Translations under genes and position numbers: made by a program
Assembly: GCA_945876945.1 (NCBI GenBank)
Contig: CAMCQE010000003.1
Coordinates: 5,446-69,445 of the forward strand
Length of the DNA: 64,000 nt
Direction of reading: 5' to 3'
Origin: Klebsiella pneumoniae
Lineage (GTDB): Bacteria; Pseudomonadota; Gammaproteobacteria; Ga0077536
Notes under the pieces: generated by a model
Told to the model about the DNA's origin: nothing
The model's database searches: none
What the model saw: only the letters and a program-made list of their open reading frames with translations
Part shown: positions 1-64,000 of the stretch, piece after piece
How positions within the stretch are numbered: the stretch's first letter is position 1
How the letters are laid out: each line of letters begins with the position of its first letter

Positions 1-217
1 CGATATCCGCGATGCGACCCACTACCACGCCGCCCATTTTGACCGGAGAGCGGACTTGAAGCCCGCCAATATTGTCGAAATAGGCGCGCACTTCGTAGCC
101 TGGTGGCGCCGAGAAGTCCGCTAGGTTGGCGACTTTCATGGCCAGCATCAGCAGGGAGGCCAAGCCGAGCGCCACAAAAACGCCAACAGAAATTTCAATC
201 AGGCGGGGATCTTTCAT
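1..217 (-). CDS. mlaD: MlaD-like MCE-domain protein, N-terminal part only (gene runs off the left edge of the window)
   Basis: Not in the ORF track because it is truncated by the window edge. Manual minus-strand translation from the ATG at 215-217 gives MKDPRLIEISVGVFVALGLASLLMLAMKVANLADFSAPPGYEVRAYFDNIGGLQVRSPVKMGGVVVGRIADI. That is an N-terminal TM anchor followed by the start of an MCE domain. It lies directly downstream of mlaF-mlaE, as in the canonical mlaFEDCB order. Confidence 0.75.
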   Translation of the reverse strand, partial: MKDPRLIEISVGVFVALGLASLLMLAMKVANLADFSAPPGYEVRAYFDNIGGLQVRSPVKMGGVVVGRIADI

Positions 218-224
218 CTCATCC

Positions 225-1004
225 TCAGTTGAACATCAAGCCGGTCAATACAAAATCCAGACTGAGAATCGCGAGCGAGGAGTGCACCACCGTACGCGTG
301 GTTGCCGCGCTTACCCCTTCTGAGGTTGGCACCGCGTCGTAGCCCTCGAAGACCGCGATCCAGCTCACCACAGCACCAAACACCAAACTTTTGACTACGA
401 CGCCGTTGAAGACGTCCTGAATTAGCAGGACCTTGGCCTGCATTTGTGACCAGAACGCACCCTCATCCACCCCAAGCAAGCCGGTCCCGCAGAAGTAGCC
501 CCCCAGAATGCCAATCGCCGTGAAAATCGCGGCCAATAGCGGCATCGAAAGCACCCCGGCAACGAAGCGCGGCACGACCACACGGGCCATCGGGTCGACG
601 GCCATCATTTCCATGGCGCTGAGTTGTTCGGTTGCTTTCATAAAGCCGATTTCGGCTGTGAGGGCAGAGCCGGCGCGACCCGCGAACAGGAGGGCGGAGA
701 TGACCGGACCGAGTTCTCGCAGCAGGGATTTCGCCACCACCACGCCTAAAGAGGCCTGGGCGCCGAAAGTGACCAGCGTGTTGTAGCCCTGCAGGCCCAG
801 CACCATGCCGACAAAACTGCCGGAGACCACGATGATCAGCAGCGACTCCACGCCCACCGACCACATCTGCTGCAAGAGCAGGCGCGGCCTGAGCAACAGG
901 CCGGGGATACGGATGAGGACACTCAAGAGGAACAGATGCCCCCTGCCCAAGCGCTCAAAGAGACCCAGACTCAATCGCCCGAGTGTGGCGAGTAGCGGCG
1001 TCAA
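225..1004 (-). CDS. mlaE: Phospholipid ABC transporter permease MlaE
   Basis: 259-aa polytopic membrane ORF, colinear by eye with E. coli MlaE ([20 protein letters not shown]; [27 protein letters not shown]). The start is TTG at 1002-1004 and overlaps the mlaF stop. Confidence 0.85.
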
Positions 1005-1822
1005 AGCGGAGTCTCCAGCAAGTCGCCCAGATACGGGCGGGATGGGAAGTGGAACGGCACCGGGCCGTCGGGTAGACCGCCAATGAACTGGCGGACCATC
1101 GGGGAGTCGGAATCCCGCAATTCGGCCGGCGTTCCCGCCCCGACAATTTTGGCGCCCGCCATAATAAACAGGTAGTCAGCAATGGAGCTGGTTTCCGCAA
1201 CGTCGTGCGAGACGATGATGCTGGAGAGTCCCAGCGCGTCATTAAGTTCGCGAATCAGGCGCACCAGGATGCCCATAGAGATCGGGTCTTGACCCGCAAA
1301 CGGCTCGTCGTAAAGCACCATTGTGGGGTCCAGCGCAATGGCCCGCGCCAGCGCCACGCGCCGCGCCATGCCGCCGGAAAGCTCCCGGGGGTAGAGATCG
1401 CGCGCGCCGCGCAAGCCCACCATTTCCAGTTTCATCAGCACCAGACTCCGCAGAATCGACGGCGGCAGCCGGGTATGTTCGCGGATGGGGAACGCCACGT
1501 TTTCGAAGACCGTTAAATCGGTGAGCAACGCGCCGTTCTGGAACAACATGCCCATGCCTTTGCGCAACTGGTACAGGCCGTCACGGGAGAGCGTCTGGAC
1601 GTTAGCCCCGTTCACCTCGACGCTGCCTTGCTGAGACGCGAGTTGCGCGCCAATCAAACGTAAAAGCGTCGTTTTGCCGCTACCGCTCGGTCCCAGGATG
1701 GCGGTGACCTTGCCGCGCGGGATATCCAGATCCACGCCATCGAAGATCGCCCTCGAGCCCCGCCGGAAGTGCAGATTTCGAATACGAACGATTGAATCAG
1801 GGCCTGAGCGTGGGCTGTTCAT
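1001..1822 (-). CDS. mlaF: Phospholipid ABC transporter ATP-binding protein MlaF
   Basis: Walker [13 protein letters not shown] signature [14 protein letters not shown], Walker [16 protein letters not shown] at 1820-1822. 4-nt overlap with mlaE. Confidence 0.85.
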
Positions 1823-1921
1823 GACTGCCTTCCGGGGGCCCTTAGTCTAGAGCCCTAAAGGCACCGCCGAAACCATCAATGTGGGCAGCAATGCCGAAAA
1901 ATCGATCGGCTGGCGCCCGGC

Positions 1922-2992
1922 GTGCAAATGCGCGACCGTATGTGCCTTTTTTGGCGTCCGGTTTGCCCGGAGGAGGCGCTGGTGGATTGTATTCAGGACA
2001 TCGAAGTCGAAAGCCTCGGCCATGGCGGCTGGCGGCTGGGCTGGCAACCAAACTTCAGCGCCCGAGCGGTGGCGGTGTATTGGGGGACTCAGCCGGACGC
2101 TATCGACCCAACTGCACTCGTCAGTGGCGCGCACGGCACGGCCGAGTTGAGGCTGCCCGCAGCTTGCGTGCGCCCCTATTTCGAACTCGTCGCCGAGGAC
2201 GGTGCCCGGATCGTGGTAGCCGAGCGTCAGGTGCCGCTGGAGGGAGGGGTTAACTTCAGGGATTTGGGCGGTTACCAGACTCGCCACGGCACCCGGTTGC
2301 GGTGGGGTAAGTTGTTTCGCTCAGGCCATATGTCTCGCCTGACGGCGGCCGACCAGACTTTGTTGACGGCGCTGGGCATTCGGACAGTCTGCGATTTCCG
2401 GATGGCCGAAGAGCGCGCGAACGAAAACGCCACCCTCAGCTGTGAGCCCACGCTGGAAACCCTGGGAATTCCGCCCGGCCTCAAGGACCGCTTTTTCCTC
2501 CATCGCCTGTTTGAACAGACCGATGACCCGGAGGTGGTGGTGGAGGCGATGCACGAGATCATGCGCTCGCTGATTCTCGAGTGCGCCCCGCACTACGCGC
2601 GGCTGTTTGACGCGCTGTTAGGGGCCGCCGACGGCAGCGTCCTGATGAACTGTTCTGCGGGCAAGGAGCGGACCGGCGTGGGGGCGGCACTGCTCCTCCT
2701 CGCCCTCGGTGTTCCGCGCACCACCATCCTGTACGATTTCGCGCTCTCGCGACGCTATTTCCCGGCAGCTTCCGAATTGCCGCGGGCGCGCGAGAAGTAC
2801 AATGTTCAGGAACGACCCGGCCGCGATGTGGAAGCGCTGATGGCGCCGCTGCTCTTCACGCGCGAGTCGTATCTGGAAGCCGTGTTCGGTGTGATCGACG
2901 AGCGCTACGGCGACGACGACAGCTTTCTGCGGCAAGCAATGGGCGTGGGTGAGCCAGAGCGGGCTCGTCTGCGTGATCGCTTCACGTCTTGA
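1922..2992 (+). CDS. Protein-tyrosine/dual-specificity phosphatase-like protein (Y_phosphatase3-type) with about 110-aa N-terminal extension
   Basis: CX5R P-loop NCSAGKERTG. The NFRDLGG motif typical of the start of the catalytic domain of this family is present. The true start is uncertain; several Met codons lie at 1922-1940. Confidence 0.7.
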   Translation: MQMRDRMCLFWRPVCPEEALVDCIQDIEVESLGHGGWRLGWQPNFSARAVAVYWGTQPDAIDPTALVSGAHGTAELRLPAACVRPYFELVAEDGARIVVAERQVPLEGGVNFRDLGGYQTRHGTRLRWGKLFRSGHMSRLTAADQTLLTALGIRTVCDFRMAEERANENATLSCEPTLETLGIPPGLKDRFFLHRLFEQTDDPEVVVEAMHEIMRSLILECAPHYARLFDALLGAADGSVLMNCSAGKERTGVGAALLLLALGVPRTTILYDFALSRRYFPAASELPRAREKYNVQERPGRDVEALMAPLLFTRESYLEAVFGVIDERYGDDDSFLRQAMGVGEPERARLRDRFTS

Positions 2993-3010
2993 AGGGAGAG
3001 ACGACAAACT

Positions 3011-3748
3011 ATGAGCACGCTGTACAGCGATAACGATAAATACGCATGGCAATCGACGTTCGCAATCGTCGAGGCATACAACGCAGCCGTGAAAGATCTG
3101 GTGCGCCAGCGCTTCGCCGAATTTGCCGGCGAGTGGAACGACTTCGTTGCCGGTCCAGCCTACGACGTGATTACCAAAGCCGACATCGCGGCGATCGAAG
3201 CGAAACTGCTGGCCAACGGCTACCGCTTTGAGCCCTCTGCCATGTCTTCGGCGGCCGAGCGCCCGCATGCCTATCGTGACTCCGGGGTGAATCTCGCGGA
3301 CTTTTCGTTCGAGCATCCTGCCGCGCCCACCGCCGAACCGGATGGCGAAGGGCGCGAACTGCGCGGTGTGGGCGATAACGTGGTCTCCCGCAAGACCGAC
3401 CTCATCGGCATCGCCCGCTACGTGCGTACGAGTGACAAGGTGCTCGAGTACCTCACGCAGGGCGTCCCGCCCAATACCATCGCGGTGGTTGAAGACTCCG
3501 GCGGCACGCTCACCGCGCCGGTGTTGGAGAAATTTACGGGCGTTCTTTGCGCGGGCGGCACGACGCGTTCGCACCTTGCAATTCTCACCCGGGAATACGG
3601 CATTCCCTGCCTGATGAACGCGCGCTTGTCGGGCATCCGCGACGGCGACAGGCTGATGCTTGAAGTCACCGCACGCGCCAAAACAGCCGACGACTACCAG
3701 ACCGGGGCCGACGTTTCTGCCCGTGTCTTTCGTCTGCCGCCAGCCTGA
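3011..3748 (+). CDS. Stand-alone PEP-utilising-enzyme mobile (phosphohistidine swivel) domain protein
   Basis: The C-terminal ~85 aa carry the swivel-domain signature AGGTTRSHLAILTREYGIPCLMN (compare GGxTSHAAIxAR..GIP in PpsA/PPDK/EI). The N-terminal ~150 aa are unassigned. SD-like GAAGGGAGAG sits just upstream of the ATG at 3011. Confidence 0.7.
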   Translation: MSTLYSDNDKYAWQSTFAIVEAYNAAVKDLVRQRFAEFAGEWNDFVAGPAYDVITKADIAAIEAKLLANGYRFEPSAMSSAAERPHAYRDSGVNLADFSFEHPAAPTAEPDGEGRELRGVGDNVVSRKTDLIGIARYVRTSDKVLEYLTQGVPPNTIAVVEDSGGTLTAPVLEKFTGVLCAGGTTRSHLAILTREYGIPCLMNARLSGIRDGDRLMLEVTARAKTADDYQTGADVSARVFRLPPA

Positions 3749-3770
3749 TTAGCGAGAAGGAATCGACATC

Positions 3771-5321
3771 ATGTCCGAACCGCAACTGACTTATGCCCAA
3801 CTGCTGGAAACCAATAACCTCATCCAGCAGAACGCCGATGAAACCTACTGGCTGTGCGCCACCCGCACGGTGCAGGAATCCAAAATCTTTCCGGTTTCTG
3901 CCTACATTCTGTTTTCCTATCTGAACTGCTGGTATCGCTATCCCGAACTGCTGCGCAAAATCGAGCGGCACATGTCGGCCGAGGAAATCGGCGATCGGGC
4001 ACGCAATCAGGGCATCAAGATTGTGGCCTGGTGTCTGCCCTGCTTTTATCTTCTGGGGCGCGAGATGCTCATCAACTGGGGGGTTATCACGCCGAGCGAC
4101 GGGGTGAAGGATCTCATCTACACGCTCGACTTCTGGAAGCGCTTCCAACTGTCCTGGCATCGGAACAACGGCAACCTGATTAACCGGCAGGCGGGCCATC
4201 GTGCCCAGGTGTTGCCCGAGCAGCGATTGCAGGTTTTCCACGCCGATGCGTTTGAGTGCCGTGACGGCGATCCCCTGCACAAGGCGGCGCAGTCGTTTCT
4301 GGCCGCTGCCGCCCAGTACGGATTTCTGGTGTCCTGCGAGAGCCGCCTGACGCTGCATAACCATGGTCCTTACCGGATTTCGGATAAACGCGAAATGCTG
4401 GTGCGCGACTTCCTCGAGCTCTCCGAATCAACGGTCCCCTGGCTCGACGGCGTCGGCGGCGAAATCCCCTACAACAACCTCACGGTGACCATGATTCTCG
4501 AGGGCTGCCACATCAACCTGCTGGACGATTGGGGCTCCTTCGAATCTGAACCGGAGATGCGTGCGGAACACATGGTGGGCGTTGGGTTGTATACCGCCGA
4601 CACGCTATCTGAAGGCCACATCCCGGTGGGCATGGGCAGCAAGGAAGAGTTAACCGCAACCTTTATCGACTTAACCGATCGCATCAAAAATGCGACCGCC
4701 GCCCTCTGGCGCGAAATGGCCGGCTGGACCCGCGATCAACAGCTTGATGCGGGCGCGATTACCTACTACGCCGTGATCCGTGAGTTCGCCCTGATCGCCG
4801 GTTGCTACGAGATGGAAGACTGGATGCTGATCGACGAACGTGCGGAGCGCTTCCGGCCCTTGCTGAACGATGAGTACGGCAATCTGTTCCTCGGCGAACT
4901 GGTTGGCTACATCAGTTCGCCCAGTCAGCGGATGCACGACTACACCATGATGCAGCACACCGATGCGCCCACCCGCTCGCTCTCCTATATCCCTTATTCC
5001 ATTTTGGAGGATGGCAACTACACGCCGTCCGTCGGGCCGATGCGTCCGGGTGACAGCTATTTGCCGCGCAAGAACGATCGGTACCGCACCACGCAGGGCG
5101 TGTTCAGTCTGGAAGAATTCATGCGCCGCTCGCGCGAGTTTGTGCCGCAGGTGTGCCAGCCACAGTATCGATACCTCTGCGCGGACTGGGTGAAATACAA
5201 CGCCCACACGCCGCTCGCCGAAGCCCTTTTCAAGCTTGAACAACAGCATTCTCGCGTGCTGAAAGACGCCGGCGCCGGGCTTCGTCGTGATGACGTAGAA
5301 ACTCGGCGCAACCAGACTTGA
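3771..5321 (+). CDS. Hypothetical protein, 516 aa, no recognisable family
   Basis: Long uninterrupted ORF with SD-like GAGAAGGAA before the ATG at 3771 and tight spacing to both neighbours. Trp/Tyr/Cys-rich, with no motif I can place. By eye it has more A/T at third positions than the flanking genes. Confidence 0.6.
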   Translation: MSEPQLTYAQLLETNNLIQQNADETYWLCATRTVQESKIFPVSAYILFSYLNCWYRYPELLRKIERHMSAEEIGDRARNQGIKIVAWCLPCFYLLGREMLINWGVITPSDGVKDLIYTLDFWKRFQLSWHRNNGNLINRQAGHRAQVLPEQRLQVFHADAFECRDGDPLHKAAQSFLAAAAQYGFLVSCESRLTLHNHGPYRISDKREMLVRDFLELSESTVPWLDGVGGEIPYNNLTVTMILEGCHINLLDDWGSFESEPEMRAEHMVGVGLYTADTLSEGHIPVGMGSKEELTATFIDLTDRIKNATAALWREMAGWTRDQQLDAGAITYYAVIREFALIAGCYEMEDWMLIDERAERFRPLLNDEYGNLFLGELVGYISSPSQRMHDYTMMQHTDAPTRSLSYIPYSILEDGNYTPSVGPMRPGDSYLPRKNDRYRTTQGVFSLEEFMRRSREFVPQVCQPQYRYLCADWVKYNAHTPLAEALFKLEQQHSRVLKDAGAGLRRDDVETRRNQT

Positions 5322-5334
5322 GTGGAGATGCCTC

Positions 5335-5940
5335 ATGAATAACGATTTGCACTGGGTGATGCACGGCGTTGCGATCCGCAAGCACGGGAGTGCGCATGAC
5401 ATCGCCGCTATTTGTGGCTTGCCCGAAGCGCGGGTAAACGAAGTGCTGGCTACCGCTGCTGCCGGCGGCAGAGTGGTGGAATCAGAGGGGCGTTATCTGC
5501 TGTCGCCCGCAGGCCAACTCATTCTGGCCAGTGATTACTCGCGCTTCTGCGGACCGCTACGCGCCAATGCTGGCTTTCATTCCGCGTATGAACGTTTCGA
5601 GCGGATAAACGTCGATCTAAAACAGCTCATTACGGATTGGCAGACGGTAGAGTTAGGTGGCAAACGCGTCCCCAACGACCACGCTGATGCCGCCTATGAC
5701 CGACGCATCATCGACCGCCTTGGCGACCTGCATGAACGCTTTGAGCCGATTCTTCGTGCCTTGGTGGCCGGCGCGTCTCGCTTGCGCGTGTATCAGGACA
5801 AACTGATGGCAGCGCTGGAGTCTGCGGAAGCGGGCGACGTGGCCGCGGTCAGCGATGCCCGCACCGACAGTTACCACACCGTATGGTTTGAACTGCATGA
5901 AGACCTGCTCCGTTTGATGGGGCGGCAGCGCGAAGAGTAA
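5335..5940 (+). CDS. Hypothetical protein, 201 aa, possible N-terminal winged-helix domain plus helical C-terminal domain
   Basis: GGAG lies 8 nt before the ATG at 5335. The N-terminal segment HGSAHDIAAICGLPEARVNEVLATAAAGGRVVESEGRYLLSPAG resembles a wHTH. No firm family assignment. Confidence 0.5.
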   Translation: MNNDLHWVMHGVAIRKHGSAHDIAAICGLPEARVNEVLATAAAGGRVVESEGRYLLSPAGQLILASDYSRFCGPLRANAGFHSAYERFERINVDLKQLITDWQTVELGGKRVPNDHADAAYDRRIIDRLGDLHERFEPILRALVAGASRLRVYQDKLMAALESAEAGDVAAVSDARTDSYHTVWFELHEDLLRLMGRQREE

Positions 5941-6010
5941 TCAATTAAAACGCCTGGCCGCTGGCGGGCGACGAACACCTGACTGAACTGGATTTGAAGG
6001 GGAATTAACG

Positions 6011-6793
6011 ATGGGTCGTCTGAACGGAAAGATTGCATTAATCACGGGCGCGGGCACCGGCATTGGACGGGCTTGCATGGTGATGTTTGCCAAAGAGGGT
6101 GCGACGGTGTTCGGGGTTTCCCGCACGCAGGGCAATCTGGATGAATCTTTGCGTCTGACCCATGCGGCTGGCGGACAGGGCAGCGTCTTCAGCGCGGATC
6201 TTTCGCAACCCGAACAGGTGGAAGCGGCGATTAATCAGTGCGTGGCGAGCTATGGTCGGATCGATATCCTGCTGAACGCTGCCGGGGTGGGGTACAACCT
6301 TCGCGAGACCAGCGAAGGCTCCATGGACCCGGTTCACAGCACGCCGATCGATAAATGGCGCGAGGTCATGGCGCTGAATCTGGATAGCGTGTTCTATGTC
6401 TCTCGTCTCGTGATTCGTCAGATGAAAACCCAAGCCAAGGGCGCCATCGTGAACGTGGCGAGTATCTTTGGCCTTGGCGGTGCGCCGGATGCCCATACCT
6501 ACACGGCGACCAAAGGCGCCATCATCAACCTCACCCGTTCCATGTCGGTGGCCTATGTCGACGACAACATCCGCTGCAACGTGGTGGCGCCGGGTTTTGT
6601 CGCAACGCAGATGGTGGAGAGCGTGATTCCGATGCTGTTCTCGGCAGAAAACCCCAAGCTGATCTCCCCGATGGGCCGGCCCGCAACGCCTGATGAAGTC
6701 GCCTACGCCTGTCTCTATCTGGCGTCCGACGAAGCCTCGTATTGCACTGGCAGCGTGCTCACGGTGGACGGCGGCTCGACCGCTCGCGCCTGA
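6011..6793 (+). CDS. SDR-family oxidoreductase
   Basis: Cofactor motif TGAGTGIGRA, catalytic YTATKGA and the NAAG motif. 260 aa, typical of a classical SDR. Confidence 0.85.
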   Translation: MGRLNGKIALITGAGTGIGRACMVMFAKEGATVFGVSRTQGNLDESLRLTHAAGGQGSVFSADLSQPEQVEAAINQCVASYGRIDILLNAAGVGYNLRETSEGSMDPVHSTPIDKWREVMALNLDSVFYVSRLVIRQMKTQAKGAIVNVASIFGLGGAPDAHTYTATKGAIINLTRSMSVAYVDDNIRCNVVAPGFVATQMVESVIPMLFSAENPKLISPMGRPATPDEVAYACLYLASDEASYCTGSVLTVDGGSTARA

Positions 6794-6815
6794 GCTCAAG
6801 CCTCCCACAGCCGCC

Positions 6816-7331
6816 ATGGAATACGTCAGCACCAAACGCTACTACTGCCCACAATGCGGCGTGGACGCGCTGGAGAGTCTGGACAACAAACTCTACGGTT
6901 GCTCGCGCTGCGGGCACACGTATTTCCACAATACGGCGGTTGCGGTCTCGGCAGTGATTGAGCATGAAGGGCGTATTGCCTGGATTACCCGCGCGCGCGA
7001 ACCCGGCGCGGGATTGCTCGACTTGCCGGGTGGTTTTGTCGAGCGCGACGAGTCGCTGGAAGAAGCGGTGTTGCGTGAAACCCGGGAGGAAACCGGGTTC
7101 ACACCCTGCGAACCGCGCTACCTGTTTTCAATCCCTAATCGCTACATTTTTCACGGCGTGCGATACAGCACTGTGGATGTGTTCTTCGGTTGCCGCCTGC
7201 TGGATTTGGGCCATTTCGTCCCGAACGATGAAGCGTCGAATCTGGAATGGATGAGGCCCGAGTCGGTAGATCTGGGCCGTATCGCCTTCGAATCGACACG
7301 CCTCGCGCTCGCCAAGCTGCTGAAGCCCTGA
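6816..7331 (+). CDS. Nudix hydrolase with N-terminal zinc ribbon (NudC-like architecture)
   Basis: CPQCG-X17-CSRCG zinc ribbon followed by the Nudix box GGFVERDESLEEAVLRETREETGF. I start it at the ATG at 6816 (MEYVSTKRYY) rather than the track start at 6693, which overlaps the SDR gene. Confidence 0.8.
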   Translation: MEYVSTKRYYCPQCGVDALESLDNKLYGCSRCGHTYFHNTAVAVSAVIEHEGRIAWITRAREPGAGLLDLPGGFVERDESLEEAVLRETREETGFTPCEPRYLFSIPNRYIFHGVRYSTVDVFFGCRLLDLGHFVPNDEASNLEWMRPESVDLGRIAFESTRLALAKLLKP

Positions 7332-7513
7332 GGGCTTAACACTTTTTCTATTGATGCTCGCCGTCGGCATACTGCTGCATCAGCTCGACGCCGCTCGCGT
7401 TCTGCGCGATCAGCGTCGCCAAGCATTCAACTTTCTGACCGACGTTGTGGCCAGCTTGACGTTAGTCGCTGGCGCCCGACAATGCGGTGACCATCGCGAA
7501 GGATTTTAGTGAC

Positions 7514-8467
7514 ATGAGCAACGCAGGCGAACGACTTCCGGGCACGCCCACTCCCATGCATCGCTGGTTGGGTGCGCAGGGCGTGACCATTGCCGGCGAC
7601 AGCTGGGGTGATCCGGAGGGCCCGCTGGTGCTCCTCCAGCACGGCGGTGGGCAGACCCGCCACGCCTGGAAGAATGTAGGCGAGGCCTTGGGGGCGGTCG
7701 GTTATTACGCGGTAGCGTTTGATGCTCGCGGTCACGGCGATTCGGACTGGGCTGCTGATGGCGTCTACGGTCAGGACATCATGGTTGAGGACCTTGCCTG
7801 TGTGCTGCGAGCGCTGGGCAGGCAGCGCGCGGTACTGGTGGGTGCGTCGATGGGCGGTGCGACGAGCCTGGTCGCCGTTGGCGAGGATCGGGTCGATGCA
7901 ACGGCGCTCGTGTTGGTGGACATCGCGCCCCGCATCGAGCCTGAAGGCGTGGAAAAAATTCAGGCCTTCATGAATCAGCGACCTGAAGGCTTCGATTCGC
8001 TGGAAGAGGTCGCGCAGGCCATTGGCGCCTATCAGCCACACCGGAAGCCGCCGAAGGATCTGGCGGGGCTGGCGAAGAATCTTCGGCTGACGCCTGAGGG
8101 CAAATATCGTTGGCACTGGGACCCGCGTTTCATGACGCTCCGACGCGAAATGGACAAGCGCCTGGTGCGTCTTGAAGCCTGCGCGTCAGCGCTTGAGTTG
8201 CCGACCTTGCTGGTGCGAGGCGGCCTGTCTGATGTCCTGAGCGAAGAGGGGGCGGCGGCCTTTCTGGTGAGCTGTCCGCACAGCGAATACGTGAATATCA
8301 CGGACGCCGGGCACATGGTGGCGGGCGACCGCAACGATGTATTCGGCAAGGCCGTGATTGATTTTCTCGCCCGCACCGTGCCGGTATCTGGCGCGCCAGT
8401 CCATGCGGCGCATGAGCTGCATCCGCATCATCAGGGTTTGCCGGGGGATGTGACTGACGTGCCCTGA
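7514..8467 (+). CDS. Alpha/beta-fold hydrolase
   Basis: LLQHGGGQTRHAW oxyanion region and nucleophile elbow GASMGG. The track ORF starts at GTG 7487; the ATG at 7514 is the alternative used here. Confidence 0.8.
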   Translation: MSNAGERLPGTPTPMHRWLGAQGVTIAGDSWGDPEGPLVLLQHGGGQTRHAWKNVGEALGAVGYYAVAFDARGHGDSDWAADGVYGQDIMVEDLACVLRALGRQRAVLVGASMGGATSLVAVGEDRVDATALVLVDIAPRIEPEGVEKIQAFMNQRPEGFDSLEEVAQAIGAYQPHRKPPKDLAGLAKNLRLTPEGKYRWHWDPRFMTLRREMDKRLVRLEACASALELPTLLVRGGLSDVLSEEGAAAFLVSCPHSEYVNITDAGHMVAGDRNDVFGKAVIDFLARTVPVSGAPVHAAHELHPHHQGLPGDVTDVP

Positions 8468-8476
8468 GGGGCTTGC

Positions 8477-9406
8477 TCAGGCGGCGCGGCGCCGCTCGGC
8501 CACGTACTCCATGCGAAGAAACACGTTGTTGGCGACCAGCGCGCTGACCACCAGTCCGGCGCCCGTCAGTTCCATCACTGAGAAGCGTTGGCCCTGTAAG
8601 GCTCTGAAGGCGAAGGTCATCACCGGCATGAAGTTGATAAACAGCGTGGCGTTCAGCGGACCAATGCGTTTATTGCCGAAATTCCACGCCAGCATCGAAA
8701 ACAACACGCCGGCAAAACTGAGATAGGCCAAGGACCAGCGCACGCTCCACAGGCCGTCAACGGTAGGGAGGCTCACGCTGCCGGCCGCCACCACACAGAT
8801 CGCGACGGCCAGATTGGCAAGCCCCCCGGGGACCATGGTTAACACGGTGATTCGCCAAATCGACCAGCCAGCTAAACGGGGCGTGCCCATGGTGTAGAGC
8901 ACCCAGGCGAGCGCCCCGAGGAAGACTAATCCGTTGCCCAGCATCTCCCCTGAAGTCTCTACCAGATGAAGCTCGCCTTTGGTGACGACCAGCACCACAC
9001 CGGCCAGCGCAACGCCGATGCACACGAGCGTAAACCCTGCCGGGCGTTTGGCTTGCAATACCCATTGCAGCACGGCGGCGATCGAAGGCTGTAAAGCGAC
9101 GATGACCACGGCATGTTCTGCGCGCGACATCGACATCCCGAGAAAAACCAGCGTGGGCGAGGCGCTCATGCCGATAAGTCCGAGCGCCCAGGCGGATTTC
9201 CATTGTTTGCCGAAGCGGAGTGCCGAGAGGCCTTCAAGCCAGACGAGCACCGGCAGCATCACCGCCAGCGCCACCAGATACCGCAGCGCGGTGGATGTAA
9301 AAGGATCAATAACGCTGAACAGGTCTTTCGCGATGGGCAGCTGGGCACCCCAGATCGCCACGGCCGCGAATGCGGCCATAAAGCCTGCTAGAAAAGAGTT
9401 TTTCAA
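8477..9406 (-). CDS. DMT-superfamily (EamA-like) transporter
   Basis: About 10 hydrophobic segments in two EamA-like halves, 309 aa. The start is either TTG 9406 or ATG 9379. Confidence 0.8.
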   Translation of the reverse strand: MKNSFLAGFMAAFAAVAIWGAQLPIAKDLFSVIDPFTSTALRYLVALAVMLPVLVWLEGLSALRFGKQWKSAWALGLIGMSASPTLVFLGMSMSRAEHAVVIVALQPSIAAVLQWVLQAKRPAGFTLVCIGVALAGVVLVVTKGELHLVETSGEMLGNGLVFLGALAWVLYTMGTPRLAGWSIWRITVLTMVPGGLANLAVAICVVAAGSVSLPTVDGLWSVRWSLAYLSFAGVLFSMLAWNFGNKRIGPLNATLFINFMPVMTFAFRALQGQRFSVMELTGAGLVVSALVANNVFLRMEYVAERRRAA

Positions 9407-9609
9407 TCGGAAGCTCTGCGGTCAGCGACAAGGCGAGGGGTCAAAAGTAAAAACCATCGAGCCGCGAGGGCCGTAACGAATTGTGGCCGTAGTCTACGGG
9501 CCCCTTCGATGCTTTCACAGTTGTGCAGTGCAGACTGTTGTCAGGGTCCCTAAATAAAGTACTTTGCGACGCTGACGCCCCTTCGCGCGGTCAGCAAACC
9601 CAAGAATCG

Positions 9610-12057
9610 ATGAGTGTACCCGCCATGTATTCGCTCCGCTTTCGCATTGCGCACTGGGTTTTGGCCCACCGAAAAACCGCCTGGTTTATCTTCATTGCGC
9701 TGACCGTGTTTTTCGCCGCAGGCTTGCCCAAGGTTGAGCTACGCACGATTTTCTCCGAACTGCTGCCCACCGACGATCCGTTCGTCCAGGTTTACGAAGC
9801 ACATCCGGGGTTTGGTAATCCGCTCACCGTGGCGGTGATGATCAAGCGCAAGGACGGCACGATTTACAACGAAGACACGCTGGCGAAGGTGTGGAAGTTC
9901 ACCCGCGATATCGACCTCGTGCCCGGCGTCGACCACGACATGATTCTTTCGCTGGCCAGCAGCAAGGCGCGCTACAGCGAATCCACCGCGAATGGCATCG
10001 ATATGCGACCGCTGATGGCGGACCGGGCCCCCCAAACCGCCGAGGAATTGCAGCAATTTCAACGGCTCGTCGATAAAGCGCCCAACGTGCGGGTGTTCCT
10101 CATTTCCCGCGATGACACCGCCACGCTCATTACGGCCACCTTCATCGAACATCGTCTCGATTACGGCGTGGCGTTTGAGCACCTCCAGCGTTTGGTGCGG
10201 GAAGCGCGCGACGAGCACCATGAGGTTTATTTGGCGGGGCAGCCGGTGCTCATCGGCTGGGTTTACCAATACGAGTGGCAGATGGTGCAGATATTTACCG
10301 TTACCCTCGTTTGTCTCATCGGCGCGCTCATGCTCTACATGCGCAATATCGTGGGCGTCATCACGCCGATCATTACCAGTGCGACCGCCGGCATTTGGGC
10401 CTTTGGCCTCGTGGGCTGGCTCGATATTTCGATTGAGCCGCTGCTGATGGTGGTGCCCCTGCTGCTGACGGCGCGCTCGTTTTCGCATTGCGTGCAGTTT
10501 ACCGAGCGCTTTTACGAGGTTTACGCCGAAGTAGGCGACCGGGTTAAAGCCGCCGAGATCACGATGGGCGTGATGATGGCGCCCAGCATCGTCGGCATCA
10601 TCACCGACATTCTCGGTATTTTTATTGTGGTGGCGGCGCCGATTCCGGCCATGGTTCGCCACGCCATCTTCTGCGGCATGTGGGCGGTATGGCTGATTCC
10701 GACCGGGGTGGTGTTGATTTCGCTGCTGCTGGCCACGCTACCCGCGCCCCGCAACATCCATCGGCTGACGGGCAAGGGCAGAGTCTCCGGTTTCCATCTG
10801 CGCTTGCAGTCCGTGCTGTCTTCGGTCGCGAGTTTATCGGTGGGACCTACCGCGCGGGCGACCACCGGCGTGGTGGTGGTGCTCAGCGTGATCGCGATTT
10901 ATATCGCCGGCCAGATCCGCATCGGCAATCCGGTCGAAGGCTCGGGATTGTTCTGGCACGACTCCGAGTTCAACACGGCGGTACGCCAAATCAATGGCCA
11001 TTTCCCCGGCGTGAACACGCTCGAAATCGTGCTGGAGTCGAAAGACCGCAAGAGCCTCGAACTGCAGATCCAGAAGCACGAGATACAAGCCACCATGCAG
11101 CGGCTGCAAACGCTCATGGAGTCCGGCCCCAATCCGCCCCGCGCCACGCTGTCCTTTGCTGATTACGTGAGCGAGGGTAATCGTCTGTTCAACGGCGGGA
11201 ATCCCAAGTGGTCCCTGTTGGACCCCAATGATCAGGCAACCAGCGCGGCCTCGTTCGCCGTCACGATGGGAACGAGCGCGAAAAATTTCGGTCACGTGGT
11301 GGACGAAAAATGGCTGGATGGCACGGTGTCGCTTTGGTATCCGGACAACAAGCAGGCCACAGTCGATGCCGCGATCGCCGCTGCTACCGAGGCCGTGAAC
11401 AAGGTTGGCATCGACCACGAGCGATTCACGGTCAGAATGGCCACGGGCACCATCCCGCTCCAGCAGGCGGTGAACCACGTGGTCGAGCGCTATCACTGGG
11501 TGGTGGTGCTGGTGCTTAACTTCCTCATTCTGATCATCTGCAGCGTGGCTTATCGCTCGCTCGTGGCGGGCCTGCTGTTGCTGGTGCCGGTTAACCTTGC
11601 AAATGAAGTGCTCTACGCGGCCATGCACCTGCTAGGCGTTGGGCTGGACGTGAATTCACTCATTGTGGCGGCGATTGGGCTCGGGGTTGGTATCGACTAC
11701 GGGATCTATCTGTTGTCCCGCATCTGCGAGGAATATCACACCGCCGAGGGCGACTGGACGGTGGCGATTACCGCCGCGCTCCGCACCACTGGCAAGGCGA
11801 TTCTGTTCACCGCCACCATCATGGCCTTGGGGATAGCGCCCTGGTACTTCCTGTCGGGACTTAAATTTGTCGCCGACATGGGCCTGCTGCTGATCGTCAT
11901 CATGGCCATCAACATGGTGTTGTCGCTGGTGGTGTTGCCCCTGATCGTCTGGATCGTGAAGCCGTCATTCGCGTCGCGAAGAGATCTGCTGGTGGGTGAG
12001 GGCGTTGATCTCTCGCTCTTCACGGCGGGGGCTGGCGAAGGGCCGGCGGTTCGTTAA
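9610..12057 (+). CDS. RND-superfamily / MMPL-like exporter (HpnN-like architecture)
   Basis: Two blocks of about 6 TM helices separated by large soluble loops, about 815 aa from the ATG at 9610 (MSVPAMYSLRF). The track start at 9523 adds an unlikely leader. Confidence 0.75.
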   Translation: MSVPAMYSLRFRIAHWVLAHRKTAWFIFIALTVFFAAGLPKVELRTIFSELLPTDDPFVQVYEAHPGFGNPLTVAVMIKRKDGTIYNEDTLAKVWKFTRDIDLVPGVDHDMILSLASSKARYSESTANGIDMRPLMADRAPQTAEELQQFQRLVDKAPNVRVFLISRDDTATLITATFIEHRLDYGVAFEHLQRLVREARDEHHEVYLAGQPVLIGWVYQYEWQMVQIFTVTLVCLIGALMLYMRNIVGVITPIITSATAGIWAFGLVGWLDISIEPLLMVVPLLLTARSFSHCVQFTERFYEVYAEVGDRVKAAEITMGVMMAPSIVGIITDILGIFIVVAAPIPAMVRHAIFCGMWAVWLIPTGVVLISLLLATLPAPRNIHRLTGKGRVSGFHLRLQSVLSSVASLSVGPTARATTGVVVVLSVIAIYIAGQIRIGNPVEGSGLFWHDSEFNTAVRQINGHFPGVNTLEIVLESKDRKSLELQIQKHEIQATMQRLQTLMESGPNPPRATLSFADYVSEGNRLFNGGNPKWSLLDPNDQATSAASFAVTMGTSAKNFGHVVDEKWLDGTVSLWYPDNKQATVDAAIAAATEAVNKVGIDHERFTVRMATGTIPLQQAVNHVVERYHWVVVLVLNFLILIICSVAYRSLVAGLLLLVPVNLANEVLYAAMHLLGVGLDVNSLIVAAIGLGVGIDYGIYLLSRICEEYHTAEGDWTVAITAALRTTGKAILFTATIMALGIAPWYFLSGLKFVADMGLLLIVIMAINMVLSLVVLPLIVWIVKPSFASRRDLLVGEGVDLSLFTAGAGEGPAVR

Positions 12058-12081
12058 TCCGCCCGCCGCAGGCGACCGAAC

Positions 12082-12107
12082 GACATGGGCTAGCGCACGC
12101 CCATGTC
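12082..12107. terminator. 9-bp inverted repeat (GACATGGGC-N8-GCCCATGTC) between convergent genes, overlapping the stop of the LLM gene
   Basis: Hand-indexed arms at 12082-12090 and 12099-12107. There is no U-tract, so this is only a terminator-like hairpin. Confidence 0.35.
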
Positions 12108-13154
12108 GCGCAAGAGTGGCTCGATGTCCCGGGCAAAACGCAGGGTGTCGTCGTGATAGGCCTGAAACACCATCAACAGGCCATCAAGTCCAGCCTGGTA
12201 AAGCGACGCCAGTTGCGTGGCAACCTGCTCCTTCGTGCCGATCACAGGTAGGGCGCCCGCTCCAAGCACCAGCATGTCCAGCGTGAATTGATCGAAGGAA
12301 CCGCTCCCGAGCCCGAGGCCCGCGAGCCAGTTACCCGCCGCCACGTTGTCCTTGTGCGCGATGATGCGCGCGACCTCGGCCTGGGCTTCGTCTTCTGAAT
12401 CTCGCCACAGGACGAAGGGAAATCCTGCGCACTGCACCTGCCGACCATGGGCCGCGGCGCGGGCATGGATGTCTTGCGTGATCTCCGGGATCGCCGTTGC
12501 TGACGGCGGGCTGATAAACGCCCAGTCGCACAGCCGCGCCACCATGGCTTTGGCATCCGGCGAGACGCCGGCATTGGCGACGGGCGGCGCGATGCGCGGT
12601 TGCGGCAAGGAGTAACCGCCGCGCACCTGATACCACGGCGAATCAAAATTGAAACTGCCCGGCGGTTCTGTCCATAAGCCGCGCAAAATCTCGACAAACG
12701 CCGCCGTGCGCTGGTAGCGCTCTTCATGGGGCAACAGCGCAACGCCCATCATTTCAAACTCTTCCTTGCTCCAACCGCTGACGAGGTTGATGCCCCAGCG
12801 GCCCTGACTGAGGTGGTCCATGGTGGCGCCCATCTTGGCGACCACCACTGGATGGAAGACCGGCACGTGGACGGTGGAAAACACTCGGATGCGCGAGGTC
12901 ACCGCCAGCAAGGCCGACGCCCAGGTCATCGTTTCCATGGACGTGCCGAGATAGTCGGTCTCGCCGCCAAAGCCCCGCCAACGGCTGACTGGAAAGAGAA
13001 AATCAAAGCCGGCCGCCTCGGCCGCCAGGGCGATGCGCTTGTTCGACTCGTAGGGCCATTCATCCGGCACCGTACGGTGGGTGCTGATGGCGTACATGTT
13101 GCTGCAGTTCGGCATGAATAGCCCAAGCTGCAAACCGTTACGGGAAGTGTTCAT
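12090..13154 (-). CDS. LLM-class (luciferase-like) flavin-dependent oxidoreductase
   Basis: 354 aa with a typical LLM N-terminus (LQLGLFMPNCSN.., FDFLFPVSRWRG) and a TIM-barrel-sized ORF. ATG at 13152-13154. Confidence 0.8.
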   Translation of the reverse strand: MNTSRNGLQLGLFMPNCSNMYAISTHRTVPDEWPYESNKRIALAAEAAGFDFLFPVSRWRGFGGETDYLGTSMETMTWASALLAVTSRIRVFSTVHVPVFHPVVVAKMGATMDHLSQGRWGINLVSGWSKEEFEMMGVALLPHEERYQRTAAFVEILRGLWTEPPGSFNFDSPWYQVRGGYSLPQPRIAPPVANAGVSPDAKAMVARLCDWAFISPPSATAIPEITQDIHARAAAHGRQVQCAGFPFVLWRDSEDEAQAEVARIIAHKDNVAAGNWLAGLGLGSGSFDQFTLDMLVLGAGALPVIGTKEQVATQLASLYQAGLDGLLMVFQAYHDDTLRFARDIEPLLRDMGVR

Positions 13155-13187
13155 GCGAATGACCGATGGTTGCGAAGATAGGGGTTT

Positions 13188-14042
13188 TCAGGACGCCGAG
13201 GCCTGTGCGCGAAGCGCCTGTTCGATACAGGCGACGAACTCGGCCTCCGTTCTGGCACCCGCCAGAACGTCCGCGCTGATGATATAGCCATGCTCCCGGG
13301 CGATGCTTTCATAGCGCGGGACACGGGCGGCGAACAGACGGGGGAACATCCACAGCACAAAGTCATCCGGGCGAATGTCTTCAATGCCCTTGAGCGCTCG
13401 CTCTGCGAGATAAACGGCGAGTTGCTCATCGAGAAATGCAGGCCGGTAATACAGCGGTTTGGGATCGGCTTCGGCGCGGCGGAGGAGTTCGCGTCCGTTC
13501 TCCGGAGTGGCTTCGATGTAGACGATAAGGGTGTGCTTCGCCAGCACTTCGAGCGCCTGCGGGTCGTCCAGTTCACAGAGGCTGCCCGCAGAGTCATTGA
13601 CGAAGTGCTGATAGCCGTAGATTTCATGGGCTTTGGCGATGAATTCCGGCACGTCCAGCATGGCCGCCACTTCGGCGTCCCGATACAGCTGTTGGCGGCG
13701 TTTGAATTCCTGCAGATCCAATCCCGCCAGGCTCGGCGTACCCAGCTTTCCCAGAAACGTCAGGACAGCCGTCAGGTTGTCGACCGTGATGTTGTTCGAG
13801 ATATAGATGGAGTCGGAGCGGAGCAGTTCGCGCAAGAAGGGCACTTGCATGACCTGCCGCTTGATGTTGTCGAGAATCGGCTCATTGAGATAGCGCGTGC
13901 CGATGCGGTAATCCGCCGAGTAGTGGAACCAGTTCGCCTGCCGTAGCCTGCCCGAAAGATGGGTTTTGCCCACGCCGGACATTCCCAGCAGGGTGATCGA
14001 CTTGGCGTTCCAGTCGCGAAATTCTGCGGCAGTCATTTTCAT
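13188..14042 (-). CDS. P-loop NTPase/kinase-like protein of unknown function
   Basis: Walker A GMSGVGKTHLS near the N-terminus. About 284 aa from the ATG at 14042 (the track gives GTG 14048). 33 nt upstream of the LLM gene on the same strand. Confidence 0.6.
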   Translation of the reverse strand: MKMTAAEFRDWNAKSITLLGMSGVGKTHLSGRLRQANWFHYSADYRIGTRYLNEPILDNIKRQVMQVPFLRELLRSDSIYISNNITVDNLTAVLTFLGKLGTPSLAGLDLQEFKRRQQLYRDAEVAAMLDVPEFIAKAHEIYGYQHFVNDSAGSLCELDDPQALEVLAKHTLIVYIEATPENGRELLRRAEADPKPLYYRPAFLDEQLAVYLAERALKGIEDIRPDDFVLWMFPRLFAARVPRYESIAREHGYIISADVLAGARTEAEFVACIEQALRAQASAS

Positions 14043-14238
14043 GGGCACATGCTACCGAGCGCTCAGCGCTTTTTGAATGAAGAATTCGGCTCGGGCTGGC
14101 CTCGGCCCCGCTGCCGTCTGCGACGGCGCATTTATTTGAGGAGATTTGTGGTTACTATTCATCCTAAACGGGCTTCACGCCCGCTTGAGCGTGATTCATT
14201 TCCGTTGTTGCACGCAGTCGAATGATGGAACTTTCCAG

Positions 14239-15339
14239 ATGACAGCTCTCACACACTACCTCGACCAAACCACCTCGGCCTTCAAGGTGCTGATCGTTGA
14301 TGACGACTTGCTGCAGCGAAAGCTGGCGCAGGCCATTCTCGAAGGCCCCCGATATGTGGTGTTTGAGGCGACCAACGGTCAGGAAGGGCTGGATTTAATC
14401 CAGCGAGAAGAGTTCGATGCCGTCGTGCTCGACCGGCAAATGCCGGGGATGGATGGTGAAGAGGTCTGCCGTCGCGTCCGCCAGGACCTCGGCAATCATT
14501 TGCTACCGCTCATCATGGTGACGGGGGCGGGGTCCAGCGCGCTGGCCTCCGCGCTGCGGGCTGGCGCCACCGATTTCATCCACAAACCCTATAACGCCCA
14601 GGAATTTCAGGCCCGGGTTGATTCGGCTATCAGTCGCAAGCGGCTGACGGATCAGTTGGAGAGCGCCGAATCCGTGCTCTTCGCGCTCGCGCGAATGGTG
14701 GAGGCGAAAGACGGAAACACCGGCGATCACTGCACCCGACTGGCCCAATACTCCGTGCGGTTTGGTGAGGTGCTGGGTTTGGGCGGCGATGAGTTATTGG
14801 CACTGCGTCGCGGCGGCGTTCTGCATGACATTGGCAAACTGGGGATCCCCGAACACATCCTGCTCAAGCCCGGTGGCTTCACGCCCGAAGAGTGGGCCGT
14901 GATGAAAACGCATACCCTCATCGGGGAACGCCTGTGTAGCGGGCTGCGGAGTTTTCGACTTACCGTTCACATCATTCGCTCCCACCATGAACGCTGGGAC
15001 GGTAGCGGTTATCCCGACGGTCTGGCCGGTGAAGACATCCCGCTCCTGGCGCGCGTGTTCCAGATTTGTGACATCTACGACGCACTGACTTTCGCACGGC
15101 CCTACAAGCCCGCCCTGCCGACCTCGGAAGTCATTCGCATCATGCGTGAGGAAACGGCACGCGGCTGGCGAGATCCGGCCTTGATGGATATCTTCCTCGA
15201 TTTGGTCGAGCGCGAGCCGGAGGCCTTTATGGTCCAGAGCAATCCGAGTGACGATCTCGGCCTCGCGCTGTTTGAGGGGATTCAGATCACGCGAGGGCAG
15301 CTCGATCTGCCCACACCGGTGCGAGAGAGCGGGCAATAA
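14239..15339 (+). CDS. Response regulator with HD-GYP (cyclic-di-GMP phosphodiesterase-type) output domain
   Basis: Receiver domain (VLIVDDD .. AVVLDRQMPGMDG) followed by HDIGKLGIP and HHERWDGSGYPDGL. Started at the ATG at 14239 (MTALTHY). Confidence 0.85.
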   Translation: MTALTHYLDQTTSAFKVLIVDDDLLQRKLAQAILEGPRYVVFEATNGQEGLDLIQREEFDAVVLDRQMPGMDGEEVCRRVRQDLGNHLLPLIMVTGAGSSALASALRAGATDFIHKPYNAQEFQARVDSAISRKRLTDQLESAESVLFALARMVEAKDGNTGDHCTRLAQYSVRFGEVLGLGGDELLALRRGGVLHDIGKLGIPEHILLKPGGFTPEEWAVMKTHTLIGERLCSGLRSFRLTVHIIRSHHERWDGSGYPDGLAGEDIPLLARVFQICDIYDALTFARPYKPALPTSEVIRIMREETARGWRDPALMDIFLDLVEREPEAFMVQSNPSDDLGLALFEGIQITRGQLDLPTPVRESGQ

Positions 15340-15406
15340 AGCCCGACAGCTGTCTGCTTGGTGCCGGCAGTGAGAGTCGGCCCCCCGAGCTTTTGCGACT
15401 TCGCCC

Positions 15407-16204
15407 TTACCGTCCCTGATACACCGGGGTGCGTTTTTCCATGAAGGCGCGAGGCCCTTCTTTCGCATCCTCGGTCAGAAACACCGGCGCGGAGACTTCT
15501 ACTTCAATCGCGAGCGCTTCCTGCTCGGGTTTGCCCAGACAGGCTTTAACCGAGCGCCGAATCGCTTTCACCGCCAGCGGCCCGTTGGCCGCAATGCGCG
15601 CCGCAATTTGCCGCGCTTTGGTCAGCGGGTCGGCATCCAGGTAGTTCAGAAAACCCAGTTGCAGCGCTTCGTCTGCCGTAATCAGGTCGCCGGTCAGCAG
15701 TAGTTCCATTGCTTTGGCGTAAGGCAGTTGCGCCGGCAGGCGGACCGTCGAGCCACCGGCAGGGAAGATGGCCCATTTCACTTCCTGCACACCGAACTTG
15801 GCCTCGGCAACTGATACGCGAATATCTGTGCCCTGCACCAGTTCCATCCCGCCCGCGATGGCATGGCCGTTAATCGCCGCCAGCACCGGTTTCTCGGGAT
15901 CAAAATCGCGGAGCAGGGCGCGGCGGGTGAGATAGCGGTCGGCGACGATGCGCTCGTCCCATTCGTTTTCGGGTTTGCGGGCGCCGGAGTACAGCGGGAT
16001 AAGCTGGCCTAAATCGGCGCCGGCGCAGAAGGCGCTACCGGTGCCGGTCAGAATCGCCACGCGCACCTCATCGTCCTGACGCACCGCTTCCCAGGCGTCT
16101 GCCAAACGGCAGGCCACTTCGGGATTCAAGGCATTTCTGGCCTCCGGCCGATTGAGCGTGATGATGGCCACATGGTTTTCAACAACGTAATTCAGCACGC
16201 TCAT
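15407..16204 (-). CDS. Enoyl-CoA hydratase/isomerase (crotonase) family protein
   Basis: VAIITLNRPEARNAL, AFCAGADL and INGHAIAGGMEL motifs. The ATG at 16204 is preferred over TTG 16258, which would overlap the cphA stop. Confidence 0.8.
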   Translation of the reverse strand: MSVLNYVVENHVAIITLNRPEARNALNPEVACRLADAWEAVRQDDEVRVAILTGTGSAFCAGADLGQLIPLYSGARKPENEWDERIVADRYLTRRALLRDFDPEKPVLAAINGHAIAGGMELVQGTDIRVSVAEAKFGVQEVKWAIFPAGGSTVRLPAQLPYAKAMELLLTGDLITADEALQLGFLNYLDADPLTKARQIAARIAANGPLAVKAIRRSVKACLGKPEQEALAIEVEVSAPVFLTEDAKEGPRAFMEKRTPVYQGR

Positions 16205-16238
16205 GTCGGTGGCCTCCAGCCGTTCTTGCAGGGTGAAT

Positions 16239-18818
16239 TCAGGCGTTGGCTTCGGCAACGCGCTGGTTGAGATGTTCCAGCGCTTCCTGCACCTGATCGA
16301 TGAGGATCAAACACAGGTCGCCCGGCGCCAGTGTGCTGAGTGCCCGGTCAATAGCGATGAACTCGCCGCGGATTTCCTCGATCTCTCGCGTCCGTTCGGC
16401 GCCCACCAGCCCTTCGCGCAGGAGTCCCAGCACTTCGCCATCTTCGCGGCCGCGCTGACAGGCATCCTGATACAGCAAGACGGTGTCGAAGGCCGTGCCC
16501 AAAATGCGGGTCTGGTCTCGGATGTCTTCATCCCGACGATCGCCGGCACCGCTGATCACCACCGTGCGCCGCTTGGCGGGTAGGGCGATCACGGCATCCA
16601 CCAGCGCCTTCATGGCGTCCGGGTTGTGGCCATAGTCGGCAATAACGGTGGCGCCCCGGTAGTCCAGCAGATTGAAGCGGCCCGGCGTCGAGGCGACATC
16701 GGACTGGAAACTCGCCAGACCGGCGCGCAAGGCAACGGTGTCGACATTCACCGCCCAGCAGGCCGCCACAGCGGCCATGGTGTTGTCGATCTGGAAACCC
16801 ACCCGTCCGCCCATCGTCAGCGGGATGTCAGCCAGCGCCAGACGGAACACCTCTTCGCTCTGATTGACGCAAACGATTGCGTCGTCATCGAGATACACCA
16901 CCGCTCGCCCCTGCGCGCGGTGGGTCACCATCAGCGGATTGGCGCGATCGCGCGAGAAGAAAACAACGCTCCCGGGGCAGACGCTGCCCAGCCGCGCGCA
17001 CATGGGGTCGTCGGCATTCAGCACCGCATAGCCGGTAGGCGAGACATTTTGCACGATCACGCGCTTCAGCACCGCGAGGTCTTCGACGGTCGTAATGTAG
17101 TTGAGGCCCAGATGGTCGCCCGCGCCGATGTTGGTGACGACTGCCACCTGGCAGCGGTCAAAGGCGAGCCCTTCGCGCAGAATGCCTCCTCGCGCGGTTT
17201 CCAACACGGCGGCGTCGACGTCGGGGTGCATGAGAATGGTTTTGCCGCTGCGCGGTCCGCTGCAGTCGCCGGCGTCCAGTTGGCGGCCGCCGGCATAGAC
17301 GCCATCGGTGGTAGTCAGGCCTACGCGCAAACCCTGTTGCTCCAGCAGATGGGCAATCAGGCGCACGGTGGTGGTTTTGCCATTGGTGCCAGTCACGGCG
17401 ATGACCGGGATTCGTCCGTCCTGATCGGCAGCGAACATCTCGTTGATGATGGCCTCGCCCACGCGCCGACCGGTGCCATAGGACGGCGTGAGGTGCATGC
17501 GTAAACCCGGTGCCGCGTTAACTTCCACCACGCCGCCGGACTGTTCTTCCAGCGGCCGCAGCACGGACTGACACACCACGTCCACGCCACAAATCTCAAG
17601 CCCCACCATCTGCGCGGCCGTGACGGCACGGGCGGCGAGGTCGGGATGCACCTGATCGGTGACATCGGTGGCGGTGCCGCCGGTGGACAGATTGGCGTTA
17701 TTGCGTAGGACCACCGGTTGGCCGAGCGCGGGCACCGCGTCCAGCGTCAGGTGCTGGTTGTGCAAGCAGGCCATGGCAATGTCGTCGATCGGGATGCGGG
17801 TCAGGGAGGTGGCGTGACCGGTGCCACGACGCGGATCGCGGTTCACTTCGTCCACCAGTTCCTGAATGGTGTGGACGCCGTCGCCCGTGACCAGCGGCGG
17901 CTCGCGGCGGGCAGCAGCGATGAGTTTGTCGCCAATCACGAGCATGCGGTAATCGCTGCCCGGGATGAAGCGTTCGATGATGACGCGCGAGCCGGCCTCG
18001 GCGGCGGAGCGGAAGCCGGCCTCCAGCTGTTCGCGCGTTTCGACGTTCACGGTGACGCCCCGGCCATGGTTGCCATCTTGTGGTTTCACCACCACCGGCA
18101 GCCCGAGCGCGCAGGCGATGTCCCAGGCGTCATTGATGTCATCCACCGGCTGACCTTCTGGCACGGGAACGCCGGCCGCGGCCAGCAGCTGCTTGGTCAG
18201 CTGTTTGTCCTGTGCGATCGATTGCGCGATGGCGCTGGTCCGGTCCATTTCCGCCGCCTGAATCCGGCGCTGCCGGCTGCCCCAGCCGAACTGGATAAGG
18301 CTGCCTTCGCTGAGTCGGTAGAACGGGATTCCGCGTTCCAGCGCGGCCGAGACAATTGATCCTGTGGAAGGGCCTAGCCTCACATCTTCGTAGATTTCCC
18401 GTAGCCGGCTAATTTCTGCCTCCACATCGAAGGGCAGACCTTCGCGTGCCGCGTTGATCAGACGCTCCGCGATATCGATGGCGGAGCGGCCGACGTCTTC
18501 CTGATCGTATTCCACCACCACCTGATACACGCCACGGTCTGGGGCGGTGGCGGTGCGGCTGAAGGTGACCGGGCAACCAATGTCGCACTGCAGGCTCAGC
18601 GTTGCGACTTCCAGCACCTGAGCGAATCCGTTCGTGCTGCCTTCCGGCGGTGACGCCAGCGATTGCAGGCGTGGATAGAGCGCTCGCAGTCGCTCCTCGA
18701 AGCCAGAAAACTGACTTAAGTCGCGCTCGGTATCGTCGCAGGTGACGATGGCTTCGATGGCGGTGCGACGGGTCCAGAGATTGGGGCCGCGTAGGGCCCG
18801 GACACGATCAACTTGCAT
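16239..18818 (-). CDS. cphA: Cyanophycin synthetase (full length)
   Basis: The N-terminal LRGPNLW region, ATP-grasp core (VVVKPQDGNHGRGV), Mur-ligase P-loop VTGTNGKTTT and C-terminal DYGHNPDAM / SGAGDRRDED are all present. The ATG at 18818 is preferred over the TTG at 18869. Confidence 0.9.
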   Translation of the reverse strand: MQVDRVRALRGPNLWTRRTAIEAIVTCDDTERDLSQFSGFEERLRALYPRLQSLASPPEGSTNGFAQVLEVATLSLQCDIGCPVTFSRTATAPDRGVYQVVVEYDQEDVGRSAIDIAERLINAAREGLPFDVEAEISRLREIYEDVRLGPSTGSIVSAALERGIPFYRLSEGSLIQFGWGSRQRRIQAAEMDRTSAIAQSIAQDKQLTKQLLAAAGVPVPEGQPVDDINDAWDIACALGLPVVVKPQDGNHGRGVTVNVETREQLEAGFRSAAEAGSRVIIERFIPGSDYRMLVIGDKLIAAARREPPLVTGDGVHTIQELVDEVNRDPRRGTGHATSLTRIPIDDIAMACLHNQHLTLDAVPALGQPVVLRNNANLSTGGTATDVTDQVHPDLAARAVTAAQMVGLEICGVDVVCQSVLRPLEEQSGGVVEVNAAPGLRMHLTPSYGTGRRVGEAIINEMFAADQDGRIPVIAVTGTNGKTTTVRLIAHLLEQQGLRVGLTTTDGVYAGGRQLDAGDCSGPRSGKTILMHPDVDAAVLETARGGILREGLAFDRCQVAVVTNIGAGDHLGLNYITTVEDLAVLKRVIVQNVSPTGYAVLNADDPMCARLGSVCPGSVVFFSRDRANPLMVTHRAQGRAVVYLDDDAIVCVNQSEEVFRLALADIPLTMGGRVGFQIDNTMAAVAACWAVNVDTVALRAGLASFQSDVASTPGRFNLLDYRGATVIADYGHNPDAMKALVDAVIALPAKRRTVVISGAGDRRDEDIRDQTRILGTAFDTVLLYQDACQRGREDGEVLGLLREGLVGAERTREIEEIRGEFIAIDRALSTLAPGDLCLILIDQVQEALEHLNQRVAEANA

Positions 18819-18865
18819 GAGGGATAGGGTCCTGTCTTTAAGGACTGGGCAACGGGGTGTATGGC

Positions 18866-21010
18866 TCAACCCGGGTGAGGGGTGGCCTGCTCGATCATCG
18901 CCGCTGGATAGCCAACGATGGCGCCGATAATGAGGTCGAAGGGAATCCCGAGTGCCCAGGCGGCGGTGGCCGTTGGCAGGCAGTCGGCGGCGTTGACGCA
19001 GGGCGCCAAGAGATGACGGTGCGTGGTCTCACCGTGCGCGAACACCAGCGCATCGCCGTCCAGATAAACCGCCCGGCCACCTGTGGCCAGCGCCTGCTGC
19101 AGGGATTCGGTCTGGCCTTCGCGGCTGTAGAGCATGACTTCGCCGTCGGCGTATTCCGCCATCGCGAGCACCAGCGGATCGTCGGCGTTCAGCACCGCGA
19201 CGCCGTCGCTCAGCACCACATCAACCTGCGTGCGGAGCACATGCGCCATTTGCTCCGCTTCGGTAATGCCGAAGCGCGCCAACGCCGGCGGGGTCGAAAT
19301 TGCGGTGACCACGCCCACCTGGCAGCGATCGTAGGGCAGGCCTTCGCGCAGCAGACTGACGGGTGAGGTTTCGAGCACCGCGGCGTTGATCGTGCGGTTA
19401 ATCAGCACGCGCTGACCGGCAGTCCAGTTGGCGCCGTCGCCGCGGCGAATGCAGCGCTGGCCGAGGAAAGTGCCGCTGCCGCAGGCCACGCCCACGGACT
19501 GGCCATGGAGATGCAGCAGGAAACCGAGCATCGCGGCGATGCTGGTGGTGTCCGAGCAACCGGTAATCCCCACCACCGGAATCCGGCCGGTTTCCCCTTC
19601 CGGGAACAGATGCCGAACGACCGCGCTACCCACCGTGTTGCTGACATCGCCCGCTTGGCGCAGATGGGTTGGCAGTGAGGGGCCCGCGTTGACTTCGATA
19701 ATGGCGCCGCCCTGAGCGACCAGCGGTTGGCCGATATCTTTCGCGACGATATCAACGCCCGCGATGTCCAATCCCACGATGCGCACCGCCAGTCGCGCCA
19801 GATCGAGGGTGTCGGGATGAACGCTTGCGAGGACATCTTTGCCCACTTTCGCGGGGCACGGCAGGGTGACGGTCTGGTCAGCGGCGAGCACGCTATTGAA
19901 ATGAACGGCTTGTCGTTTCAGCGCCAGTTTGACCGTGGGATGGTCGATCAGCGCGTCGGCCACCCACAGGTCGGCGTGGGTGCCGTCGAGTTCATGCGCC
20001 ACCAGCGTGCGGAGCGTGTCGCGTCCGTTGCCTTTCACCGTGAACTGGATGGCGCCGGTGGCCGCCACGACTTCATTGTTGACCACCAGCAGGCGGTATT
20101 CGTCGCCTTCAATAAAGCGCTCGACGATCACCGCATTCTGAATGGTCTGCGCGAGCCGGAAGGCTTCGGCGACTTCATCGTAGGTTTCAAGCGCTAGAGA
20201 CACGGCGACGCCGCGGCTGCCTTCGGCGGGTTTGATGACGACCGGTAGCCCCAGATCTTCAGCCGCTTCCCAGGTGGTATCCACCTTGCGAACGATGCGA
20301 CCTTCCGGCACGGGAATGCCGTAGCGCACCAGCAGTTCCTTGGCCAGATCCTTGTCCTGGGCAATGCTCTCGGCAATCGCCGAGGTGCGGTCGGTTTCGG
20401 CAGTCCAGATCCGGCGCTGGCGGACACCCAGACCAAACAGCACCAGATTGCCGTGCTCCAGAGGCGCAATCGGGATGCGAGCCGCGCGGGCGGCTTCCAC
20501 GATGCTGGCCGTGCTGGGGCCGAGACATTTACGGTCGGCGAGTTCGCGGAGTTCGGAGAGGGCGCCTTGCAGGTCGAAGGGCTCGTCGTGAATGGCGGCC
20601 AGAATGAGTTCGCGGGCCTTGAGCAGGCAGGCGCGGGTGAGGTCTTCCTGCGCGATGCGCACCACCACGTGGTAGACGCCGGTGGTGGCGGTGCTCCGCG
20701 CACGCCCGAAGCCGACCGGGTGGCCGATGCGGGTCTGAATCTCAAGCGTCACATGCTCGAGGATGTGCCCGGTCCAGGTCCCTTCTTCCAGCCGCTTAAC
20801 GAAGCCACCGGGCGCTTCGTAACTGCACTCGTGGGCCCGAAGGCCCGGCAGCCAGGCCACCAGACGATCGACAAAGCCCGGCAGGGTATTGGACGGATAT
20901 TCTTCGAGGTCACCAATATCGACCAGCGCTTCAATGGCCGGCTTGTATGACCAGCGATTCGGGCCGCGTAGCACCGTGATATCGAGAATTCGGATGTCGT
21001 GGCGACTCAT
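18866..21010 (-). CDS. Cyanophycin synthetase paralogue (cphA'-type; degenerate M-domain P-loop, truncated C-terminus)
   Basis: Colinear with CphA through the N and ATP-grasp domains (VLRGPNRW, VVIKPAEGSRGVAV). It has ITGCSDTTS (19541-19567) in place of GTNGKTT and ends about 145 aa early, without a DYGHNP region. Started at the ATG at 21010 (MSRHDIRILD). Confidence 0.8.
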   Translation of the reverse strand: MSRHDIRILDITVLRGPNRWSYKPAIEALVDIGDLEEYPSNTLPGFVDRLVAWLPGLRAHECSYEAPGGFVKRLEEGTWTGHILEHVTLEIQTRIGHPVGFGRARSTATTGVYHVVVRIAQEDLTRACLLKARELILAAIHDEPFDLQGALSELRELADRKCLGPSTASIVEAARAARIPIAPLEHGNLVLFGLGVRQRRIWTAETDRTSAIAESIAQDKDLAKELLVRYGIPVPEGRIVRKVDTTWEAAEDLGLPVVIKPAEGSRGVAVSLALETYDEVAEAFRLAQTIQNAVIVERFIEGDEYRLLVVNNEVVAATGAIQFTVKGNGRDTLRTLVAHELDGTHADLWVADALIDHPTVKLALKRQAVHFNSVLAADQTVTLPCPAKVGKDVLASVHPDTLDLARLAVRIVGLDIAGVDIVAKDIGQPLVAQGGAIIEVNAGPSLPTHLRQAGDVSNTVGSAVVRHLFPEGETGRIPVVGITGCSDTTSIAAMLGFLLHLHGQSVGVACGSGTFLGQRCIRRGDGANWTAGQRVLINRTINAAVLETSPVSLLREGLPYDRCQVGVVTAISTPPALARFGITEAEQMAHVLRTQVDVVLSDGVAVLNADDPLVLAMAEYADGEVMLYSREGQTESLQQALATGGRAVYLDGDALVFAHGETTHRHLLAPCVNAADCLPTATAAWALGIPFDLIIGAIVGYPAAMIEQATPHPG

Positions 21011-21072
21011 CGCGGGGCTGCTTTCCTGAAATAAATGGACCGCTGAGGGGCTCTCACGCGATAAGATGGGCA

Positions 21073-23307
21073 ATGGCTGAAAATAAGCATGCTGTCTCAT
21101 TGAGTTTGTTGCCCGCTGTTTGGCGTACCCGGATTGAAGCCCTGTTGCGGCCTGAAGAATCCGTGCGCGCCTGCTTCGAAACCGACCTCACCCCAGACCT
21201 CCGCTACGCAGACGGACTGGCCGTGCTAACCACTATCCGCATCCTTCATTTAACGCAGGATGAACAGACTCGGGAGTGGGGCTTGGTTGACGCGCTGATG
21301 CTGCGCCAGACGGACTACGCGGGCGTCGGTCAGTTAGACATTGTTCTGGGCGAAAAGCGCCTTGATTTGTTGCGCTTTACGCTGGCTCGCGCGGTCGCTG
21401 CCACGCATTTCGTGTCCGAACTCACCCGACTCCGTGCCGACGGTGCTGAGGAACCTGAACCCGTAGCGTTGTGCCCCGAGTGCCATAGCCCGCTCGATCC
21501 CGCCTCTGGCCTGTGCGCGGTATGTGCCCGCGAACTTGCCGCTCCCCCTTCGTCCCGAACACTGCTCAGACTCTGGCGCTTTGCGCGGCCCTACCGTCTG
21601 CAACTGTTCGGTGGTTTCTTTTTTATGTTGATGGCGACGTTCGCCACGCTGGTGCCGCCCTATCTGACCATGCCCTTGATGGACGAGGTGCTGATTCCTT
21701 TTCAGAACGGGACGCCCATCGACGTCAACAAAGTGATTCTATATCTGGGCGGACTGCTTTGCGCAGCATTGCTGGCCTGGGTTTTGGGGTGGGCCAAGAC
21801 TTTCTTGTTGGCCCTGGTGTCTGAGCGCATTGGGTCGGACCTGCGCACCACGACCTTCAATCATCTGCTCGGCCTGTCGCTCGAATACTTCGGCGGCAAG
21901 CGCACGGGCGACCTGATCAGCCGACTGGGTTCAGAATCCGACCGCATCTGTCTGTTCCTGTCCCTGCATGCGCTGGAGTTCCTGACCGACGTGCTGGTCA
22001 TCATCATGACCGCGGTAATTCTGTTCACGATTAACCCCTGGCTCGCGCTGGCCACGCTTCTGCCCTTGCCCATCATCGGCTGGATGATTCATGTGGTCCG
22101 CGACCGGCTACGCACGGGTTTCGACAAGCTCATGCGGGTGTGGTCCGAAGTGACCAATGTGTTGTCGGACACCATCCCCGGCATTCGGGTGGTCAAGGCC
22201 TTCGCGCAGGAAGACCGTGAGAGCAAGCGGTTTCTGGCGGCCAACCAGTACAACCTCGCGCTCAACGATCGACTCAATAAACTCTGGGGCCTGTTCTCGC
22301 CCACGGTGACCTTGCTGACGGAAGTTGGCCTGCTGGTGGTGTGGGCCTTTGGCATCTCCCAGATTGCCCGCCACGAGATTACGGTAGGGGTGCTTACGGC
22401 CTTTCTGGCCTACATCGGGCGCTTCTATACCCGCCTTGATTCCATGAGCCGCATCGTGGCGCATACCCAGAAAGCCGCCGCCGCCGCCAAACGCATCTTC
22501 GATGTGCTGGACCATGTCTCTTCCGTGCCGGAACCCCGCAACCCGGTTAGCCTGCCGGCGGTCACCGGTCGCATCTCGTTAAAGAACGTCGGCTTTCGGT
22601 ATGGCAACCGGCAGGTGCTGCGCGACGTGAGTCTGGAAATCGCCCCCGGCGAAATGATTGGTCTGGTGGGACAGAGCGGCTCGGGCAAGAGCACGATGGT
22701 GAATCTGATGTGCCGCTTCTACGACGTGGCCGAGGGCGAAATCCAGCTCGAGGGCGTGGATATTCGTAACCTCGAATTGCGCGCGTTCCGTCAGCACATC
22801 GGTTTGGTGCTGCAGGAGCCTTTCCTGTTTTTCGGGACCGTGGCCGACAACATCGCCTACGGCAAACCGGGCGCGACCCGCGATGAAATTGTCGCGGCCG
22901 CGCGGGCGGCACATGCCCACGATTTCATCCTGCGTTTGCCTCACGCCTACGATTCCATCGTGGGTGAGCGGGGGCAGGGGCTGTCCGGCGGCGAACGGCA
23001 GCGCATCTCGATTGCCCGCGCGCTGCTGATCGACCCGCGCATTCTCATCCTTGATGAGGCGACTTCCTCGGTGGATACGGAAACCGAAAAGGAAATCCAG
23101 AAGGCGCTGGAAAATCTGGTGCGAGGGCGCACCACCATCGCCGTTGCCCACCGGCTCTCTACCCTGCGTAAGGCCGATCGGCTGGTGGTGCTGGAGCGCG
23201 GGCGGGTGGTGGAGGTTGGCAACCACGACGCCTTGATTGAGAAGGACGGCGTCTACGCGCGGCTTTACGAAGCGCAGACGCGTCAGCAGGCGGAGGCCGA
23301 AGCATGA
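21073..23307 (+). CDS. ABC exporter (fused TMD-NBD) with N-terminal Zn-ribbon-containing extension; cyanophycin-locus associated
   Basis: Walker A GQSGSGKST, signature LSGGERQRISIARA, Walker B ILILDEATSSVD, and six TM helices. The ~160-aa N-terminal extension carries CPEC-X10-CAVC. Confidence 0.85.
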   Translation: MAENKHAVSLSLLPAVWRTRIEALLRPEESVRACFETDLTPDLRYADGLAVLTTIRILHLTQDEQTREWGLVDALMLRQTDYAGVGQLDIVLGEKRLDLLRFTLARAVAATHFVSELTRLRADGAEEPEPVALCPECHSPLDPASGLCAVCARELAAPPSSRTLLRLWRFARPYRLQLFGGFFFMLMATFATLVPPYLTMPLMDEVLIPFQNGTPIDVNKVILYLGGLLCAALLAWVLGWAKTFLLALVSERIGSDLRTTTFNHLLGLSLEYFGGKRTGDLISRLGSESDRICLFLSLHALEFLTDVLVIIMTAVILFTINPWLALATLLPLPIIGWMIHVVRDRLRTGFDKLMRVWSEVTNVLSDTIPGIRVVKAFAQEDRESKRFLAANQYNLALNDRLNKLWGLFSPTVTLLTEVGLLVVWAFGISQIARHEITVGVLTAFLAYIGRFYTRLDSMSRIVAHTQKAAAAAKRIFDVLDHVSSVPEPRNPVSLPAVTGRISLKNVGFRYGNRQVLRDVSLEIAPGEMIGLVGQSGSGKSTMVNLMCRFYDVAEGEIQLEGVDIRNLELRAFRQHIGLVLQEPFLFFGTVADNIAYGKPGATRDEIVAAARAAHAHDFILRLPHAYDSIVGERGQGLSGGERQRISIARALLIDPRILILDEATSSVDTETEKEIQKALENLVRGRTTIAVAHRLSTLRKADRLVVLERGRVVEVGNHDALIEKDGVYARLYEAQTRQQAEAEA

Positions 23308-23771
23308 CCGCAGCATTCAAACTCGAACGTACCGCCCGCGGTCGCCTCGTGTTGACGCTGGCCGATGGCACGACACACGAAGGGGTGCAGCCGGTGCGGG
23401 CTTTCCCGCTCAGCGCCCCCACCGAGTTCCTTGCGCTGGTATCAACGCTGGGGCGCGAACTGCTGGCCATTGACCATCTCGACGATGTGCCCGAACCCGC
23501 GCGCAGCCTGATACTTGAAGAACTCGCCCCGCGCGAGTTCATGCCGCGGATTCTCGCCATTGAGTCGGTGTCGACCTTTGCCACGCCCAGCGTGTGGGAA
23601 GTGCGGACCGACCGCGGCAAGACCAGCATGACGCTCAAAGCCGAAGAAGATATTCGCCGAATCGACCGTGGCCGGCTGCTCATTAACGACAGCCACGGCC
23701 TGCAGTTGATGATTGACGACCCGGCCGCGCTAGATGCGCGCAGCCGGCGTTTTCTGGAACGATTCCTCTAA
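23304..23771 (+). CDS. DUF1854-type small protein coupled to the ABC exporter
   Basis: 155 aa, with a 4-nt ATGA overlap with the ABC gene. The size and position match the small partner that, as I recall, protein-family annotation describes as cyanophycin-metabolism-associated. This was not verified by search. Confidence 0.65.
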   Translation: MTAAFKLERTARGRLVLTLADGTTHEGVQPVRAFPLSAPTEFLALVSTLGRELLAIDHLDDVPEPARSLILEELAPREFMPRILAIESVSTFATPSVWEVRTDRGKTSMTLKAEEDIRRIDRGRLLINDSHGLQLMIDDPAALDARSRRFLERFL

Positions 23772-23782
23772 GGCCGCCGCGC

Positions 23783-24655
23783 TTACAGGGCGCGGGCACG
23801 TTCCACAATATTGGCCACACGCTCCATCAACGGGGCGGCGCCGTCGGCCAGTTCGTGGGTCTGCTGCGAATAGAACATCACCAGTCGGTGAGCGCCGGCG
23901 TCGCGGAAGGCTTTCAAGGCCGCGTCGGATAGCGTGCCGTTTTCCGGATCCACAAACGGACTCAGGATGAGCTTTGACGGATCTCGCCCTTCGCTGCGGA
24001 ACATCTCCTTAAGCTCGGCGGCTTCGCGCGCAAACTCCACCGGGTCGTTCGCCAGCGGGCACCAGCCGTCGTAGTTTTTGGCGATTCGCTGCAGGGATTT
24101 CTCGCCGTGCCCGCCGAGCAACACCGGCGGCCCGCCCGCCTGCACCGGCTTCGGTTCGCTGCGCACCGGCGGGAAATTGATGTGCTTGCCCTGATAGCTC
24201 GCGTTCTCCTCGGTCCACAGCACGCGCATGGCTTCGGTCATTTCGCGCGTCCGCTGCCAGCGGCTACCAAAATTGGCGCCCATGATTTCCGTTTCTTCTT
24301 TGAGCCAGCCGGCGCCGATCCCCAAAATCACGCGCCCGCCAGAGTAGTAGTCGAGGCTCGCGATGACTTTGGCGGTCACCATGGGTTCGCGTTCAGGCAA
24401 CAGGCAAATGCCGGTGGCGAGTTTAATGCGGGTGGTGGCGGCAGCGGCGACGGTGAGCGCGACGAAGGGGTCGCTCCAGCGGCCATAGTGCTCCGGCAGC
24501 GGGCCGCCAAACGGGTAAGGCGTGTGTTCGCCGCGCGGGATAATCGGGTGCTCGGGGATCCAGAAAGAATCAAAGCCAATCTCTTCGGCGCGGCGGGCAA
24601 TCGCGGCCAGATCGCCGGACTGGGTGGTGGCGATCATCAAAAATCCGATATCCAT
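23783..24655 (-). CDS. LLM-class (F420/flavin-dependent luciferase-like) oxidoreductase
   Basis: 290 aa; AEEIGFDSFWIPEHP and GIGAGWLKEE motifs typical of the family. Confidence 0.8.
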   Translation of the reverse strand: MDIGFLMIATTQSGDLAAIARRAEEIGFDSFWIPEHPIIPRGEHTPYPFGGPLPEHYGRWSDPFVALTVAAAATTRIKLATGICLLPEREPMVTAKVIASLDYYSGGRVILGIGAGWLKEETEIMGANFGSRWQRTREMTEAMRVLWTEENASYQGKHINFPPVRSEPKPVQAGGPPVLLGGHGEKSLQRIAKNYDGWCPLANDPVEFAREAAELKEMFRSEGRDPSKLILSPFVDPENGTLSDAALKAFRDAGAHRLVMFYSQQTHELADGAAPLMERVANIVERARAL

Positions 24656-24781
24656 GGGCGTCTCCTTGAAGCGCGGTTTACGGGCCAGCAGTCTGGCACG
24701 CCGTATGTTTGGTTTTCATCCTCAGACCGTATGATGAAAGGGAAGCAACAATTCGGCTAATCGCCCACCCCGCTTGAGACC

Positions 24782-26749
24782 ATGACTGCAGGCCCCACAC
24801 CTCCTTCTTCCCGTGCGCCAGTAGATCCCGGTGCCATTCAGGCTTCGGCCGCGCGGCGTCTGCTGGAGCAAGGTCGCTTGCAGGAAGCGGCCACGCTGCT
24901 GGCTGAAGTCGCGCGCACAGGCCTGTCCTCGCCGGCCCTTCTGCATGCCGAAGGCGCCTTGGCGCTGGCCAACGGCGATCTCGCGCTGGCCGCAGCGCGT
25001 TTGCAGGCCTCGCTCGAAGGCTTCGATGCGAACAGCGAAGCGCATTACCAACTCGGTCGAGTGCTCAAAGAGTCCGGTCAGTTGCCGGCAGCCATGCAGC
25101 ATTACGACCGCGCCATCGCACTCGCGCCGGACTTCTGGCAGGCACATAGCAGCCGTGGCATCGTCGCGCGGACGCTGGGGCTTGCGAGTGAGGCGGTGAA
25201 ATGTCAGGAAAAAGTGCTGGCACTGCGCCCCAACGAGCCCAGCGCGCATCTCAACTTTGCTAACGCCTTGTTGATCGCCAACCAACCCGACCGGGCGTTG
25301 ACGGCTTACGAAGAGGTCTTGCGGCTGCGGCCCGGCGAAGCCAACGCTGAACGCGGGCGCGTGTTTGCTGAAGCCAAATCCTTGCTGTTCAAGCGCGAAT
25401 TTGCGGCCGCGCTGAGTGCACATCAGCAGGCGATCACGCTCGAATCCTACTCGCCCGCGGTGTTAATCGGGCTCGGCATTTGTCTGCTCCGCGATGGCCA
25501 GGCCGAAGCCGCAGAAGCGCGCTTCGCGCAGGCGCGCGCGCTGGGCGGGGTCGACGCGGCGCAGTGCTGGTCGCTGGGCCATCAGATGCTTCATTTCGGC
25601 CGTCAGTGTCGGGACGCTCGCTACTGGTATGAGCGGGCGCTGATGCAATGTAGCGCCGAGCCGCCGACCAGAATTTTGCGCGACTACGCGCTGGCGCTGA
25701 TTTATCTGGATGAAATGGCGCTCGCCGAGCGAGTGATCAATGACGTGCTGGCGCGCGATCCTGAAGATGCTCACGCGGGATTCTTCCTTGGCCTGATCCA
25801 ACTCTGGCGCGATGACTATCCGAGCGGGTTTCGACATTACGAGCATCGTTTCCTGGCCGTCCACGCCAGCGAGTTCCTGCCCGCCGGGCGTCCACTCACC
25901 GGCGCCAAACCCTGGGCGGGGGAAGATTTGGCCGGTCAACATTTCTTTTTATGGGCCGAGCAGGGCGCAGGAGACGCCCTGCAGTTCCTGCGCTATTTGC
26001 CAGTGCTGCGGGCGCGAGGCGCCCCGGCCAGACTGGACTTTGTGCTGCACGACGACCTGGTGGGCCTCGCGCGGGCCAGTTTTCCGGAGATGACGATTCT
26101 GGGTGGCTCCGACGACATCCTCGACGGGCAGCCGGATTACGAAACGCCCCTCATGAGCCTCCCGCATTTGCTTGGCACGCCGGAAGACACTCAGCCGGTC
26201 CCTATTCCCTACCTCCACGCCACGCCAGAACGCATCACGAGTTGGCGAGCCCGCCTCGGCCCTGCGGAGCGCTTGCGGGTAGGACTGGTGTGGGCGGGCA
26301 ATCCCGACCATTTCCGGGATCCGCAGCGCTCTCTGCCGCTCGGTCTGATGGCCGGTTTGAACGACCCCCGAGTCGAATTCATCGCCTTGCAGAAAGGGCC
26401 GGCTGAAGCGCAGATGGAGTCGCTACCGGATTTTCCAATCCGCCGGATTGCGCAGGATTTTGGCGACTTCCACGACACCGCCGCGGCAGTCACCTTGCTC
26501 GATCTCGTGATTACCGTAGACACCTCGATCGCGCACCTTGCCGGCGGGCTCGGGGTGCCGGTGTGGATTCTGCTCTCGCAGCTGGGCGAGTGGCGGTGGG
26601 GCCGCGATCGCGAGCACTGCCGCTGGTATCCCTCGGCGCGCCTGTTCCGGCAAACCGAGGAAGACCAGTGGGCGCCGGTGCTAGCGCGCGTGCGCGAAGC
26701 CTTGCAGGCCTTACTGGCGAGCCGCGAAGCCTCAATCGTTGATGGCTGA
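24782..26749 (+). CDS. TPR-repeat protein fused to GT9-like (heptosyltransferase-fold) glycosyltransferase domain, paralogue 1
   Basis: N-terminal TPR-like repeats (AHYQLGRVLK.., YDRAIALAPDFWQAHSSRG). The C-terminal region has VGLVWAGNP.., DFHDTAAAVTLLDLVITVDTSIAHLAGGLGVPVWILL, resembling the GT9 donor-binding motif (NDSGxMHLAAALGxP). Confidence 0.7.
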   Translation: MTAGPTPPSSRAPVDPGAIQASAARRLLEQGRLQEAATLLAEVARTGLSSPALLHAEGALALANGDLALAAARLQASLEGFDANSEAHYQLGRVLKESGQLPAAMQHYDRAIALAPDFWQAHSSRGIVARTLGLASEAVKCQEKVLALRPNEPSAHLNFANALLIANQPDRALTAYEEVLRLRPGEANAERGRVFAEAKSLLFKREFAAALSAHQQAITLESYSPAVLIGLGICLLRDGQAEAAEARFAQARALGGVDAAQCWSLGHQMLHFGRQCRDARYWYERALMQCSAEPPTRILRDYALALIYLDEMALAERVINDVLARDPEDAHAGFFLGLIQLWRDDYPSGFRHYEHRFLAVHASEFLPAGRPLTGAKPWAGEDLAGQHFFLWAEQGAGDALQFLRYLPVLRARGAPARLDFVLHDDLVGLARASFPEMTILGGSDDILDGQPDYETPLMSLPHLLGTPEDTQPVPIPYLHATPERITSWRARLGPAERLRVGLVWAGNPDHFRDPQRSLPLGLMAGLNDPRVEFIALQKGPAEAQMESLPDFPIRRIAQDFGDFHDTAAAVTLLDLVITVDTSIAHLAGGLGVPVWILLSQLGEWRWGRDREHCRWYPSARLFRQTEEDQWAPVLARVREALQALLASREASIVDG

Positions 26750-28661
26750 CGCCGAGTACGCCGCCGCGCGGGCGCTGTTCGACAGCGGGCAGATACTCGC
26801 TACCGCCCAGAGGGTCGCTCGCTGGCAAGCCGATTCAGCGATGACGGCGTCGCGCTGGCATCTGGCCGGTATGGTCGCCATGGCCAGCGGCGATCTGCCT
26901 GTCGCAGAGCAGGCCCTGCGCGCTGCGTTGCTGGCGGCACCTGACAACGTTGAGGCGCACTATCAAATGGGCCGCCTGTTGAAAGACCTTGGCCGTGTGG
27001 CCGAGGCCATCGATTCCTATGACCGGGCTTTGGCTTATGTGCCCGATTACTGGCCGGCGCACAGCAGTCGGGGCACCGCCTGCCGCCTGCTGGGGCGCTA
27101 TCACGAGGCCCTCGCTTCGCAACGCACCCTCAGCAAGCTGCGGCCGACCGATCCGGCGGCCTGCTTGAATCTGGCGAACGCGCTGTTCAACGTGGGCCAA
27201 GCCGTCGCGGCCGCCGAGGCCTACGCTCGCACCCTGGCCCTGCGCCCGGGCGATCCGTCGGCCAGTCTTGGCCTCGCGCAGACCCGAGCTCGCGCGCTGC
27301 TGGAGGCCGAGGACTGGGAGGCCCTGCTGGCTCACGTTGCACAGACACCGGCGGCGCTGGACGTGCCGCCCTATTTGAGTCTGGCCGCCGCTCTCGCGCG
27401 CTACCGGCTTGGCCAACGGGACGCGGCGACCGAGCGGTTTCGCGAAGCGCTGACGCGCGCGCCCAGCGATCCCCACCAGTGTTGGGCGCTGGGCGATTTG
27501 TTGGCACGAACCGGCCGCTGCTGGGACGAAGCGATCCCCTGGTACGAGCGCGCCATTGTGCTCAGCGGCGCTGAGGCCACGGTCGAGTTCCATAATTCGT
27601 TGGTGGCTGCGCGCTATTTCAGCGGCGATTTGCCGGGCGCCGAAGACGCTTGCGAGCGGGCGTTGGCAATCAATCCCGAGGCGCCTGAGGTGCACTTCAA
27701 CCGCGGTGTGATTCTGCTGTGGCAGGACCGTTATGCCGAAGGCTTTGCGGCCTACGAGCGCCGCTTCGAGGCCATGCGATCACCCACCCTCCCCGACTCG
27801 CCGATCGGTCGCCCGCCGCTTGGGGTGCAAGCCTGGCAGGGTGAGGACTTGCAGGGGAAAACGCTGGTGCTGTGGCCGGAGCAGGGCATTGGCGACGCTT
27901 TGCAGTTTCTGCGCTACCTGCCGGTGCTCTGCACCCGCACGGCACCGGCCAATTTAAAAGTAGCGGTGCCGCTTTCCCTCCAGACGCTGGTACAGGCTAG
28001 TTTTCCCGGCCTGAACGTGGTGAATGTGGAGACGCTGGCGCAGGCCGGCGGGCCCGTCGCGGATTTCGACGCGCCGTTGATGAGTCTGCCTCATCTTCTG
28101 GGCACACCTGAGGACACCCAGCGCAGCGCTGTGCCGTATCTCACGCCTTCGCCCGCGCAGCTTGCGCGCTGGCAAGCGCGGCTTGGCGCCCGCCAGCGTT
28201 TGCGGGTGGGACTGGTGTGGGCGGGCAATCCGCAGCACCTGCGGGATTTCGAACGGTCGATTCCGCTGCGCGTGCTGGCCACGCTGGCCAGTCCCCGGAT
28301 CGAATTCCACGCCTTGCAAAAAGGTCACGGCGAAGCGCAGCTGGATGAGCTGCCCGACTTCGCGCTCCAGCGCACTGGCGCGGCCTGTGCGGATTTTCAC
28401 GACACCGCCGCGGCCTTAAGCCAACTCGATCTGCTCATTACGGTGGATACCTCGGTCGCGCATCTGGCCGGCGCGATGGGCGTGCCCACCTGGCTTTTGT
28501 TGCACGCCTATGGCGAATGGCGCTGGGGCGTGAGTCGGGCCGAGTGCCGCTGGTACCCGAGCGTCCGCTTTTTTCGGCAAACCGTGCCGGGCGAATGGGG
28601 TGAAGTAATCGAGCGCGTGCGGCACGCGCTGTTGGCGCACGCGGCGGGTAATGAGCGATGA
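26742..28661 (+). CDS. TPR + GT9-like glycosyltransferase, paralogue 2
   Basis: Colinear with paralogue 1 (AHYQMGRLLK, YDRALAYVPDYWPAHSSRG, VGLVWAGNPQHLRD, ITVDTSVAHLAGAMGVPTWLLL). The ATG at 26742 overlaps the stop of paralogue 1 (ATGGCTGA). Confidence 0.7.
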   Translation: MADAEYAAARALFDSGQILATAQRVARWQADSAMTASRWHLAGMVAMASGDLPVAEQALRAALLAAPDNVEAHYQMGRLLKDLGRVAEAIDSYDRALAYVPDYWPAHSSRGTACRLLGRYHEALASQRTLSKLRPTDPAACLNLANALFNVGQAVAAAEAYARTLALRPGDPSASLGLAQTRARALLEAEDWEALLAHVAQTPAALDVPPYLSLAAALARYRLGQRDAATERFREALTRAPSDPHQCWALGDLLARTGRCWDEAIPWYERAIVLSGAEATVEFHNSLVAARYFSGDLPGAEDACERALAINPEAPEVHFNRGVILLWQDRYAEGFAAYERRFEAMRSPTLPDSPIGRPPLGVQAWQGEDLQGKTLVLWPEQGIGDALQFLRYLPVLCTRTAPANLKVAVPLSLQTLVQASFPGLNVVNVETLAQAGGPVADFDAPLMSLPHLLGTPEDTQRSAVPYLTPSPAQLARWQARLGARQRLRVGLVWAGNPQHLRDFERSIPLRVLATLASPRIEFHALQKGHGEAQLDELPDFALQRTGAACADFHDTAAALSQLDLLITVDTSVAHLAGAMGVPTWLLLHAYGEWRWGVSRAECRWYPSVRFFRQTVPGEWGEVIERVRHALLAHAAGNER

Positions 28662-30574
28662 GCGATGGCCTGAGAGAGCAGGTCGCAGGCTTGCTGGCGC
28701 AAGGGCAAGTGCCCGCTGCACGCGATGCCTTGGCGCAGTGGCGCGCGCAACGGCCCACCTCGGCCGAATCCCTGCACGCCGAGGCCATGCTCGCGATCGC
28801 CGAAGGCCAGCTGCCGCTGGCCGCTGAACGTTTGGAGCAATCGCTGGCGGCCGAGCCGCACAACCCGCAGGCGCATTACCAGTTGGGTCGACTGCTGAAA
28901 GACGCCGGACATCCCGCCGAGGCCTTGGCCTGCTACGACCGCGCAATCGCGCTGGCGCCCGATTTCTGGCAAGCCCATAGCAGTCGCGGCATCGCGGCCC
29001 GTCAGCTGGGGCTCACCACGGAAGCCATTGCGTCCCAGCAGCGCGTGACCGCCTTGCGCCCGCAGGATCCGGCGGCGCAGCTCAATCTCGCCAATGCGCT
29101 GTTGACCGGCAACCGACTTGAGGAATCCGCGGCGGCCTATGCCAAGGCCTTGCAACTCCGCCCGGACGATCCGGCGGCACAGCGTGGATTGCGGGCGACG
29201 AAAGCATTGGGACTGCTGGCGGCGCGCCGCTGGGCCGAGGCACTGGCCGCTTTTGATGAGGCGATGACCCACGAACCGGCGTCGCCCACCATGCTGGTCG
29301 GCGCCGGCGCCGCCTTGCGCAGGCTGGGCTTTGAGGCGCAGGCGGCAGCGCGGTTTGCGCAAGCCGAGGCGCTTACGGTCACTGATGCCGCGACCTGTTG
29401 GATGATCGGCGAGTTTCTGATTGCCGTTGGCGCTTGCGGGCCGCAGGCCAAATGCTGGGTGGATCGCGCCGCGGCGCTGTTAGGGGACACGGCGGGTCCC
29501 GACGTGTACGCCGCCCGTGCCAGCACGAGGGTCAATCTGGGCGAGTTTGCCGAGGCCGACGGCTTGCTGACGCAGGCGCTGGCGGCTTTCCCTGAAGCCG
29601 CCCACCTCCAATGGGTCCAGGCCCTGTCGCGCTTGTGGCAAGACGACTACCGCACCGGGTTTCAGGGCTTCGAGACCCGCTTTGAAGTGGTGTACGCCAA
29701 CGGCTCGGCGGGCAGCAACGGACGCTTGCCGCTGGCGGCGCGGCGCTGGACGGGTGAACCCTTGGCCGGGCGCCACCTCATCGTCTGGGCGGAACAGGGG
29801 CTGGGCGACACCCTGCAGTTCATCCGTTTCCTGCCCGCGCTCATGGTCGCCCATCCGGCGGCGCGGCTAACGGTCCTGGTGCAGGACGCGCTGGTTTCGC
29901 TGCTGAAAGCGAGTTTTCCTCATGACGAGATCTGCGCGCTGTCTACGCTACGCGCCGGCACCCAGGCCGATTTCGAAGTGGCGCTCATGAGCCTGCCGCA
30001 TGTGCTGGGAATGGCGGAGCAGACGCAGCCGTTGCCGTTCCCGTATCTGTTTCCTGCGCCGGCAAAAATCGCCGAGTGGCGCCAGCGTCTTGGTCCGCGG
30101 CAGCGTCTGCGCGCCGGGCTGGTCTGGGCCGGCAACCCCGCGCATCTGCGGGACGCCGAGCGCTCCATTCCTCTGCGCTGTCTGGCGCAATTGGACCACC
30201 CGGACATCGAGTTCCATGCCCTGCAAAAAGCGCACGGTGAGGAGCAGATGGAGGCACTGCCGGCGTTCCCGCTGAGGCGGACTGCGGCGGGCTTCGCCGA
30301 TTTCCACGACACCGCCGCCGCCTTGAGCCAGCTCGATGTGGTCATTACCGTTGATACCTCGGTCGCCCATTTGGCCGGTGCGATGGGCCTTCCCACCTGG
30401 TTGCTGCTGCATGCGCAGGGGGAATGGCGCTGGGGAATGTCGCGTGAGATCTGTCGCTGGTATCCGTCGCTGCGCTTTTTCCGACAGTCTTTGGCCGGGG
30501 ACTGGACTGAGGTCATGGCGCGGGTGGATGTCGCGTTGCGGGAACTGCTCAACCAGTTTACTGTCGAGCCATAA
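28658..30574 (+). CDS. TPR + GT9-like glycosyltransferase, paralogue 3
   Basis: Colinear with paralogues 1 and 2 (YDRAIALAPDFWQAHSSRG, AGLVWAGNPAHLRD, ITVDTSVAHLAGAMGLPTWLLL). ATGA start/stop overlap with paralogue 2. Confidence 0.7.
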   Translation: MSDGLREQVAGLLAQGQVPAARDALAQWRAQRPTSAESLHAEAMLAIAEGQLPLAAERLEQSLAAEPHNPQAHYQLGRLLKDAGHPAEALACYDRAIALAPDFWQAHSSRGIAARQLGLTTEAIASQQRVTALRPQDPAAQLNLANALLTGNRLEESAAAYAKALQLRPDDPAAQRGLRATKALGLLAARRWAEALAAFDEAMTHEPASPTMLVGAGAALRRLGFEAQAAARFAQAEALTVTDAATCWMIGEFLIAVGACGPQAKCWVDRAAALLGDTAGPDVYAARASTRVNLGEFAEADGLLTQALAAFPEAAHLQWVQALSRLWQDDYRTGFQGFETRFEVVYANGSAGSNGRLPLAARRWTGEPLAGRHLIVWAEQGLGDTLQFIRFLPALMVAHPAARLTVLVQDALVSLLKASFPHDEICALSTLRAGTQADFEVALMSLPHVLGMAEQTQPLPFPYLFPAPAKIAEWRQRLGPRQRLRAGLVWAGNPAHLRDAERSIPLRCLAQLDHPDIEFHALQKAHGEEQMEALPAFPLRRTAAGFADFHDTAAALSQLDVVITVDTSVAHLAGAMGLPTWLLLHAQGEWRWGMSREICRWYPSLRFFRQSLAGDWTEVMARVDVALRELLNQFTVEP

Positions 30575-30594
30575 GCTGTTCCAGAAAGGAGCCG

Positions 30595-31956
30595 ATGTTG
30601 CTCCCCCGTGTGTCGAGTCCCTTGCTCGCTGCGACTTTCAGCCTGTTGCTCGGCGCGTGCGCCAGTGTGCCGAAAGGTCGTGGCGTGCCCGAGGTGCGCG
30701 CGCTGACGGCGGCGCGGGGCGCTGAAGTGCCGGTGGCCGAGCAGGTTTCGACGCTGGCGCAACAGGCACTTGCCAAGCCGCTTACCCTGCAGCGCGCGGT
30801 GCAGCTGGCCTTACTCAAGAATCCGCAGGTGCAAACCGAGTTCGCCCGGCTGGGGCTGGCGGCGGCCGATGTCTACGACGCCGGACGCCTCGCCAATCCC
30901 CAGTTCTCGACGGCGGTGATGACCACCGACGCCGCGGGCGGGGTCAATCAGGTGACTTTCGGCATCGGCCAACGAATCAGCGATCTGCTGCTGCTTCCGG
31001 CCCGGCGGCGGCTGGCGAGCGGGGAGTTTGAACGGACGCAGGCCGATGCCGCGCAGGCTATCGTGAATCTCGCTGCCGACGTCGAAGCCGCCTGGTATGC
31101 CGTGCGCGGGGCGGAAGAAATCGCGACGCTGCGAGCCGAACAGGCGCGGGCCGCCACTACGGCGGCGGCACTGTCGCAGCGGCTGTTTGAGGCGGGCAAT
31201 GTGAGCGCCCGCGACCTTGCGCAAGCGCAGGCCGAGGCCAGCGGCGAACAACTCACCGCAGAGGCGCTGGCCAGCGAACTGAAACAGGCGCGGACCCAAC
31301 TGATCTGGCTGATGGGGCTTGGGCCGGAACAGGCGAGCTGGCATACCGAGGGCGATATCGCGCTGCCGGAAGCCGCCGCCCCCGACATCGCTGCGCTCGA
31401 AACCGAAGCCCTCGAAAAACGCCTCGATCTGGCGTCCCGCCGCCGTGCGGTGGCCTTGCTGGAGGACGGGCTGCAGGAAGCGCATCGCTGGCGCTATCTG
31501 GGGGAGGTGTCGGTGGGGGTTGAGACCGAGCGTCAAACCGACCGCTCACGCCTTACCGGCCCGAACCTCGCGATTGAATTACCGGTTTTTAATCACGGCG
31601 ACGGCAAGCTGGCCCGGGCCGAGTCGCAGTTGGCGCTGGCGCAAAGCAGTGTGCGGTCGCTGGAGCTGGAAGTGCGGCGCGACGTGCGTGCTGCCGCCGA
31701 GCGCGTAATCTCCGCCCAGCAACGCGGCAAGGCGCTCGCCGACACCCTGATCCCGGCGCGCGAAGCGGTCTACGCCCGGATAAAGGAAGAGGTGAATTAC
31801 ATGCTGCAAAGCCCGTTTGAATTGATTCGCGCCCGCCAGCAGTGGCTGGAAGCCAGGCAGCAGCAGCTTGAGGCTGCGCGCGATTACTGGTTGGCGCGGG
31901 CATCGCTGTCGCGCGCCCTTGGCGCGCGCCAAGCCGCGCCGGAGACCGCGCCATGA
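30595..31956 (+). CDS. TolC-family outer-membrane efflux lipoprotein
   Basis: Lipobox LLLGAC at the N-terminus; two coiled-coil/OEP-type repeats; 453 aa. AAAGGAG lies 5 nt before the ATG, only 20 nt after the third TPR-GT gene. Confidence 0.75.
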   Translation: MLLPRVSSPLLAATFSLLLGACASVPKGRGVPEVRALTAARGAEVPVAEQVSTLAQQALAKPLTLQRAVQLALLKNPQVQTEFARLGLAAADVYDAGRLANPQFSTAVMTTDAAGGVNQVTFGIGQRISDLLLLPARRRLASGEFERTQADAAQAIVNLAADVEAAWYAVRGAEEIATLRAEQARAATTAAALSQRLFEAGNVSARDLAQAQAEASGEQLTAEALASELKQARTQLIWLMGLGPEQASWHTEGDIALPEAAAPDIAALETEALEKRLDLASRRRAVALLEDGLQEAHRWRYLGEVSVGVETERQTDRSRLTGPNLAIELPVFNHGDGKLARAESQLALAQSSVRSLELEVRRDVRAAAERVISAQQRGKALADTLIPAREAVYARIKEEVNYMLQSPFELIRARQQWLEARQQQLEAARDYWLARASLSRALGARQAAPETAP

Positions 31957-33239
31957 TTTCCCGCCGCGATCTGCTCTCGCTGGGCGCGCTCGGCGGGGCG
32001 GTGGGCTTGTTGGTGCCCGATGCTTCAGGCGCCATAGACGCGGCGACCAGAAGCCGACATCCCTATCGCCCAGTTCATACGCTCAACGGCTGGACGCTGC
32101 CCTATCGTTTGCGCGACGGGGTGAAGGAGTTTCATCTTCTCGCCGAAGAGTTCGAGCATGAATTCGCCCCGGGCTCCCGCGCCAAATGCTGGGGCTATAA
32201 CGGCGGCACGCCGGGGCCCACCATCGAGGCGGTGGAAGGCGACCGCGTACGCATTCTGGTGACCAATCACCTGCCCGAGGCCACCTCTGTGCATTGGCAT
32301 GGCCTGCGTTTGCCGAGCGGCATGGATGGCGTGGCGGGCCTGTCTCATCCCGCCATCGCGCCCGGCGAAACCTTTGCCTATGAGTTCACGCTGCAGGATG
32401 CCGGCTCTCACTTCTATCACCCGCATGCGGACGAAGTGGTGCAGTTGAGCTTTGGCCTGATGGGACTGTTCATCATTCATCCGCGCGACGGCGAGTTGCG
32501 GCGAATTGACCGCGACTACTGTCTGTTGCTCGCCAACTGGGCCCTGCACCCCGGCACCTGGCGACCCGACCCGTCCGTGATGACCGATTTCAATCTCTGG
32601 ACCATGAACAGCAAGGTGTTTCCCGCCATTGCACCGATGGTGGCGCGCACCGGCGAGCGGGTGCGGATTCGTATTGCCAATCTTTCGATGCACGAGCACC
32701 CGGTGCATCTGCACGGCGTGCGCTTTCAGGTGACCGGCGGCGACGGCGGGCGCTGGCCGGAAACGCAGTGGTTAAACGAAGTGACCACGCTGGTGGGGGT
32801 GGGGCAGGTGCGCGACATCGAATTCGAGGCCATCGCCGGCGACTGGGCTTTTCACTGCCACAAAGGCCATCACACCATGAACGCAATGGGCCACGGCATT
32901 CCCAATTTTGTCGGGGCCAATTTGAAGGGGTTGGGCAAGGAACTCCGGGCCGCGCTGCCCGGCTATATGCCGATGGGCGAGACCGGCATGGCAGAACACA
33001 GCAAGCATGTGAACATGGGCATGATGAAAGGTCCGCCCAACACGGCGCCGATGATGGGCGGTGAGGGGCCATTTGGCCCGCTCAATATGGGCGGGATGTT
33101 TACCGTCCTGAAGGTGCGCGACGATCTCGCGGCGGACGATTATCGCGACCCGGGTTGGTATCCCCATCCGGCTGGAACCGTTGCCAAGCGGGTGAGCAGT
33201 GACCCGGATTTCGGTCAACCGCCACGGCGCCCGGCGTAA
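31953..33239 (+). CDS. Multicopper oxidase with Tat signal and Met-rich segment
   Basis: Tat motif SRRDLLSLGA. Copper ligand motifs HWHG, HPHA, HPVHLHG, HCHKGHH. Met-rich stretch MPMGETGMAEHSKHVNMGMMKGPPNTAPMMGG. 4-nt overlap with the TolC-like gene. Confidence 0.8.
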   Translation: MISRRDLLSLGALGGAVGLLVPDASGAIDAATRSRHPYRPVHTLNGWTLPYRLRDGVKEFHLLAEEFEHEFAPGSRAKCWGYNGGTPGPTIEAVEGDRVRILVTNHLPEATSVHWHGLRLPSGMDGVAGLSHPAIAPGETFAYEFTLQDAGSHFYHPHADEVVQLSFGLMGLFIIHPRDGELRRIDRDYCLLLANWALHPGTWRPDPSVMTDFNLWTMNSKVFPAIAPMVARTGERVRIRIANLSMHEHPVHLHGVRFQVTGGDGGRWPETQWLNEVTTLVGVGQVRDIEFEAIAGDWAFHCHKGHHTMNAMGHGIPNFVGANLKGLGKELRAALPGYMPMGETGMAEHSKHVNMGMMKGPPNTAPMMGGEGPFGPLNMGGMFTVLKVRDDLAADDYRDPGWYPHPAGTVAKRVSSDPDFGQPPRRPA

Positions 33240-33300
33240 GTATTTTCATCGCACGCTTGTCACTAAAAAAAATCGCTTAAGCCTCTATACTCCGCGCCGA

Positions 33301-33318
33301 GCGTGCCCCGAGGCACGC
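33301..33318 (+). other. 7-bp GC-rich hairpin (GCGTGCC-CCGA-GGCACGC) in the 130-nt spacer between the MCO and decarboxylase genes
   Basis: Hand-indexed perfect inverted repeat with no following U-tract. It could be an operon-end hairpin or part of the decarboxylase leader. Confidence 0.3.
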
Positions 33319-33369
33319 ACCAACCCTTCATGCCGGCCCGTGCCAGCCCTCCGTCTTACAGGAGCTCCA

Positions 33370-35724
33370 ATGGAATATTCGCGTCGCTTCAAGTTCCTCG
33401 TTTGCGCCCGTAATTTTGAGGGCGATTCCGACCTCGAAGGCGCGCGCCTGAGTCAGATTATTCAGGAGATCGAGCAGGACGGTTATCAGGTGTTGAGAGC
33501 GCGGCGTGATGACGACGCCGAACTGGTGGTGCGCACCGACGCCGCCATCGGCTGCCTGATCGTGGACTGGGGCCGCAAAGGGCTGCAGGGCAAGGCGGCG
33601 CAGCTGATTTCGCTTACCCGCAAACGGGGCCTCGATGTGCCCGTGATCGTGCTGGTGCGCGGTCGCCATCGTCTGGAAGACATCCCGGTGGAAGTGCTCG
33701 ACGACGTCGACGGCTTCATGTTCCTCGCCGAAGAAACGCCGGACTTTATCGCCAAGAATCTGGTCTCGCGCCTGCGGCAATACGCGGAGAGCCTGAAAAC
33801 GCCGTTCTTTGGTGCGCTGGTGGACTATGCGGAGCAGGGCAATATGCTCTGGACCTGCCCGGGTCATAACGGCGGCGTGTTCTATCGACGCAGCCCGATT
33901 GGCCGCATTTTCGTCGAGCATCTGGGCGAAGCGGTGTTTCGCGACGACCTCGATAACTCCGTGCTGCAACTGGGCGACCTGCTCACCCACGAGGGCCCGG
34001 CCGAGCGCGCCGAGCGCGAAGCAGCCACCATCTTCGGTGCCGAGCGCACCTACTTCGTGTTGAACGGCACCTCAACCTCGAACAAGGTGGTGCTGTCGGC
34101 GCTGTTGGCCGAAGGCGATCTGGTGCTGTTCGACCGCAACAACCACAAGGCCGCGCACCACGGGGCTTTATTTCTGGGCGGCGCGGTGCCGGTGTTTGTC
34201 GAGACCGAACGCAACGCCTACGGCTTGATTGGCCCAATGCGCCTCGAGGCGATGGACGAGGAGCGCCTGCGCGAATCGATCCGCGCCAACCCGTGGGTGA
34301 CGGATAAATCGCTGGCCGATCGGCCGCGGCCCTTCCGTGCGGCGGTGGTGGAGCAATGCACCTACGACGGCACCATCTACTCGGCGGAAGAAGTCATTCG
34401 TCGCATCGGTCATTTGTGCGACTACATTCTGTTCGACGAAGCCTGGGCCGGCTTCATGAAATTCCACCCGCTGTTCCGCGGCCGCTTCGGCATGGGCCTG
34501 GGCGATCTGGGCCCGGATAGCCCCGGCATCATCGTCACCCAAAGCACGCATAAGCAGCTGGCCTCGTTCAGTCAGGCCTCCCAGATTCACATCAAGGATT
34601 CGCATCTCGGCGAACAACGTCGTCGGGTGGAGCATCGCCGCTTCAACGAGTTCTTCTTGCTCCACGCCTCGACCAGTCCGTTCTATCCGCTGTTCGCGAG
34701 TCTCGATGTGGGCGCGCAGATGATGAAGGGACGCTCCGGCGAAGTGCTGTGGGACGACACCGTGCGCCTCGGCATTGAGCTGCGCAAAATGATCCGTGCG
34801 ACACATCAGGAGTTCGTGCAGAAAGAAAGCGACCCGGTGCGCCAGTGGTTCTTCGATGTTTTTGTGCCGGATATCGTCGAAGTGCCGGGCCGCAACGGCG
34901 CGATGACGCGGGTGGCCTGGGAAGAAGTGCCGACCGATCTGCTGGCCTCAGATCCCTCGCTGTGGGAGCTGCGCCCGGGCGCGGACTGGCACGGATTCAA
35001 GCACGTGGCGCCGGGTTGGGCGATGACCGACCCCAATAAGCTCATTGTGCTCACGCCCGGCTTTGATACCCAGGGCCGTTATTCCGAGCAAGGCGTGCCG
35101 GCACCGGTGGTCGCTGAATATCTGCGCCAGAATCGAATCGTGTGCGAGAAGAACGATCTCAACTCGCTGCTGTTCTTGCTCACGCCCGGTGTGGAGAGCA
35201 GCAAGGCGGGCACCTTGCTATCGCATCTGGTGACCTTCAAGAAACTCTACGACGACAACGCGCTGCTGGACGACGTCATTCCGGACTTCGTGGCCCGTCG
35301 CCCACAGCGCTACGCCGGCTTGCGGCTGCGTGATCTCTGCGACGAAATGCACGCGCTGTATCGCGATGCGAATGTGAGCGCGCTACAGGGCGCCCAATTC
35401 CGCGCCGAGCATCTGCCCGAAATGGTCATCCTGCCCAGCGTGGCGGTGAAAGAACTGGTGCGCAACAACGTGGACTATCTGCCGCTCGACGAAGTGGAAG
35501 GCCGCATTGCCACCACGCTGTGGGTGGTCTATCCGCCAGGCATCGCCACCATTGTGCCCGGCGAGCGGCTGACGGAGCGTTCGCGCCCGATGGTCGATTA
35601 CCTGCGCACTTTTGAGCGCGCCGCCAATCGCTTCCCGGGCTTCGAGACCGAAGTGCAGGGCTTGCACCGCGAAGTTCAGCCTGACGGTACCGTGCGCTTC
35701 TACACCTATGTGGTGAAAGCATAA
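33370..35724 (+). CDS. Large PLP-dependent Orn/Lys/Arg decarboxylase (wing domain + OKR_DC_1 fold)
   Basis: 785 aa from the ATG at 33370 (AGGAG 6 nt upstream). PLP-lysine motif TQSTHKQLASFSQAS. The N-terminal receiver-like wing is typical of AdiA/LdcC-type enzymes. Substrate cannot be assigned. Confidence 0.85.
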   Translation: MEYSRRFKFLVCARNFEGDSDLEGARLSQIIQEIEQDGYQVLRARRDDDAELVVRTDAAIGCLIVDWGRKGLQGKAAQLISLTRKRGLDVPVIVLVRGRHRLEDIPVEVLDDVDGFMFLAEETPDFIAKNLVSRLRQYAESLKTPFFGALVDYAEQGNMLWTCPGHNGGVFYRRSPIGRIFVEHLGEAVFRDDLDNSVLQLGDLLTHEGPAERAEREAATIFGAERTYFVLNGTSTSNKVVLSALLAEGDLVLFDRNNHKAAHHGALFLGGAVPVFVETERNAYGLIGPMRLEAMDEERLRESIRANPWVTDKSLADRPRPFRAAVVEQCTYDGTIYSAEEVIRRIGHLCDYILFDEAWAGFMKFHPLFRGRFGMGLGDLGPDSPGIIVTQSTHKQLASFSQASQIHIKDSHLGEQRRRVEHRRFNEFFLLHASTSPFYPLFASLDVGAQMMKGRSGEVLWDDTVRLGIELRKMIRATHQEFVQKESDPVRQWFFDVFVPDIVEVPGRNGAMTRVAWEEVPTDLLASDPSLWELRPGADWHGFKHVAPGWAMTDPNKLIVLTPGFDTQGRYSEQGVPAPVVAEYLRQNRIVCEKNDLNSLLFLLTPGVESSKAGTLLSHLVTFKKLYDDNALLDDVIPDFVARRPQRYAGLRLRDLCDEMHALYRDANVSALQGAQFRAEHLPEMVILPSVAVKELVRNNVDYLPLDEVEGRIATTLWVVYPPGIATIVPGERLTERSRPMVDYLRTFERAANRFPGFETEVQGLHREVQPDGTVRFYTYVVKA

Positions 35725-35766
35725 AACCGAGTTCAAACGTCTGATCCAGCAAGAAAGGAATCTCTC

Positions 35767-36774
35767 ATGGCGCTGATTTCCGTCAATCTTCCGTGGCTCG
35801 CGCAGGTGACCGAAGAGATCATCGATCCCACGCGTCGAATCATCGATCCGCACCACCATTTCTTTGTGGCGAGTCACGAATTCCCGCATTACGAACTGGC
35901 CGATCTCCGCGCCGACACCGCCGGGCACCGCGTGCAGAAGACGGTGTATTTGCAGTGCTGGGAAGGCCATCTCGAAGACGGCCCGGAACATCTGCGGCCG
36001 GTCGGCGAGACCGCGTGGGTGGACAGCATTGCCGCTGAAGCCCGTAAGACGCCGGACGCCGTGCAGATTGGCGCCATGATTGGCACCTGCGATTTGCGTC
36101 TGGGTCGCGCGGTGCGCGAAGTGCTGGACGCGCATCGCGCCGCCAGCCCTCTGTTCCGTGGCATTCGCCAGATTGCGGCCTGGGATGCCGACCCGAACCT
36201 CTTCTCCATGCCCGATTTGAGCGGCCCCGATCTCTACCGCGACGCCGCCTTCCGGGAAGGTTTCGCGGTGTTAAGCGAGATGGGCCTGGTGTTCGATGCC
36301 TATCAGTACCACACCCAGCTGCCTTACCTGACCGAGCTCGCGCGCGCATTCCCGCAAACCACGTTCGTGCTGAATCATCTCGCCACGCCGCTGGGCGTAG
36401 GCCCGTATGCCGGGCGCACCGAAGTCATCTACACCGACTGGCAGCGCAATCTGGCCGAGGTGGCGGCCTGCCCCAATGTGGTGATGAAGCTGGGCGGCCT
36501 GATGATGCCCTGGACCGGTTTCGGCTTTGAACTGCGCGCCAAGCCGCCGACTTCAGATGAGCTCGTGGCCGCGCAAGCCCGGCACTATCACGCAGCGATC
36601 GCGCTGTTTGGTGCCTCGCGCTGCATGTTCGAAAGCAACTTCCCGGTCGACAAAACCGGGGTGTCTTACGACGTGCTGTGGAACGCGTTCAAGAAAATCG
36701 CCGCGCGCTACACCGAAGCCGAGCAGGACGCGATGTTCTACGGCACGGCGGCGCGCGTGTACGACGTCAAGTAA
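35767..36774 (+). CDS. Amidohydrolase-2 (metal-dependent TIM-barrel hydrolase/decarboxylase) family protein
   Basis: IIDPHHHF metal-binding start and FVLNHLATP motifs; 335 aa. Confidence 0.75.
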   Translation: MALISVNLPWLAQVTEEIIDPTRRIIDPHHHFFVASHEFPHYELADLRADTAGHRVQKTVYLQCWEGHLEDGPEHLRPVGETAWVDSIAAEARKTPDAVQIGAMIGTCDLRLGRAVREVLDAHRAASPLFRGIRQIAAWDADPNLFSMPDLSGPDLYRDAAFREGFAVLSEMGLVFDAYQYHTQLPYLTELARAFPQTTFVLNHLATPLGVGPYAGRTEVIYTDWQRNLAEVAACPNVVMKLGGLMMPWTGFGFELRAKPPTSDELVAAQARHYHAAIALFGASRCMFESNFPVDKTGVSYDVLWNAFKKIAARYTEAEQDAMFYGTAARVYDVK

Positions 36775-36792
36775 GCACGGAATGCGAAACGC

Positions 36793-37389
36793 ATGCTAAC
36801 GCTCTACAACATGCCGCTGGCGCTCAACTGCTACAAGGTGAGGCTGCTGCTGTCGCTGTTAGGGGTGCCGTATGAGAAGCATCCCATCGACCTCCTCACC
36901 GGCGACCATCAAACGCCGGAGTTCCTCGCGCTCAATCCGTTTGGGCAACTACCCGTGCTGACCGACGGCGCAGTGGTGCTGCGGGATTCGCAGGCGATTC
37001 TGGTGTGGCTGGCGCGCAAGTTTGGCGGCGAGCGCTGGATGCCCACCGAGCCCAATGCCGAAGCACTGGTCAACGCCTGGCTGTCGGCAGCGGCTTTTGA
37101 ACTCCGCCTCGGGCCGTACGATGCGCGCCTCGCCAAGCATTTTCCCTGGCTCGCGATCAATGCGAACACCGTGGTGGAACAGAGCGCGCGGGCTTTGCGC
37201 TTGTTCGAGCAGCGGCTCGCAGGACGCGAGTGGATCGCGCTCGATCACCCGACGGTGGCCGATGTCGCGGCCTATCCGGCGATTGCGCAGGCTGGCGACG
37301 GCGATATTTCGCTGGAAGGCTATCCGGCAGTGCAGGCCTGGGCCGCGCGGATGCAAACCTTGCCGGGTTTTGTGGGACTGCTGGACTAA
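36793..37389 (+). CDS. Glutathione S-transferase
   Basis: Thioredoxin-like N-domain (LNPFGQLPVLTDGAVVLRDSQAILVWLARKF) plus a helical C-domain; 198 aa. Confidence 0.8.
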   Translation: MLTLYNMPLALNCYKVRLLLSLLGVPYEKHPIDLLTGDHQTPEFLALNPFGQLPVLTDGAVVLRDSQAILVWLARKFGGERWMPTEPNAEALVNAWLSAAAFELRLGPYDARLAKHFPWLAINANTVVEQSARALRLFEQRLAGREWIALDHPTVADVAAYPAIAQAGDGDISLEGYPAVQAWAARMQTLPGFVGLLD

Positions 37390-37404
37390 GCCTTAAGCAC
37401 CGGC

Positions 37405-37439
37405 GACGGCCGCCACGTCCCAAAGGCGTGGCGGTCGTC
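37405..37439. terminator. Bidirectional terminator-like hairpin between convergent GST and cupin genes
   Basis: 13-bp arms GACGGCCGCCACG / CGTGGCGGTCGTC (one G-U position) with a 9-nt loop, flanked by CCTTAA/TTAAGG. There is no clean U-tract. Confidence 0.45.
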
Positions 37440-37447
37440 GTTAAGGT

Positions 37448-37900
37448 TTAGACGCTCGCCTTCTGCGCCTCATACAGCGCGGCGAAATCCTCAAAACCAA
37501 TCTTGCCCACGGCCTGACCCGCGTCATCCAGCACGTCGAACATCTCGTCGGCGCCATTCCCGCGCAGGTTGTACATCACGATGCAGTCCACCTCGCCCGC
37601 GCCTTCGCCGTGCGCGCCGCCCGGTGCGCTGAGCGTATAGCTACCGGTAGGGCGCACTTCCTTCAGCGTGCCGTCGAGTTCGTAAATGCGGTGCTCGCCC
37701 TGCATCACGAAAATCCGTGTCTCGGCCAAATGGCGATGCGGGAAGATGACGCCGTTGGCGTGGAACTTAATCAGAAAGTCGACAATCTTGTTCGGGCGGT
37801 CCACCGCCAGCATCGACAGTTCCAGATGCTTGAAATCCCCCAGCGGAAACCAGCGGGTGTTGCGCTGATCGAAAGTGAAATTCGTAGTCGGTGTGTTCAT
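37448..37900 (-). CDS. Cupin-domain protein
   Basis: 150 aa with a beta-barrel-type pattern (FPHRHLAETRIFVMQGEH .. GGAHGEGAG). Confidence 0.6.
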   Translation of the reverse strand: MNTPTTNFTFDQRNTRWFPLGDFKHLELSMLAVDRPNKIVDFLIKFHANGVIFPHRHLAETRIFVMQGEHRIYELDGTLKEVRPTGSYTLSAPGGAHGEGAGEVDCIVMYNLRGNGADEMFDVLDDAGQAVGKIGFEDFAALYEAQKASV

Positions 37901-37949
37901 GAGCAGACTCCTTGCGCGATGGATTGAGCGTTGGCAGTGGTCGACCGGT

Positions 37950-39782
<1,833 letters not shown>

Positions 39783-39861
39783 ATCTAAATCCTGTGTTCG
39801 AGTTGGAGAGTGCGGGGCAGACGGTTAGGCTGGAGGGGATTGTAACCACGGAGGCGGCGCG

Positions 39862-40179
39862 ATGAACAAAAGACCAGCCACACTGCTGGCGGAGATGCCC
39901 GATGGGGTGTTTGGTCATGCGGCGCTGCTCGAAATCGTGGAGAACCAGCTCCGCGACCGCAATCCGCCAGAGACGGCGCTCACGCTGTCCCGCCTGAGCG
40001 CTGAAGGGTTCTCCCGCGACGACGCGGTGCATCTCATTGCCTGCGTGGTGTCGGTGGAGATCTTCGAGGTCATTCACGCCAAGCAGACTTTTGACCCCGA
40101 GCGCTTTGCGGAGAATCTGGCGGCGCTGCCGGAGCTCCCCTACGACCCTTACGCCATGGCGAGCGAGATGGTTCCCTGA
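39862..40179 (+). CDS. Hypothetical protein, 105 aa
   Basis: ORF with an ATG start. Its TGA stop shares a nucleotide with the ATG of the next gene (TGATG). No family recognised. Confidence 0.5.
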   Translation: MNKRPATLLAEMPDGVFGHAALLEIVENQLRDRNPPETALTLSRLSAEGFSRDDAVHLIACVVSVEIFEVIHAKQTFDPERFAENLAALPELPYDPYAMASEMVP

Positions 40180-42203
40180 TGCTGATTCGAAGTACCTGCC
40201 CGCGCGACTGTTACGACCGCTGTGGCTTGCTCCTGCGCGTCGCGGACGGCGTGGTCGACCGGGTTTCGGGCGATCCCTCTCATCCCCACACGCGGGGCAG
40301 CATTTGCGGTAAATGTGCGACGGCCTACAACGGTCTCTGGCTCGACGATGCTCAGCGACTGCAAACGCCGCTAAGACGCGTCGGGCCGAAGGGCGCGGGC
40401 GAATTCGTAGCCATAGGCTGGGACGAGGCCTTGCAGATGCTGGGCGGACGACTGCGCACGCTGGCCGCCGAGGGCGCCGCTGCCAGCGTCTTGCACGCCC
40501 ATTATCAAGGCACCTACTCCGCGATTGCCTGCCAGTTTCCCAATCGCTTTTTCCACCGCTACGGCGCGACGGAAATTGAGCCCAGCACCATTTGCGACAA
40601 GGCCGGCCACGTGGCGCTGGGCGCGATGTATGGCACCTCCGGCGAGGGCTTTGACCCGCGCACGCTCGCGCAGGCCAATACGCTGCTGCTGTGGGGCGTG
40701 AACCCTTCGCATAGCGGACCCATGACGGATCGCCACTGGGTGGCGGAGTTTGCGGGCACGACGATTGTGGTCGACCCGTTGAAGACGCTGACGGCGGCGC
40801 GGGCCGAACTGCATTTGCAGCTTTATCCCGGCACCGACGTCGCGCTGGTGTATGGACTGCTGGGCGTGATGCAGCGCGAGGGCCTGCTGGACGAAGCTTT
40901 CATCGCGCGCCACGTGAAGGGTTGGGCGGCGGTGGAAGCGCAGCTGCTCGCGTGCTCGCCGGCGCAGGCCGCAACGATTACCGGCGTACCGGTGTCGCTC
41001 ATCGAGGAGGCGGCAAGGACCTACGCGCGAGCGCAGTCCTTGCTCTGGATCGGCATTGGCTTGCAGCGCCAAACGCACGGCGGGGACGTCACACGCGCGG
41101 TTGGCCTGTTGCCGGCGGCGGCGGGGCAGATGGCGCGACCCGGCACCGGATTTTTATACACCAACGGCTATGAGATCGTGGGGGTTTCCGAGTCGCGCCT
41201 CACCGCCACGCATCTCGCGCCGGCGGCGCCCTTGCGCATCAGTCATATGGATTTGGCCGATGCGCTCGAAGACCCCGCGCGCTCGCGCGTCCTGTTTAAC
41301 TGGAATACCAACGTGCTGGTCTCCGCGCCCAATCAGCAGCGCCTGCGTCGGTCCCTGGCGCGGGACGATCTGCTCACCGTGGTGATTGATCTCTTTATGA
41401 CGGATACCGCGCGCTACGCCGACCTGGTGTTGCCCGCGGCGAACTTCATGGAGTTCGACGATCTGGTGTTCTCCTACTTTCATCGCACGGTCTCGGCCCA
41501 GGTCAAAGTGCGCGAGCCGGTAGGGGACGCGCTGCCGAATCAGGAAATCTTCCGGCGCCTGGCGCAGGTGATGGGCATGACCGAGCCCGAATTATTCGAA
41601 ACCGACGAAGCGCTGATTGCCGACCTGCTGGCGCAGGCGCGGCCCGGCACTTCGTTTGCCGATCTCGCGCAAGTGGGCACGCTGTTCGTGAGCGATGAGA
41701 TCCGTCCGCAGTTTGCCGATCTGGCGTTTGCCACGCCCAGCGGCCGCATCGAAATTGATGCGGAGACTTTTTTGCAGGCCGGTTTGGCGGCAGCCCCGGC
41801 AGTGCGGGCCGACGCGCGCGCGCCTGACCACGCGCTGCGGCTGATCAGTCCTTCGCATCGCTGGTTGATGAATAGTACCTATGGCAACGATGCTGCAGTT
41901 CGGCGCCAGATGGGGCCTGATGCCTTGTTGCTGAACGCCGCAGACGCTGCCATACGGCAACTCGCGACGGGGCATTGGGTGGAGGTGCACAGCGCGGCCG
42001 GCAGCTTGCGGCTGCAAGTGGAAGTCTCGGATGTGCCGCCGCCGGGCGTGGCGGTTTGCTACAAATCGCGCTGGCTGCAGTTCGATGGGCAGCAGGCCAA
42101 CGTCAACGTGCTGAACCCCGGCTTGCGCGGGGACCTGGGCGATGGCACGGCCGTGAACAGTCTCGATATCACCCTGCGGCCGGTTGCCGCGCCCATGAGC
42201 TGA
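40179..42203 (+). CDS. Molybdopterin (bis-MGD) oxidoreductase, cytoplasmic type
   Basis: N-terminal Fe-S cysteine motif CPRDCYDRCG..(CGKC) without a Tat signal. MopB-sized catalytic region and a C-terminal beta-barrel-like tail; 674 aa. Confidence 0.8.
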   Translation: MLIRSTCPRDCYDRCGLLLRVADGVVDRVSGDPSHPHTRGSICGKCATAYNGLWLDDAQRLQTPLRRVGPKGAGEFVAIGWDEALQMLGGRLRTLAAEGAAASVLHAHYQGTYSAIACQFPNRFFHRYGATEIEPSTICDKAGHVALGAMYGTSGEGFDPRTLAQANTLLLWGVNPSHSGPMTDRHWVAEFAGTTIVVDPLKTLTAARAELHLQLYPGTDVALVYGLLGVMQREGLLDEAFIARHVKGWAAVEAQLLACSPAQAATITGVPVSLIEEAARTYARAQSLLWIGIGLQRQTHGGDVTRAVGLLPAAAGQMARPGTGFLYTNGYEIVGVSESRLTATHLAPAAPLRISHMDLADALEDPARSRVLFNWNTNVLVSAPNQQRLRRSLARDDLLTVVIDLFMTDTARYADLVLPAANFMEFDDLVFSYFHRTVSAQVKVREPVGDALPNQEIFRRLAQVMGMTEPELFETDEALIADLLAQARPGTSFADLAQVGTLFVSDEIRPQFADLAFATPSGRIEIDAETFLQAGLAAAPAVRADARAPDHALRLISPSHRWLMNSTYGNDAAVRRQMGPDALLLNAADAAIRQLATGHWVEVHSAAGSLRLQVEVSDVPPPGVAVCYKSRWLQFDGQQANVNVLNPGLRGDLGDGTAVNSLDITLRPVAAPMS

Positions 42204-42216
42204 GGACGCGAACCCC

Positions 42217-42567
42217 ATGAGTATCAGTCCCCCCAATCTGTTTACCTGCGTGAGCCAGTATCTGAAATCGCCCGACGAGATCGCGCCGCATATTCCGGCC
42301 CATATCGAATGGCTGGGCGAACTGGATGCCGCCGGCAAACTCGTGACCTCCGGACGACAGGTGCCGCCCGCCGGCGGCGTGATCGTGATGGCGGGTGACA
42401 GCCGCGAGGCCGTGCAGGCGCTGCTGGCCACCGATCCCTTTGCGCTGCATGGCTGCGCCGCTTACTGGATCTTCGAGTTCGAGCTTAATCCCGAGCCTGT
42501 TCGCGGGCGGCTGATGGATTACTTCGTTAGCGACGCCTTTACCGCGCAAAACCGCGAGCACGACTGA
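42217..42567 (+). CDS. YciI-family protein
   Basis: 116 aa; H..WL....G.L..SG pattern (HIEWLGELDAAGKLVTSGR) and DPF motif (LLATDPFALHG). Confidence 0.7.
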   Translation: MSISPPNLFTCVSQYLKSPDEIAPHIPAHIEWLGELDAAGKLVTSGRQVPPAGGVIVMAGDSREAVQALLATDPFALHGCAAYWIFEFELNPEPVRGRLMDYFVSDAFTAQNREHD

Positions 42568-42612
42568 GCGCTTTGCCCGCCAATGAAGGATTCAAACCAC
42601 AAGGAGCCGTTG

Positions 42613-43848
42613 ATGGTCAGTCCTGCGAGCCCTGCCTCTGCGAACCCGCCGCCGGACGACGTGCTGGGGCCAGCGGCGATTGCCGATCCGCACGGTTTTT
42701 TTCGGCGCCTGCGCGAACACGATCCGGTGTTCTGGAGCGCGCGACATCAAGCCTGGATTGTGACCAGCCATACGGAAGTCGACCGCGCCTTCAAGGACAA
42801 GACGCTGTCCTCCGCGCGCGCCATGGCTGGCTTCCGCCACAAGCTGGCCGAGCGCCACGCCGGCCTGATGCAACACGCGCTGTCGCTGCTCGACGGCTGG
42901 ATGCTGCTGAACGATCCGCCCGACCACACCCGACTCCGCGATCCCGTACGGCGCAGCTTCACGCCCGCGTTCGCCGCCTCCCTGATGCCAAAAATTGGGC
43001 AGCGCGTGGATGAACTGCTGGACGGTCTGCGCGATGACGCTGAGCTGGTGGGAGACTTCGCGCAGCCGCTGACGGCGCTCGTGATCTGCGACCTGCTGGG
43101 CGTAGACGCCGCCGAGCGCGAATTTCTACGCCAATGGACCCGGGACTACGGCCAGCTGATTTACGGCGCGTCCTCGCATCAGGCGGGCTATGCCGAAGCG
43201 GTGGGGCGGGCGGGCGACGAGTTCTATGCGCGCTTCAGCGCGGTGATCGCCGCCAAGCGGCAGCAGCCGGGGCCGGATCTCATTTCGCATCTGCTGGTCA
43301 CTTCCGAGCGCGAGCAGTGGACCGACGCCGAGCTGCTTGGCACCTGCTCCATGCTGTTGTTCGCCGGTCACGACACCACCTCCGCGCTGATTGCCTCCAG
43401 CACGCGAGCTTTGATGCTGCATCCGGAATCACGCGCAGCGTTTGAAACGCAGCCGGCTTTGGTGGATTCAGCGGTCGAAGAATTTCTGCGCTACGACGGC
43501 CCGTCGAAAACCTTTGTGCGGGTGGCCAACGACACCCACGAACGCGGCGGGCATGTGATTGAAGCGGGCCAGCCGCTGTGGCTATCGACGCTGGCGGCCA
43601 ATCAGGATCCGGCGGTTTTTGTCTCACCTGAGGAGCTGCGGTTAGCGCGTGATCCCAATCCGCATCTGGGCTTCGGCGCGGGGATTCACTTTTGCGTGGG
43701 CGCATCGCTGGCGCGCGCCGAAGCGCGCACGGCCTTGCCGAAACTCTTTGCGCGCTTTCCCAAATTACGGCCGGCGACTCTCGATTTCGAATGGAGCCCG
43801 ACCTTGGTCGATCGCAGCCTGTTGCGGCTGCCCGTGCGATTGGATTAA
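42613..43848 (+). CDS. Cytochrome P450
   Basis: Heme-thiolate loop FGAGIHFCVGASLA, I-helix AGHDTT and EFLRYD (ExxR). The ATG at 42613 has AAGGAG at 42601-42606; the track start at 42583 lacks an SD. Confidence 0.9.
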   Translation: MVSPASPASANPPPDDVLGPAAIADPHGFFRRLREHDPVFWSARHQAWIVTSHTEVDRAFKDKTLSSARAMAGFRHKLAERHAGLMQHALSLLDGWMLLNDPPDHTRLRDPVRRSFTPAFAASLMPKIGQRVDELLDGLRDDAELVGDFAQPLTALVICDLLGVDAAEREFLRQWTRDYGQLIYGASSHQAGYAEAVGRAGDEFYARFSAVIAAKRQQPGPDLISHLLVTSEREQWTDAELLGTCSMLLFAGHDTTSALIASSTRALMLHPESRAAFETQPALVDSAVEEFLRYDGPSKTFVRVANDTHERGGHVIEAGQPLWLSTLAANQDPAVFVSPEELRLARDPNPHLGFGAGIHFCVGASLARAEARTALPKLFARFPKLRPATLDFEWSPTLVDRSLLRLPVRLD

Positions 43849-43860
43849 AGCGGCGGCCGC

Positions 43861-44274
43861 TTAGTCGAAGTAAAACTGGTTCAGCCGCCAGCCATCGGTT
43901 TTACGCCGGTAGGTGAGCATGATCTGGCGCTCGCCGCCCGCGCAGCTCAGCACAAAATGCAGCCGGTAAAACGATGACGCGAAGCGCTCTGCATCGCTCA
44001 GGCTTGCGCGCTGGCACGCGCCCAGCGGGGCGAGGTGCGCGGGAAGTTCGCGCTCGGCCCAGTCGAGATTGCGCTGCACCTTGGGATCATCAAGATGGGA
44101 TTCGGCGCGCGCGGTGGTGAGTGCGGCGACCGCGCCCTCAGTGCGCAGTTGGGCGATCAGCGCCAGCGCGCCTTCGCGGATTTGCTCGTGCGTGCGGTAG
44201 GGCACCTCGGCGGCGTTTGCGCTACCGCCGAGCGCGGACAGCAAAGCCAAGGCGACACCCGCGATGCGCTTCAC
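43861..44274 (-). CDS. Hypothetical secreted protein
   Basis: Signal-peptide-like VKRIAGVALALLSALGGSANA from the GTG at 44274. The track ATG at 44316 would overlap the upstream cupin gene. Confidence 0.5.
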   Translation of the reverse strand: MKRIAGVALALLSALGGSANAAEVPYRTHEQIREGALALIAQLRTEGAVAALTTARAESHLDDPKVQRNLDWAERELPAHLAPLGACQRASLSDAERFASSFYRLHFVLSCAGGERQIMLTYRRKTDGWRLNQFYFD

Positions 44275-44281
44275 GCCACCC

Positions 44282-44824
44282 TCAGCCAGCGCGTTCCACC
44301 AGATTGCCTTCGGCATCCAGCGTTAAGCCGGCCGCTTCGGCCATCACTTTCATGGAGGCCGGCCAGCCCACGCGACCCGGATCGTTACCGCCCACCACGG
44401 CCAGCATCATCGCGGTTTCGGTGCCCACATTCCGGAAGCCGCGCATCACATGCACCGGCAGCGAGATGACGTCATAGGGTTCGAGAATGAGTTCCTTCGC
44501 CCCTTCCGGGCCCCAGAAAATCGACCAGCGGCCGGTCAGCGGCATGAAGACTTCCTGCGTGAGATGCGAATGCAGCGCCGCGCCTTTGCCGGGTTCCGCG
44601 CGAATCATGGCGAGATGAAAATCCTGCGCCGGAATCTGCGGACGCATGCTCGCGTCTTCCTGCACGCCGTTGCCAATGATGCTGAAAATCTCGCGTTCGT
44701 GGCCCGGTATGCGGGTGTCGATGAACGCCTTGTCGGAGCTTTTCTGATCTTTGAAGCGCGCCACCTGCGCTTCCATTTCGGCGACGGAAAAATCGAGGTC
44801 CGAAACACTTGCCGTTTCAACCAT
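44282..44824 (-). CDS. Cupin-domain protein
   Basis: GKGAALHSHLTQEVFMPLTG .. ISLPVHVMRGFRN cupin motifs. Started at the ATG at 44824 (MVETASV). Confidence 0.65.
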   Translation of the reverse strand: MVETASVSDLDFSVAEMEAQVARFKDQKSSDKAFIDTRIPGHEREIFSIIGNGVQEDASMRPQIPAQDFHLAMIRAEPGKGAALHSHLTQEVFMPLTGRWSIFWGPEGAKELILEPYDVISLPVHVMRGFRNVGTETAMMLAVVGGNDPGRVGWPASMKVMAEAAGLTLDAEGNLVERAG

Positions 44825-44958
44825 GACACGCTCCCTTTGATGAGTCTCTCGTAGCCTAGTGTCGCCACCACTCTTGGGCAATGACTCGGGGTGGGATCTT
44901 CCGGGCGGTGGCTGGCGTAACATGCCGCTCATCATTCAAGGTCAGGGCGGAGTCCGTT

Positions 44959-46443
44959 ATGCAAGCTGTAGACGTGATCATTATCGGCGCCGGTCTTTCT
45001 GGCATTGGCGCGGCCCGGCAACTGCAGGACAAATGTCCCGACCGCAGTTTTCTCATCCTTGAAGGGCGCGCCACGATAGGCGGCACCTGGGACCTGTTTC
45101 GCTATCCCGGCATTCGCTCGGACAGCGACATGTACACCATGGGCTACGACAGCAAACCCTGGCAGGACGCCAAAGCCATCGCCGACGGGCCGTCGATTCT
45201 GGCCTATGTGAAGGAAGCGGCGAGCGAGCGTGGTCTCGAGCAAAGCATCCGGTTTCAGCATCGAGTGACGTCCGCCGCGTGGTCGAGCACCGAAGGGCGC
45301 TGGACCGTGGAGGCGGAGACGGGCGACGGCGAGCACGTGCAGTTTGCGTGCAATTTCCTTCTGGTGTGCAGCGGCTACTACAGCTACGAAGGCGGCCATC
45401 AGCCCGACTTTGCCGGGCTTGCCGAGTTCAAGGGCGACGTGGTGCATCCGCAGGCCTGGCCGGAAGGCTTCGATTACCGCAACAAGCGGGTAGTGATCGT
45501 GGGCAGCGGTGCGACCGCCATGACCCTGGTGCCAGCGATGGCGCGCGAGGCGGCCAAGGTCACGCTGCTCCAGCGCTCGCCAACATATGTGGTGTCCCTG
45601 CCGGCGGAAGATGCGGTGGCCAACTGGCTCAAGAAACTGCTGCCGGCGAAGCTCGCCTATCGCCTTATTCGCTGGAAGAACGTGCAGTTTCAGCGCTATG
45701 TGTATCGCCAGACGCGGGTGGCGCCAGAGAAAGTGCGCGCGCAGTTGCTGGGCATGGTGCGTAAACTTCTCGGGCCGGATTACGACGTCGACAAGCACTT
45801 CACGCCCAGCTACAAGCCGTGGGACCAGCGACTGTGTCTGGTGCCCGATGCGGATCTCTTCAAAGCGATTAAATCCGGGAAGGCCGAGGTGGTGACCGAC
45901 CACATCGCCCAGTTCACCGCCAACGGGATTCGCCTGCAATCTGGCGCGGAGTTACCGGCAGATGTGGTGGTGACGGCCACGGGTCTCGAGATGGCCTTGC
46001 TCGGCAAGGTCGCGTTTTCGGTAGACGGCGCGCCGGTCAATTTTGCCGAGACCTGGTCGTACAAGGGCATGATGTTCTCGGGCGTGCCCAATCTTATTTA
46101 TACGCTGGGCTATATCAACGCCTCGTGGACGCTGCGCTCCGAGTTGGTGTCTGAATTTGCCTGTCGCTTGTTGAACCACCTCAAGGCGAAGGGCTTGCGG
46201 CTATGCACGCCAACGCTGCGTGAGAGCGATCGCGATATGCCCCAACGGCCGCTGATCGACGGCTTCAATCCGGGATATCTGCAGCGCGCGATGCATCTTT
46301 TTCCGCGCACCAGCGACCGCGCGCCCTGGCAGAACAAGCAGAACTATCTGGACGACCGCGAGCACTTTCGCAATGACCCGCTGGAAGACGGCGTGCTGAA
46401 GTTTGCGGGAGCTGCGACGGCGGGGGCGCGCCACGCTGCCTGA
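44959..46443 (+). CDS. EthA-like Baeyer-Villiger/flavin-containing monooxygenase
   Basis: Rossmann VIIIGAGLSGIGAA, fingerprint FKGDVVHPQAWP, second motif VVIVGSGATAMT. Started at the ATG at 44959. Confidence 0.85.
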   Translation: MQAVDVIIIGAGLSGIGAARQLQDKCPDRSFLILEGRATIGGTWDLFRYPGIRSDSDMYTMGYDSKPWQDAKAIADGPSILAYVKEAASERGLEQSIRFQHRVTSAAWSSTEGRWTVEAETGDGEHVQFACNFLLVCSGYYSYEGGHQPDFAGLAEFKGDVVHPQAWPEGFDYRNKRVVIVGSGATAMTLVPAMAREAAKVTLLQRSPTYVVSLPAEDAVANWLKKLLPAKLAYRLIRWKNVQFQRYVYRQTRVAPEKVRAQLLGMVRKLLGPDYDVDKHFTPSYKPWDQRLCLVPDADLFKAIKSGKAEVVTDHIAQFTANGIRLQSGAELPADVVVTATGLEMALLGKVAFSVDGAPVNFAETWSYKGMMFSGVPNLIYTLGYINASWTLRSELVSEFACRLLNHLKAKGLRLCTPTLRESDRDMPQRPLIDGFNPGYLQRAMHLFPRTSDRAPWQNKQNYLDDREHFRNDPLEDGVLKFAGAATAGARHAA

Positions 46444-46497
46444 TGGGGCTCAGTAATCAGCGTCTAAAAAAGAACAACACAGGGAGAGGGAGCCCGC

Positions 46498-48123
46498 ATG
46501 TCGGCAAGTTATCTGGAAAGGGATAAGGCCCCGCGGCGGGTCGATGCGGTCGTTATTGGCGCCGGCTTCGCCGGTCTCTACGCGGTCTACAAGCTGCGCG
46601 AGATGGGGCTTTCGCATGCGGCCTTTGAGCAGGGCGGCGGCGTAGGCGGCACCTGGTACTGGAATCGCTATCCGGGTGCGAGCTCTGATTCCGAGTCCTG
46701 GGTCTACGCCTATTCCTTTTCCGAAGCGCTGGAACAGGAGTGGACCTGGAGCTGTCGGTTTCCGGGGCAGGCGGAAATTCTGCGCTACCTCGAACACGTG
46801 GCCGATCGGTTTGAGCTCCGCCCGGCATTTGCCTTCAACACTCGCGTGACCGCCGCGACCTACAACGACACGGCCGGTTTATGGCGAGTGGAGACCGAGC
46901 ACGGCGAGCAGGTGCTCGCGCAGTTTCTGATCACCGCGGTGGGCTGTTTGTCGGCTGCGCAGGTGCCACAGGTCGCCGGGCTCGAGGACTTCAATGGGCG
47001 CTGGTATCACACCGGGCAATGGCCGCACGAGGGCGTCGATTTCACCGGTTTGCGGGTGGGCGTGGTGGGCACCGGGTCGTCGGGCATCCAATCCATTCCG
47101 GTGATCGCGCAACAGGCGGCGCATTTAACCGTTTTCCAGCGCACGCCAAATTTCAGCGTGCCGGCCCGCAATGCGCCGCTGTCGCCCGATCAAATCGCCG
47201 ACCTCAAAGCCAATATCAAAACCATCCGTGAGACCTGCCGCTGGTCGACCATCGGCCAGCCCTACGACTGGAAAGCGGATGAGGCCTTGAAGCAAAGCCC
47301 GGCAGCCCTGCGGGCGCAGTTCGAAGCGGATTGGGCCAAAGGCGGTTTTGAATGGATGTTCGGCAGCCTTTGCGATCTGCTTGCCGACCCCGCCGCCAAT
47401 GCGCTGGCCGCCGAGTTTGTACGGGATAAGATTCGCAGCGTGGTGCACGATCCGGTCACCGCCAACAAGCTCGTGCCCCAGGGCTATCCCATTGGCACCA
47501 AGCGGCTACCGCTCGACGCCAACTACTTCGAGACCTTTAACCGCCCGAATGTGGCCTTGGTGGATGTGCGCGAAACGCCGATTGAGCGCGTGGTCGCGAC
47601 CGGCATCCGCACCAGCGCACAGACCGTTGAGCTCGACGCGATCGTCTTCGCCACCGGCTTTGACGCCATGACCGGCCCCTTGAACCGCCTCGGCATTCGC
47701 GGTCGCGCCAATACGCCGCTCGCCGCCAAGTGGTCGGCGGGCCCGCAGACTTATCTCGGCGTGTGTACGCGGGGCTTTCCGAATTTATTCATGGTGACCG
47801 GGCCGGGGAGTCCGTCGGTGCTGGGCAATATGCCCACGTCTATCGAGCAGCATGTGGACTGGATTTGCGAGTTGCTCACGCATCTGCGCGCCGTGGGCGC
47901 CACGACCGTTGAGCCGACCGCCGAGGCCGAAGCGCAATGGGGCGCGCATGTGAAGGAGTTGGCGGATGGCACGCTCTTTCCGCAAGCAGATTCCTGGTAC
48001 ATGGGGGCGAACATTCCCGGCAAGCCGCGCGTGTTCCTGCCGTATATCGGGGGTTTCGGGACGTATCGAAAGCTGTGCGCCGAGATTGCCGCGAACGGAT
48101 ATGAGGGTTTCAGGATTGCGTGA
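46498..48123 (+). CDS. Cyclohexanone-monooxygenase-like Baeyer-Villiger monooxygenase
   Basis: AVVIGAGFAGL, GGTWYWNRYPG, fingerprint FNGRWYHTGQWP, and VGVVGTGSSGIQ; 541 aa. Confidence 0.9.
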   Translation: MSASYLERDKAPRRVDAVVIGAGFAGLYAVYKLREMGLSHAAFEQGGGVGGTWYWNRYPGASSDSESWVYAYSFSEALEQEWTWSCRFPGQAEILRYLEHVADRFELRPAFAFNTRVTAATYNDTAGLWRVETEHGEQVLAQFLITAVGCLSAAQVPQVAGLEDFNGRWYHTGQWPHEGVDFTGLRVGVVGTGSSGIQSIPVIAQQAAHLTVFQRTPNFSVPARNAPLSPDQIADLKANIKTIRETCRWSTIGQPYDWKADEALKQSPAALRAQFEADWAKGGFEWMFGSLCDLLADPAANALAAEFVRDKIRSVVHDPVTANKLVPQGYPIGTKRLPLDANYFETFNRPNVALVDVRETPIERVVATGIRTSAQTVELDAIVFATGFDAMTGPLNRLGIRGRANTPLAAKWSAGPQTYLGVCTRGFPNLFMVTGPGSPSVLGNMPTSIEQHVDWICELLTHLRAVGATTVEPTAEAEAQWGAHVKELADGTLFPQADSWYMGANIPGKPRVFLPYIGGFGTYRKLCAEIAANGYEGFRIA

Positions 48124-48157
48124 AAGGCGGCAGAGCCGGAGGGGCTCGAGGGGGGGG

Positions 48158-48832
48158 TTAGATCAGCGCCAGTAGCTGGTTGCTTCGGGTCTCCTCGCCG
48201 CGATAGCGACGGAGACCTTCGGTCTGACTGCGAGACAGCCGAGGCGTTTCTTCTTCGAGGGTGATCGGGCCGGGCGGATTGGCCGCTTTGACATTGGACT
48301 GACGCGCCAGTTCGGTTGCCGCCTCCAGCGCCATCTGCCCGGCGACGGCGGCGATATTGCGGTCTTGTTGCGAAGGCTGGGCGGGGGCGAGGGCGGCGGC
48401 CTGAATTTTCCGCGCGATGGCGAGCGTTTCTTCCGGCGTTTGTCCCTTGCGCAGGCTGAGCGAGACTTCGCCCCCTACGGCGTAATTGACCCCATTTGGG
48501 CCTCGTTGGTAGGTGAATCTCGCAGGGCCGGTGGCCAGACCGCCGGCGGTGGAGAGATGGGCTTGCTCATGCGCACGCACCTCGCGGTCGCGCGCTTCCA
48601 GACTTGCCAGTTGCCGCTGCTCTTCCGGGGAGCGTTGTTGTTCGTCCTGACCGCGAATGACCCGATCTTTTGCCTGAGTCGTCGCGTCTGCCTGTTCGTT
48701 CGGTGGCGTCTCGCGGACGGTATTCGCCGTTGGCGTTGCGGCGATGGATTGCGGGGCACGCGTGGCGCGCGAGGCCGTGGCGTTCATCAACGCATACGGC
48801 GCTACGACTGCCATGACGCCTGCGATCGCCAT
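48158..48832 (-). CDS. SprA-related / putative metalloprotease family protein
   Basis: The core LEARDREVRAHEQAHLSTAGGLATGPARFTYQRGPNGVNYAVGGEVSL matches my memory of the SprA-related family signature (RD.EVR.HE.AH .. G.P.F.Y..GPDG..YA.GGEV). Confidence 0.6.
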   Translation of the reverse strand: MAIAGVMAVVAPYALMNATASRATRAPQSIAATPTANTVRETPPNEQADATTQAKDRVIRGQDEQQRSPEEQRQLASLEARDREVRAHEQAHLSTAGGLATGPARFTYQRGPNGVNYAVGGEVSLSLRKGQTPEETLAIARKIQAAALAPAQPSQQDRNIAAVAGQMALEAATELARQSNVKAANPPGPITLEEETPRLSRSQTEGLRRYRGEETRSNQLLALI

Positions 48833-49116
48833 CCCTCACCCGTCCCTCTGATTCCAAGTCCCGATTTTTTACCGGGAGCCCCGCGATTTTCAATCACTAC
48901 GTGCCGCAAACCGGGCTCGTATCACGAACTGTCGATCCAGCCCGGCAGCAGTTAATCGGTTCTATCGTTTTTATCGCTTTCGGTCAGCGGGTTTTTGCGG
49001 GGTGGCGCCCTGAACAGGCGGCGGGCGTCTTGAAGGTGAGGAAGGGTGGCGCTGATGGGGCTCAAGGCCCGAGCAGCCGGTGGCCGTCGGGCGTTGAACG
49101 CTCAGTGCACAGACGC

Positions 49117-49575
49117 CTAGTTTTTTCTGGCGAGAGACTTCAACAGGGCAACGTCGTTGGCGGCAGCGCGCATGCGCTGGGCGAGACCGCGGGAGAGTGC
49201 GTGATAAAACGCGTAACCAAACGGCGCGTCCTGTTCGGCGAGGGCGTTAATGGCCTCGCCGGAGATCACCAGCACTTCGCTGTCTTCCAGTGCGCGGATC
49301 GTCGCGGCACGTTTGTGCTCGGCAGATGCCATCGCCATTTCGCCAAAGTACGAGCCGCTGCCGATGGTGGCAACGTCCTGGTCGCTGTCGCCTTTGGTCG
49401 CTCGCACGCTCCCGAGTACCAGCACAAACAGCTCACTACCGCTGGCGCCTTCGCGGCAGATTTCTTCGCCTTGAGGAAAGCGGGTGGCTTTGGCGAGTGC
49501 GGCCAACTTGGCGAGTTCGGCCTCTGGCATTGCCTCAAAAAGCCGGGTCTGACGCAGCGCGCGCATGTTGTCCAT
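49117..49575 (-). CDS. Cyclic-nucleotide-binding domain protein (no DNA-binding domain)
   Basis: cNMP-binding beta-roll with FGEMAM .. RAATIRA. At only 152 aa there is no HTH. Confidence 0.75.
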   Translation of the reverse strand: MDNMRALRQTRLFEAMPEAELAKLAALAKATRFPQGEEICREGASGSELFVLVLGSVRATKGDSDQDVATIGSGSYFGEMAMASAEHKRAATIRALEDSEVLVISGEAINALAEQDAPFGYAFYHALSRGLAQRMRAAANDVALLKSLARKN

Positions 49576-49719
49576 AAAAATCCTTGCTGATGAAGAGGTA
49601 AGTCGGGGTTGGACTATAAGAGGGCGGCATTGTGCTGTGCAAGGTAGCCCCCTTTAACGCGCGGTCGGGGCGCGATGAACGGGGCGGGGCTCGCTTGGCG
49701 AAACAATTCAGGGTGCCGC

Positions 49720-50394
49720 TCAATCCTCCAACGCGGCCAGCACGCGAGCGATCGCGTCATCCCGGAAGGCGGCTTTGTTGTAGGCCAGCGCCTCTGCATG
49801 GAGCGTGCTCCAGGCCTGCGCCTTGGCAATGGCTGTGGTCCGAACGGCGTCAGCGGCCAGCACCTCGTCCAGAAAACCCGCTTCAATCGCCTCGTCTGGC
49901 GCATAAAGTCTGGCCATGATCGCCGCTTGGGTGAGGTGCTGCGGCGGCAGTCGCGCGCGCGCCAGTTCAATGCCGAAGGGCGGCAAATGAAGACCGATGG
50001 CGGTTTCGTTCAGCCCAATGCGGTAGTCGCCGGCGGTGCCCACGCGATAGTCGCCGGCCAGCAGCATGAAGGCGCCGAGCGCCACCGCGTGGCCGGTGGC
50101 GCCTATCACCACCGGCTGCGGATGGCCGTAGAGCCGCATCAAGGTGCGCACGCCCAGCGTAATCAGCCGCTGCAGTTCGGCCGCATCGCCGCCGTTGATG
50201 ACCTTGAGATCGAAGCCGCCGCTCAACACGCCCGGGCGTCCGATCAAGGCCACCGCGCGGGCCTCGAGACGGGCGCGGTCGAGGGCGGTGCCGATGGCTT
50301 CAAGCATCACAAAGCCGCAGGCGTTGGCCTTGCCGTCGTCGAGCGTGATGACGGCAACGTCGCCCACCTGTTCGTAGTGCAGTTTGTCAGTCAT
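49720..50394 (-). CDS. Crotonase/enoyl-CoA hydratase superfamily protein
   Basis: VAVITLDDGKANA, LSGGFDL and ATGHAVALGAFMLL motifs; 224 aa. Confidence 0.75.
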   Translation of the reverse strand: MTDKLHYEQVGDVAVITLDDGKANACGFVMLEAIGTALDRARLEARAVALIGRPGVLSGGFDLKVINGGDAAELQRLITLGVRTLMRLYGHPQPVVIGATGHAVALGAFMLLAGDYRVGTAGDYRIGLNETAIGLHLPPFGIELARARLPPQHLTQAAIMARLYAPDEAIEAGFLDEVLAADAVRTTAIAKAQAWSTLHAEALAYNKAAFRDDAIARVLAALED

Positions 50395-50413
50395 GGGAGC
50401 GTTCCTCGAAGTT

Positions 50414-51028
50414 TCAGGTGCCAGCCTGCCAGGCCGCAGCGAGCGCGGGCCGCGCGTTGAGGCGCTGGATGTAGGCGCTAACGTTGGGCTTGTCGGTGAT
50501 GTCGGCGCCGAGCTTGGCGGCCACGATTGTGGCGTGCCCGGTCATGATGTCGGCACCGCTGAAGGCGCCGGCCAGAAATTCGCGGCCTTCGAGTCGGGTC
50601 TCCACCGCTTCAAGCATGCGCCCCAGCAGTTTGACGGCGCGGTCGACGTTGCCCTGATTGCGTTTTTCGGGCGCGAGCAGAATGGTCTCCACCACGATGG
50701 TATTCACCGGCGGCATGATCATGCCTTCGGCGTAGTGCAGCCACTGCAGATAGGGCCCGAAGTCGGCCGAGGACGGCGCCGGTTGCAGCCGGCCATCGGC
50801 GTATTTGCTGAGCACGTACTGCACGATGGCACCCGACTCAAACACGCAGGTGCCGTCGTCATCGGCCAGCGCCGGCACGCGGCCTAGCGGGTGCACGGCG
50901 AGATATTCCGGCGCGCGCATTTTGCGCTCGCCCAGCTGGAAAGTTTCGAGTTCGTAGGGCAGTCCAAGCTCGTTGAACAGCCACACGATGCGCACGGCGC
51001 GGGTATTGGGCGCGTAGTAAATTTTCAT
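50414..51028 (-). CDS. Glutathione S-transferase
   Basis: MKIYYAPNTRAVRIVW .. HPLGRVPAL .. ESGAIVQYV. The ATG at 51028 is preferred over the track start at 51061. Confidence 0.8.
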   Translation of the reverse strand: MKIYYAPNTRAVRIVWLFNELGLPYELETFQLGERKMRAPEYLAVHPLGRVPALADDDGTCVFESGAIVQYVLSKYADGRLQPAPSSADFGPYLQWLHYAEGMIMPPVNTIVVETILLAPEKRNQGNVDRAVKLLGRMLEAVETRLEGREFLAGAFSGADIMTGHATIVAAKLGADITDKPNVSAYIQRLNARPALAAAWQAGT

Positions 51029-51070
51029 GCGTTGGATTTCCTTTGGTACATTGCCAATCACGTCTGCGGT

Positions 51071-51241
51071 TTAGGTGGCCGGCGCGGCGAAGCCGGGTTT
51101 GGCGCCGCCCCAGTGCTTGAAGTGGGTGTTGGTTTCGACCGGCTCGCGCGCAACGGGGCGGAATTGGCCCAGCGGAAACCCGCTGGGAATCACCGCGACC
51201 ACGCTGTGTGTTAGCGCAATGCCGAAGCACGCAGGGTTCAT
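51071..51241 (-). CDS. Unannotated 56-aa ORF, translationally coupled (ATGA) to the upstream isomerase gene
   Basis: Below the 60-aa track cutoff. Manual translation gives MNPACFGIALTHSVVAVIPSGFPLGQFRPVAREPVETNTHFKHWGGAKPGFAAPAT. The ATG at 51239-51241 overlaps the TGA of the 51238-51831 gene. By hand count about 45 of 55 codons end in G/C, like the genuine genes here. Confidence 0.45.
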   Translation of the reverse strand: MNPACFGIALTHSVVAVIPSGFPLGQFRPVAREPVETNTHFKHWGGAKPGFAAPAT

Positions 51242-51831
51242 GCCCGCAGCGCCGCAGCGACGAACTCCAGCCGGTCTTGTCCGAAGTGCATTTCTTCGCC
51301 GACAAACATACTCGGGGCCCCGAACACCCCGCGGGCGACGGCTTCTTCGGTGGTGGCGACCAGCGCCTGTTTAACTTCAGGGTCGCTCGCGAGGGCGAGG
51401 ATGGCGGCCGGATCGAAGTGGGCATTCGATAATACTTCTGCCACCACTGCGGGGTCGCCCAGCGCCAGACCCTGCGCGAAAATCCCGTTGAATACCGCCT
51501 CCAGATAGCGCGCCAAATCTTGCGGCTGCCGCAGCTGAATACCGGCCGCGCCACGCATCAGCGTGAGCGTATTGAGCGGGAAATCGGCCGGCAGCTGCAG
51601 CGGCACGCCATAGCGATCGGCCCAGCGTTTGAGGTCGTTGATGAGCCAGCGACCTTTGGCGGGGATCGCCACCGGGCTGCTATTGCCCGTCGCCTTGAAG
51701 ACCCCGCCGAGCAGCATGGGGCGCCAGAGGATGGTGGCGCCCGTGTCCGCCGCAAGGCGCGGCAACTGGGTCCACGCCAGATACGCGGCCGGACTTCCCA
51801 CATCAAAGAAAAATTCGACCGATTTACGCAT
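51238..51831 (-). CDS. 2-hydroxychromene-2-carboxylate isomerase / DsbA-like thioredoxin-fold protein
   Basis: N-terminus VEFFFDVGSPAAYLAW and GVFGAPSMFV near the C-terminus are typical of the HCCA-isomerase branch of the DsbA family; 197 aa. Confidence 0.75.
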   Translation of the reverse strand: MRKSVEFFFDVGSPAAYLAWTQLPRLAADTGATILWRPMLLGGVFKATGNSSPVAIPAKGRWLINDLKRWADRYGVPLQLPADFPLNTLTLMRGAAGIQLRQPQDLARYLEAVFNGIFAQGLALGDPAVVAEVLSNAHFDPAAILALASDPEVKQALVATTEEAVARGVFGAPSMFVGEEMHFGQDRLEFVAAALRA

Positions 51832-52094
51832 GGATTTCCCAACAGATTGGTTGCGAGAAGGATGAAAGCCGGCGCCTGACAGATCTCAGGCCGAGGGCGA
51901 AGCGTGTGGATGGCCGGCGATGGTGGTCGTCGCGAGCCGGTACGTTTGCATATGCAATAGTAGGAAGCCGCGATCGCCGCCGCAAGCAGAACGCGGCTTG
52001 CGATGACCGCCGCAGTCGCGTCAAATGCGGAGCAGAGTACCCGGCTCGGCCGGCTCGCGCACTTGATTACAAAAGCACAGAGGGGAACATCTGC

Positions 52095-52982
52095 ATGACG
52101 GTCAAAAAATCTCACGGTATCGGCGTTGGCGTTTTTCAGGTCATCGCTGATCTGTTTACCGGCGACCCGGCGGTCATCGCCAAACGCGCCGAAGAACTGG
52201 GTTTCGATTCTTACTGGCTGCCAGAGCACGCGGCCATCCCGCAGGGCTCTGAAGATGTCTATCCCGGCAAAGTGGAAGGCGGTTCGGCACCGGACTATCT
52301 GTTCAAAATGCCCGATCCCTTGATCGGCCTTTCGCGTGCGGCGGCCGTCACCAGCACGATTAACCTCGGCACGGGCGTGGCGCTGGTGCCAGAGCGCCAC
52401 CCGGTGCTGGCCGCCAAGGAAATTGCGTCACTCGACCACTACTCCAAAGGCCGCTTCATCTACGGCATTGGCGCCGGCTGGAACGAAGCCGAGTGCACGA
52501 TGATGGGCGGCGACTTCGCGCATCGCTGGGCGCAGGTGAAGGAATACATTCTGGCCATGAAACAGCTGTGGACCGGCGAATACGTGAGCGCGGAAGGCAA
52601 ATACGCGAATTTCCCTTCCGCCGTGTGCCGCCCCACGCCGTGGCGCAAGCCGCATCCGCCGATCATGCTGGGCAGCATCGGCTCCCCCAACGTGTATCGC
52701 CGCGTGGCCCAATGGGGCGACGGCTGGCTGCCGTTTGTGATCAATCCGCAGGAAGTGGTCGACGGCCGCGCGGAAATCAACAAATTCGCCGCGCAATACG
52801 GCCGCGATCCCAAGACCATCAACATCACGGCCTTCGCCCCGGACGGCATGTTCCGCACCAAGGCGGACATCAAGACTTTGGCCGATGCCAGCGCCGACAA
52901 CGTGGTGCTGTGGCTGAAGGGCGAGAGCGAGGCGGCGATCCTGCAGGAACTCGAAGAACTCGCGGCTGAGCTTTTCGGCTGA
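52095..52982 (+). CDS. LLM-class F420/flavin-dependent oxidoreductase
   Basis: AEELGFDSYWLPEH and YGIGAGWNEAE motifs. Started at the ATG at 52095 (AGGGGAA upstream) rather than the track start at 51906. Confidence 0.8.
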   Translation: MTVKKSHGIGVGVFQVIADLFTGDPAVIAKRAEELGFDSYWLPEHAAIPQGSEDVYPGKVEGGSAPDYLFKMPDPLIGLSRAAAVTSTINLGTGVALVPERHPVLAAKEIASLDHYSKGRFIYGIGAGWNEAECTMMGGDFAHRWAQVKEYILAMKQLWTGEYVSAEGKYANFPSAVCRPTPWRKPHPPIMLGSIGSPNVYRRVAQWGDGWLPFVINPQEVVDGRAEINKFAAQYGRDPKTINITAFAPDGMFRTKADIKTLADASADNVVLWLKGESEAAILQELEELAAELFG

Positions 52983-52999
52983 GCAAATGAGCGACCGGC

Positions 53000-53027
53000 G
53001 GCTACCGTGACAGGACGCACGGTAGCC
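53000..53027 (+). terminator. 10-bp perfect hairpin (GGCTACCGTG-N8-CACGGTAGCC) 18 nt after the LLM stop
   Basis: Hand-indexed arms at 53000-53009 and 53018-53027. No U-tract. Confidence 0.4.
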
Positions 53028-53230
53028 CCGGCAGCGTCCACAAGCGAAAAGGCGGGGCTCTGGCATTGGGTCATCTCAGGGCCCGCGTACCGTGGCATCG
53101 AAACACGGCGTTGACCGCAACGACAGTTTTGAGAAGGGTCGCTGCGGCAATCGATCGCACGCATTAAGGTCCTGCCCTTGTAACCGAACCGGGCATTGTG
53201 TCCTCGCCCGCAGCACCCCATGGGAATGTC

Positions 53231-54958
53231 ATGAATCAGCAAGCAACGCGGTCATTACGCGCCTGTGCCACTGTCCTTCTGGCGGCCGTAAGCCTCACGG
53301 CTGGCGCGGCCGAAGGCCCCGCCGCCACCACTCACAAGCACTATGCGGAATCGCCCACAGCGGCGCAGCCGGGCCCCAAAGGGGAGTTGGCGCCGCGTTT
53401 GCAAAAGCTCGGGGACCACGTCTTTCCGGTCTCAACGCAGCAGGCGGAAGCCCAAAAATTCATCAATCAGGGACTTAACCTCGCCTACGCGTTTAACCAT
53501 GCCGAATCACGGCGCGCCTTCAGGGAAGCCAGCCGCCTTGATCCGACGCTGGCGATGGCCTACTGGGGACAAGCGCTGGTGCTGGGGCCAAACATCAACG
53601 CGCTGATGGCACCCAATGAGGAGCCGCACGCGTTTGAAATGGTCGGCAAGGCGCAGTCCTTGGCCCAGCACGCCAGCCCCCGCGAGCGGGCGCTCATCGA
53701 GGCGCTTGCGAAGCGCTATTCCGGCACCGCTGACCACCGCAAGGCCAACGATCGGGCATACGCCGCGGCCATGCGCGAGGTGCACAAACGCTATCCGGAG
53801 GATCTGGATATCGCGACCCTTTACATCGAGTCGGTGATGGACCTGCGGCCCTGGGGATATTGGATGCCGGACGGGCAACCCCAGGAAGGCATCGCAGAAA
53901 TTGAGGCACTGACCGCAGATGTACTGCGCAGGAATCCGCGGCATCCCGGTGCCTTGCATCTCCAAATCCACCTGCTTGAATCAACGCCAACGCCGGATCG
54001 CGCCGAGCGCTCGGCCGACACGCTGCTGCATCTGATGCCGGGCGCGGGCCACATGGTTCACATGCCCTCGCATATTTACCAGCGCGTTGGACGCTACGCC
54101 GATGCGATTGAGAGCAATCGCTTGGCGATCGAGGCCGACGAGGATTACATCACCCAGTGTCGCGCGCAGGGCCTCTATCCGATGGCCTACTACCCGCACA
54201 ACATTCATTTCATGTGGTTTGCAGCGATGTACGACGGGCAGCAAGCCTTGGCGGAGGAGGCCGGTCGTAAAGTCGCGAGCAAGATCGACGACGCGACGCT
54301 GGCGGCGATGCCGATGCTTGCGGCATTCCGGGTGGTGCCCTACTGGACCATGCTGCGCTTTGGCCTGTGGGAAGCGATGCTGAAAGAACCGGCGCCGCCG
54401 GCAACGTCGGCCTTTCTTACCGGCGCCTGGCATTACGCGCGGGGACAGGCGTTCGTCGCCACGGGCCGCATTGAACAGGCCAAAGGCGAACTCGCGACGC
54501 TTCGCGAAGTGATGAAGAATCCGTCACTCGACAATAACCTGTTCTCGCAAAACCCTGCGCGCTCGATACTCAACGTAAGCGTGCCGTCGCTTGTTGGCGC
54601 GATCGCTGCGGCCGAAGGGCGCCACGACGAGGCGATTTCACAGCTGGAAATGGCGGTGAGAATCGAAGACGGCCTGATCTACACCGAACCTTCCGAATGG
54701 GCCTACCCGCCTCGTCATGCCCTCGGCGCCGAATTGCTTGCCGCCGGTCGGCCGGCCGAAGCGGAGACCGTGTTTTGGCAGGATCTGCGTAAGAACCCGC
54801 ATAACGGTTGGGCGCTGAGCGGCTTGCTGCAGGCGCTGCGCGTGCAACAGAAAGACGCCTTGGCGGCGACCGTTGAAGCCCGGCTGAAGCGGGCTTGGGC
54901 AAGGTCGTCAGTGAAACTCCCGGGCGCGGAAGCGAACCCGAAAGTAGCGGCCAACTAA
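53231..54958 (+). CDS. Secreted TPR-like repeat protein of unknown function
   Basis: Signal peptide MNQQATRSLRACATVLLAAVSLTAGAAEG. Helical-repeat composition throughout. 575 aa from the ATG at 53231. Confidence 0.6.
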   Translation: MNQQATRSLRACATVLLAAVSLTAGAAEGPAATTHKHYAESPTAAQPGPKGELAPRLQKLGDHVFPVSTQQAEAQKFINQGLNLAYAFNHAESRRAFREASRLDPTLAMAYWGQALVLGPNINALMAPNEEPHAFEMVGKAQSLAQHASPRERALIEALAKRYSGTADHRKANDRAYAAAMREVHKRYPEDLDIATLYIESVMDLRPWGYWMPDGQPQEGIAEIEALTADVLRRNPRHPGALHLQIHLLESTPTPDRAERSADTLLHLMPGAGHMVHMPSHIYQRVGRYADAIESNRLAIEADEDYITQCRAQGLYPMAYYPHNIHFMWFAAMYDGQQALAEEAGRKVASKIDDATLAAMPMLAAFRVVPYWTMLRFGLWEAMLKEPAPPATSAFLTGAWHYARGQAFVATGRIEQAKGELATLREVMKNPSLDNNLFSQNPARSILNVSVPSLVGAIAAAEGRHDEAISQLEMAVRIEDGLIYTEPSEWAYPPRHALGAELLAAGRPAEAETVFWQDLRKNPHNGWALSGLLQALRVQQKDALAATVEARLKRAWARSSVKLPGAEANPKVAAN

Positions 54959-54964
54959 AACAAG

Positions 54965-55029
54965 GCGCGCCCGGGTAGTCCGAACCGACCTCCATTTGCC
55001 GAGGCCACGGACTGTCTACCCGGGCGCGC
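54965..55029. repeat. 14-bp perfect GC-rich inverted repeat (GCGCGCCCGGGTAG ... CTACCCGGGCGCGC) with 37-nt spacer
   Basis: Arms hand-indexed at 54965-54978 and 55016-55029, starting 7 nt after the stop at 54958. The inner TCCG/CGGA can extend the pairing. Confidence 0.6.
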
Positions 55030-55300
55030 GCGCCCTGATGCGGTAAATCCTCAGTGCTGAACCCGATCGGCGTGATCGAGGGACCTCCATCCCTTGAACT
55101 CACGCCAGAAGTCTCGTTCAGCGTTCAGTCCTGCTACGGCCAAACCTGAGCGACTTGTTCATCAGGCACCACGCCGCGTTTCTCCCGAGTGTTAATCAAG
55201 GTCAAGAGCGTGCTTGCCGGGCTCTTCCATACTGGTCACGTGCGGCCCACCCGAAATCGCTTTGGGTCTGCTCCCGTCCCAGTGTGCGAGGTCCGTCGGC

Positions 55301-56150
55301 ATGCAGTTCAAGGACTACTACGAAGTCTTCGGCGTCCCGCGCACCGCGACGCAGGATGAAATCAAAAGCGCCTACCGGAAACCCGCGCGCAAATTTCACC
55401 CGGACGTCTCCGGGGAGTCCGACGCCGAGGCGCGCTTCAAGGAAATCGGCGAAGCCTATGAAGTGCTGAAAGACCCCGAGAAGCGCGCGGCCTACGATCA
55501 AATGGGCAGCCAGTGGAAAGACGGGCAGGACTTCCGTCCGCCGCCGAATTGGGATCAGGGTTTTGAGTTTCGCGGCGCTGATTTTGGCGGCGCTGACCAC
55601 AGCGATTTCTTCGAGGCTTTGTTTGGTCGGCGCAGTCACGGTTCGGGGGCGCGCCACTCGCGCGCCGGCCGTTGATGCGACGGGCCATGTGGTGCTGCGC
55701 GAGCGCCATATCGAAGTCACGATCCCCAAAGGGGTACGCCAGGGCCAGCATCTGCGCCTCGCGGGGCAAGGCACGCCCGGTTTCGACGGCGGGCCGGCGG
55801 GCGATCTGTATCTGGAGATCGTGTTTCGGCCTGATGCGCGCTTTCGGGTGGAGGGACGAGACGTCTACACCGCGCTCGCGCTGGCCCCCTGGGAGGCTGC
55901 GCTGGGCGCCACCGTTTCGGTGACCACGCCGGATGGCGGCGTGGCGCTGAAGGTCCCCGCTGGCTCCGCCGCCGGGCGCAAATTGCGTCTCAAGGCTAAG
56001 GGGATTCCGGGCCGTGAGCCGGGAGATTTGTACGCGGAAATTGCCATCGTGATTCCCCCCGCCGAGACCCCCGAGGCCGTGGTCGCCTATCAGGCCTTTG
56101 CCTCGGCCTTCACCTTCAAGCCCAGAGCTGAATCCGGAGGCCCCTCGTGA
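55301..56150 (+). pseudogene. cbpA: Curved-DNA-binding DnaJ-like co-chaperone CbpA, reading frame disrupted
   Basis: The J domain (DYYEVFGV .. KFHPDVS .. AYEVLKD) is in the frame ending at TGA 55673-55675. The C-terminal substrate-binding domains (..VTIPKGVRQGQHLRLAGQG .. DLYLEI .. PWEAALGA ..) are in the +1 frame, open from 55563 to 56150. A G5 run lies at 55645-55649. Confidence 0.7.
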
Positions 56151-56467
56151 GCAGTGAGCACCCTTTGTTGCGCATCCGGGCTGAGGTGGTTGAAGAGGTC
56201 GTCGAATTCACGCTGGTCGAACTTTCTCAGGCGTGTAACGCCACGCCGGCACAACTCGCGGCGCTGGTGGCCGAGGGCGTGCTGGCGCCTGCCGGACAGA
56301 CGGGTGACGACTGGCGATTCGCCGGCACGGCCCTGCGCCGCGCGCGGCTGGCGCTGCGGCTGGCCCGCGATCTGGAACTCAATCCGCCGGCGCTCGCGCT
56401 GGTGCTCGACATGCTGGACGAGATCACAAGTCTGCGGGCGCGGCTCGCGCGCCAGCACCGCCCATGA
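56147..56467 (+). CDS. cbpM: Chaperone modulator CbpM (MerR-like fold)
   Basis: 106 aa, with a 4-nt overlap with the cbpA 3' end. The pattern ..FTLVELSQACNATPAQLAALVAEGVL .. RLARDLELN..ALALVLDMLDEI..LR is typical of CbpM. Confidence 0.75.
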   Translation: MSSEHPLLRIRAEVVEEVVEFTLVELSQACNATPAQLAALVAEGVLAPAGQTGDDWRFAGTALRRARLALRLARDLELNPPALALVLDMLDEITSLRARLARQHRP

Positions 56468-56536
56468 ATGCCGCAGCCCCGGTTCCCGTGCATCTCCGGC
56501 TTTCCTGCCAACAACCCTCAATTCGGGAGAAATCGA

Positions 56537-57169
56537 ATGCGTAAGTTATGGGTCGCGCTTACGGTGCTGCTGACGCTCGGCCTTTCCGGCTGCGGTTACA
56601 ACACGCTGCAAACGGCAGATGAGCAAATCAAGGCGAGTTGGTCGGAGGTGGTCAATCAGTACCAGCGGCGTGCGGATCTCGTGCCCAATCTGGTCAACAC
56701 GGTGAAAGGCTTCGCGGCGCAGGAGAAAGACATCCTGTTAGGCGTCACCAACGCCCGCGCGAAAGTGGGCAGCCTGCAAATCACTCCGGAAGTGCTGAAC
56801 GACCCGCAGGCGTTTGGCCAATTCCAGCAAGCACAGGGCGAGTTGTCGGGCGCGCTCTCCCGGCTGCTGGTGGTGACCGAGAACTACCCGCACCTCAAAT
56901 CAGACGCCAATTTTCGCGACCTGCAGGCGCAGCTTGAAGGCACGGAAAACCGCATTACGGTGGCGCGCAATCGCTACATACAGGCCGTGCAGGCCTACAA
57001 CGTCACGGTGCGCTTGTTCCCATCCAATCTCATCGCCAAGTTCTTTGGCTACGGGGTAAAGCCCAACTTCACGGTGGAGAACGAGCAAACCATCGCCATC
57101 CCACCGGTGGTGGAGTTTGGCACCGGCGCCACCCTGCCCCAGGCCACGCCACAAGGCGCCAAACCGTGA
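56537..57169 (+). CDS. LemA-family lipoprotein
   Basis: Lipobox LGLSGC, then YNTLQ..DEQIKASWSEVVNQYQRRADLVPNLV and ENYPHLKSD.NFRDLQ, the classic LemA signature. Started at the ATG at 56537. Confidence 0.85.
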   Translation: MRKLWVALTVLLTLGLSGCGYNTLQTADEQIKASWSEVVNQYQRRADLVPNLVNTVKGFAAQEKDILLGVTNARAKVGSLQITPEVLNDPQAFGQFQQAQGELSGALSRLLVVTENYPHLKSDANFRDLQAQLEGTENRITVARNRYIQAVQAYNVTVRLFPSNLIAKFFGYGVKPNFTVENEQTIAIPPVVEFGTGATLPQATPQGAKP

Positions 57170-58032
57170 GATTGCCAGGCGCCGCGGCCAGCCTGCTGCT
57201 GGCGCTGGTGGTCTGCTGGCCACTGGCGCTGCGGGCGGAAGTGGCGGTGCCGACGCTGGCGACGCGCGTGACGGATCAGCTTGGGGTGTTGAGCGCGGCG
57301 GAGCGCAGCACGCTTGAGGCCAGCTTGCAGGACTTCGAGCGGCGCAAGGGCGCGCAGATCGCGGTGTTGATCGTGCCCACCACCGCGCCCGAAGCCATCG
57401 AGCAATACGCGCTGCGGGTTGTTGAACAATGGCAGCTGGGGCGCAAAAAAACCGACGACGGCGCCTTGTTGCTGGTGGCAATGACAGATCGCGCGCTCCG
57501 CATTGAAGTGGGCTACGGCCTGGAAGGCGCGCTGAATGACGCCACCTGTCGGCGCATCATCAGCGAGATCATCACGCCGCGCTTCAAACAGGGGGACGTG
57601 TACGGCGGCATTAGCGCCGGCGTGCAGCAAATGATTCGCGTGGTCGATGGCGAACCACTGCCCTCACCGGAGCCCTCGTCGGCAGGCGGCGCCAGGACGT
57701 TTCAACACGCTGTGCCCCTGCTGATGCTGGTCGCGCTGTTGGCGGGCGGCATCCTGCGCGGGGCCTTCGGCCGGACCTTGGGGGCGGCGACGACCGGCGT
57801 ACTGGTGGGCGGGCTGGCCTGGTTTTTCATCGGTGCTGTTTCCATTGCGCTGCTCGCCGCGGTGGCGGCGCTGGTCTTCACCCTGATCGGCGGCGGCTTT
57901 GGCTTACCCGGTTATCGCGGCGGCTACGGCCGCGGCGGCGGTGGCTTCGGGGGCGGCGGTTTTGGCGGGGGCGGCGGTTTTGGCGGCGGCGGCGGCAGCT
58001 TCGGTGGCGGTGGCGCCTCCGGGAGATGGTAG
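57166..58032 (+). CDS. TPM-domain protein (YgcG-like) with TM segments and Gly-rich tail
   Basis: Signal peptide, then the TPM core (VTDQLGVLSAAER..LE..L..FE...GAQIAVLIV). TM helices and a C-terminal GGGGFGGGGFGGGGGFGGGGGSFGGGG tail follow. GTGA overlap with lemA. Confidence 0.8.
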   Translation: MRLPGAAASLLLALVVCWPLALRAEVAVPTLATRVTDQLGVLSAAERSTLEASLQDFERRKGAQIAVLIVPTTAPEAIEQYALRVVEQWQLGRKKTDDGALLLVAMTDRALRIEVGYGLEGALNDATCRRIISEIITPRFKQGDVYGGISAGVQQMIRVVDGEPLPSPEPSSAGGARTFQHAVPLLMLVALLAGGILRGAFGRTLGAATTGVLVGGLAWFFIGAVSIALLAAVAALVFTLIGGGFGLPGYRGGYGRGGGGFGGGGFGGGGGFGGGGGSFGGGGASGRW

Positions 58033-58562
58033 CCGTGGATCTGAAACGTCTTTGCCGGCATCTCTTCACCACCCACTGGCAGCTGGCCCGGGCGTTTCCC
58101 GACGCCACGATGCGCGCTATCGAGCAGGCGATCGCCGCGGGTGAGCGCGAGACGTCCGGCGAGCTCCGGTTTGTGGTTGAAAGCGCCTTGCCTGCGGCCG
58201 CGCTATTGGCCGGGGAATCGGCGAGGGACCGCGCGCTCGCGCTGTTCTCCGATTTGCACGTGTGGGACACCGCCGAGAACAACGGCGTGCTCATTTACGT
58301 GCTGCTGGCCGATCGGCAGGTGCAGGTGCTGGCCGACCGCGCGGTGAACGCAACACTGGGGACGGACGTCTGGTTGGCGGTCTGCCACACGCTCGAGGCG
58401 GCGTTCGCCGAGGGGCGATTCCAGGCGGGCGCCATCGCCGCAGTGGAGGAACTGACGCGGCAGCTCAAGGCGCATTTTCCGGTGACCCACGGTGAGCGCA
58501 ACGAATTGCCGGACCGGCCGCTGGTCATCTCGCCCGGACGCGCGCAGCGGGTCGCGCACTAG
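58026..58562 (+). CDS. TPM-domain protein (second member of the LemA-TPM-TPM operon)
   Basis: IEQAIAAGERETSGELRFVVE .. NNGVLIYVLLADRQVQVLADRA pattern. Overlaps the preceding gene (ATGGTAG). Confidence 0.75.
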   Translation: MVAVDLKRLCRHLFTTHWQLARAFPDATMRAIEQAIAAGERETSGELRFVVESALPAAALLAGESARDRALALFSDLHVWDTAENNGVLIYVLLADRQVQVLADRAVNATLGTDVWLAVCHTLEAAFAEGRFQAGAIAAVEELTRQLKAHFPVTHGERNELPDRPLVISPGRAQRVAH

Positions 58563-58625
58563 CTTCAGCGATGTCGCGGTGCTGGTGAATAATGGGCCAT
58601 CAACCCGCAAAGCTGAGACGTCGCC

Positions 58626-59156
58626 ATGTTTGATGCTGCAAGGCCACTGTTGTACATCACGCTCGCGCCGGAGTGCCTGACGATCAGGAACCTTCGCAGC
58701 GGTCTGGTGATTGCCGAAGTGCCCGAACTGGCGATGAGTCGCTCGCCCACGCCCGAGATCCTTGGGGTGGGGTCGAAAGCGCGCCAGGCCGCCGCCGCGC
58801 AAGCCGCGCAAGTGATCAATCCTTTTGACCATCCCAGATCGCTGGTTGCTGATTTCACGGCCGCCGAGCAAGTGCTGCGGCTGCTGGTGCGCCAAGCGAC
58901 GGGGCACTCTTTTTTCGCAATGGCGCCCATCATTTTCATCCACCCCCTGGGTGAGCCGGAGGGTGGCTTCACACAGCTGGAATATCGGGCGTTTCGCGAA
59001 ATGGCGCTGGGTGCGGGCGCCTCACGCGTGTACCTGCTGGAAGGCAAGCTGCTGACCGATCGGGAAATCCTTCAGCTTGAAAAAGAGGGGCGTCGTATCC
59101 GGGGCTTCGGGGATGAAACGAGGGGCGCGGCTGGCGGCAACCTTCCGGGTTTGTGA
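58626..59156 (+). CDS. MreB-like half protein (actin-fold N-terminal half, nucleotide-binding motif not conserved)
   Basis: 176 aa. By eye it aligns with E. coli MreB residues ~10-160 (SLVADFTAAEQVLRLLVRQ vs GVIADFFVTEKMLQHFIKQ; EYRAFREMALGAGASRVYLLE vs [21 protein letters not shown]). It has LYITLAPECL where MreB has IDLGTANT, and it lacks the entire second half. Confidence 0.55.
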   Translation: MFDAARPLLYITLAPECLTIRNLRSGLVIAEVPELAMSRSPTPEILGVGSKARQAAAAQAAQVINPFDHPRSLVADFTAAEQVLRLLVRQATGHSFFAMAPIIFIHPLGEPEGGFTQLEYRAFREMALGAGASRVYLLEGKLLTDREILQLEKEGRRIRGFGDETRGAAGGNLPGL

Positions 59157-59230
59157 TCGATACGCCCGGCGGCGCTGCTAGCGCTTGCATCGGGGCCGCA
59201 GGCGAATATTTTCCTGAGGAGCACAGCGCA

Positions 59231-59971
59231 ATGGCACTCGAACTGATTGGCGCCGGGTTTGGCCGTACCGGCACGATGTCGACCTATACCGCGCTGCGCG
59301 AACTGCGTCTGCCCTGCTATCACATGGTGGAAGTGTTGAACCACAAGGCCAACGGCCATCACCTCGACTTCTGGTGTCGCGTCGCGGACAGCGCGCCGGG
59401 CACCGCGCAGCCCTGGGAGGACGTGTTCAAGAACTATCGTGCGGCGCTGGATAACCCCGCCTGCTGCGTATGGCGTGAGTTGATGATTGCCTACCCGAAC
59501 GCCAAGGTGCTGTTGACGCTGCATCCCAAGGGCGCTGAAGCCTGGTACGAGAGCACGATGGAGACCATCTACTTCACCGAGACGCTCTGGCAATTCAAGG
59601 TGCTGGAGTGGTTTACCCCGTTTGGCCGAAAATTCGGCGCGATGTCGCGGCAACTCATCTGGCAGCGCTCGCATCGCGGCACCATGACGGATCGGGCGGC
59701 GGCCATCGCGCATTACCAGCAGCACATTGAGGACGTGACGGCGGCGGTCCCGCCGGCCCGGCTGCTGGTGTATTCCGCCGATCAGGGATGGGAACCGCTG
59801 TGCGCGTTGCTTGGCGTGCCGGTGCCGGAGACGCCATTTCCGAACGTCAACGACCGCCCCACGATTCAGCGCGCAATCCGCGGCATGACGCGCGGCGCCT
59901 ACGGCATTTTGCTCGCGCTGAGCGCGATGGCCGGCGCGGCGATTTACGGCTTATGGCGGTTGCTGCCCTGA
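59231..59971 (+). CDS. Sulfotransferase-family protein
   Basis: The N-terminal IGAGFGRTGTMS (PAPS 5'-phosphate-binding-loop-like) followed by PCYHM is typical of the bacterial Sulfotransfer_4-type family. There is a C-terminal TM-like tail. Started at the ATG at 59231. Confidence 0.65.
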   Translation: MALELIGAGFGRTGTMSTYTALRELRLPCYHMVEVLNHKANGHHLDFWCRVADSAPGTAQPWEDVFKNYRAALDNPACCVWRELMIAYPNAKVLLTLHPKGAEAWYESTMETIYFTETLWQFKVLEWFTPFGRKFGAMSRQLIWQRSHRGTMTDRAAAIAHYQQHIEDVTAAVPPARLLVYSADQGWEPLCALLGVPVPETPFPNVNDRPTIQRAIRGMTRGAYGILLALSAMAGAAIYGLWRLLP

Positions 59972-59993
59972 GGGCGAGCGCCGCGTCTCGCCG

Positions 59994-61610
59994 CTAGAGG
60001 GCAGCGCCGGCGAGTTCGCCCGCGCGGAACATCTCCACCAGCCGGAATTTCTGCAGCTTGCCGGAGGCGGTGGCCGGGATGGCCGGCAGCGCATACCAGT
60101 GGTTCGGCACCTTGTGGCGCGCGAGCTGCGCCGCGACGTGCGCGCGCAGGGCGTCGCCGCTGGCCTGAGCGCCCGCTTTGAACGTCACCACCGCCGCGAC
60201 CTGTTCGCCCCAGTAATCATCCGGCACGCCAAATACCGCGACTTCCGCCACCGCTTCGTGGGTGTAGAGCACTTCTTCAACTTCGCGCGGATAAATGTTT
60301 TCGCCGCCGCGGATGATGAGATCTTTCAGCCGCCCCGTGACCCGGCAATAGCCGCGCGCGTCCATCGCGCAGAGGTCCCCGGTGTGCAGCCAGCCGTCGG
60401 CATCGATGGTCGCGGCGGTGGCTTCAGGCATGTCGTAGTAGGCCATCATCACGTGGAAGCCGCGGGTGCAAAGTTCGCCGGGCTGGTCGACGGGCAAAAT
60501 CTGGCCGGTGCCCGGATCGATAATTTTGACTTCAATTTGGGGAATGGGCTGGCCGATCGTGGCGCTCTTGTCTTCGTCCCTGTCGGTGAGGCGGGTGTGG
60601 GTGATAGACGGTGAAGTCTCGGTCTGGCCGTAGCCGATGATGAGCGTCACGCCGAACTGCGCTTCCACCTGCCGCACCACTTCGATGGGCACGATGGTGG
60701 CGCCGGAGAACATCGTCACCAGACTGGACAAGTCGCGCGGGCGTCTGGCCTGCGCCGCCAGCAGCGCAATCAGCATGGTGGGGACGCCAAAACCGAAGGT
60801 CACCCGCTCCTGTTCGATGAGGTCGAGCATCAGCTCGGGCTCGAAGGCCGCCGGCAGGACCAAGGTGCCGCCGGTCTGCGCGGTGCCCAGCACATTGGCC
60901 ACGCAGCCTGCGGTGTGGAACAAGGGCGCCACGCCCAGATTCACCGTGGTGGGGCCCAGCGCTTTGATGATCGCCATCATCCGGGCGTTGTTGGTGACGC
61001 TGTAATGATTCAGCAGGGCGCCTTTGGGCTGGCCGGTGGTGCCCGAGGTGTACTGGATCATGCAGGGCTGATGCGGGTCGATGGCGGGCAGCGACTGGGT
61101 CGCGGCGCCCAGCGCCGCGAATGAATCCAGCGCCTCGAGGCAGGACACATGCTGCAGGCTTAGCCCTTCCAGCGCGCTCGCCTCCGCGATCGCCGCGCCC
61201 ATGTCGAGCCCGCGATAGTGCGTTTGATGAAACACGCCGCGCGCCCGCGACTGGCGCAACACATAGGCCAGTTCGTTTACCCGGGCCGCCGGGTTGACGG
61301 TCACCATCACCAGCCCGGCCAGGGCCAGACCGTATTGCAGGATGACCCACTCGGCGCAATTGCCGCCCCAGATCGCCACGTGCTCGCCGGGCTTGAACAC
61401 CGTGAGCAGGGCGCGCGCCGTTTCTTCGGCCTTCGCGTGGAGCTGGGCGTAGGTCCAGCGCCTGCGTTGCGCCGGATCCTCCACCGCCTCAACCAGCGCC
61501 AGGTGCTCTGGACGTGCCAGCGCTGCGTCTCGCAACACGCCGGCGCAGCTCGTTTCCACCAAGGGGATGTCGTCGGTGGCCGCCCAGTACGATTCGGTGC
61601 GGCGGATCAT
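59994..61610 (-). CDS. AMP-dependent acyl-CoA synthetase/ligase
   Basis: AMP-binding motif IQYTSGTTGQPKGA, YGQTE, GWLHTGD and SGKLQK motifs. The start overlaps the ACAD stop (ATGA). Confidence 0.9.
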   Translation of the reverse strand: MIRRTESYWAATDDIPLVETSCAGVLRDAALARPEHLALVEAVEDPAQRRRWTYAQLHAKAEETARALLTVFKPGEHVAIWGGNCAEWVILQYGLALAGLVMVTVNPAARVNELAYVLRQSRARGVFHQTHYRGLDMGAAIAEASALEGLSLQHVSCLEALDSFAALGAATQSLPAIDPHQPCMIQYTSGTTGQPKGALLNHYSVTNNARMMAIIKALGPTTVNLGVAPLFHTAGCVANVLGTAQTGGTLVLPAAFEPELMLDLIEQERVTFGFGVPTMLIALLAAQARRPRDLSSLVTMFSGATIVPIEVVRQVEAQFGVTLIIGYGQTETSPSITHTRLTDRDEDKSATIGQPIPQIEVKIIDPGTGQILPVDQPGELCTRGFHVMMAYYDMPEATAATIDADGWLHTGDLCAMDARGYCRVTGRLKDLIIRGGENIYPREVEEVLYTHEAVAEVAVFGVPDDYWGEQVAAVVTFKAGAQASGDALRAHVAAQLARHKVPNHWYALPAIPATASGKLQKFRLVEMFRAGELAGAAL

Positions 61611-63931
61611 GTGGGGAGTCTCAGTACCTGTTTGGCGAGGATGTTGCGCTGGATCTCGTTGCTGCCGGCGTAAATCGGCGCCGGGCGGGCGTTATAGAAA
61701 TGGCTCAGAACATCGATCCTGGCGTCGCCAAACGCCTGCTTGCCAACAATGCCGGCGGCGTCGCCAGCGGCTTCCAGAATCATCTCGCTAAGCCGCACAT
61801 AGGTTTCGGTCGACCAGATCTTGAGCACGGAAATATCGACGCCCGGCACGCCGCCCTGTTTCACAATCGCCGCGTACTCGCCGTACAGCGCTTCCAGATC
61901 CAGCACATCCAGCGTGATGGCGGTGAGCGCATCGCGGGTCGCGGCGTTGTCGATTTGCCCGTTCGCCACCAGCAGCTCGCGTAGCTGATGCACCGCGTGC
62001 TGACAGAGCTTGGGCGAGCCCACGAACAGGCGCTCATGGCCAAGCAGCGACTTGGCAATCGTCCAGCCCGCATTGAGTTCGCCCACCAGGTTGTGGCGCG
62101 GCACCCGCACGTTATCGAGAAAGACCTCGCAGAAATCGACGTGCCCACCCAGATTCACGATCGGGCGCACGGTGACGCCGGGCTGGCGCAAATCGATCAG
62201 CAGGAAACTAATCCCCGCCTGCGGTTTGACGTTGGGATCGGTTCGCACGAGGCAGTACATATGCGTGGCATCCAGGCCATGAGTGGTCCAGGTTTTCTGG
62301 CCGTTAACGATGAACTCGTCCCCGTCCAGCACCGCGCGAGTGGCGAGCGCCGCGAGATCGGAGCCGGCTTCCGGTTCCGAATAGCCCTGACACCAAATCT
62401 GCTCGCCGGTCAGCGCCGCCGGCAGATATTGTTCGCGCTGCTCCGGGCTGCCGTAGCTCATCAGAATCGGGCCAATCATCACGATGCCCTGATCGGGCGC
62501 GCGGGCCACGCCCCAGCGTTCCAGCTCTTCGATGAAAATCAGCATTTTGTTGGGCGCGAGACCCATGCCGCCGTGGGCGACGGGCCAGGCCGGCGCCGCC
62601 CAGCCCTGCGCGACCAGCTGGGCGTGCCAGCCTTTGATTTCAGACCAGCGGAGCTGGTCCGGCACGTGACGAAGCTCGGGCGGGTAATGGGCTTCGAGCC
62701 AGTGCCGCACGGTACTGCGGAACAGCGCGTCATCCAGGCTATTCCAGTCGCCGTCGGTGGGGCGGAAGTCAGCGGGGAGCGGCGGCGGCAAGACCGCGGC
62801 AGCATCGCCTTCGGCGCCCAGCGCGAGGCGGCTGGCGGCGAGCACGGTTCGCGCACCGCCAAAGCGTGCGCTCATCACCAGTGCGCGCTGCACGTACAAG
62901 GACACGTCGCACTGCTCGGTGTAGCCGATGGCGCCATGCAGCTGGATCGCCTCGCGGACAATGCGGGTGGTGGTGGCGCAGGCCCGATGGCGCGCGCGCG
63001 CCGCCATGAGCGTCAGGGCCGGCGTGGCGGCTTCATCGCCCTGTTCGAGCGCGACCGACAAGGCCGCTTTGCTCAAACGCAAATGGAGATACATGTCGAC
63101 CAGTCGGTGCTGCAAAGCCTGGAAGGTGCCGATGGGGCGGCCGAACTGGCGGCGCACGCGGAGATACTCCGCCGTGATGTCGAGCAGGCTTTCGCCGAGT
63201 CCGAGCAGATAGGCGCTGGCGCCCAAGCCGGCGAGCGCCCGGGCCCGCTCCAGCACTTCAGAGATAGCTTGCTTGGTGTGCAGTCGGTCTGCAGCCGGGC
63301 AGCGCACGCTCTCGAGATGGACTCGGCCATCGCACGTGCCGTCGGCCAGCGTCAGGGCTTCCAGGCTCAGCCCGGCGGCGGCGCGCGGCACCACAAACAG
63401 GCCCGGCTCGCCATCGCAGTCTGCGACCAGCAAAAAATAATCGACGTCGGGCGCAACCGGCAGCTGCGCGACCGTGCCATGCAGTTCGTAGCCGTCGGCG
63501 AGCGCCACGGCGCGAAGTGGATTGGTGATTTCCGCCCCGTTGGCGAGCGAGGTGGTGAACAAGGCCTCGCCGCTCAGCAGCGCGGCCAGCTGCGATTCCC
63601 CATTGACCGTGCCGGCGAGCAAGGCGCTGCAGGCCACGCCGGCTTCAATGACCGGTTCGACAGCCGCCACGCGACCCAGCGCGTGGCCCATGATGGCGAC
63701 CGCGTTAGCCCCCATTTCAAGCCCGCCCAGCGACTCCGGCACCACCATGCCCAACCAGCCCAAGTCAGCCATCTCGCGCCAGCAAGAGAGATCAAACCGT
63801 GGACTCGTTTGGCGCAGGGCGCGCAAGCGGGACGGGGGCAGGGCGCGTGCGCAGTAATCGTTGATGCTCTCGCGGAGCAGCGTATCGGTGTCATTGTCGA
63901 CAGCGGTGGTGGCGGCTGATTGTTCAAACAT
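61607..63931 (-). CDS. Fused double acyl-CoA dehydrogenase (two ACAD modules in one 774-aa polypeptide)
   Basis: The N-terminal module ends with ..IQLHGAIGYTEQCDVSLYVQRAL. The C-terminal module has WCQGYSEPEAGSDLA, FIVNGQKTWTT and ..IYAGSNEIQRNILA. The ATG at 63931 is preferred over TTG 63937. Confidence 0.8.
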   Translation of the reverse strand: MFEQSAATTAVDNDTDTLLRESINDYCARALPPSRLRALRQTSPRFDLSCWREMADLGWLGMVVPESLGGLEMGANAVAIMGHALGRVAAVEPVIEAGVACSALLAGTVNGESQLAALLSGEALFTTSLANGAEITNPLRAVALADGYELHGTVAQLPVAPDVDYFLLVADCDGEPGLFVVPRAAAGLSLEALTLADGTCDGRVHLESVRCPAADRLHTKQAISEVLERARALAGLGASAYLLGLGESLLDITAEYLRVRRQFGRPIGTFQALQHRLVDMYLHLRLSKAALSVALEQGDEAATPALTLMAARARHRACATTTRIVREAIQLHGAIGYTEQCDVSLYVQRALVMSARFGGARTVLAASRLALGAEGDAAAVLPPPLPADFRPTDGDWNSLDDALFRSTVRHWLEAHYPPELRHVPDQLRWSEIKGWHAQLVAQGWAAPAWPVAHGGMGLAPNKMLIFIEELERWGVARAPDQGIVMIGPILMSYGSPEQREQYLPAALTGEQIWCQGYSEPEAGSDLAALATRAVLDGDEFIVNGQKTWTTHGLDATHMYCLVRTDPNVKPQAGISFLLIDLRQPGVTVRPIVNLGGHVDFCEVFLDNVRVPRHNLVGELNAGWTIAKSLLGHERLFVGSPKLCQHAVHQLRELLVANGQIDNAATRDALTAITLDVLDLEALYGEYAAIVKQGGVPGVDISVLKIWSTETYVRLSEMILEAAGDAAGIVGKQAFGDARIDVLSHFYNARPAPIYAGSNEIQRNILAKQVLRLPT

Positions 63932-63948
63932 TGGCAATGCTTTCGTCG

Positions 63949-63972
63949 AAAAAAAACCACGGCGCAGCGTGG
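63949..63972 (-). terminator. Rho-independent terminator of the gene lying beyond the right edge (minus strand)
   Basis: On the minus strand this reads CCACG-CTGCGC-CGTGG followed by T8 (A8 at 63949-63956 on plus). It is located 18 nt upstream of the ACAD start. The stem is short, so confidence is moderate. Confidence 0.5.
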
Positions 63973-64000
63973 CGTTGTGGTGAGAACTGCACCTAAAAGA

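Follow-up and report, generated by a model that had tools for sequence, protein, structure and literature searches.

Swivel-histidine dikinases form a small enzyme class whose mechanism is well understood. The second-substrate domains described for them are of two kinds: PPDK and PEP synthase have a PEP/pyruvate domain, whereas rifampin phosphotransferase (RPH) and HpeH have one of the rifampin-binding type. In gene clusters of the Hpe, Acv and Cre type a dikinase is encoded alongside a biotin-dependent carboxylase (an OadA/PycB-type carboxyltransferase, CT; biotin carboxylase, BC; and BCCP), a CoA ligase, a C-C-cleaving enzyme and a phosphatase (PMC9618137, PMC12167813, bioRxiv 10.1101/2022.04.28.489975). 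HpeCBA carboxylates the phosphorylated ketone only, and HpeD dephosphorylates afterwards (PMC9618137). This type of carboxylase is already known to be fed by two non-homologous kinases, and the existence of MarK (UPF0261) of Novosphingobium aromaticivorans alongside the Hpe-type kinases implies that the kinase step was invented more than once (PMC12624787). A further relevant protein is VadK (Rv1127c) of M. tuberculosis, which autophosphorylates His422 with ATP/Mg, and for which a regulatory role was proposed and no acceptor domain identified (PMC13400623).

The window analysed here is a 64,000-nt stretch of Klebsiella pneumoniae DNA (GCA_945876945.1, CAMCQE010000003.1, positions 5,446 to 69,445, forward strand). 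It carries a cluster built around a swivel protein that resembles HpeHI, AcvAB, CreHI and PpsAB, two-component phenolic dikinases of the phenylphosphate-synthase type, in what we propose for it, namely a multi-protein small-molecule dikinase organised around a swivel phosphohistidine; the likeness of the associated carboxylase is one of subunit type. HpeH joins the swivel and a rifampin-binding-type acceptor in a single polypeptide, and HpeI consists of an ATP-grasp alone; in the present cluster the swivel has a gene of its own, and the putative acceptor is a pair of proteins without a Foldseek match to RPH or any other PDB entry.

Gene order in the window

The features of the cluster are as follows.

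1922..2992, + strand: PTP-fold phosphatase, Y_phosphatase3 (PF13350, E 1.8e-59), extended by about 100 aa at the N-terminus
3011..3748, + strand: stand-alone phosphohistidine swivel carrier, 245 aa (PF00391, E 3.4e-8, residues 153-215)
3771..5321, + strand: 516-aa protein of an unnamed family, proposed acceptor (second-substrate) domain (conservation, AF2 model)
5335..5940, + strand: 201-aa partner, predicted winged helix at the N-terminus followed by a helical domain that contains invariant His/Glu/Asp clusters (conservation, AF2)
6011..6793, + strand: classical SDR (PF13561, E 4e-56; PF00106, E 8.6e-51)
6816..7331, + strand: Zn-ribbon Nudix hydrolase with a CxxC...CxxC ribbon (PF00293, E 5.8e-19) and an intact Nudix box, GFVERDESLEEAVLRETREETGF
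7323..7347, + strand: terminator-like hairpin AAGCCCTGAGGGCTT (7323-7337) with its T-rich tail, a pattern match from a consensus scan of the sequence

An earlier note had described these six genes as one operon. All six open reading frames were recovered on the + strand at the same positions, the intergenic gaps re-measured as 18, 22, 13, 70 and 22 nt were identical, and the motifs NCSAGKERTG and TTRSHLAIL were found where they had been placed. The purine-rich, SD-like stretch that had been reported at every start precedes the swivel, 516-aa, 201-aa and SDR genes (four of the six), but not the GTG of the phosphatase or the ATG of the Nudix gene. The hairpin and its T run overlap the Nudix stop codon and close the gene set, and the sole promoter-like match between 1500 and 8700 in the consensus scan lies at 7456-7483, ahead of the next gene. 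These two positions, both of them consensus matches only, are compatible with a single unit ending at about 7340. Because the identical gene order was found again in dozens of genomes, at protein identities down to 46%, the arrangement is non-random. The genes behave as one conserved unit, with the exception of the Nudix gene. The observation in the earlier note is confirmed, and its interpretation is partly supported; none of the outcomes that it had listed as refuting was encountered.

The phosphatase qualifies as a Y_phosphatase3 member by both its domain match and its catalytic CX5R loop (C244 at 2651-2653, R250 at 2669-2671), which was retained in every phosphatase homologue read; its start codon is ambiguous (GTG at 1922, or ATG at 1928 or 1940). 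Its gene immediately precedes that of the swivel in 50 of 53 loci of the window's type (type A, below). It is a constant partner even beside a relative of just 25% identity, and in R. opacus B4 follows a homologue in which the three central proteins are fused. HpeD and AcvF differ from it in being HAD-family phosphatases. A HAD hydrolase was seen only in the actinobacterial loci L087-L089.

In the 245-aa protein the swivel domain spans residues ~120-235, and the mobile domain with a GG.T.SH-type histidine that marks PEP-utilising dikinases is present, with His188 of the catalytic motif at 3572-3574 (GGTTRSHLAIL). The N-terminal ~120 aa are missing from shorter Rhodococcus homologues. The histidine of ..SH(L)(A/G)I.. 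is invariant among ~92 swivel homologues and, like the invariance of the phosphatase CX5R loop, is consistent with catalytic competence.

The SDR scores under all NCBIfam equivalog cut-offs. A conserved member of the locus, it follows the trio in 41 of the 42 type-A loci, and a paralogue 44-55% identical to it terminates 12 of 19 loci of the second type described below. Among the 42 type-A loci only seven, which are close relatives, have the Nudix gene, and the type-B, actinobacterial and Rhodococcus loci all lack it; it is a lineage-specific accessory addition outside the conserved core. The earlier note had made the pyrophosphohydrolase integral to a six-gene operon producing or turning over a phosphorylated or nucleotide-linked small molecule. 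The gene does lie 22 nt past the SDR gene and ahead of the terminator-like hairpin, and its product resembles Nudix enzymes of the NAD(H)/ADP-ribose type; however, its distribution and its lack of an SD-like sequence make that version extremely unlikely, and with the Nudix gene outside the conserved module the idea of a nucleotide-linked molecule is left without a basis.

The swivel-516-201 trio and its locus types

The order swivel-516-201 is nearly invariant in about 90 loci. The swivel gene is directly upstream of the 516-aa gene in 53 of 55 type-A and all 28 type-B loci examined for this pair, and the 516- and 201-aa genes adjoin in 50/51 and 22/26, respectively. Three kinds of natural fusion were found: 516+201 proteins of 720-728 aa with the 201-aa part at the C-terminus (P0017-23, P0117, P0121, P0123), the swivel joined to the N-domain of the 516-aa protein (P0172, P0219, P0250), and a 793-aa triple fusion in gene order from R. 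opacus B4 (WP_043827458.1; E 8e-14, 2e-18 and 2e-17). With synteny near 100% and these fusions, the proposal that the swivel and the two orphans belong together is upheld, and homologues of the orphans do adjoin swivel genes elsewhere. The three proteins appear, as judged from sequence, to constitute one functional unit. The trio is abundant, with 456 loci in 185,579 species genomes and roughly 1,000-2,300 protein clusters.

Type-A loci, as in the window, contain the PTP-like phosphatase, swivel, 516, 201 and SDR genes. In type-B loci the trio is accompanied by a truncated PPDK, BCCP, BC, an OadA/PycB-like CT, a CoA ligase and a thiolase. Both types occur together in 19 genomes, two complete chromosomes among them. 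Separate GntR, TetR or HTH regulators are frequent in the loci. The context of BCCP, BC, OadA/PycB-like CT, AMP-binding ligase, thiolase and SDR extends over Gamma- and Alphaproteobacteria and Actinobacteria, and the three-subunit biotin carboxylase with an OadA/PycB-type CT was found in type-B, actinobacterial, Rhodococcus and Novosphingobium loci. The window has no such BC/CT cluster, and a CT on its own is present in 8 of 42 type-A loci.

The truncated PPDK (ATP-grasp plus swivel, VadK family) is encoded in 19/19 type-B loci and also beside the distant Rhodococcus homologues, with lengths of 570-587 aa. Two of these proteins scored 707 bits (L002) and 462 bits (L091) against NF004531/PRK05878 (cut-off 456), which we take to be a model built around truncated PPDKs of the Rv1127c type. 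In its ATP-grasp and swivel parts the type-B partner is recognised as PPDK (TIGR01828, E 3e-148), and the PEP/pyruvate TIM barrel PF02896 was found in no protein of these loci. PPDK and PEP synthase have the swivel domain and its catalytic histidine motif in common with the cluster; 516/201 stands in the place of the missing PF02896. VadK differs from the type-B and Rhodococcus ATP-grasp and swivel proteins in that no acceptor domain is known in M. tuberculosis, whereas the type-B family member shares an operon with a candidate acceptor module. In a further departure from HpeHI, the PPDK-derived partner retains its own swivel, a point against the acceptor reading that leaves the second, free swivel protein without explanation.

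Among the 47 open reading frames scanned in the window, none encodes an ATP-grasp (PPDK_N) or other recognisable nucleotide-binding protein, or a VadK-type truncated PPDK (NF004531), and PPDK_N was found in 0/42 type-A loci. Charging of the window's carrier in trans is therefore an assumption. The same absence would suit a self-contained phosphotransferase, in which the swivel histidine is loaded by 516/201 from a donor bound there, be it PEP, polyphosphate, a nucleotide or an acyl- or enol-phosphate, so that type A needs no ATP-grasp protein and the acceptor lies elsewhere, for example in the SDR product. The 516-aa fold is unlike any solved structure, leaving room for a donor site, and HpeH alone swaps phosphate between phospho-product and substrate, indicating that such domains are reversible (PMC12167813). 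We nevertheless judge this alternative quite unlikely, given that types A and B occur together in 19 genomes and that a truncated PPDK is present wherever the trio meets the full pathway (all type-B loci; Rhodococcus, Novosphingobium and actinobacterial loci). Since the truncated PPDK accompanies the full-pathway trio, the role left vacant for 516/201 is that of acceptor.

The association with the carboxylase allows another interpretation, in which 516/201 is an enzyme that works on the phosphorylated intermediate, perhaps as an isomerase, a phosphate-eliminating lyase or an accessory subunit of the carboxylase, and simply shares a locus with the carrier. Its tight linkage to CT, BC and BCCP in type B, and to CT alone in some type-A loci, fits such a role, and the His/Glu/Asp clusters of the 201-aa protein could hold a metal. 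On the other hand, the swivel is fused straight to the 516 N-domain in several lineages without a nearby carboxylase; to our knowledge, the swivel of every characterised PEP-utilising enzyme is fused to the domains between which the phosphate is carried. We regard this interpretation as distinctly improbable.

The orphan proteins as candidate acceptor

The 516- and 201-aa proteins are the products of real, strongly conserved genes. The 90% database contains 965 clusters related to the former, represented by 420 sequences at 50%, and 2318 homologous clusters were found for the latter. The sources consulted, cultured strains of Rhodococcus, Novosphingobium and Aeromicrobium among them, uniformly label such proteins hypothetical. 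Neither protein matched Pfam, NCBIfam or PDB entries in sequence and profile searches. The widely conserved core of the 516-aa protein comprises residues ~12-355, and even distant relatives retain R32, R97, R192 and G199-P200-Y201 with few exceptions or none. The invariant clusters of the 201-aa protein are N114-D115-H116, H133-E134 and S179-x-H181...H188-E189.

The AF2 model of the 516-aa protein is of high confidence (pLDDT 93.3, pTM 0.93), and Foldseek returned no match to it in the PDB (best E 0.12, TM about 0.1). The predicted fold gives no clue to a ligand, which counts against the acceptor reading. No second-substrate domain of known type, either the PEP/pyruvate TIM barrel or the rifampin-binding type of RPH and HpeH, was detected in 516/201 with Pfam, NCBIfam, PDB or Foldseek. 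With profile searches, structure prediction and Foldseek having matched no characterised family, the view that the two central proteins are unassignable holds. RPH resembles the proposed system in using an ATP-grasp, a swivel histidine and a dedicated small-molecule-binding domain, with the beta-phosphate passing via the histidine to a hydroxyl; unlike it, RPH is a single chain with an unrelated acceptor domain, for which sequence similarity was confined to the swivel and the 516-aa model gave no structural match. The PRK08296 models likewise match the window proteins and their relatives over the swivel only. A PpsAB-like kinase identity for the trio was rejected on the basis of this limited match and the lack of structural similarity to RPH.

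The winged helix suggested earlier for the 201-aa protein is present at its N-terminus in the AlphaFold model of the 516+201 fusion P0023 (pLDDT 89.6), where it is predicted as three helices and a hairpin. Its Foldseek matches to MarR and IclR are weak (E > 0.07), and dimerisation domains of O-methyltransferases score equally well. The nearest structural matches being MarR/IclR regulators, one could envisage a regulatory phosphorelay, with the truncated PPDK as histidine kinase, the free swivel as phosphocarrier and 516/201 as a phosphorylation-controlled sensor or transcription factor for neighbouring catabolic genes. The window locus shows no obvious downstream enzymes except the SDR and the phosphatase, and M. 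tuberculosis VadK, of the same truncated-PPDK family, is a proposed regulatory kinase (PMC13400623). Several properties argue otherwise: conservation is very high, with a mean column identity of 64% over 93 sequences and many invariant Arg, His, Asp and Glu residues, as is typical of enzymes; in many species the winged helix forms one chain with the 516-aa body, and the same fold serves for dimerisation in the O-methyltransferases; the loci often have regulators of their own; and a dedicated phosphatase of the aryl-phosphate-type PTP fold suits a metabolite better. We therefore consider a phosphorelay unlikely.

Proposed pathway and its implications

Taking the swivel-516-201 order, the fusions, the invariant residues, the truncated PPDK partner and the co-occurring locus types together, we lean, with a little better than even confidence, towards the trio being the phosphoryl-acceptor half of a multi-component small-molecule dikinase of the PEP-synthase/PPDK type, in a catabolic route of phosphorylation, carboxylation and dephosphorylation. 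The phosphotransfer itself, a donor acting in trans, the kind of substrate and the sequence in which the steps occur are inferred. An ATP-grasp protein (truncated PPDK, VadK/PRK05878) from a paralogous type-B locus elsewhere in the genome would use ATP to phosphorylate a swivel histidine, and His188 of the 245-aa carrier would hand the phosphoryl group on to a substrate held in the 516/201 complex, a small molecule that is hydroxylated or can enolise. The candidate active-site residues there are the conserved arginines R32, R97 and R192, together with the 201-aa protein's His/Glu/Asp cluster. In related loci the phosphorylated intermediate would be handled next by the three-subunit biotin carboxylase, the CoA ligase and the thiolase; the SDR may add or remove a keto group, and the PTP-like phosphatase would strip the phosphate off again. 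Such a route would parallel the Hpe/Acv/Xcc and Cre pathways, whose substrates, phenolic ketones or cresol, receive a phosphate, are modified and lose the phosphate again; the trio is not homologous to the kinases of the Hpe/Acv/Xcc pathways. MarK is comparable as a non-homologous kinase feeding the same type of carboxylase pathway (PMC12624787) and differs in that one protein uses ATP directly, without a phosphohistidine carrier; its sequence is unrelated to the trio.

The window locus is without carboxylase, ligase and thiolase genes, so that its downstream chemistry may differ from that of type B, which is a point against this assignment. Another is that for the one truncated PPDK studied, VadK, a regulatory rather than a catabolic role was proposed (PMC13400623). 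The earlier note had suggested synthesis or turnover of a phosphorylated or nucleotide-linked molecule. In the paralogous loci the trio is coupled to a truncated PPDK, a CoA ligase, a thiolase and a biotin-dependent carboxylase, which points away from synthesis of a phosphorylated metabolite and towards a catabolic route for a ketone or an alcohol.

If the acceptor reading is correct, 516/201 adds another type of acceptor domain, with a confidently predicted fold that has no solved relative, and a function is given to conserved and abundant proteins now called hypothetical. The recently discovered phosphorylate-carboxylate-dephosphorylate logic of lignin-monomer catabolism would then reach a third, unrelated type of kinase, which would interest those who engineer such pathways, and a concrete phosphate recipient would be suggested for truncated PPDKs of the VadK family. 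A bolder proposal, which we offer as doubtful, is that 516/201, with its fold lacking a solved relative, is a further class of swivel-dikinase acceptor domain next to the PEP/pyruvate TIM barrel and the rifampin-binding type, and forms, with VadK-like truncated PPDKs, a modular four-protein kinase activating non-phenolic ketones or alcohols for biotin-dependent carboxylation; an enol, for example, would be trapped as its enol phosphate. Were this so, the loci would represent a previously unrecognised route of ketone assimilation, widespread in freshwater and soil bacteria, and the natural role of the VadK family, including the virulence factor of M. tuberculosis, would be to charge separate acceptor modules.

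Gene content of the cluster and its surroundings

Six open reading frames lie on the + strand at the coordinates that the earlier note had assigned to them, separated by gaps of 18, 22, 13, 70 and 22 nt:

1922-2992, +, Y_phosphatase3 PTP-like phosphatase (E 1.8e-59), CX5R loop intact (C244, R250)
3011-3748, +, 245-aa swivel protein with a PEP-utilizers mobile domain (E 3.4e-8, residues 153-215), whose histidine is His188
3771-5321, +, 516-aa orphan protein
5335-5940, +, 201-aa orphan protein
6011-6793, +, classical SDR
6816-7331, +, Zn-ribbon (CxxC...CxxC) plus Nudix domain, Nudix box intact

The SD-like purine runs said to precede the starts were found for four of the six genes and were missing for the phosphatase and Nudix genes. 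Because the start at 6816 has no SD-like sequence, the true Nudix start is uncertain; the frame is open from an ATG at 6693, which gives a 101-nt overlap with the 3' end of the SDR gene. By consensus match only, a terminator-like hairpin with a T run (7323-7337) overlaps the Nudix stop, and the sole sigma-70-like match in the region (7456-7483) lies upstream of the next gene. MlaE/MlaF-type genes are found upstream of the cluster on the opposite strand, and genes for an alpha/beta hydrolase, an EamA transporter and an MMPL-type transporter follow it. Rfam gave no match in the window.

Elsewhere in the window, two adjacent cyanophycin-synthetase-like genes (16239-21100, -) encode an 876-aa protein with ATP-grasp and Mur-ligase domains and a 744-aa protein with a Cyanophycin_syn N-domain and ATP-grasp, lacking the Mur-ligase domains. 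After three consecutive paralogous TPR proteins (655, 640 and 638 aa) come a TolC-like outer-membrane factor and a multicopper oxidase (24782-33239, +), the oxidase frame overlapping the TolC-like gene by 4 nt. LemA, a TPM-domain protein and a further small ORF stand in a row at 56468-58562, a common membrane-associated trio, and a 776-aa single chain consisting of two acyl-CoA-dehydrogenase units adjoins an AMP-binding CoA ligase (59994-63937, -). A dense oxygenase set (12090-13154, 37950-39782, 42583-48123 and 51906-52982) comprises three Baeyer-Villiger/FMO-like flavoproteins, one cytochrome P450 and two luciferase-like monooxygenases; together with a molybdopterin oxidoreductase (40179-42203) it points to an organism that specialises in oxidising ketones or hydrocarbons, and a ketone-related role of the module would fit this oxygenase-rich setting.

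The two orphan families and their predicted structures

The 516-aa and 201-aa proteins had no Pfam-A or NCBIfam match at E <= 0.1 and no PDB match by sequence or family profile, and Pfam, NCBIfam and PDB searches with their distant relatives were likewise empty. Both genes are clearly real. In the 90% database, 965 clusters are homologous to the 516-aa protein, and the top 120 of them are all at least 60% identical to it and labelled 'hypothetical'; at 50% clustering there are 420 representatives. The 201-aa protein has 2318 homologous clusters. Exact look-ups in NCBI and UniRef returned 'hypothetical' or 'uncharacterized' for the family, also in the cultured hosts Rhodococcus opacus B4, R. 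koreensis, R. wratislaviensis, Hoyosella and Aeromicrobium wangtongii. Full-text literature searches led to analogous studies of Hpe, Acv, MarK and VadK, but neither they nor the 2025-2026 family libraries yielded a description of the orphan family.

An alignment of 93 members of the 516-aa family, reaching down to 46% identity, has 64% mean column identity and 65 invariant columns. G96, R97 and R192 are still invariant in relatives at about 25-30% identity, where R32, P41, Y45, G199-P200-Y201 and a few more residues are nearly so. In the 201-aa family, the invariant clusters are N114-D115-H116 and H133-E134, and the C-terminal SYHTVWFELHEDLL motif is kept.

The AlphaFold2 model of the 516-aa protein, built from the 93-sequence alignment (mean pLDDT 93.3, pTM 0.93), predicts long helices around a central antiparallel sheet. 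Foldseek against 350,542 PDB chains found nothing significant for it (best E 0.12, TM about 0.1), and the rifampin phosphotransferase RPH, whose rifampin-binding domain has the fold of the HpeH acceptor domain (PMC12167813), was not among the matches. A START/Bet v 1-like relation of the central sheet was rejected, the scattered weak matches (E 1.8-4.4, TM about 0.2) not being evidence. We also modelled a natural 722-aa fusion of the two orphans (P0023; pLDDT 89.6, pTM 0.73), the domain arrangement of which is less certain because of its pTM. The 201-aa part is predicted to consist of an N-terminal winged helix and then a helical domain, so that the possible winged helix noted earlier is backed as a prediction. 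The fusion model had no significant PDB match; its structural neighbours are weak winged-helix ones only (MarR/IclR regulators and O-methyltransferase dimerisation domains, all E > 0.07). A regulatory phosphorelay using this winged helix is one way to read the cluster, and the evidence weighs against it.

Locus layouts and natural fusions

A one-genome-per-species scan gave 456 loci with a relative, and we read the best 80 of these together with loci from metagenome look-ups and from plasmids, calling layouts by tblastn with reference proteins. Two layouts recur among the loci read: window-like type A (58 loci; 516-aa protein at least 67% identical to that of the window) and type B (28 loci; 61-65% identical), in which the swivel, 516-aa and 201-aa genes (the trio) are joined by a truncated PPDK, carboxylase genes, a ligase and a thiolase.

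Recurrent features of type-A and type-B loci
Type A, swivel gene directly upstream of the 516-aa gene: 53/55
Type A, Y_phosphatase3 gene ahead of the swivel gene: 50/53
Type A, 201-aa gene directly downstream: 50/51
Type A, SDR: 41/42
Type A, inserted OadA/PycB-like carboxyltransferase: 8/42
Type A, Nudix: 7/42
Type A, PPDK_N gene: 0/42
Type B, swivel gene directly upstream of the 516-aa gene: 28/28
Type B, 201-aa gene within 2.5 kb, often past an inserted AMP-binding ligase: 22/26
Type B, PPDK_N plus swivel protein of 570-587 aa: 19/19
Type B, carboxyltransferase, with BCCP and biotin carboxylase ahead in most: 16/19
Type B, SDR: 12/19

The thiolase of type B usually follows the carboxyltransferase. 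The three genes of the trio behave as one unit, and the swivel histidine and the phosphatase site are invariant; biotin carboxylase, ligase, thiolase and SDR are frequently associated with the trio, and the truncated PPDK is constantly present wherever the full pathway accompanies it. The earlier note had proposed a phosphotransfer module on two orphan proteins, with the synthesis or turnover of a phosphorylated or nucleotide-linked small molecule as its business. The module reading stands; the nucleotide-linked part falls away with a Nudix gene present in just seven of 42 type-A loci, and the Nudix-centred reading is the only alternative that we regard as clearly weakened. The alpha/beta hydrolase (7487-8467) is syntenic only in the closest relatives, which are the same seven Nudix-bearing loci, the window included, and DNA similarity to one locus (L007) runs on through the MMPL-type transporter and a luciferase-like gene (9523-13934).

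The type-B PPDK_N plus swivel protein scores 707 bits against the NCBIfam equivalog NF004531/PRK05878 (cut-off 456), a model that we take to describe truncated PPDKs built like M. tuberculosis Rv1127c. The type-B protein carries the canonical GGSTSHAAV motif and lacks the PEP/pyruvate domain. Rv1127c, recently named VadK, autophosphorylates His422 with ATP and Mg; its authors named no acceptor domain and proposed a regulatory role (PMC13400623). On the carboxylase side, type-B loci encode a BCCP, a biotin carboxylase of AccC type, and a carboxyltransferase that is related to PycB/OadA yet scores below their cut-offs. In the other 56 kb of the window there were none of the ATP-grasp, biotin carboxylase, BCCP or carboxyltransferase genes, and the AMP-binding gene at 59994-61610 was rejected as the ligase counterpart, being far off and just 32% identical to the type-B ligase. 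Nineteen genomes hold both types, two complete chromosomes (OZ244144 and OZ257136) among them. Over 9.3 kb the window matches a contig of MAG Jr-16oct17-58 at 94% DNA identity; that MAG carries a type-B locus on a separate contig. A look-up of the exact window protein led only to a 3.5-kb contig. Several freshwater MAGs with the module (records L009, L023, L029, L031, L041, L062, L068 and L073) bear the titles 'Klebsiella pneumoniae', 'uncultured Klebsiella sp.' or 'Hydrogenophaga intermedia', titles that look mislabelled because the gene content matches unclassified Gammaproteobacteria MAGs.

The type-B gene set was found in other gene orders in several further lineages: in contigs of freshwater actinobacteria, where phosphatases of the HAD and Y_phosphatase3 kinds lie close by, and in Aeromicrobium wangtongii and Novosphingobium resinovorum SA1. 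Within 10 kb, the A. wangtongii locus (L086) shows neither a 201-aa gene nor a PPDK_N gene, and adjacent 867-aa and 232-aa ORFs without a Pfam match lie a few kb from its module (17359-20671). Plasmid pRB98 of Rhodococcus oxybenzonivorans carries a single operon of swivel, 525-aa, ligase, 202-aa, 'PPDK', BCCP, biotin carboxylase, carboxyltransferase, OB-fold, thiolase, Y_phosphatase3 and SRPBCC genes. Directly upstream of it lies a second, more divergent set (L090, 7905-12275): a 125-aa swivel, a 398-aa relative of the 516 N-domain, a 542-aa fusion of swivel and N-domain, and an NCBIfam 'Rv3169 family' protein, rejected as an N-domain relative (hhalign probability 0.05%). Rhodococcus swivel homologues (125-183 aa) lack the N-terminal 120 aa of the 245-aa protein.

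The orphans also occur fused. Proteins of 720-728 aa in several clades (47-81% identity) join the 516-aa and 201-aa proteins end to end, and in three distant relatives (P0172, P0219 and P0250) a swivel domain precedes the 516 N-domain. On pROB02 of R. opacus B4, a 793-aa 'PEP-utilizing enzyme' combines swivel (E 8e-14 to the 245-aa protein, histidine kept), 516 N-domain (E 2e-18) and a 201-like domain (E 2e-17) that keeps the C-terminal SYH..W.ELHEDLL motif, in the order of the window genes. A Y_phosphatase3 gene follows directly, and nearby are a truncated PPDK, a P450 with ferredoxin and reductase, an aldehyde dehydrogenase and an alcohol dehydrogenase, a layout presumably resembling the cresol (Cre) pathway genes. 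To our knowledge, the swivel of every characterised PEP-utilising enzyme is fused to the stations that it serves, which makes these fusions the strongest evidence for 516/201 being such a station. We consider it very probable that the swivel, 516-aa and 201-aa proteins work as a single functional unit. Two other arrangements, a self-contained phosphotransferase with 516/201 binding the donor, and 516/201 as a downstream enzyme acting on a phosphorylated intermediate, have the weight of evidence against them.

A proposed phosphorylation-carboxylation pathway

The closest known logic is that of the Hpe (Rhodococcus), Acv (Sphingobium) and Xcc (Aromatoleum) pathways. In these, a PpsAB-like two-component dikinase phosphorylates the phenolic hydroxyl of 4-hydroxyacetophenone or acetovanillone, a three-subunit biotin carboxylase acts solely on the phosphorylated ketone, a HAD phosphatase strips the phosphate, and a CoA ligase and a cleaving enzyme complete the route (PMC9618137; bioRxiv 10.1101/2022.04.28.489975). 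Novosphingobium MarK (UPF0261) is a second, unrelated kinase feeding the same carboxylase type (PMC12624787). The module shares the pathway grammar and swivel chemistry, but it does not qualify as a kinase of the Hpe/Pps type: unlike that kinase, it has an acceptor that is not an RPH-type domain, a swivel that is a free protein, and an ATP-grasp partner derived from PPDK with a swivel of its own. Its phosphatase is PTP-fold, whereas that of Hpe/Acv/Xcc is HAD. PTP-fold enzymes hydrolyse aryl phosphates, which would suit a phenolic phosphate and gives no more than a hint about the substrate.

For the overall mechanism, we lean modestly towards a VadK-like loading with ATP, from which phosphate would pass by His188 to a substrate on 516/201. 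ATP would charge the swivel histidine on or via the VadK-like protein, the type-A copy of the window being charged in trans from a type-B locus, and the free carrier would hand the phosphate to the hydroxyl or enol of a small substrate held in 516/201. The SDR might interconvert alcohol and ketone forms, and the phosphorylated ketone would be carboxylated and later dephosphorylated by the PTP-like enzyme.

The module is incomplete in the window. It is best filed as a variant of the swivel-histidine dikinases with a previously unrecognised acceptor module, and it has cultured hosts.

What the first reader, a model, noticed from the sequence alone, without database searches (positions are those of the whole stretch)
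3011..3748. Phosphohistidine swivel domain without any recognisable partner domain
In PpsA, PPDK, PTS enzyme I and rifampicin phosphotransferase, the mobile His domain shuttles phosphate between a nucleotide-binding (ATP-grasp) domain and a substrate-binding domain, usually in the same polypeptide. Here the domain (AGGTTRSHLAILTREYGIPCLMN) sits at the C-terminus of a 245-aa protein. Its first ~150 aa are unassigned. I see no ATP-grasp or PEP/pyruvate TIM-barrel signature in the neighbouring genes. The partner may be the adjacent 516-aa orphan.
Basis: partly seen in the sequence, partly recalled or inferred. Interest (0 to 1): 0.6.

Follow-up and report, generated by a model that had tools for sequence, protein, structure and literature searches.

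The report
Phosphohistidine carrier of undescribed split kinase
The 245-residue protein is a real stand-alone phosphohistidine "swivel" carrier, and its partners are the two unannotated proteins encoded next to it; together they look like the substrate-handling half of a small-molecule kinase type that has not been described, with its ATP-binding half encoded elsewhere in the genome.

Summary
Window 3011-3748 encodes a 245-aa protein whose C-terminal ~135 residues are a PEP-utilizers swivel domain with an invariant GGTTRSH188 motif. Its N-terminus is only a short helical piece plus a conserved linker.

- **Partners:** the swivel gene directly precedes the 516-aa gene in 80/80 related loci. The swivel, 516-aa and 201-aa proteins occur fused in other bacteria, as 516+201, swivel+core, and all three in Rhodococcus opacus B4.
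- **The 516-aa core:** it has no Pfam, NCBIfam or PDB relative, no Foldseek match, and no profile similarity to the acceptor domain of PpsA/CreH/HpeH/AcvA.
- **ATP-grasp:** none lies in the 64-kb window. In paralogous clusters, often in the same genomes, and in orthologous Rhodococcus plasmid clusters, the trio sits beside a truncated PPDK (ATP-grasp plus its own swivel). It also sits beside an Hpe/Acv-type biotin carboxylase, a CoA ligase, a thiolase and the same Y_phosphatase3 phosphatase.
- **Best reading (~0.6):** this is the acceptor half of a split dikinase in a phosphorylate, modify, dephosphorylate catabolic route.

It is a new variant of a known kind. The substrate and the role of the second swivel are unknown.

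The parts
1922..2992 (+). Y_phosphatase3-family (CX5R, Cys244 in CSAGKERTG at nt 2651) phosphatase. It is the first gene of the conserved five-gene unit. The true start may lie downstream of 1922.
   Evidence: Pfam PF13350 at E 1.8e-59, residues 105-355. It precedes the swivel gene in nearly all type-1 loci. The same family sits in the Rhodococcus clusters and directly after the R. opacus triple fusion. Motif position.
3011..3748 (+). 245-aa stand-alone phosphohistidine swivel protein. It has N-terminal helices (residues 17-68), a conserved low-confidence linker (about residues 70-110) and a swivel domain (about residues 111-245).
3572..3574 (+). Codon of His188, the predicted phospho-accepting histidine (GGTTRSH).
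   Evidence: Position. Invariant in alignment A3. Aligns with the catalytic His position of EI-Ntr.
3771..5321 (+). 516-aa protein of an unannotated family, the proposed phosphoryl-acceptor/substrate-binding core. R32, G96, R192, G199, P200 and G344 are invariant even in remote relatives, and R97 nearly so.
   Evidence: No Pfam, NCBIfam or PDB hit. About 965 homologues found. 510 representative clusters, and distant relatives with an N-terminal swivel fusion. The AF2 model has pLDDT 83 and no Foldseek hit at E<=1e-3. Invariant residues, their positions.
5335..5940 (+). 201-aa protein with a winged-helix N-domain and a helical bundle, carrying the conserved SYHTVWFELHED motif (nt 5869-5904). 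It is the proposed adaptor between the core and a truncated PPDK.
   Evidence: Fused to the C-terminus of the 516 family in 722-aa proteins and in the 793-aa triple fusion. Family members lie next to truncated PPDK genes. The weak Foldseek hits are winged-helix domains only.
6011..6793 (+). Short-chain dehydrogenase/reductase, the last gene of the conserved unit.
   Evidence: Pfam adh_short_C2 at E 4e-56. It follows the 201 gene at 72-93% identity in most type-1 loci.

Best explanation
The 245-aa protein is the phosphoryl-carrier subunit of a three-protein module: swivel carrier, 516-aa core and 201-aa winged-helix/helical protein. This module forms the acceptor (substrate) half of a split, dikinase-type small-molecule kinase.

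**Inferred mechanism**
1. A truncated PPDK (ATP-grasp plus its own swivel histidine, PRK05878/VadK type), encoded elsewhere in the genome, is charged from ATP.
2. The phosphoryl group reaches His188 of the 245-aa carrier. It arrives either directly from the ATP-grasp site or by His-to-His transfer.
3. The 201-aa protein acts as the docking adaptor for the truncated PPDK.
4. The carrier swivels onto the 516-aa core, where conserved arginines (R32, R97, R192) would hold the phosphoryl group.
5. A hydroxyl of a small catabolic substrate is phosphorylated. The substrate is most likely a phenolic or other hydroxy-ketone/alcohol.
6. The phospho-tag is later removed by the Y_phosphatase3 enzyme encoded just upstream. 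The SDR interconverts an alcohol and a ketone in the same route.

**Shown versus inferred.** Shown here: the domain content, the conserved gene linkage, the fusions, and the lack of similarity to known acceptor domains. Inferred: the phosphotransfer itself, its direction, the adaptor role and the substrate.
For: - **Swivel domain:** it carries an intact, invariant His motif.
- **Adjacency:** the swivel gene directly precedes the 516 gene in 80/80 loci from 419 matching species genomes.
- **Fusions (Rosetta stone):** 516+201 in 722-aa proteins. Swivel+core in P0416, P0459 and P0491 and in Rhodococcus 542/577-aa proteins. Swivel+core+201-like in R. opacus B4 WP_043827458.1.
- **ATP-side partner in independent contexts:** PPDK_N directly after the swivel-core fusion in L081. 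A truncated PPDK in L083, L089, L090 and all complete type-2 loci. It matches NCBIfam PRK05878 at E 3.5e-231 and keeps GG(A/S)TSH.
- **Both cluster types in one genome:** 18 genomes among the 80 loci, including two closed chromosomes.
- **Carboxylase homology:** the type-2 and Rhodococcus clusters carry BC, CT and BCCP that are 49-50%, 39-40% and 32-36% identical to the AcvD/E/C-like subunits of a canonical Acv/Hpe cluster. That carboxylase acts only on phosphorylated aryl ketones (PMC9618137).
- **Phosphatase linkage:** Y_phosphatase3 is linked to the module in Gammaproteobacteria and in two Rhodococcus contexts.
- **201-like with truncated PPDK:** a 201-family protein follows a truncated PPDK in M. 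branderi (E 1.6e-37). This matches vadK-rv1126c in M. tuberculosis, whose products co-purify (PMC13400623).
- **Precedent:** HpeH (acceptor domain plus swivel) works with a separate ATP-grasp protein (PMC12167813).
Against: - No ATP-grasp gene lies in this window. The whole genome could not be searched because the tool was shut. A truncated PPDK in this organism is therefore inferred from relatives; L001 and L057 come from a MAG only 94% identical in nucleotides.
- There is no biochemical evidence.
- The system has two swivel domains, one on the truncated PPDK and one on the 245-aa protein. The simple dikinase model does not need both.
- No active site can be assigned to the 516-aa core. Its most conserved segments (25-36, 132-143) are low-confidence in the model.
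- The 201-aa protein has a winged helix and is annotated as a MarR regulator in M. branderi.
- VadK has so far been described as a regulator of methylcitrate-cycle enzymes, not as part of a metabolite kinase (PMC13400623).
- The type-1 unit in this window lacks the carboxylase, so its pathway role is less clear than that of type 2.
Confidence: 0.6

Rival explanations
1. ATP-independent transphosphorylase. The swivel carrier and the 516-aa core shuttle a phosphoryl group from a phosphorylated pathway intermediate, or from another phosphodonor such as PEP via EI-type proteins, onto fresh substrate. The type-1 unit would then need no ATP-grasp partner of its own.
For: No ATP-grasp gene lies in the window or in the listed type-1 neighbourhoods. 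HpeH alone transfers phosphate from 4-phosphoacetophenone to acetovanillone (PMC12167813). This would explain why the truncated PPDK has its own swivel. The nearest PDB sequence match of the swivel is EI-Ntr, but only weakly (E 0.3).
Against: In four independent contexts the module is encoded next to a truncated PPDK or PPDK_N protein. The adjacent phosphatase argues that the phosphate is hydrolysed rather than recycled.
Confidence: 0.13
2. Regulatory phosphorelay. The swivel protein and its partners sense or signal, for example by controlling enzymes or transcription through the winged-helix 201-aa protein. This would resemble VadK or the nitrogen PTS, not metabolite phosphorylation.
For: The 201-aa protein has a winged-helix domain. 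Its M. branderi relative is annotated MarR and follows a VadK-like gene. VadK is reported to regulate methylcitrate-cycle enzymes through protein interactions (PMC13400623).
Against: The 201 family is fused to the C-terminus of the large, very highly conserved 516-aa enzyme-like core. The genes sit inside catabolic operons, between CoA ligase, carboxylase and thiolase genes, with short gaps. Separate regulators (LuxR, TetR, AraC types) flank the Rhodococcus clusters. The best-conserved part of the 201 family is the C-terminal SYHTVWFELHED motif, not the helix-turn-helix.
Confidence: 0.1
3. The 516-aa protein is not the phosphoryl-acceptor site. It is a different enzyme, for example a lyase, isomerase or enol-phosphate-forming enzyme acting on a ketone, whose activity is switched or driven by phosphorylation from the swivel carrier. 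One version has enol phosphorylation of a methyl ketone feeding the pyruvate-carboxylase-type carboxyltransferase.
For: The carboxyltransferase is of the pyruvate carboxylase B/OadA type, which acts on enolisable ketones. Six type-1 loci insert this CT next to the module. SDR genes that would produce ketones are always present. The 516 fold is unlike any known kinase acceptor domain.
Against: A dedicated phosphatase in the same units suggests a stable phosphoester that survives later steps, as in the Hpe pathway (PMC9618137), not a transient enol phosphate. The homologous HpeCBA carboxylase uses aryl phosphates. No catalytic motif of a known lyase or isomerase family was found.
Confidence: 0.12

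Closest known systems
Two-component phenolic dikinases: phenylphosphate synthase PpsAB (Thauera/Azoarcus), CreHI (Corynebacterium glutamicum), HpeHI (Rhodococcus rhodochrous GD02), AcvAB (Sphingobium SYK-6)
   Same: These are split enzymes in which a swivel histidine carries phosphate from an ATP-grasp protein to a separate substrate-binding domain. They sit in catabolic clusters together with a phosphatase. In Hpe/Acv the cluster also has a homologous biotin carboxylase, a CoA ligase and a thiolytic step (PMC9618137, PMC12167813).
   Different: - Their alpha subunit (NCBIfam PRK08296) is a RIF-binding-type domain followed by a C-terminal swivel.
- Here the swivel is a separate 245-aa protein, or is N-terminal in fusions.
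- The 516-aa core shows no similarity to PRK08296 (hhalign probability 0.6%).
- A third protein (201 aa) is needed.
- The ATP-grasp partner carries a second swivel.
- The phosphatase is PTP-like (PF13350), not HAD or HD.
Rifampin phosphotransferase (RPH) family of small-molecule dikinases
   Same: The swivel-domain fold is the best structural match of the 245-aa protein (5fbu, 5fbt, 5fbs, 5hv2). The same ATP-grasp to His to small-molecule logic is proposed.
   Different: RPH is a single chain with ATP-grasp, RIF-binding and swivel domains. The 516+201 model has no Foldseek match to the RPH RIF-binding domain, although RPH is in the library.
VadK (Rv1127c) and its operonic partner Rv1126c of Mycobacterium tuberculosis; NCBIfam PRK05878 truncated PPDK
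   Same: The ATP-side partner in the related clusters is this type: ATP-grasp plus swivel with no PEP/pyruvate domain. VadK autophosphorylates on His422 and co-purifies with Rv1126c (PMC13400623). A mycobacterial gene in the Rv1126c position belongs to the window's 201-aa family.
   Different: No truncated PPDK lies in this window. VadK is described as a regulator of methylcitrate-cycle enzymes. No 516-like core was found next to the M. branderi gene. That Rv1126c itself belongs to the 201-aa family is inferred from gene order and was not tested.
PEP synthase / pyruvate phosphate dikinase
   Same: The swivel phosphohistidine domain and the ATP-grasp of the partner are homologous.
   Different: There is no PEP/pyruvate-binding TIM barrel anywhere in the module, and the domains are spread over separate polypeptides.
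PTS phosphorelay (Enzyme I to HPr to EIIA; DhaM)
   Same: If the truncated PPDK's own swivel passes phosphate to the 245-aa carrier, the logic is a His-to-His relay from a general charging enzyme to dedicated carriers.
   Different: The donor would be ATP rather than PEP, both carriers are swivel domains rather than HPr/EIIA folds, and the relay itself is untested.

Membership tests
PEP-utilizers mobile (swivel) domain, Pfam PF00391 | Profile match above Pfam's gathering score | tested here: met
   E 3.4e-8, 33.4 bits against a cutoff of 23.1, residues 153-215.
PEP-utilizers mobile (swivel) domain, Pfam PF00391 | Conserved phospho-accepting His in a Gly-rich loop | tested here: met
   GGTTRSH188 is invariant in 33 homologues. 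The codon is at 3572-3574. It aligns to the catalytic position of EI-Ntr.
PEP-utilizers mobile (swivel) domain, Pfam PF00391 | Swivelling beta/beta/alpha fold | tested here: met
   The AF2 model matches the swivel domains of RPH, PPDK and pyruvate kinase by Foldseek at E 2e-5 to 9e-4.
PEP-utilizers mobile (swivel) domain, Pfam PF00391 | Histidine is actually phosphorylated | not testable with these tools
   Needs labelling or mass spectrometry of the purified protein.
Two-component phenolic dikinase (PpsAB/CreHI/HpeHI/AcvAB) | Alpha subunit with a RIF-binding-type acceptor domain (NCBIfam PRK08296) N-terminal to the swivel | tested here: not met
   A CreH-like control hits PRK08296 over its full length (E 0). 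The 245-aa protein hits only profile positions 515-596, and the 516-aa protein and its Rhodococcus orthologue hit nothing. hhalign probability is 0.6%. No Foldseek hit to RPH.
Two-component phenolic dikinase (PpsAB/CreHI/HpeHI/AcvAB) | Adjacent stand-alone PPDK_N ATP-grasp beta subunit (about 360-380 aa) | tested here: not met
   No PPDK_N homologue lies in the 64-kb window. In related clusters the partner is a 520-580-aa truncated PPDK with its own swivel.
PEP synthase / PPDK | PEP/pyruvate-binding TIM-barrel domain | tested here: not met
   No such Pfam or NCBIfam hit in the 245-, 516- or 201-aa proteins or their neighbours.
Hpe/Acv-type phosphorylate-carboxylate-dephosphorylate pathway | Biotin carboxylase, BCCP and PYC-type carboxyltransferase homologous to HpeCBA/AcvCDE in the cluster | tested here: not met
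   These genes are absent from the window's cluster. They are present in the paralogous type-2 clusters and the Rhodococcus orthologues, at 49-50% (BC), 39-40% (CT) and 32-36% (BCCP) identity to a canonical Acv-like cluster.
Hpe/Acv-type phosphorylate-carboxylate-dephosphorylate pathway | Dedicated phosphatase for the tagged intermediate | tested here: inconclusive
   A phosphatase gene is conserved next to the module, but it is Y_phosphatase3, not the HAD type of HpeD/AcvF. Its substrate is unknown.
VadK-type system (truncated PPDK + Rv1126c-like partner) | 201-aa-family protein encoded next to a PRK05878-type truncated PPDK | tested here: inconclusive
   Met in related loci: type-2 clusters, Rhodococcus, and M. 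branderi at E 1.6e-37. Not met in this window, where no truncated PPDK is present. The Rv1126c sequence itself was not compared.
MarR/winged-helix transcription factors (for the 201-aa protein) | Profile match to a DNA-binding wHTH family | tested here: not met
   No Pfam or NCBIfam hit. There are only weak Foldseek similarities (E 0.04-0.4) to wHTH domains, including the non-DNA-binding N-domains of methyltransferases. The triple fusion has a sub-threshold TrmB hit.

The most novel reading that the evidence does not exclude
The module is one arm of a PTS-like, ATP-driven phosphorelay for small molecules. A single truncated PPDK (VadK type) would act as a general charging enzyme. It would dock through the 201-aa adaptor family and pass phosphate from its own swivel histidine to dedicated free-standing swivel carriers. 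Each carrier would be paired with its own acceptor enzyme of a fold absent from the PDB. This genome's lineage would run at least two such arms, the five-gene unit in this window and the carboxylase-linked paralogue. The same logic would suggest what VadK-Rv1126c does in mycobacteria.
Probability: 0.3. Interest if true: 0.8.

Novelty: new variant of a known kind. Interest (0 to 1): 0.66.

Why it matters
- **A new acceptor for swivel-histidine phosphotransfer.** This chemistry is known with only a few acceptor domains: the PEP/pyruvate barrel, the RIF-binding type, and the PTS proteins. Here a large, strongly conserved family has no annotation and no structural relative. It comprises about 1,000 sequences at 90% clustering, 510 clusters at 50%, and at least 419 species genomes. 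It appears to be a further acceptor, built from three proteins.
- **Wider reach of the tagging strategy.** It would extend the recently found catabolic strategy of phosphorylating, modifying and then dephosphorylating a compound to abundant uncultured freshwater Gammaproteobacteria.
- **Testable in culture.** Orthologous clusters on plasmids of Rhodococcus pyridinivorans P23 and R. oxybenzonivorans S2-17 make the hypothesis directly testable.
- **A link to truncated PPDKs.** It offers a concrete partner and function hypothesis for the widespread truncated PPDKs, whose role has been puzzling.

Tried and rejected
- **ATP-grasp, PEP-binding or kinase fold in the N-terminal 150 aa of the 245-aa protein:** rejected. 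That region is about 50 residues of helices plus a linker, and only the swivel part matches anything.
- **The 516-aa protein as an ATP-grasp, a TIM barrel or a RIF-binding-type domain:** rejected at the sensitivity available. Pfam, NCBIfam, PDB profile searches, Foldseek and hhalign all found nothing.
- **ATP-grasp elsewhere in the window:** none by tblastn.
- **Steroid 25-hydroxy kinase/dehydratase of Sterolibacterium as the known counterpart:** the paper does not identify the genes, so this led nowhere.
- **Alignment A2 (fusion plus separate 516 and 201 rows):** MAFFT misplaced the 201 rows, so it was discarded. The fusion was folded with A4 instead.
- **Other plasmid PPDK hits (Sphingobium, Azospirillum, Methylibium, Aquabacterium):** unrelated contexts.
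- **Whole-genome search for a truncated PPDK in the window's own assembly:** the tool was shut.
- **Literature searches for this gene combination:** no paper found.
Full report
**1. The observation**

The + strand of window 1900-6800 carries five closely spaced genes:
- 1922-2992: Y_phosphatase3, PF13350, E 1.8e-59.
- 3011-3748: 245 aa.
- 3771-5321: 516 aa.
- 5335-5940: 201 aa.
- 6011-6793: short-chain dehydrogenase/reductase (SDR).

The gaps between them are 18, 22, 13 and 70 nt, and Shine-Dalgarno-like sites precede the three middle genes.

The 245-aa protein matches Pfam PEP-utilizers (PF00391) at residues 153-215, E 3.4e-8, above the gathering score. His188 (CAC, 3572-3574) sits in GGTTRSH, and the stretch G182-Y196 is invariant in 33 homologues that are only 67-88% identical overall.

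An AlphaFold2 model (pLDDT 74.9) shows three parts:
- helices 17-68;
- a strongly conserved but low-confidence linker at 74-91;
- a beta/alpha domain from about residue 111 to the C-terminus.

Foldseek matches only that last domain. The hits are the swivel domains of rifampin phosphotransferase, PPDK and pyruvate kinase (E 2e-5 to 9e-4). The protein therefore has a swivel domain and no catalytic partner domain. The 516- and 201-aa neighbours have no Pfam, NCBIfam or PDB-sequence match. No PPDK_N homologue exists anywhere in the 64-kb window.

**2. The partners are the two orphan proteins**

All three proteins belong to large, well-conserved families: more than 1,500, about 965 and more than 2,300 homologues respectively. 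They come mostly from uncultured Gammaproteobacteria.

A scan of one genome per species found 419 loci encoding a 516-aa relative. In all 80 loci retrieved, the swivel gene lies directly upstream of the 516 gene.

The three proteins occur fused in other bacteria:
- Some 516 homologues are 722 aa and are fusions of the 516 and 201 families.
- A profile search of 1.8 billion representative proteins found 510 clusters. These include distant relatives of about 380 aa that match positions 13-357.
- Proteins P0416, P0459 and P0491 carry an N-terminal PEP-utilizers domain fused to the 516-like core.
- On Rhodococcus opacus B4 plasmid pROB02, the 793-aa "PEP-utilizing enzyme" WP_043827458.1 contains all three parts in the window's gene order: swivel 18-108, core 228-548 and 201-like 608-789. 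It is followed by a Y_phosphatase3 gene.

These fusions are strong evidence that the three window proteins work as one unit.

**3. The 516-aa core is not a known acceptor domain**

A model of a natural 516+201 fusion (P0143, 79% identical to the window protein) is confident, with pLDDT 83.4 and pTM 0.76. It has no Foldseek match in the PDB at E<=1e-3. The weak hits (E 0.04-0.4) are winged-helix domains and belong to the 201-aa part. Family profiles find nothing in PDB sequences.

The known split dikinases have an alpha subunit with a RIF-binding-type domain followed by a swivel (PMC12167813). A CreH-like control from a Rhodococcus ruber plasmid hits NCBIfam PRK08296 over its full length, whereas the 516-aa family does not hit it at all. 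Profile-profile comparison of the core family with PpsA/CreH/AcvA-type alpha subunits gives a probability of 0.6%.

Across remote members of the core family, R32, G96, R192, G199, P200 and G344 stay invariant, and R97 nearly so.

**4. Where the ATP side is**

The 80 loci fall into two cluster types.

- **Type 1** is the type in this window: Y_phosphatase3, swivel, 516, 201, SDR. The flanks vary. In six loci a carboxyltransferase gene lies between the 201 and SDR genes.
- **Type 2** is a paralogue at 61-66% identity: swivel, 516, (CoA ligase), 201, a 580-aa protein with PPDK_N plus PEP-utilizers, BCCP, biotin carboxylase, a PYC/OadA-type carboxyltransferase, thiolase and SDR.

Eighteen genomes among the 80 loci contain both types. 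They include the closed chromosomes OZ257136 and OZ244144. A MAG whose type-1 locus is 94% identical in nucleotides to the window also has a type-2 locus (L001 and L057).

The 580-aa protein matches NCBIfam PRK05878, a truncated PPDK without the PEP/pyruvate domain (E 3.5e-231). It keeps the GG(A/S)TSH histidine motif.

The same pairing recurs in other, independent contexts:
- A PPDK_N gene follows a swivel-core fusion (L081).
- Rhodococcus sp. 008 plasmid pR8L1 has core, swivel, 201-like, DUF7065 and truncated PPDK genes in a row.
- Plasmids of R. pyridinivorans P23 and R. oxybenzonivorans S2-17 carry the full set. The order is swivel, 525 aa, CoA ligase, 202 aa, truncated PPDK, BCCP, BC, CT, OB-fold protein, thiolase, Y_phosphatase3 and SRPBCC. 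Identity to the query proteins ranges from 40% to 58%.

I could not search the window's own genome because the genome tools were shut. A truncated PPDK in this organism is therefore inferred, not shown.

**5. Pathway context**

The carboxylase subunits of the type-2 and Rhodococcus clusters are homologous to those of a canonical Acv/Hpe cluster on a Rhizobium plasmid. That cluster has AcvA-like, AcvB-like, BCCP, BC, CT, HAD phosphatase and acetoacetate-CoA ligase genes. Identities are 49-50% for BC, 39-40% for CT and 32-36% for BCCP.

The steps of the Hpe/Acv pathway are as follows (PMC9618137; bioRxiv 10.1101/2022.04.28.489975):
1. A two-component dikinase phosphorylates the phenolic hydroxyl of acetovanillone or 4-hydroxyacetophenone.
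2. The biotin carboxylase accepts only the phosphorylated ketone.
3. A phosphatase then removes the tag.
4. A CoA ligase and a cleavage step follow.

The clusters found here have the same layout but differ in two components. The kinase has a non-homologous acceptor module, and the phosphatase is a PTP-like enzyme instead of a HAD enzyme. PTP-type enzymes typically hydrolyse aryl phosphates (general knowledge of the family), which fits a phenolic substrate, but this is only an inference.

The unit in this window contains just the acceptor module, the phosphatase and the SDR. It may tag a different substrate, or it may work together with the type-2 enzymes.

**6. The 201-aa protein and truncated PPDKs**

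In type-2 and Rhodococcus clusters the 201 gene lies directly before the truncated PPDK gene.

In Mycobacterium branderi a truncated PPDK gene is followed by a 200-aa gene annotated as a MarR regulator. That protein is a clear member of the 201-aa family (E 1.6e-37) and shares the SYHTVWFELHE(D/E) motif. This is the gene order of vadK (rv1127c) and rv1126c in M. tuberculosis. There VadK autophosphorylates on His422, and Rv1126c improves its solubility and needs 2 M NaCl to be separated from it (PMC13400623).

I therefore propose that the 201-aa protein docks the truncated PPDK onto the core. I did not compare the Rv1126c sequence itself, so that link rests on gene order.

**7. Mechanism, and what stays open**

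*Best explanation (about 0.6).* The truncated PPDK is charged from ATP. Phosphate then reaches His188 of the 245-aa carrier, and the carrier delivers it to a substrate hydroxyl bound on the 516-aa core. The Y_phosphatase3 enzyme later removes it.

*What is not explained.* The model does not say why there are two swivel domains. One possibility is a His-to-His relay, which would make the truncated PPDK an Enzyme-I-like general donor for several carrier/acceptor arms. This is the most novel reading the data allow (about 0.3).

*Rivals.*
- An ATP-independent transphosphorylase; HpeH alone shows such exchange (PMC12167813).
- A regulatory relay.
- A core enzyme that is driven by phosphorylation rather than being the acceptor site.

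**8. Other evidence**

The organism is a freshwater lake bacterium present in many lake metagenomes. One lake metatranscriptome contains two 151-nt contigs with 0-1 mismatch inside the 245-aa gene. This is weak evidence of transcription, because DNA carry-over cannot be excluded.

**9. Earlier notes of this scan**

I consulted these after I had formed the reading above. Follow-up reports on look-alike operons in other genomes reached the same general conclusion. One of them supplied the name VadK, which led me to the 2026 paper. I then tested the link to the 201-aa family myself on the M. branderi locus.

**10. Verdict**

It is a new variant of a known kind: swivel-histidine dikinase chemistry with an unannotated three-protein acceptor module. 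No paper, Pfam or NCBIfam family, or solved structure covers the 516- and 201-aa families. The substrate and the route of the phosphate are untested.

Noticed in passing
window 6693-7331 and 7487-8467: A Zn-ribbon NUDIX hydrolase and an alpha/beta hydrolase follow the SDR gene. The NUDIX ORF's longest frame overlaps the SDR end, and its likely start is 6816. Both genes are kept only in the window's closest relatives (L001-L005, L010), so they are probably not part of the conserved five-gene unit. A NUDIX gene also sits in the canonical phenylphosphate cluster of Azoarcus KH32C (L093).
   Followed up: partly
window 3001-5500: GC content of the swivel/516 region is about 0.59, against 0.62-0.645 in the flanking genes. 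This fits another first-stage note that the 516-aa gene has a different composition. Horizontal transfer was not tested.
   Followed up: no
L014, L017, L021, L028, L032, L034 (between the 201 and SDR genes): Six type-1 loci carry a pyruvate-carboxylase-B/OadA-type carboxyltransferase gene that is 75-77% identical to the type-2 CT. L028 also has a BCCP gene. This ties the window's cluster type to the carboxylase as well.
   Followed up: partly
L082 2408-3322; L083 6908-7996; L090 2471-3616; L097 8969-9985: DUF7064/DUF7065 proteins (PF23212/PF23213) recur next to swivel-core or truncated-PPDK genes in distant variants. They are a further uncharacterised accessory family of these systems.
   Followed up: partly
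L097 6584-7186 (Mycobacterium branderi pJCM12687): The gene annotated 'MarR family transcriptional regulator' directly after a truncated PPDK is a member of the window's 201-aa family (E 1.6e-37). The annotation is probably misleading, and the gene is in the position of M. tuberculosis rv1126c.
   Followed up: partly
L089 486-2219 and L090 1-3616 (Rhodococcus plasmids): Just upstream of the full cluster lie further paralogues: a swivel+core fusion (577/542 aa), another core-like protein and a DUF7065 protein. These plasmids therefore carry several modules of this kind.
   Followed up: partly
L084/L085 (R. opacus B4 pROB02): The triple-fusion gene sits among a P450, ferredoxin, ferredoxin reductase, alcohol and aldehyde dehydrogenases, a truncated PPDK, and two APH/ecdysteroid-kinase-like phosphotransferases. 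The layout recalls the Cre (4-cresol phosphorylation) cluster but uses the new module.
   Followed up: no
L004, L018, L024, L026, L036 record titles: Several MAG records that carry the same freshwater gammaproteobacterial gene order are titled Klebsiella pneumoniae, Klebsiella sp. or Hydrogenophaga intermedia. These look like mislabelled bins.
   Followed up: no
window 3191-3341 and 3539-3689: A lake-water metatranscriptome (run X22) holds two 151-nt contigs with 0-1 mismatch inside the 245-aa gene, and one in mlaF (1606-1823).
   Followed up: partly

Follow-up and report, generated by a model that had tools for sequence, protein, structure and literature searches.

Three paralogous genes lie head to tail in a 64-kb stretch of DNA (hereafter the window), each encoding a run of tetratricopeptide repeats (TPRs) joined to a predicted glycosyltransferase (GT) domain. 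What does such an array glycosylate, and how do its three copies divide the work? A preliminary description of the locus proposed a protein-glycosylation system with three specificities. A guide is offered by FlmG, which O-glycosylates flagellin with pseudaminic or legionaminic acid in Caulobacter crescentus and Brevundimonas: its TPR domain binds flagellin, and donor specificity lies with its GT-B domain (PMC7591256; bioRxiv 10.1101/2022.03.25.485807). By examining gene organization, modelled structure, catalytic residues and relatives of the three proteins, we hypothesize, with moderate confidence, that they are cytoplasmic, catalytically competent enzymes of an FlmG-related family combining TPRs with a divergent GT9 domain, directed at protein, tandem-duplicated and translationally coupled.

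Organization of the array

The three reading frames align end to end, as first described, with 45.1-50.2% identity across 622-630 residues in pairwise BLASTP (E <= 1.9e-170). All six sequence blocks attributed to them are present, with a sole deviation: the last block of copy 2 is GVSRAECRWYPS, where the described RE.C reads RAEC. Scanned in all six frames with an HMM of the family's C-terminal domain (CTD), the window yielded exactly these three copies (E 1.4e-105, 5e-107 and 2.7e-112 for copies 1, 2 and 3) and no fourth. The two junction overlaps lie where they had been reported (Table 1), and both are kept in a MAG contig (L001; 91.7% identical). For copy 2 the ORF lister chose the TTG at 26739; since this codon reads CTG in the MAG contig, the ATG at 26742 is the likely start. 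Because of the overlaps of 8 and 4 nt, we infer that the trio would be expressed as a single translationally coupled unit.

Table 1. Features of the array and its flanks (window coordinates)
Feature	Position	Strand	Description	Basis
Intergenic region	24656..24781	+	126 nt between divergent luciferase-like oxidoreductase gene and copy 1	ORF map
Copy 1	24782..26749	+	655-aa TPR + GT9-like glycosyltransferase paralogue	ORF map
Copy 1 TPR domain	24782..25870	+	aa 1-363	Pfam TPR families; alignment to modelled copy 3
Copy 1 catalytic domain	25901..26746	+	GT-B (GT9-like), aa 374-655	Profile alignment; residue map
Copy 1 EQGAGD	25958-25975	+	WaaC D13 motif	Residue map
Copy 1 DTSIAH	26519-26536	+	WaaC D261..H266 signature	Residue map
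Copy 1/copy 2 overlap	26742..26749	+	8 nt, ATGGCTGA; copy 2 start codon over copy 1 stop	Sequence
Copy 2	26742..28661	+	639-aa paralogue counted from ATG	ORF map
Copy 2 TPR domain	26742..27791	+	aa 1-350	Pfam TPR; trio alignment
Copy 2 catalytic domain	27822..28658	+	GT9-like, aa 361-639	Profile alignment; residue map
Copy 2 EQGIGD	27879-27896	+		Residue map
Copy 2 DTSVAH	28446-28463	+		Residue map
Copy 2/copy 3 overlap	28658..28661	+	4 nt, ATGA; copy 3 start codon over copy 2 stop	Sequence
Copy 3	28658..30574	+	638-aa paralogue, the modelled one	ORF map
Copy 3 TPR superhelix	28658..29704	+	aa 1-349	AF2 secondary structure; Pfam TPR matches
Copy 3 catalytic domain	29735..30571	+	GT-B, aa 360-638	CTD model; Foldseek; hhalign; residue map
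Copy 3 EQGLGD	29792-29809	+	Contains D384 (WaaC D13)	Residue map
Copy 3 RSIPL	30161-30175	+		Residue map
Copy 3 DTSVAH	30353-30370	+	Contains D566 and H571 (WaaC D261, H266)	Residue map
TolC-like outer-membrane efflux protein (OEP)	30595..31956	+	Neighbour outside the system	Pfam OEP
Multicopper oxidase (MCO)	31953..33239	+	Tat-signal, Met-rich; neighbour outside the system	Pfam Cu-oxidase_3, Cu-oxidase_2

Given the divergent gene arrangement, the intergenic region ahead of copy 1 is presumed to be the promoter region of the array; a simple scan of it found no sigma-70 consensus. The OEP gene begins 20 nt downstream of copy 3 with an AAAGGAG Shine-Dalgarno sequence, no terminator was found between the two, and the gene is probably co-transcribed with the trio. 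OEP and MCO form a copper-resistance module independent of the trio: the pair occurs in relatives that lack the trio, MCO homologues (67-78% identical) are widespread, one of them sits in a cus-type cluster (L014), and a syntenic relative has it without TPR-GT genes. In agreement with the preliminary description, the annotated ORFs of the window (nearly all of those of at least 220 aa) include no gene for flagella, for sugar-nucleotide synthesis or for a candidate acceptor.

Domain architecture and fold

Each copy comprises about 10 TPR hairpins followed by a GT-B domain of about 280 aa. The AF2 model of copy 3 (pLDDT 93, pTM 0.86 at full length; 91.9 and 0.91 for the CTD) contains a TPR superhelix of 21 helices, or about 10 hairpins, and the only PDB matches to its TPR sequence are OGT, SPY and designed TPRs. 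The top Foldseek matches of the copy 3 CTD in the PDB were WaaF (1psw; E 2.7e-9, TM 0.62), a Veillonella GT9 protein, WaaC and TibC (E ~1e-5), with a TM of 0.67 for 3tov, and hhalign aligned the family CTD with E. coli WaaC/F/Q/U (96.6%, E 6.6e-10, 244 columns). Pfam, AF2, Foldseek and hhalign together uphold the original domain call: a TPR superhelix at the N-terminus and, at the C-terminus, a GT-B domain of the GT9-like and not the GT41-like kind. A GT-B fold and catalytic residues, the lack of either of which would have told against the preliminary description, are both present. No signal peptide or transmembrane segment was found in any of the three copies.

Catalytic residues and selection

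The WaaC residues D13, E222, D261 and H266 correspond to D384, E528, D566 and H571 of copy 3 and are invariant across the trio. The catalytic base and the sugar-binding signature, defined for heptosyltransferases as D(T/S)(S/A/G)XXH (PMC3559599), do not vary either within the trio or among 46 family members. A counterpart of WaaC K192 could not be aligned in the trio, and an invariant arginine, R502, lies nearby. Since E528, D566 and H571 (D-T-S-x-A-H) are kept in the donor pocket, the donor may be an ADP-heptose-type or other NDP-pyranose sugar rather than a CMP-nonulosonate, a weak preference that draws on four residues. On the acceptor side, 53 of the 165 residues of the WaaC N-lobe are missing, and no basic residue of the trio corresponds to the lipid-A/Kdo-binding R60, R63, K64 and R120 in an alignment that, at ~15% identity, is unreliable at the level of loops.

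Within the trio, identity rises from the TPRs (36-44%) through the N-lobe (44-55%) to the donor C-lobe (60-75%). All three copies are under purifying selection, with dN/dS against the MAG orthologues of 0.07 for copy 1 (aa 308-655), 0.20 for copy 2 and 0.17 for copy 3 and no frameshifts relative to those orthologues. The proteins could instead be dead TPR scaffolds, or pseudo-glycosyltransferases: their Pfam GT9 (PF01075) scores of 12.5-18.8 bits (copy 1 12.5, copy 2 17.1) fall below the gathering cut-off of 22 bits, and the Foldseek matches include a non-catalytic GT9-like fold in chloroplast NDH subunits (9grx, 7wff). The invariance of base and signature, the strong purifying selection and the donor lobe's standing as the most conserved part make this extremely improbable.

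Homology to FlmG

Caulobacter FlmG orthologues were retrieved from metagenomes via peptides derived from published primer sequences, and their flagellin/FlaF/FlbT/GNAT neighbourhood confirmed the orthology. The likeness to FlmG proposed earlier proves to be true homology over both domains: copy 2, the best BLASTP match, is 31.8% identical over 469 aa (E 7e-38), and hhalign of the FlmG CTD with the family gave 99.9% and E 8.5e-38. Might the trio then be flagellin glycosyltransferases of the FlmG type, moving pseudaminic or legionaminic acid onto several flagellins? Family members near flagellar genes do exist, one in a Rhodocyclaceae genome in tandem beside fliOPQR and fliLMN and one in Rhodoplanes 7 kb from fliC/fliD/fliS. 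FlmG and the trio are not orthologues, however: their CTDs share only 29-33% identity; S, N, Q and Y in FlmG stand where the trio has D566, H571, R502 and K524, the GT9 sugar signature having been lost from FlmG; and the literature holds the FlmG class to be confined to Caulobacterales. With no flagellar, flagellin-chaperone or nonulosonate-synthesis gene among the annotated ORFs of the 64 kb either, we judge this reading very improbable.

The wider family

The trio belongs to what NCBI names the 'tetratricopeptide repeat-containing glycosyltransferase family protein', mostly unstudied functionally, with 38,755 representative clusters (50% identity, E <= 1e-3) that share the trio's motifs. Members of this family often occur in tandem, with as many as 10 copies on a replicon, or as several modules fused in one polypeptide, so the triplicated array is not special. 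Within it the trio forms its own clade (bootstraps 100/100), with <=49% identity to any non-orthologous member listed, and we propose that it arose via lineage-specific tandem duplication. At ~640 aa its proteins exceed the 500-540 aa of typical members because of extra TPRs.

Single polypeptides with 3-6 TPR-GT modules recur (for example Zoogloea WP_374490222.1 and Citrifermentans bemidjiense WP_012532177.1), with a module spacing of ~516 aa, equal to one TPR domain plus one CTD per unit. Three CTD modules were counted in 105 of the best 150 family representatives, four in 24, five in 7 and six in 1, in a ranking by summed score that favours multi-module proteins. These fusions suggest that the three copies might act as a single machine, whether a hetero-oligomer or an assembly line, and either modify many sites of one substrate or build up a short glycan step by step. 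Translational coupling would favour stoichiometric co-production, and the sequential addition of heptoses by WaaC, WaaF and WaaQ is a precedent. A 688-aa and a 760-aa protein of Geobacter sp. M21, moreover, fall in the same cluster as a 1,450-aa three-module protein of C. bemidjiense and are apparently its split form. Most family members listed are single-module, however, and the duplication within the trio is independent of the fusions (CTD identity 56-61% within the trio against <=46% to multi-module proteins); we regard such a machine as possible, if doubtful.

Neighbourhoods of relatives bear on the acceptor. Several relatives adjoin secreted surface proteins: an autotransporter in Ralstonia, YadA-like adhesins (together with a GT41-like gene) in B. 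glumae, and giant Ca-binding proteins in two Azospirillum, with T1SS genes listed in B510. The surroundings of many others say little or hint at different roles, as with an M28 peptidase or sugar genes of the polysaccharide type. The acceptor might not be a protein at all, and the TPRs might only dock the enzymes into a complex making an LPS or capsule intermediate, an exopolysaccharide or a glycolipid. TibC excepted, the matched GT9 enzymes are LPS-core heptosyltransferases; an A. lipoferum homologue sits amid glycan-assembly-type genes (GDP-mannose dehydratase, methyltransferase, aminotransferase and other GT genes), and a GT2 and an acyltransferase gene lie near the family member in L006. 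This is unlikely in our judgement, as FlmG, the only characterised homologue, glycosylates protein, the Kdo2-lipid A-binding residues and loops of WaaC are absent, the proteins have no membrane anchor, and the annotated ORFs of the window include no glycan-assembly, flippase or polymerase genes.

Proposed mechanism

From FlmG, the TPR fusion, the lost lipid-A-binding residues and the relatives' neighbourhoods, we infer a protein acceptor: the three enzymes are probably TPR-guided protein glycosyltransferases. The superhelix of each copy would capture the acceptor, as experimentally shown for FlmG, and hand it to the compact GT-B domain. This domain would draw the sugar from a nucleotide-sugar donor and transfer it with inversion, as GT9 enzymes do; the general base would be the Asp in the EQG(L/I/A)GD loop, D384 in copy 3. 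Given a conserved donor lobe alongside divergent TPRs and a divergent acceptor-side N-lobe, the copies probably share a donor, or have similar ones, and differ in acceptor, site or step. This pattern is consistent with the three specificities first proposed; given the many relatives that fuse 3-6 modules, it fits three modules cooperating on one substrate equally well, and the copies may work together as such fused relatives would.

Comparison with known systems

FlmG and the trio share the motifs W.G.DL.GK, EQGLGD (with the catalytic Asp), LQ.G, D..D.AA,.LAGA and PWYPS.R.F. FlmG differs in carrying two insertions, in using a CMP-nonulosonate donor and in being single-copy, its gene adjoining flagellins, flaF, flbT and flmH, whereas the trio is a tandem array without flagellar context.

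The GT9 LPS-core heptosyltransferases WaaC (HepI), WaaF (HepII), WaaQ and WaaU are the best structural matches to the trio CTD (1psw, 3tov, 6dfe and 2h1h; E 2.7e-9 to 1e-5, TM 0.5-0.67); profile homology spans the whole domain, and the catalytic Asp, E222 and the signature are kept. Unlike these enzymes, the trio has an N-lobe shorter by ~50 residues, a long fused TPR domain and genes outside any LPS-core cluster.

TibC and AAH (PDB 4rap, 4rb4), autotransporter heptosyltransferases of the BAHT family, are GT-B enzymes of GT9-like type that attach heptose to proteins in the cytoplasm ahead of export. Their structural likeness to the trio CTD is below that of WaaF and WaaC, and TibC lacks TPRs; the trio in turn lacks the BAHT iron-finger Cys cluster, having one invariant Cys in the CTD, shows no sign of a BAHT-type dodecamer and has no autotransporter gene among the annotated ORFs of the window. 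A Ralstonia family member does lie directly downstream of an autotransporter gene, recalling the tibC-tibA order.

OGT, SPINDLY and bacterial GT41 enzymes share the trio's design, in which a TPR superhelix at the N-terminus picks the protein substrates of a GT-B domain at the C-terminus, and the TPRs of OGT and SPY match those of the trio strongly. The catalytic domain of the trio is not GT41: it has no PF13844 match and no intervening domain, and the best GT41 structure in the PDB, SPY, ranks 49th by Foldseek (E 3.7e-3).

Results

Three maintained, overlapping paralogs

The three tandem TPR + GT9-like open reading frames (the trio; copies 1, 2 and 3) are colinear from end to end, with pairwise identities of 45.1-50.2% across 622-630 residues (BLASTP, E <= 1.9e-170). 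Every motif block listed in the preliminary description was recovered in the alignment, with one small deviation (copy 2 has RAEC where RE.C had been given), and both of the overlapping start/stop junctions that it reported, ATGGCTGA between copies 1 and 2 and ATGA between copies 2 and 3, are present in the sequence. A scan of genome collections yielded one related contig only, an 8-kb MAG fragment from an uncultured 'Gammaproteobacteria bacterium', which matches window positions 25702-33766 colinearly at 91.7% identity and keeps both overlaps; looking up copy 3 in an assembly index gave no exact match. Ortholog-bearing contigs as long as 55 kb also exist. Since the MAG contig has CTG where the window has an upstream TTG, the start of copy 2 is likely the ATG at 26742. 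None of the three copies shows a gap against its MAG ortholog, and dN/dS is 0.07 for copy 1 (over the part on the contig), 0.20 for copy 2 and 0.17 for copy 3: these are maintained genes under selection, not duplicates in decay. Scanned in six frames with the family HMM (a profile of the C-terminal domain, or CTD, of the uncharacterized family to which the trio belongs), the 64-kb window contains exactly three copies (E 1e-105 to 1e-112). A fourth copy was suspected in a further TPR ORF and rejected, as no family CTD is present there; a Sulfotransfer_4 gene lies near that ORF.

Two compositional features of the locus were also observed. A 7-nt tandem repeat, two adjoining copies of ATGAGCG, sits exactly on the copy 2/copy 3 junction, where it creates the ATGA overlap, and it is kept in the MAG contig. 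The G+C content is 0.67-0.68 over the trio and the TolC-like gene that follows, against 0.62-0.63 in the flanks, which may reflect the Ala/Arg/Leu-rich composition of TPRs or a foreign origin of the block; one syntenic relative has no trio.

Positions of the trio and of other features in the window
Feature	Positions	Strand	Description
Cyanophycin-synthetase-like genes	16239-21100	-	Two tandem genes with 4-nt overlap; 876 aa (ATP-grasp + Mur-ligase) and 744 aa (N-terminal + ATP-grasp domains only)
ABC exporter	21073-23771	+	Roughly 170-aa N-terminal extension with CxxC...CxxC; overlapping DUF1854 gene follows
Copy 1	24782-26749	+	655-aa ORF
Copy 2	26742-28661	+	639-aa ORF
Copy 3	28658-30574	+	638-aa ORF
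Repeat at copy 2/copy 3 junction	28651-28664		7-nt tandem repeat
Block of raised G+C	26001-32000		Trio + TolC-like gene
OEP-MCO pair	30595-33239		TolC-like outer-membrane efflux protein (OEP) and 428-aa Tat-signal, Met-rich multicopper oxidase (MCO); ATGA overlap between them
Oxygenase cluster	37950-48123		Flavin monooxygenases (Baeyer-Villiger/FMO-like), cytochrome P450, molybdopterin oxidoreductase
TPR ORF	53198-54958		586 aa; signal-peptide-like N-terminus; unrelated to trio
Sulfotransfer_4 gene	59153-59971		

Domain architecture and fold

The assignment of a TPR region followed by a GT9-like domain, made earlier from the sequence alone, is borne out by profiles and models, with GT9 enzymes leading the structural matches and homologous by profile comparison. 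The N-terminal halves match many Pfam TPR families, and the C-terminal signature matches Pfam GT9 (PF01075) at 12.5, 17.1 and 18.8 bits, below the 22-bit gathering score; in NCBIfam nothing exceeds its threshold, heptosyltransferase I, for which the cut-off is 185, scoring 14-23 bits. Copy 3 was modeled confidently with AlphaFold2 from 49 homologs (pLDDT 93, pTM 0.86); the model has 21 helices that make up about 10 TPR hairpins (residues 1-349), then a short linker of low confidence and an alpha/beta domain with two lobes, of the GT-B type. No signal peptide and no hydrophobic or transmembrane segment was found in any of the three copies, which are therefore cytoplasmic.

Because TPR proteins swamp the Foldseek search of full-length copy 3 (OGT and SPY at the top, TM 0.2-0.35), the CTD was modeled and searched separately (pLDDT 91.9, pTM 0.91). 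Its best matches in the PDB, led by 1psw, 3tov, 6dfe, 2h1h, 2gt1 and 4rap, are all GT9 proteins, among them WaaF (1psw; E 2.7e-9, TM 0.62), a Veillonella GT9 protein (3tov; TM 0.67), WaaC and the protein heptosyltransferase TibC. The choice between GT9 and a GT41-like domain, which the preliminary description had left to be decided, falls to GT9: the first GT41 structure (SPY) appears at rank 49 (E 3.7e-3), and Pfam gives no GT41 match. Searched by sequence against the PDB, the full protein returned TPRs only and the CTD alone nothing. Profile comparison agrees with the structural result, as the family CTD profile aligns with E. coli WaaC/F/Q/U over 244 columns (hhalign; 96.6% probability, E 6.6e-10). 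The plain family HMM matches all four of these GT9 proteins through the C-terminal signature; with the same HMM, WaaG (GT4) scores too low for inclusion and WaaA (GT30) is absent from the reported matches.

Catalytic and acceptor-side residues

In WaaC the key residues named are D13, K192, E222, D261 and H266, and the heptosyltransferase signature is D(T/S)(A/G)XXH, with the variant D(T/S)(S/A)XXH in the D,D-heptosyltransferase WahD (PMC3559599). In the profile alignment D13 corresponds to D384 of copy 3 (in an EQGLGD loop), E222 to E528, and D261 and H266 to D566 and H571, respectively. The four residues are invariant across the trio, in which the signature reads D-T-S-V/I-A-H, and D384, D566 and H571 do not vary in either of the two family alignments, of 49 and 46 sequences. 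WaaC 183-192, including the phosphate/heptose contact K192, falls in an alignment gap, and the same loop holds an invariant arginine, R502 (of RSIPL). The preliminary description had taken the lack of a GT-B fold or of catalytic residues as speaking against its proposal; the fold is modeled, and D384, E528, D566 and H571 are all there. That the trio are catalytically dead scaffolds is accordingly the less likely explanation.

The acceptor side differs. The Kdo2-lipid A acceptor of WaaC (HepI) is bound by R60, R63, K64 and R120 (bioRxiv 10.1101/2021.06.16.448588), and none of these has a basic counterpart in the CTD: R63 aligns with T430 and R120 with P458, while R60 and K64 have only gaps opposite them, in loops where the alignment is soft at such divergence. 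In the N-lobe of the CTD, 53 of 165 WaaC residues are missing. With the donor-side residues kept and the lipid-A-binding residues absent, the trio looks, as far as aligned residues can tell, like working heptosyltransferases on the donor side and unlike an LPS enzyme on the acceptor side.

FlmG belongs to the same family

FlmG of Caulobacter crescentus (596 aa; TPR 1-313, GT-B 309-596) is both necessary and sufficient for the O-linked attachment of pseudaminic acid to flagellin; the TPR is the flagellin-binding part, and the GT-B domain determines whether Pse or Leg serves as donor (PMC7591256; bioRxiv 10.1101/2022.03.25.485807). The class is described in the literature as confined to Caulobacterales, and the GT family of FlmG is not stated in the searchable literature. 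Peptides of FlmG were taken from an eLife primer table (1-6 MSRKSA, 301-316 FQIPGVRWSGQDLRGK, 494-500 AKEELGV, C-terminal RDFAAS); they found nothing in the protein database at E <= 10, and a degenerate DNA pattern for 16 residues had no match. A 9-residue core pattern succeeded: scanning metagenomes for DNA encoding WSGQDLxGK recovered several 596-aa proteins with the W at residue 308, two of which contain MSRKSA, FQIPGVR and AKEELGV. One 599-aa ortholog (on metagenomic contig L062) has a FlbT-FlaF-flagellin-FlaG set on one side, the flagellins totaling three, and a GNAT (FlmH-like) gene on the other, a neighborhood recognizable from its gene content as the Caulobacter flm locus.

The FlmG ortholog on a second such contig (L064) aligns with copy 2 at 31.8% identity over 469 residues (BLASTP, E 7e-38) and with copies 3 and 1 at E 1e-30 and 8e-24, spanning TPR and CTD. 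The family CTD HMM matches the FlmG orthologs at E 1e-43 to 1e-48, and the FlmG and family CTD profiles align at 99.9% probability (hhalign, E 8.5e-38). FlmG CTD against classical GT9 reaches 27% probability only, and Pfam GT9 has no match in FlmG. Since FlmG joins the family at 99.9%, the family joins GT9 at 96.6% and FlmG meets GT9 directly at 27%, the trio's family is the link between FlmG and GT9. By these comparisons FlmG, represented by orthologs on the Caulobacter-type metagenomic contigs L018, L046, L048, L055, L062 and L064, is clearly placed as a member of the large TPR + GT9-like family that has lost the D..H signature.

Size and organization of the family

Searched by word index, the CTD gave more than 5,300 matches, typically TPR + CTD proteins of 500-540 aa and, orthologs aside, below 50% identity for the best. 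Exhaustive scanning of 1.84 billion cluster representatives with HMMER gave 38,755 matches at E <= 1e-3, of which 16,371 reach E <= 1e-30. NCBI names the members 'tetratricopeptide repeat(-containing glycosyltransferase family) protein', and a literature search on this name and on TPR glycosyltransferases returned nothing relevant. The trio has the family's features, namely the TPR N-terminus and the CTD motifs W.GE.L.G, EQGLGD, RSIP, DFxDTAA, VDTSVAHLAGA and WYP, and its copies are ordinary members of a very large family that has a database name and has hardly been touched by experiment.

Giants of 1,200-3,100 aa with 3-6 TPR + GT9-like modules each score highest: of the top 150, ranked by a summed score that favors multi-module proteins, 105 have three modules, 24 four, seven five and one six. 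Modules are spaced by a median of 516 aa, with TPRs between them; examples are a five-module protein of 2,855 aa from Zoogloea (WP_374490222.1) and a three-module protein of 1,450 aa from Citrifermentans bemidjiense (WP_012532177.1). Two Geobacter sp. M21 proteins of 688 and 760 aa fall into the sequence cluster of the latter and look like the three-module protein in split form. Tandem pairs occur in one Rhodocyclaceae genome, on one metagenomic contig and in Burkholderia ambifaria, and up to 10 copies are present on Azospirillum replicons. The preliminary description had read the triplicated array as a possible protein-glycosylation system with three specificities; with tandem pairs, multi-copy replicons and 3-6-module fusions recurring, a coupled tandem trio is typical of the family. 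The comparison of the copies that it had called for was made: neighbor joining of 46 CTDs groups the three copies as a clade in 100 of 100 bootstraps, CTD identity is 56-61% within the trio against at most 46% to any multi-module protein listed, and nucleotide identity within the trio is 54-57%. On tree and identities alike, the trio is best described as an independent, lineage-specific and old expansion.

Genomic context

Upstream of the trio are a divergent luciferase-like oxidoreductase gene, the ABC exporter with its DUF1854 gene and the two cyanophycin-synthetase-like genes; the rest of the window holds transporters, oxidoreductases, Baeyer-Villiger-type monooxygenases, a P450 and acyl-CoA enzymes. 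The exporter, from its annotated start, shares 28 nt with the divergent cyanophycin synthetase ORF, so probably one of these ORFs has its start placed too far upstream. The oxygenase cluster suggests a hydrocarbon- or ketone-oxidising lifestyle of the source organism. That no target, sugar-nucleotide or flagellar gene is nearby, as first noted, holds for the annotated ORFs of the 64-kb window, among which there is no flagellar, adhesin, autotransporter or sugar-nucleotide gene and, specifically, no flagellin, flaF, flbT, flmH or Pse/Leg pathway gene.

The TolC-like gene begins 20 nt downstream of the trio with a good Shine-Dalgarno sequence and no terminator before it, and the Tat-signal MCO gene follows; a promoter/terminator scan gave no promoters, and terminators at chance rate. 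A functional link with the trio, considered on the 20-nt spacing and the conservation in the MAG contig, was rejected. MCO homologs of 67-78% identity occur in many Proteobacteria; one relative, whose MCO is 78% identical, retains the MCO-decarboxylase-amidohydrolase synteny and has phytochelatin synthase-like and GGT genes, with no TPR-GT genes, where the trio would be, and in another genome the OEP-MCO pair lies inside a cus-type cluster. Judged from these relatives, the pair is an independent copper-resistance module, conserved as a pair and occurring without the trio.

Conserved neighbors of family members elsewhere, for which a search had been suggested, are varied: several are suggestive (surface proteins, flagella), while others are uninformative. 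On the Ralstonia solanacearum megaplasmid (NZ_CP014703.1, 6429-14270; ORFs scanned with Pfam) there is an apparent protein-modification cassette made up of an autotransporter (985 aa), a TPR-sulfotransferase fusion, a family member consisting of the CTD only (387 aa), a hydrolase and an APS kinase. Burkholderia glumae has two YadA-like adhesins and a GT41-type gene, and a Rhodocyclaceae genome has flagellar export and motor genes. In Azospirillum sp. B510 (pAB510f) and A. lipoferum 4B (p6) the homolog adjoins, divergently, a giant calcium-binding protein of more than 2,700 aa, with HlyD and ABC type I secretion genes adjacent in B510 and many sugar-modification genes nearby in 4B. In Duganella-type genomes the TPR-GT gene forms a conserved coupled pair with an M28 peptidase gene that runs into its start, the overlap being 4 nt in several genomes; the peptidase could act as a partner of the TPR-GT protein or be its substrate.

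Discussion

We propose that the TPR of each copy would capture a protein acceptor, as suggested by the homology to FlmG, the loss of lipid-A-binding features and the contexts of relatives; a non-protein acceptor, with the TPR as a scaffold, is the less likely alternative. Each copy would then transfer a sugar to the captured protein by an inverting GT9 mechanism, and the D..H signature points to a donor that is ADP-heptose-like rather than a CMP-nonulosonate. Identity within the trio rises from 36-44% in the TPR through 44-55% in the N-lobe to 60-75% in the donor lobe, a gradient that would fit a common donor and diverged acceptor recognition. Because fused multi-module relatives exist, joint action of the three copies on one substrate seems at least as likely as three unrelated targets.

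Put together, and offered tentatively as a possible though doubtful whole, the trio would be a non-flagellar, TPR-guided system of cytoplasmic protein glycosylation with a heptosyltransferase-type donor (e.g. ADP-heptose), its copies three cooperating modules like those of the fused 3-6-module giants; and the family, which comprises at least 38,755 clusters, would be what eukaryotic OGT has as its widespread counterpart in bacteria, acting on secreted adhesins and other proteins, with FlmG an atypical offshoot switched to CMP-nonulosonate.

Taken alone the locus is of modest interest: it adds three members to a named and very common family, with no target or donor clue in the window. The main by-product is the placement of FlmG in a family that bridges it to GT9, whereby an enzyme described as a narrow Caulobacterales class with its GT-B family unspecified is placed on a divergent branch within the very large TPR + GT9-like family. 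Should most members prove to glycosylate proteins with a donor site of the heptosyltransferase type, bacteria would hold much unexplored capacity for TPR-addressed glycosylation of proteins in the cytoplasm, for which the Ralstonia autotransporter cassette and the Azospirillum giant-adhesin loci would be better experimental entry points than the window.

Comparison with known systems

The trio CTD has the fold and the equivalents of D13, E222 and D261..H266 in common with the GT9 heptosyltransferases, while remaining under the PF01075 gathering score. The BAHT enzymes (TibC, AAH) form a dodecameric ring and have an iron-binding Cys cluster, of which the trio CTD shows no trace, having one invariant Cys only, and the BAHT genes adjoin the autotransporter substrate; such adjacency is seen for one Ralstonia family member and not for the trio, which has no autotransporter among the annotated ORFs of the window. 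The catalytic domain of GT41 (OGT, SPY, HMW1C) is more distant, with no PF13844 match in the trio and the closest GT41 structure at rank 49.

FlmG resembles the trio in combining a TPR N-terminus and a GT-B C-terminus in one cytoplasmic polypeptide, in homology over both domains and in retaining the EQGLGD catalytic loop. That the trio might be true flagellin nonulosonate transferases is nevertheless less likely: the FlmG ortholog on L062 has flagellins, FlaG, FlaF, FlbT and a GNAT gene beside it, whereas the annotated ORFs of the trio's 64-kb window include none of these and no other flagellar or Pse/Leg genes, and the donor-site residues of the FlmG type are absent from the trio. At the positions of D566 and H571 FlmG carries S and N (S-N-A-x-x-N for D-T-S-x-x-H), and at those of R502 and K524 it carries Q and Y, whereas the trio keeps the GT9-type residues; this is consistent with a sugar pocket that has been remodeled in FlmG, fitting its CMP-nonulosonate donor, and that would be of the heptosyltransferase type in the trio.
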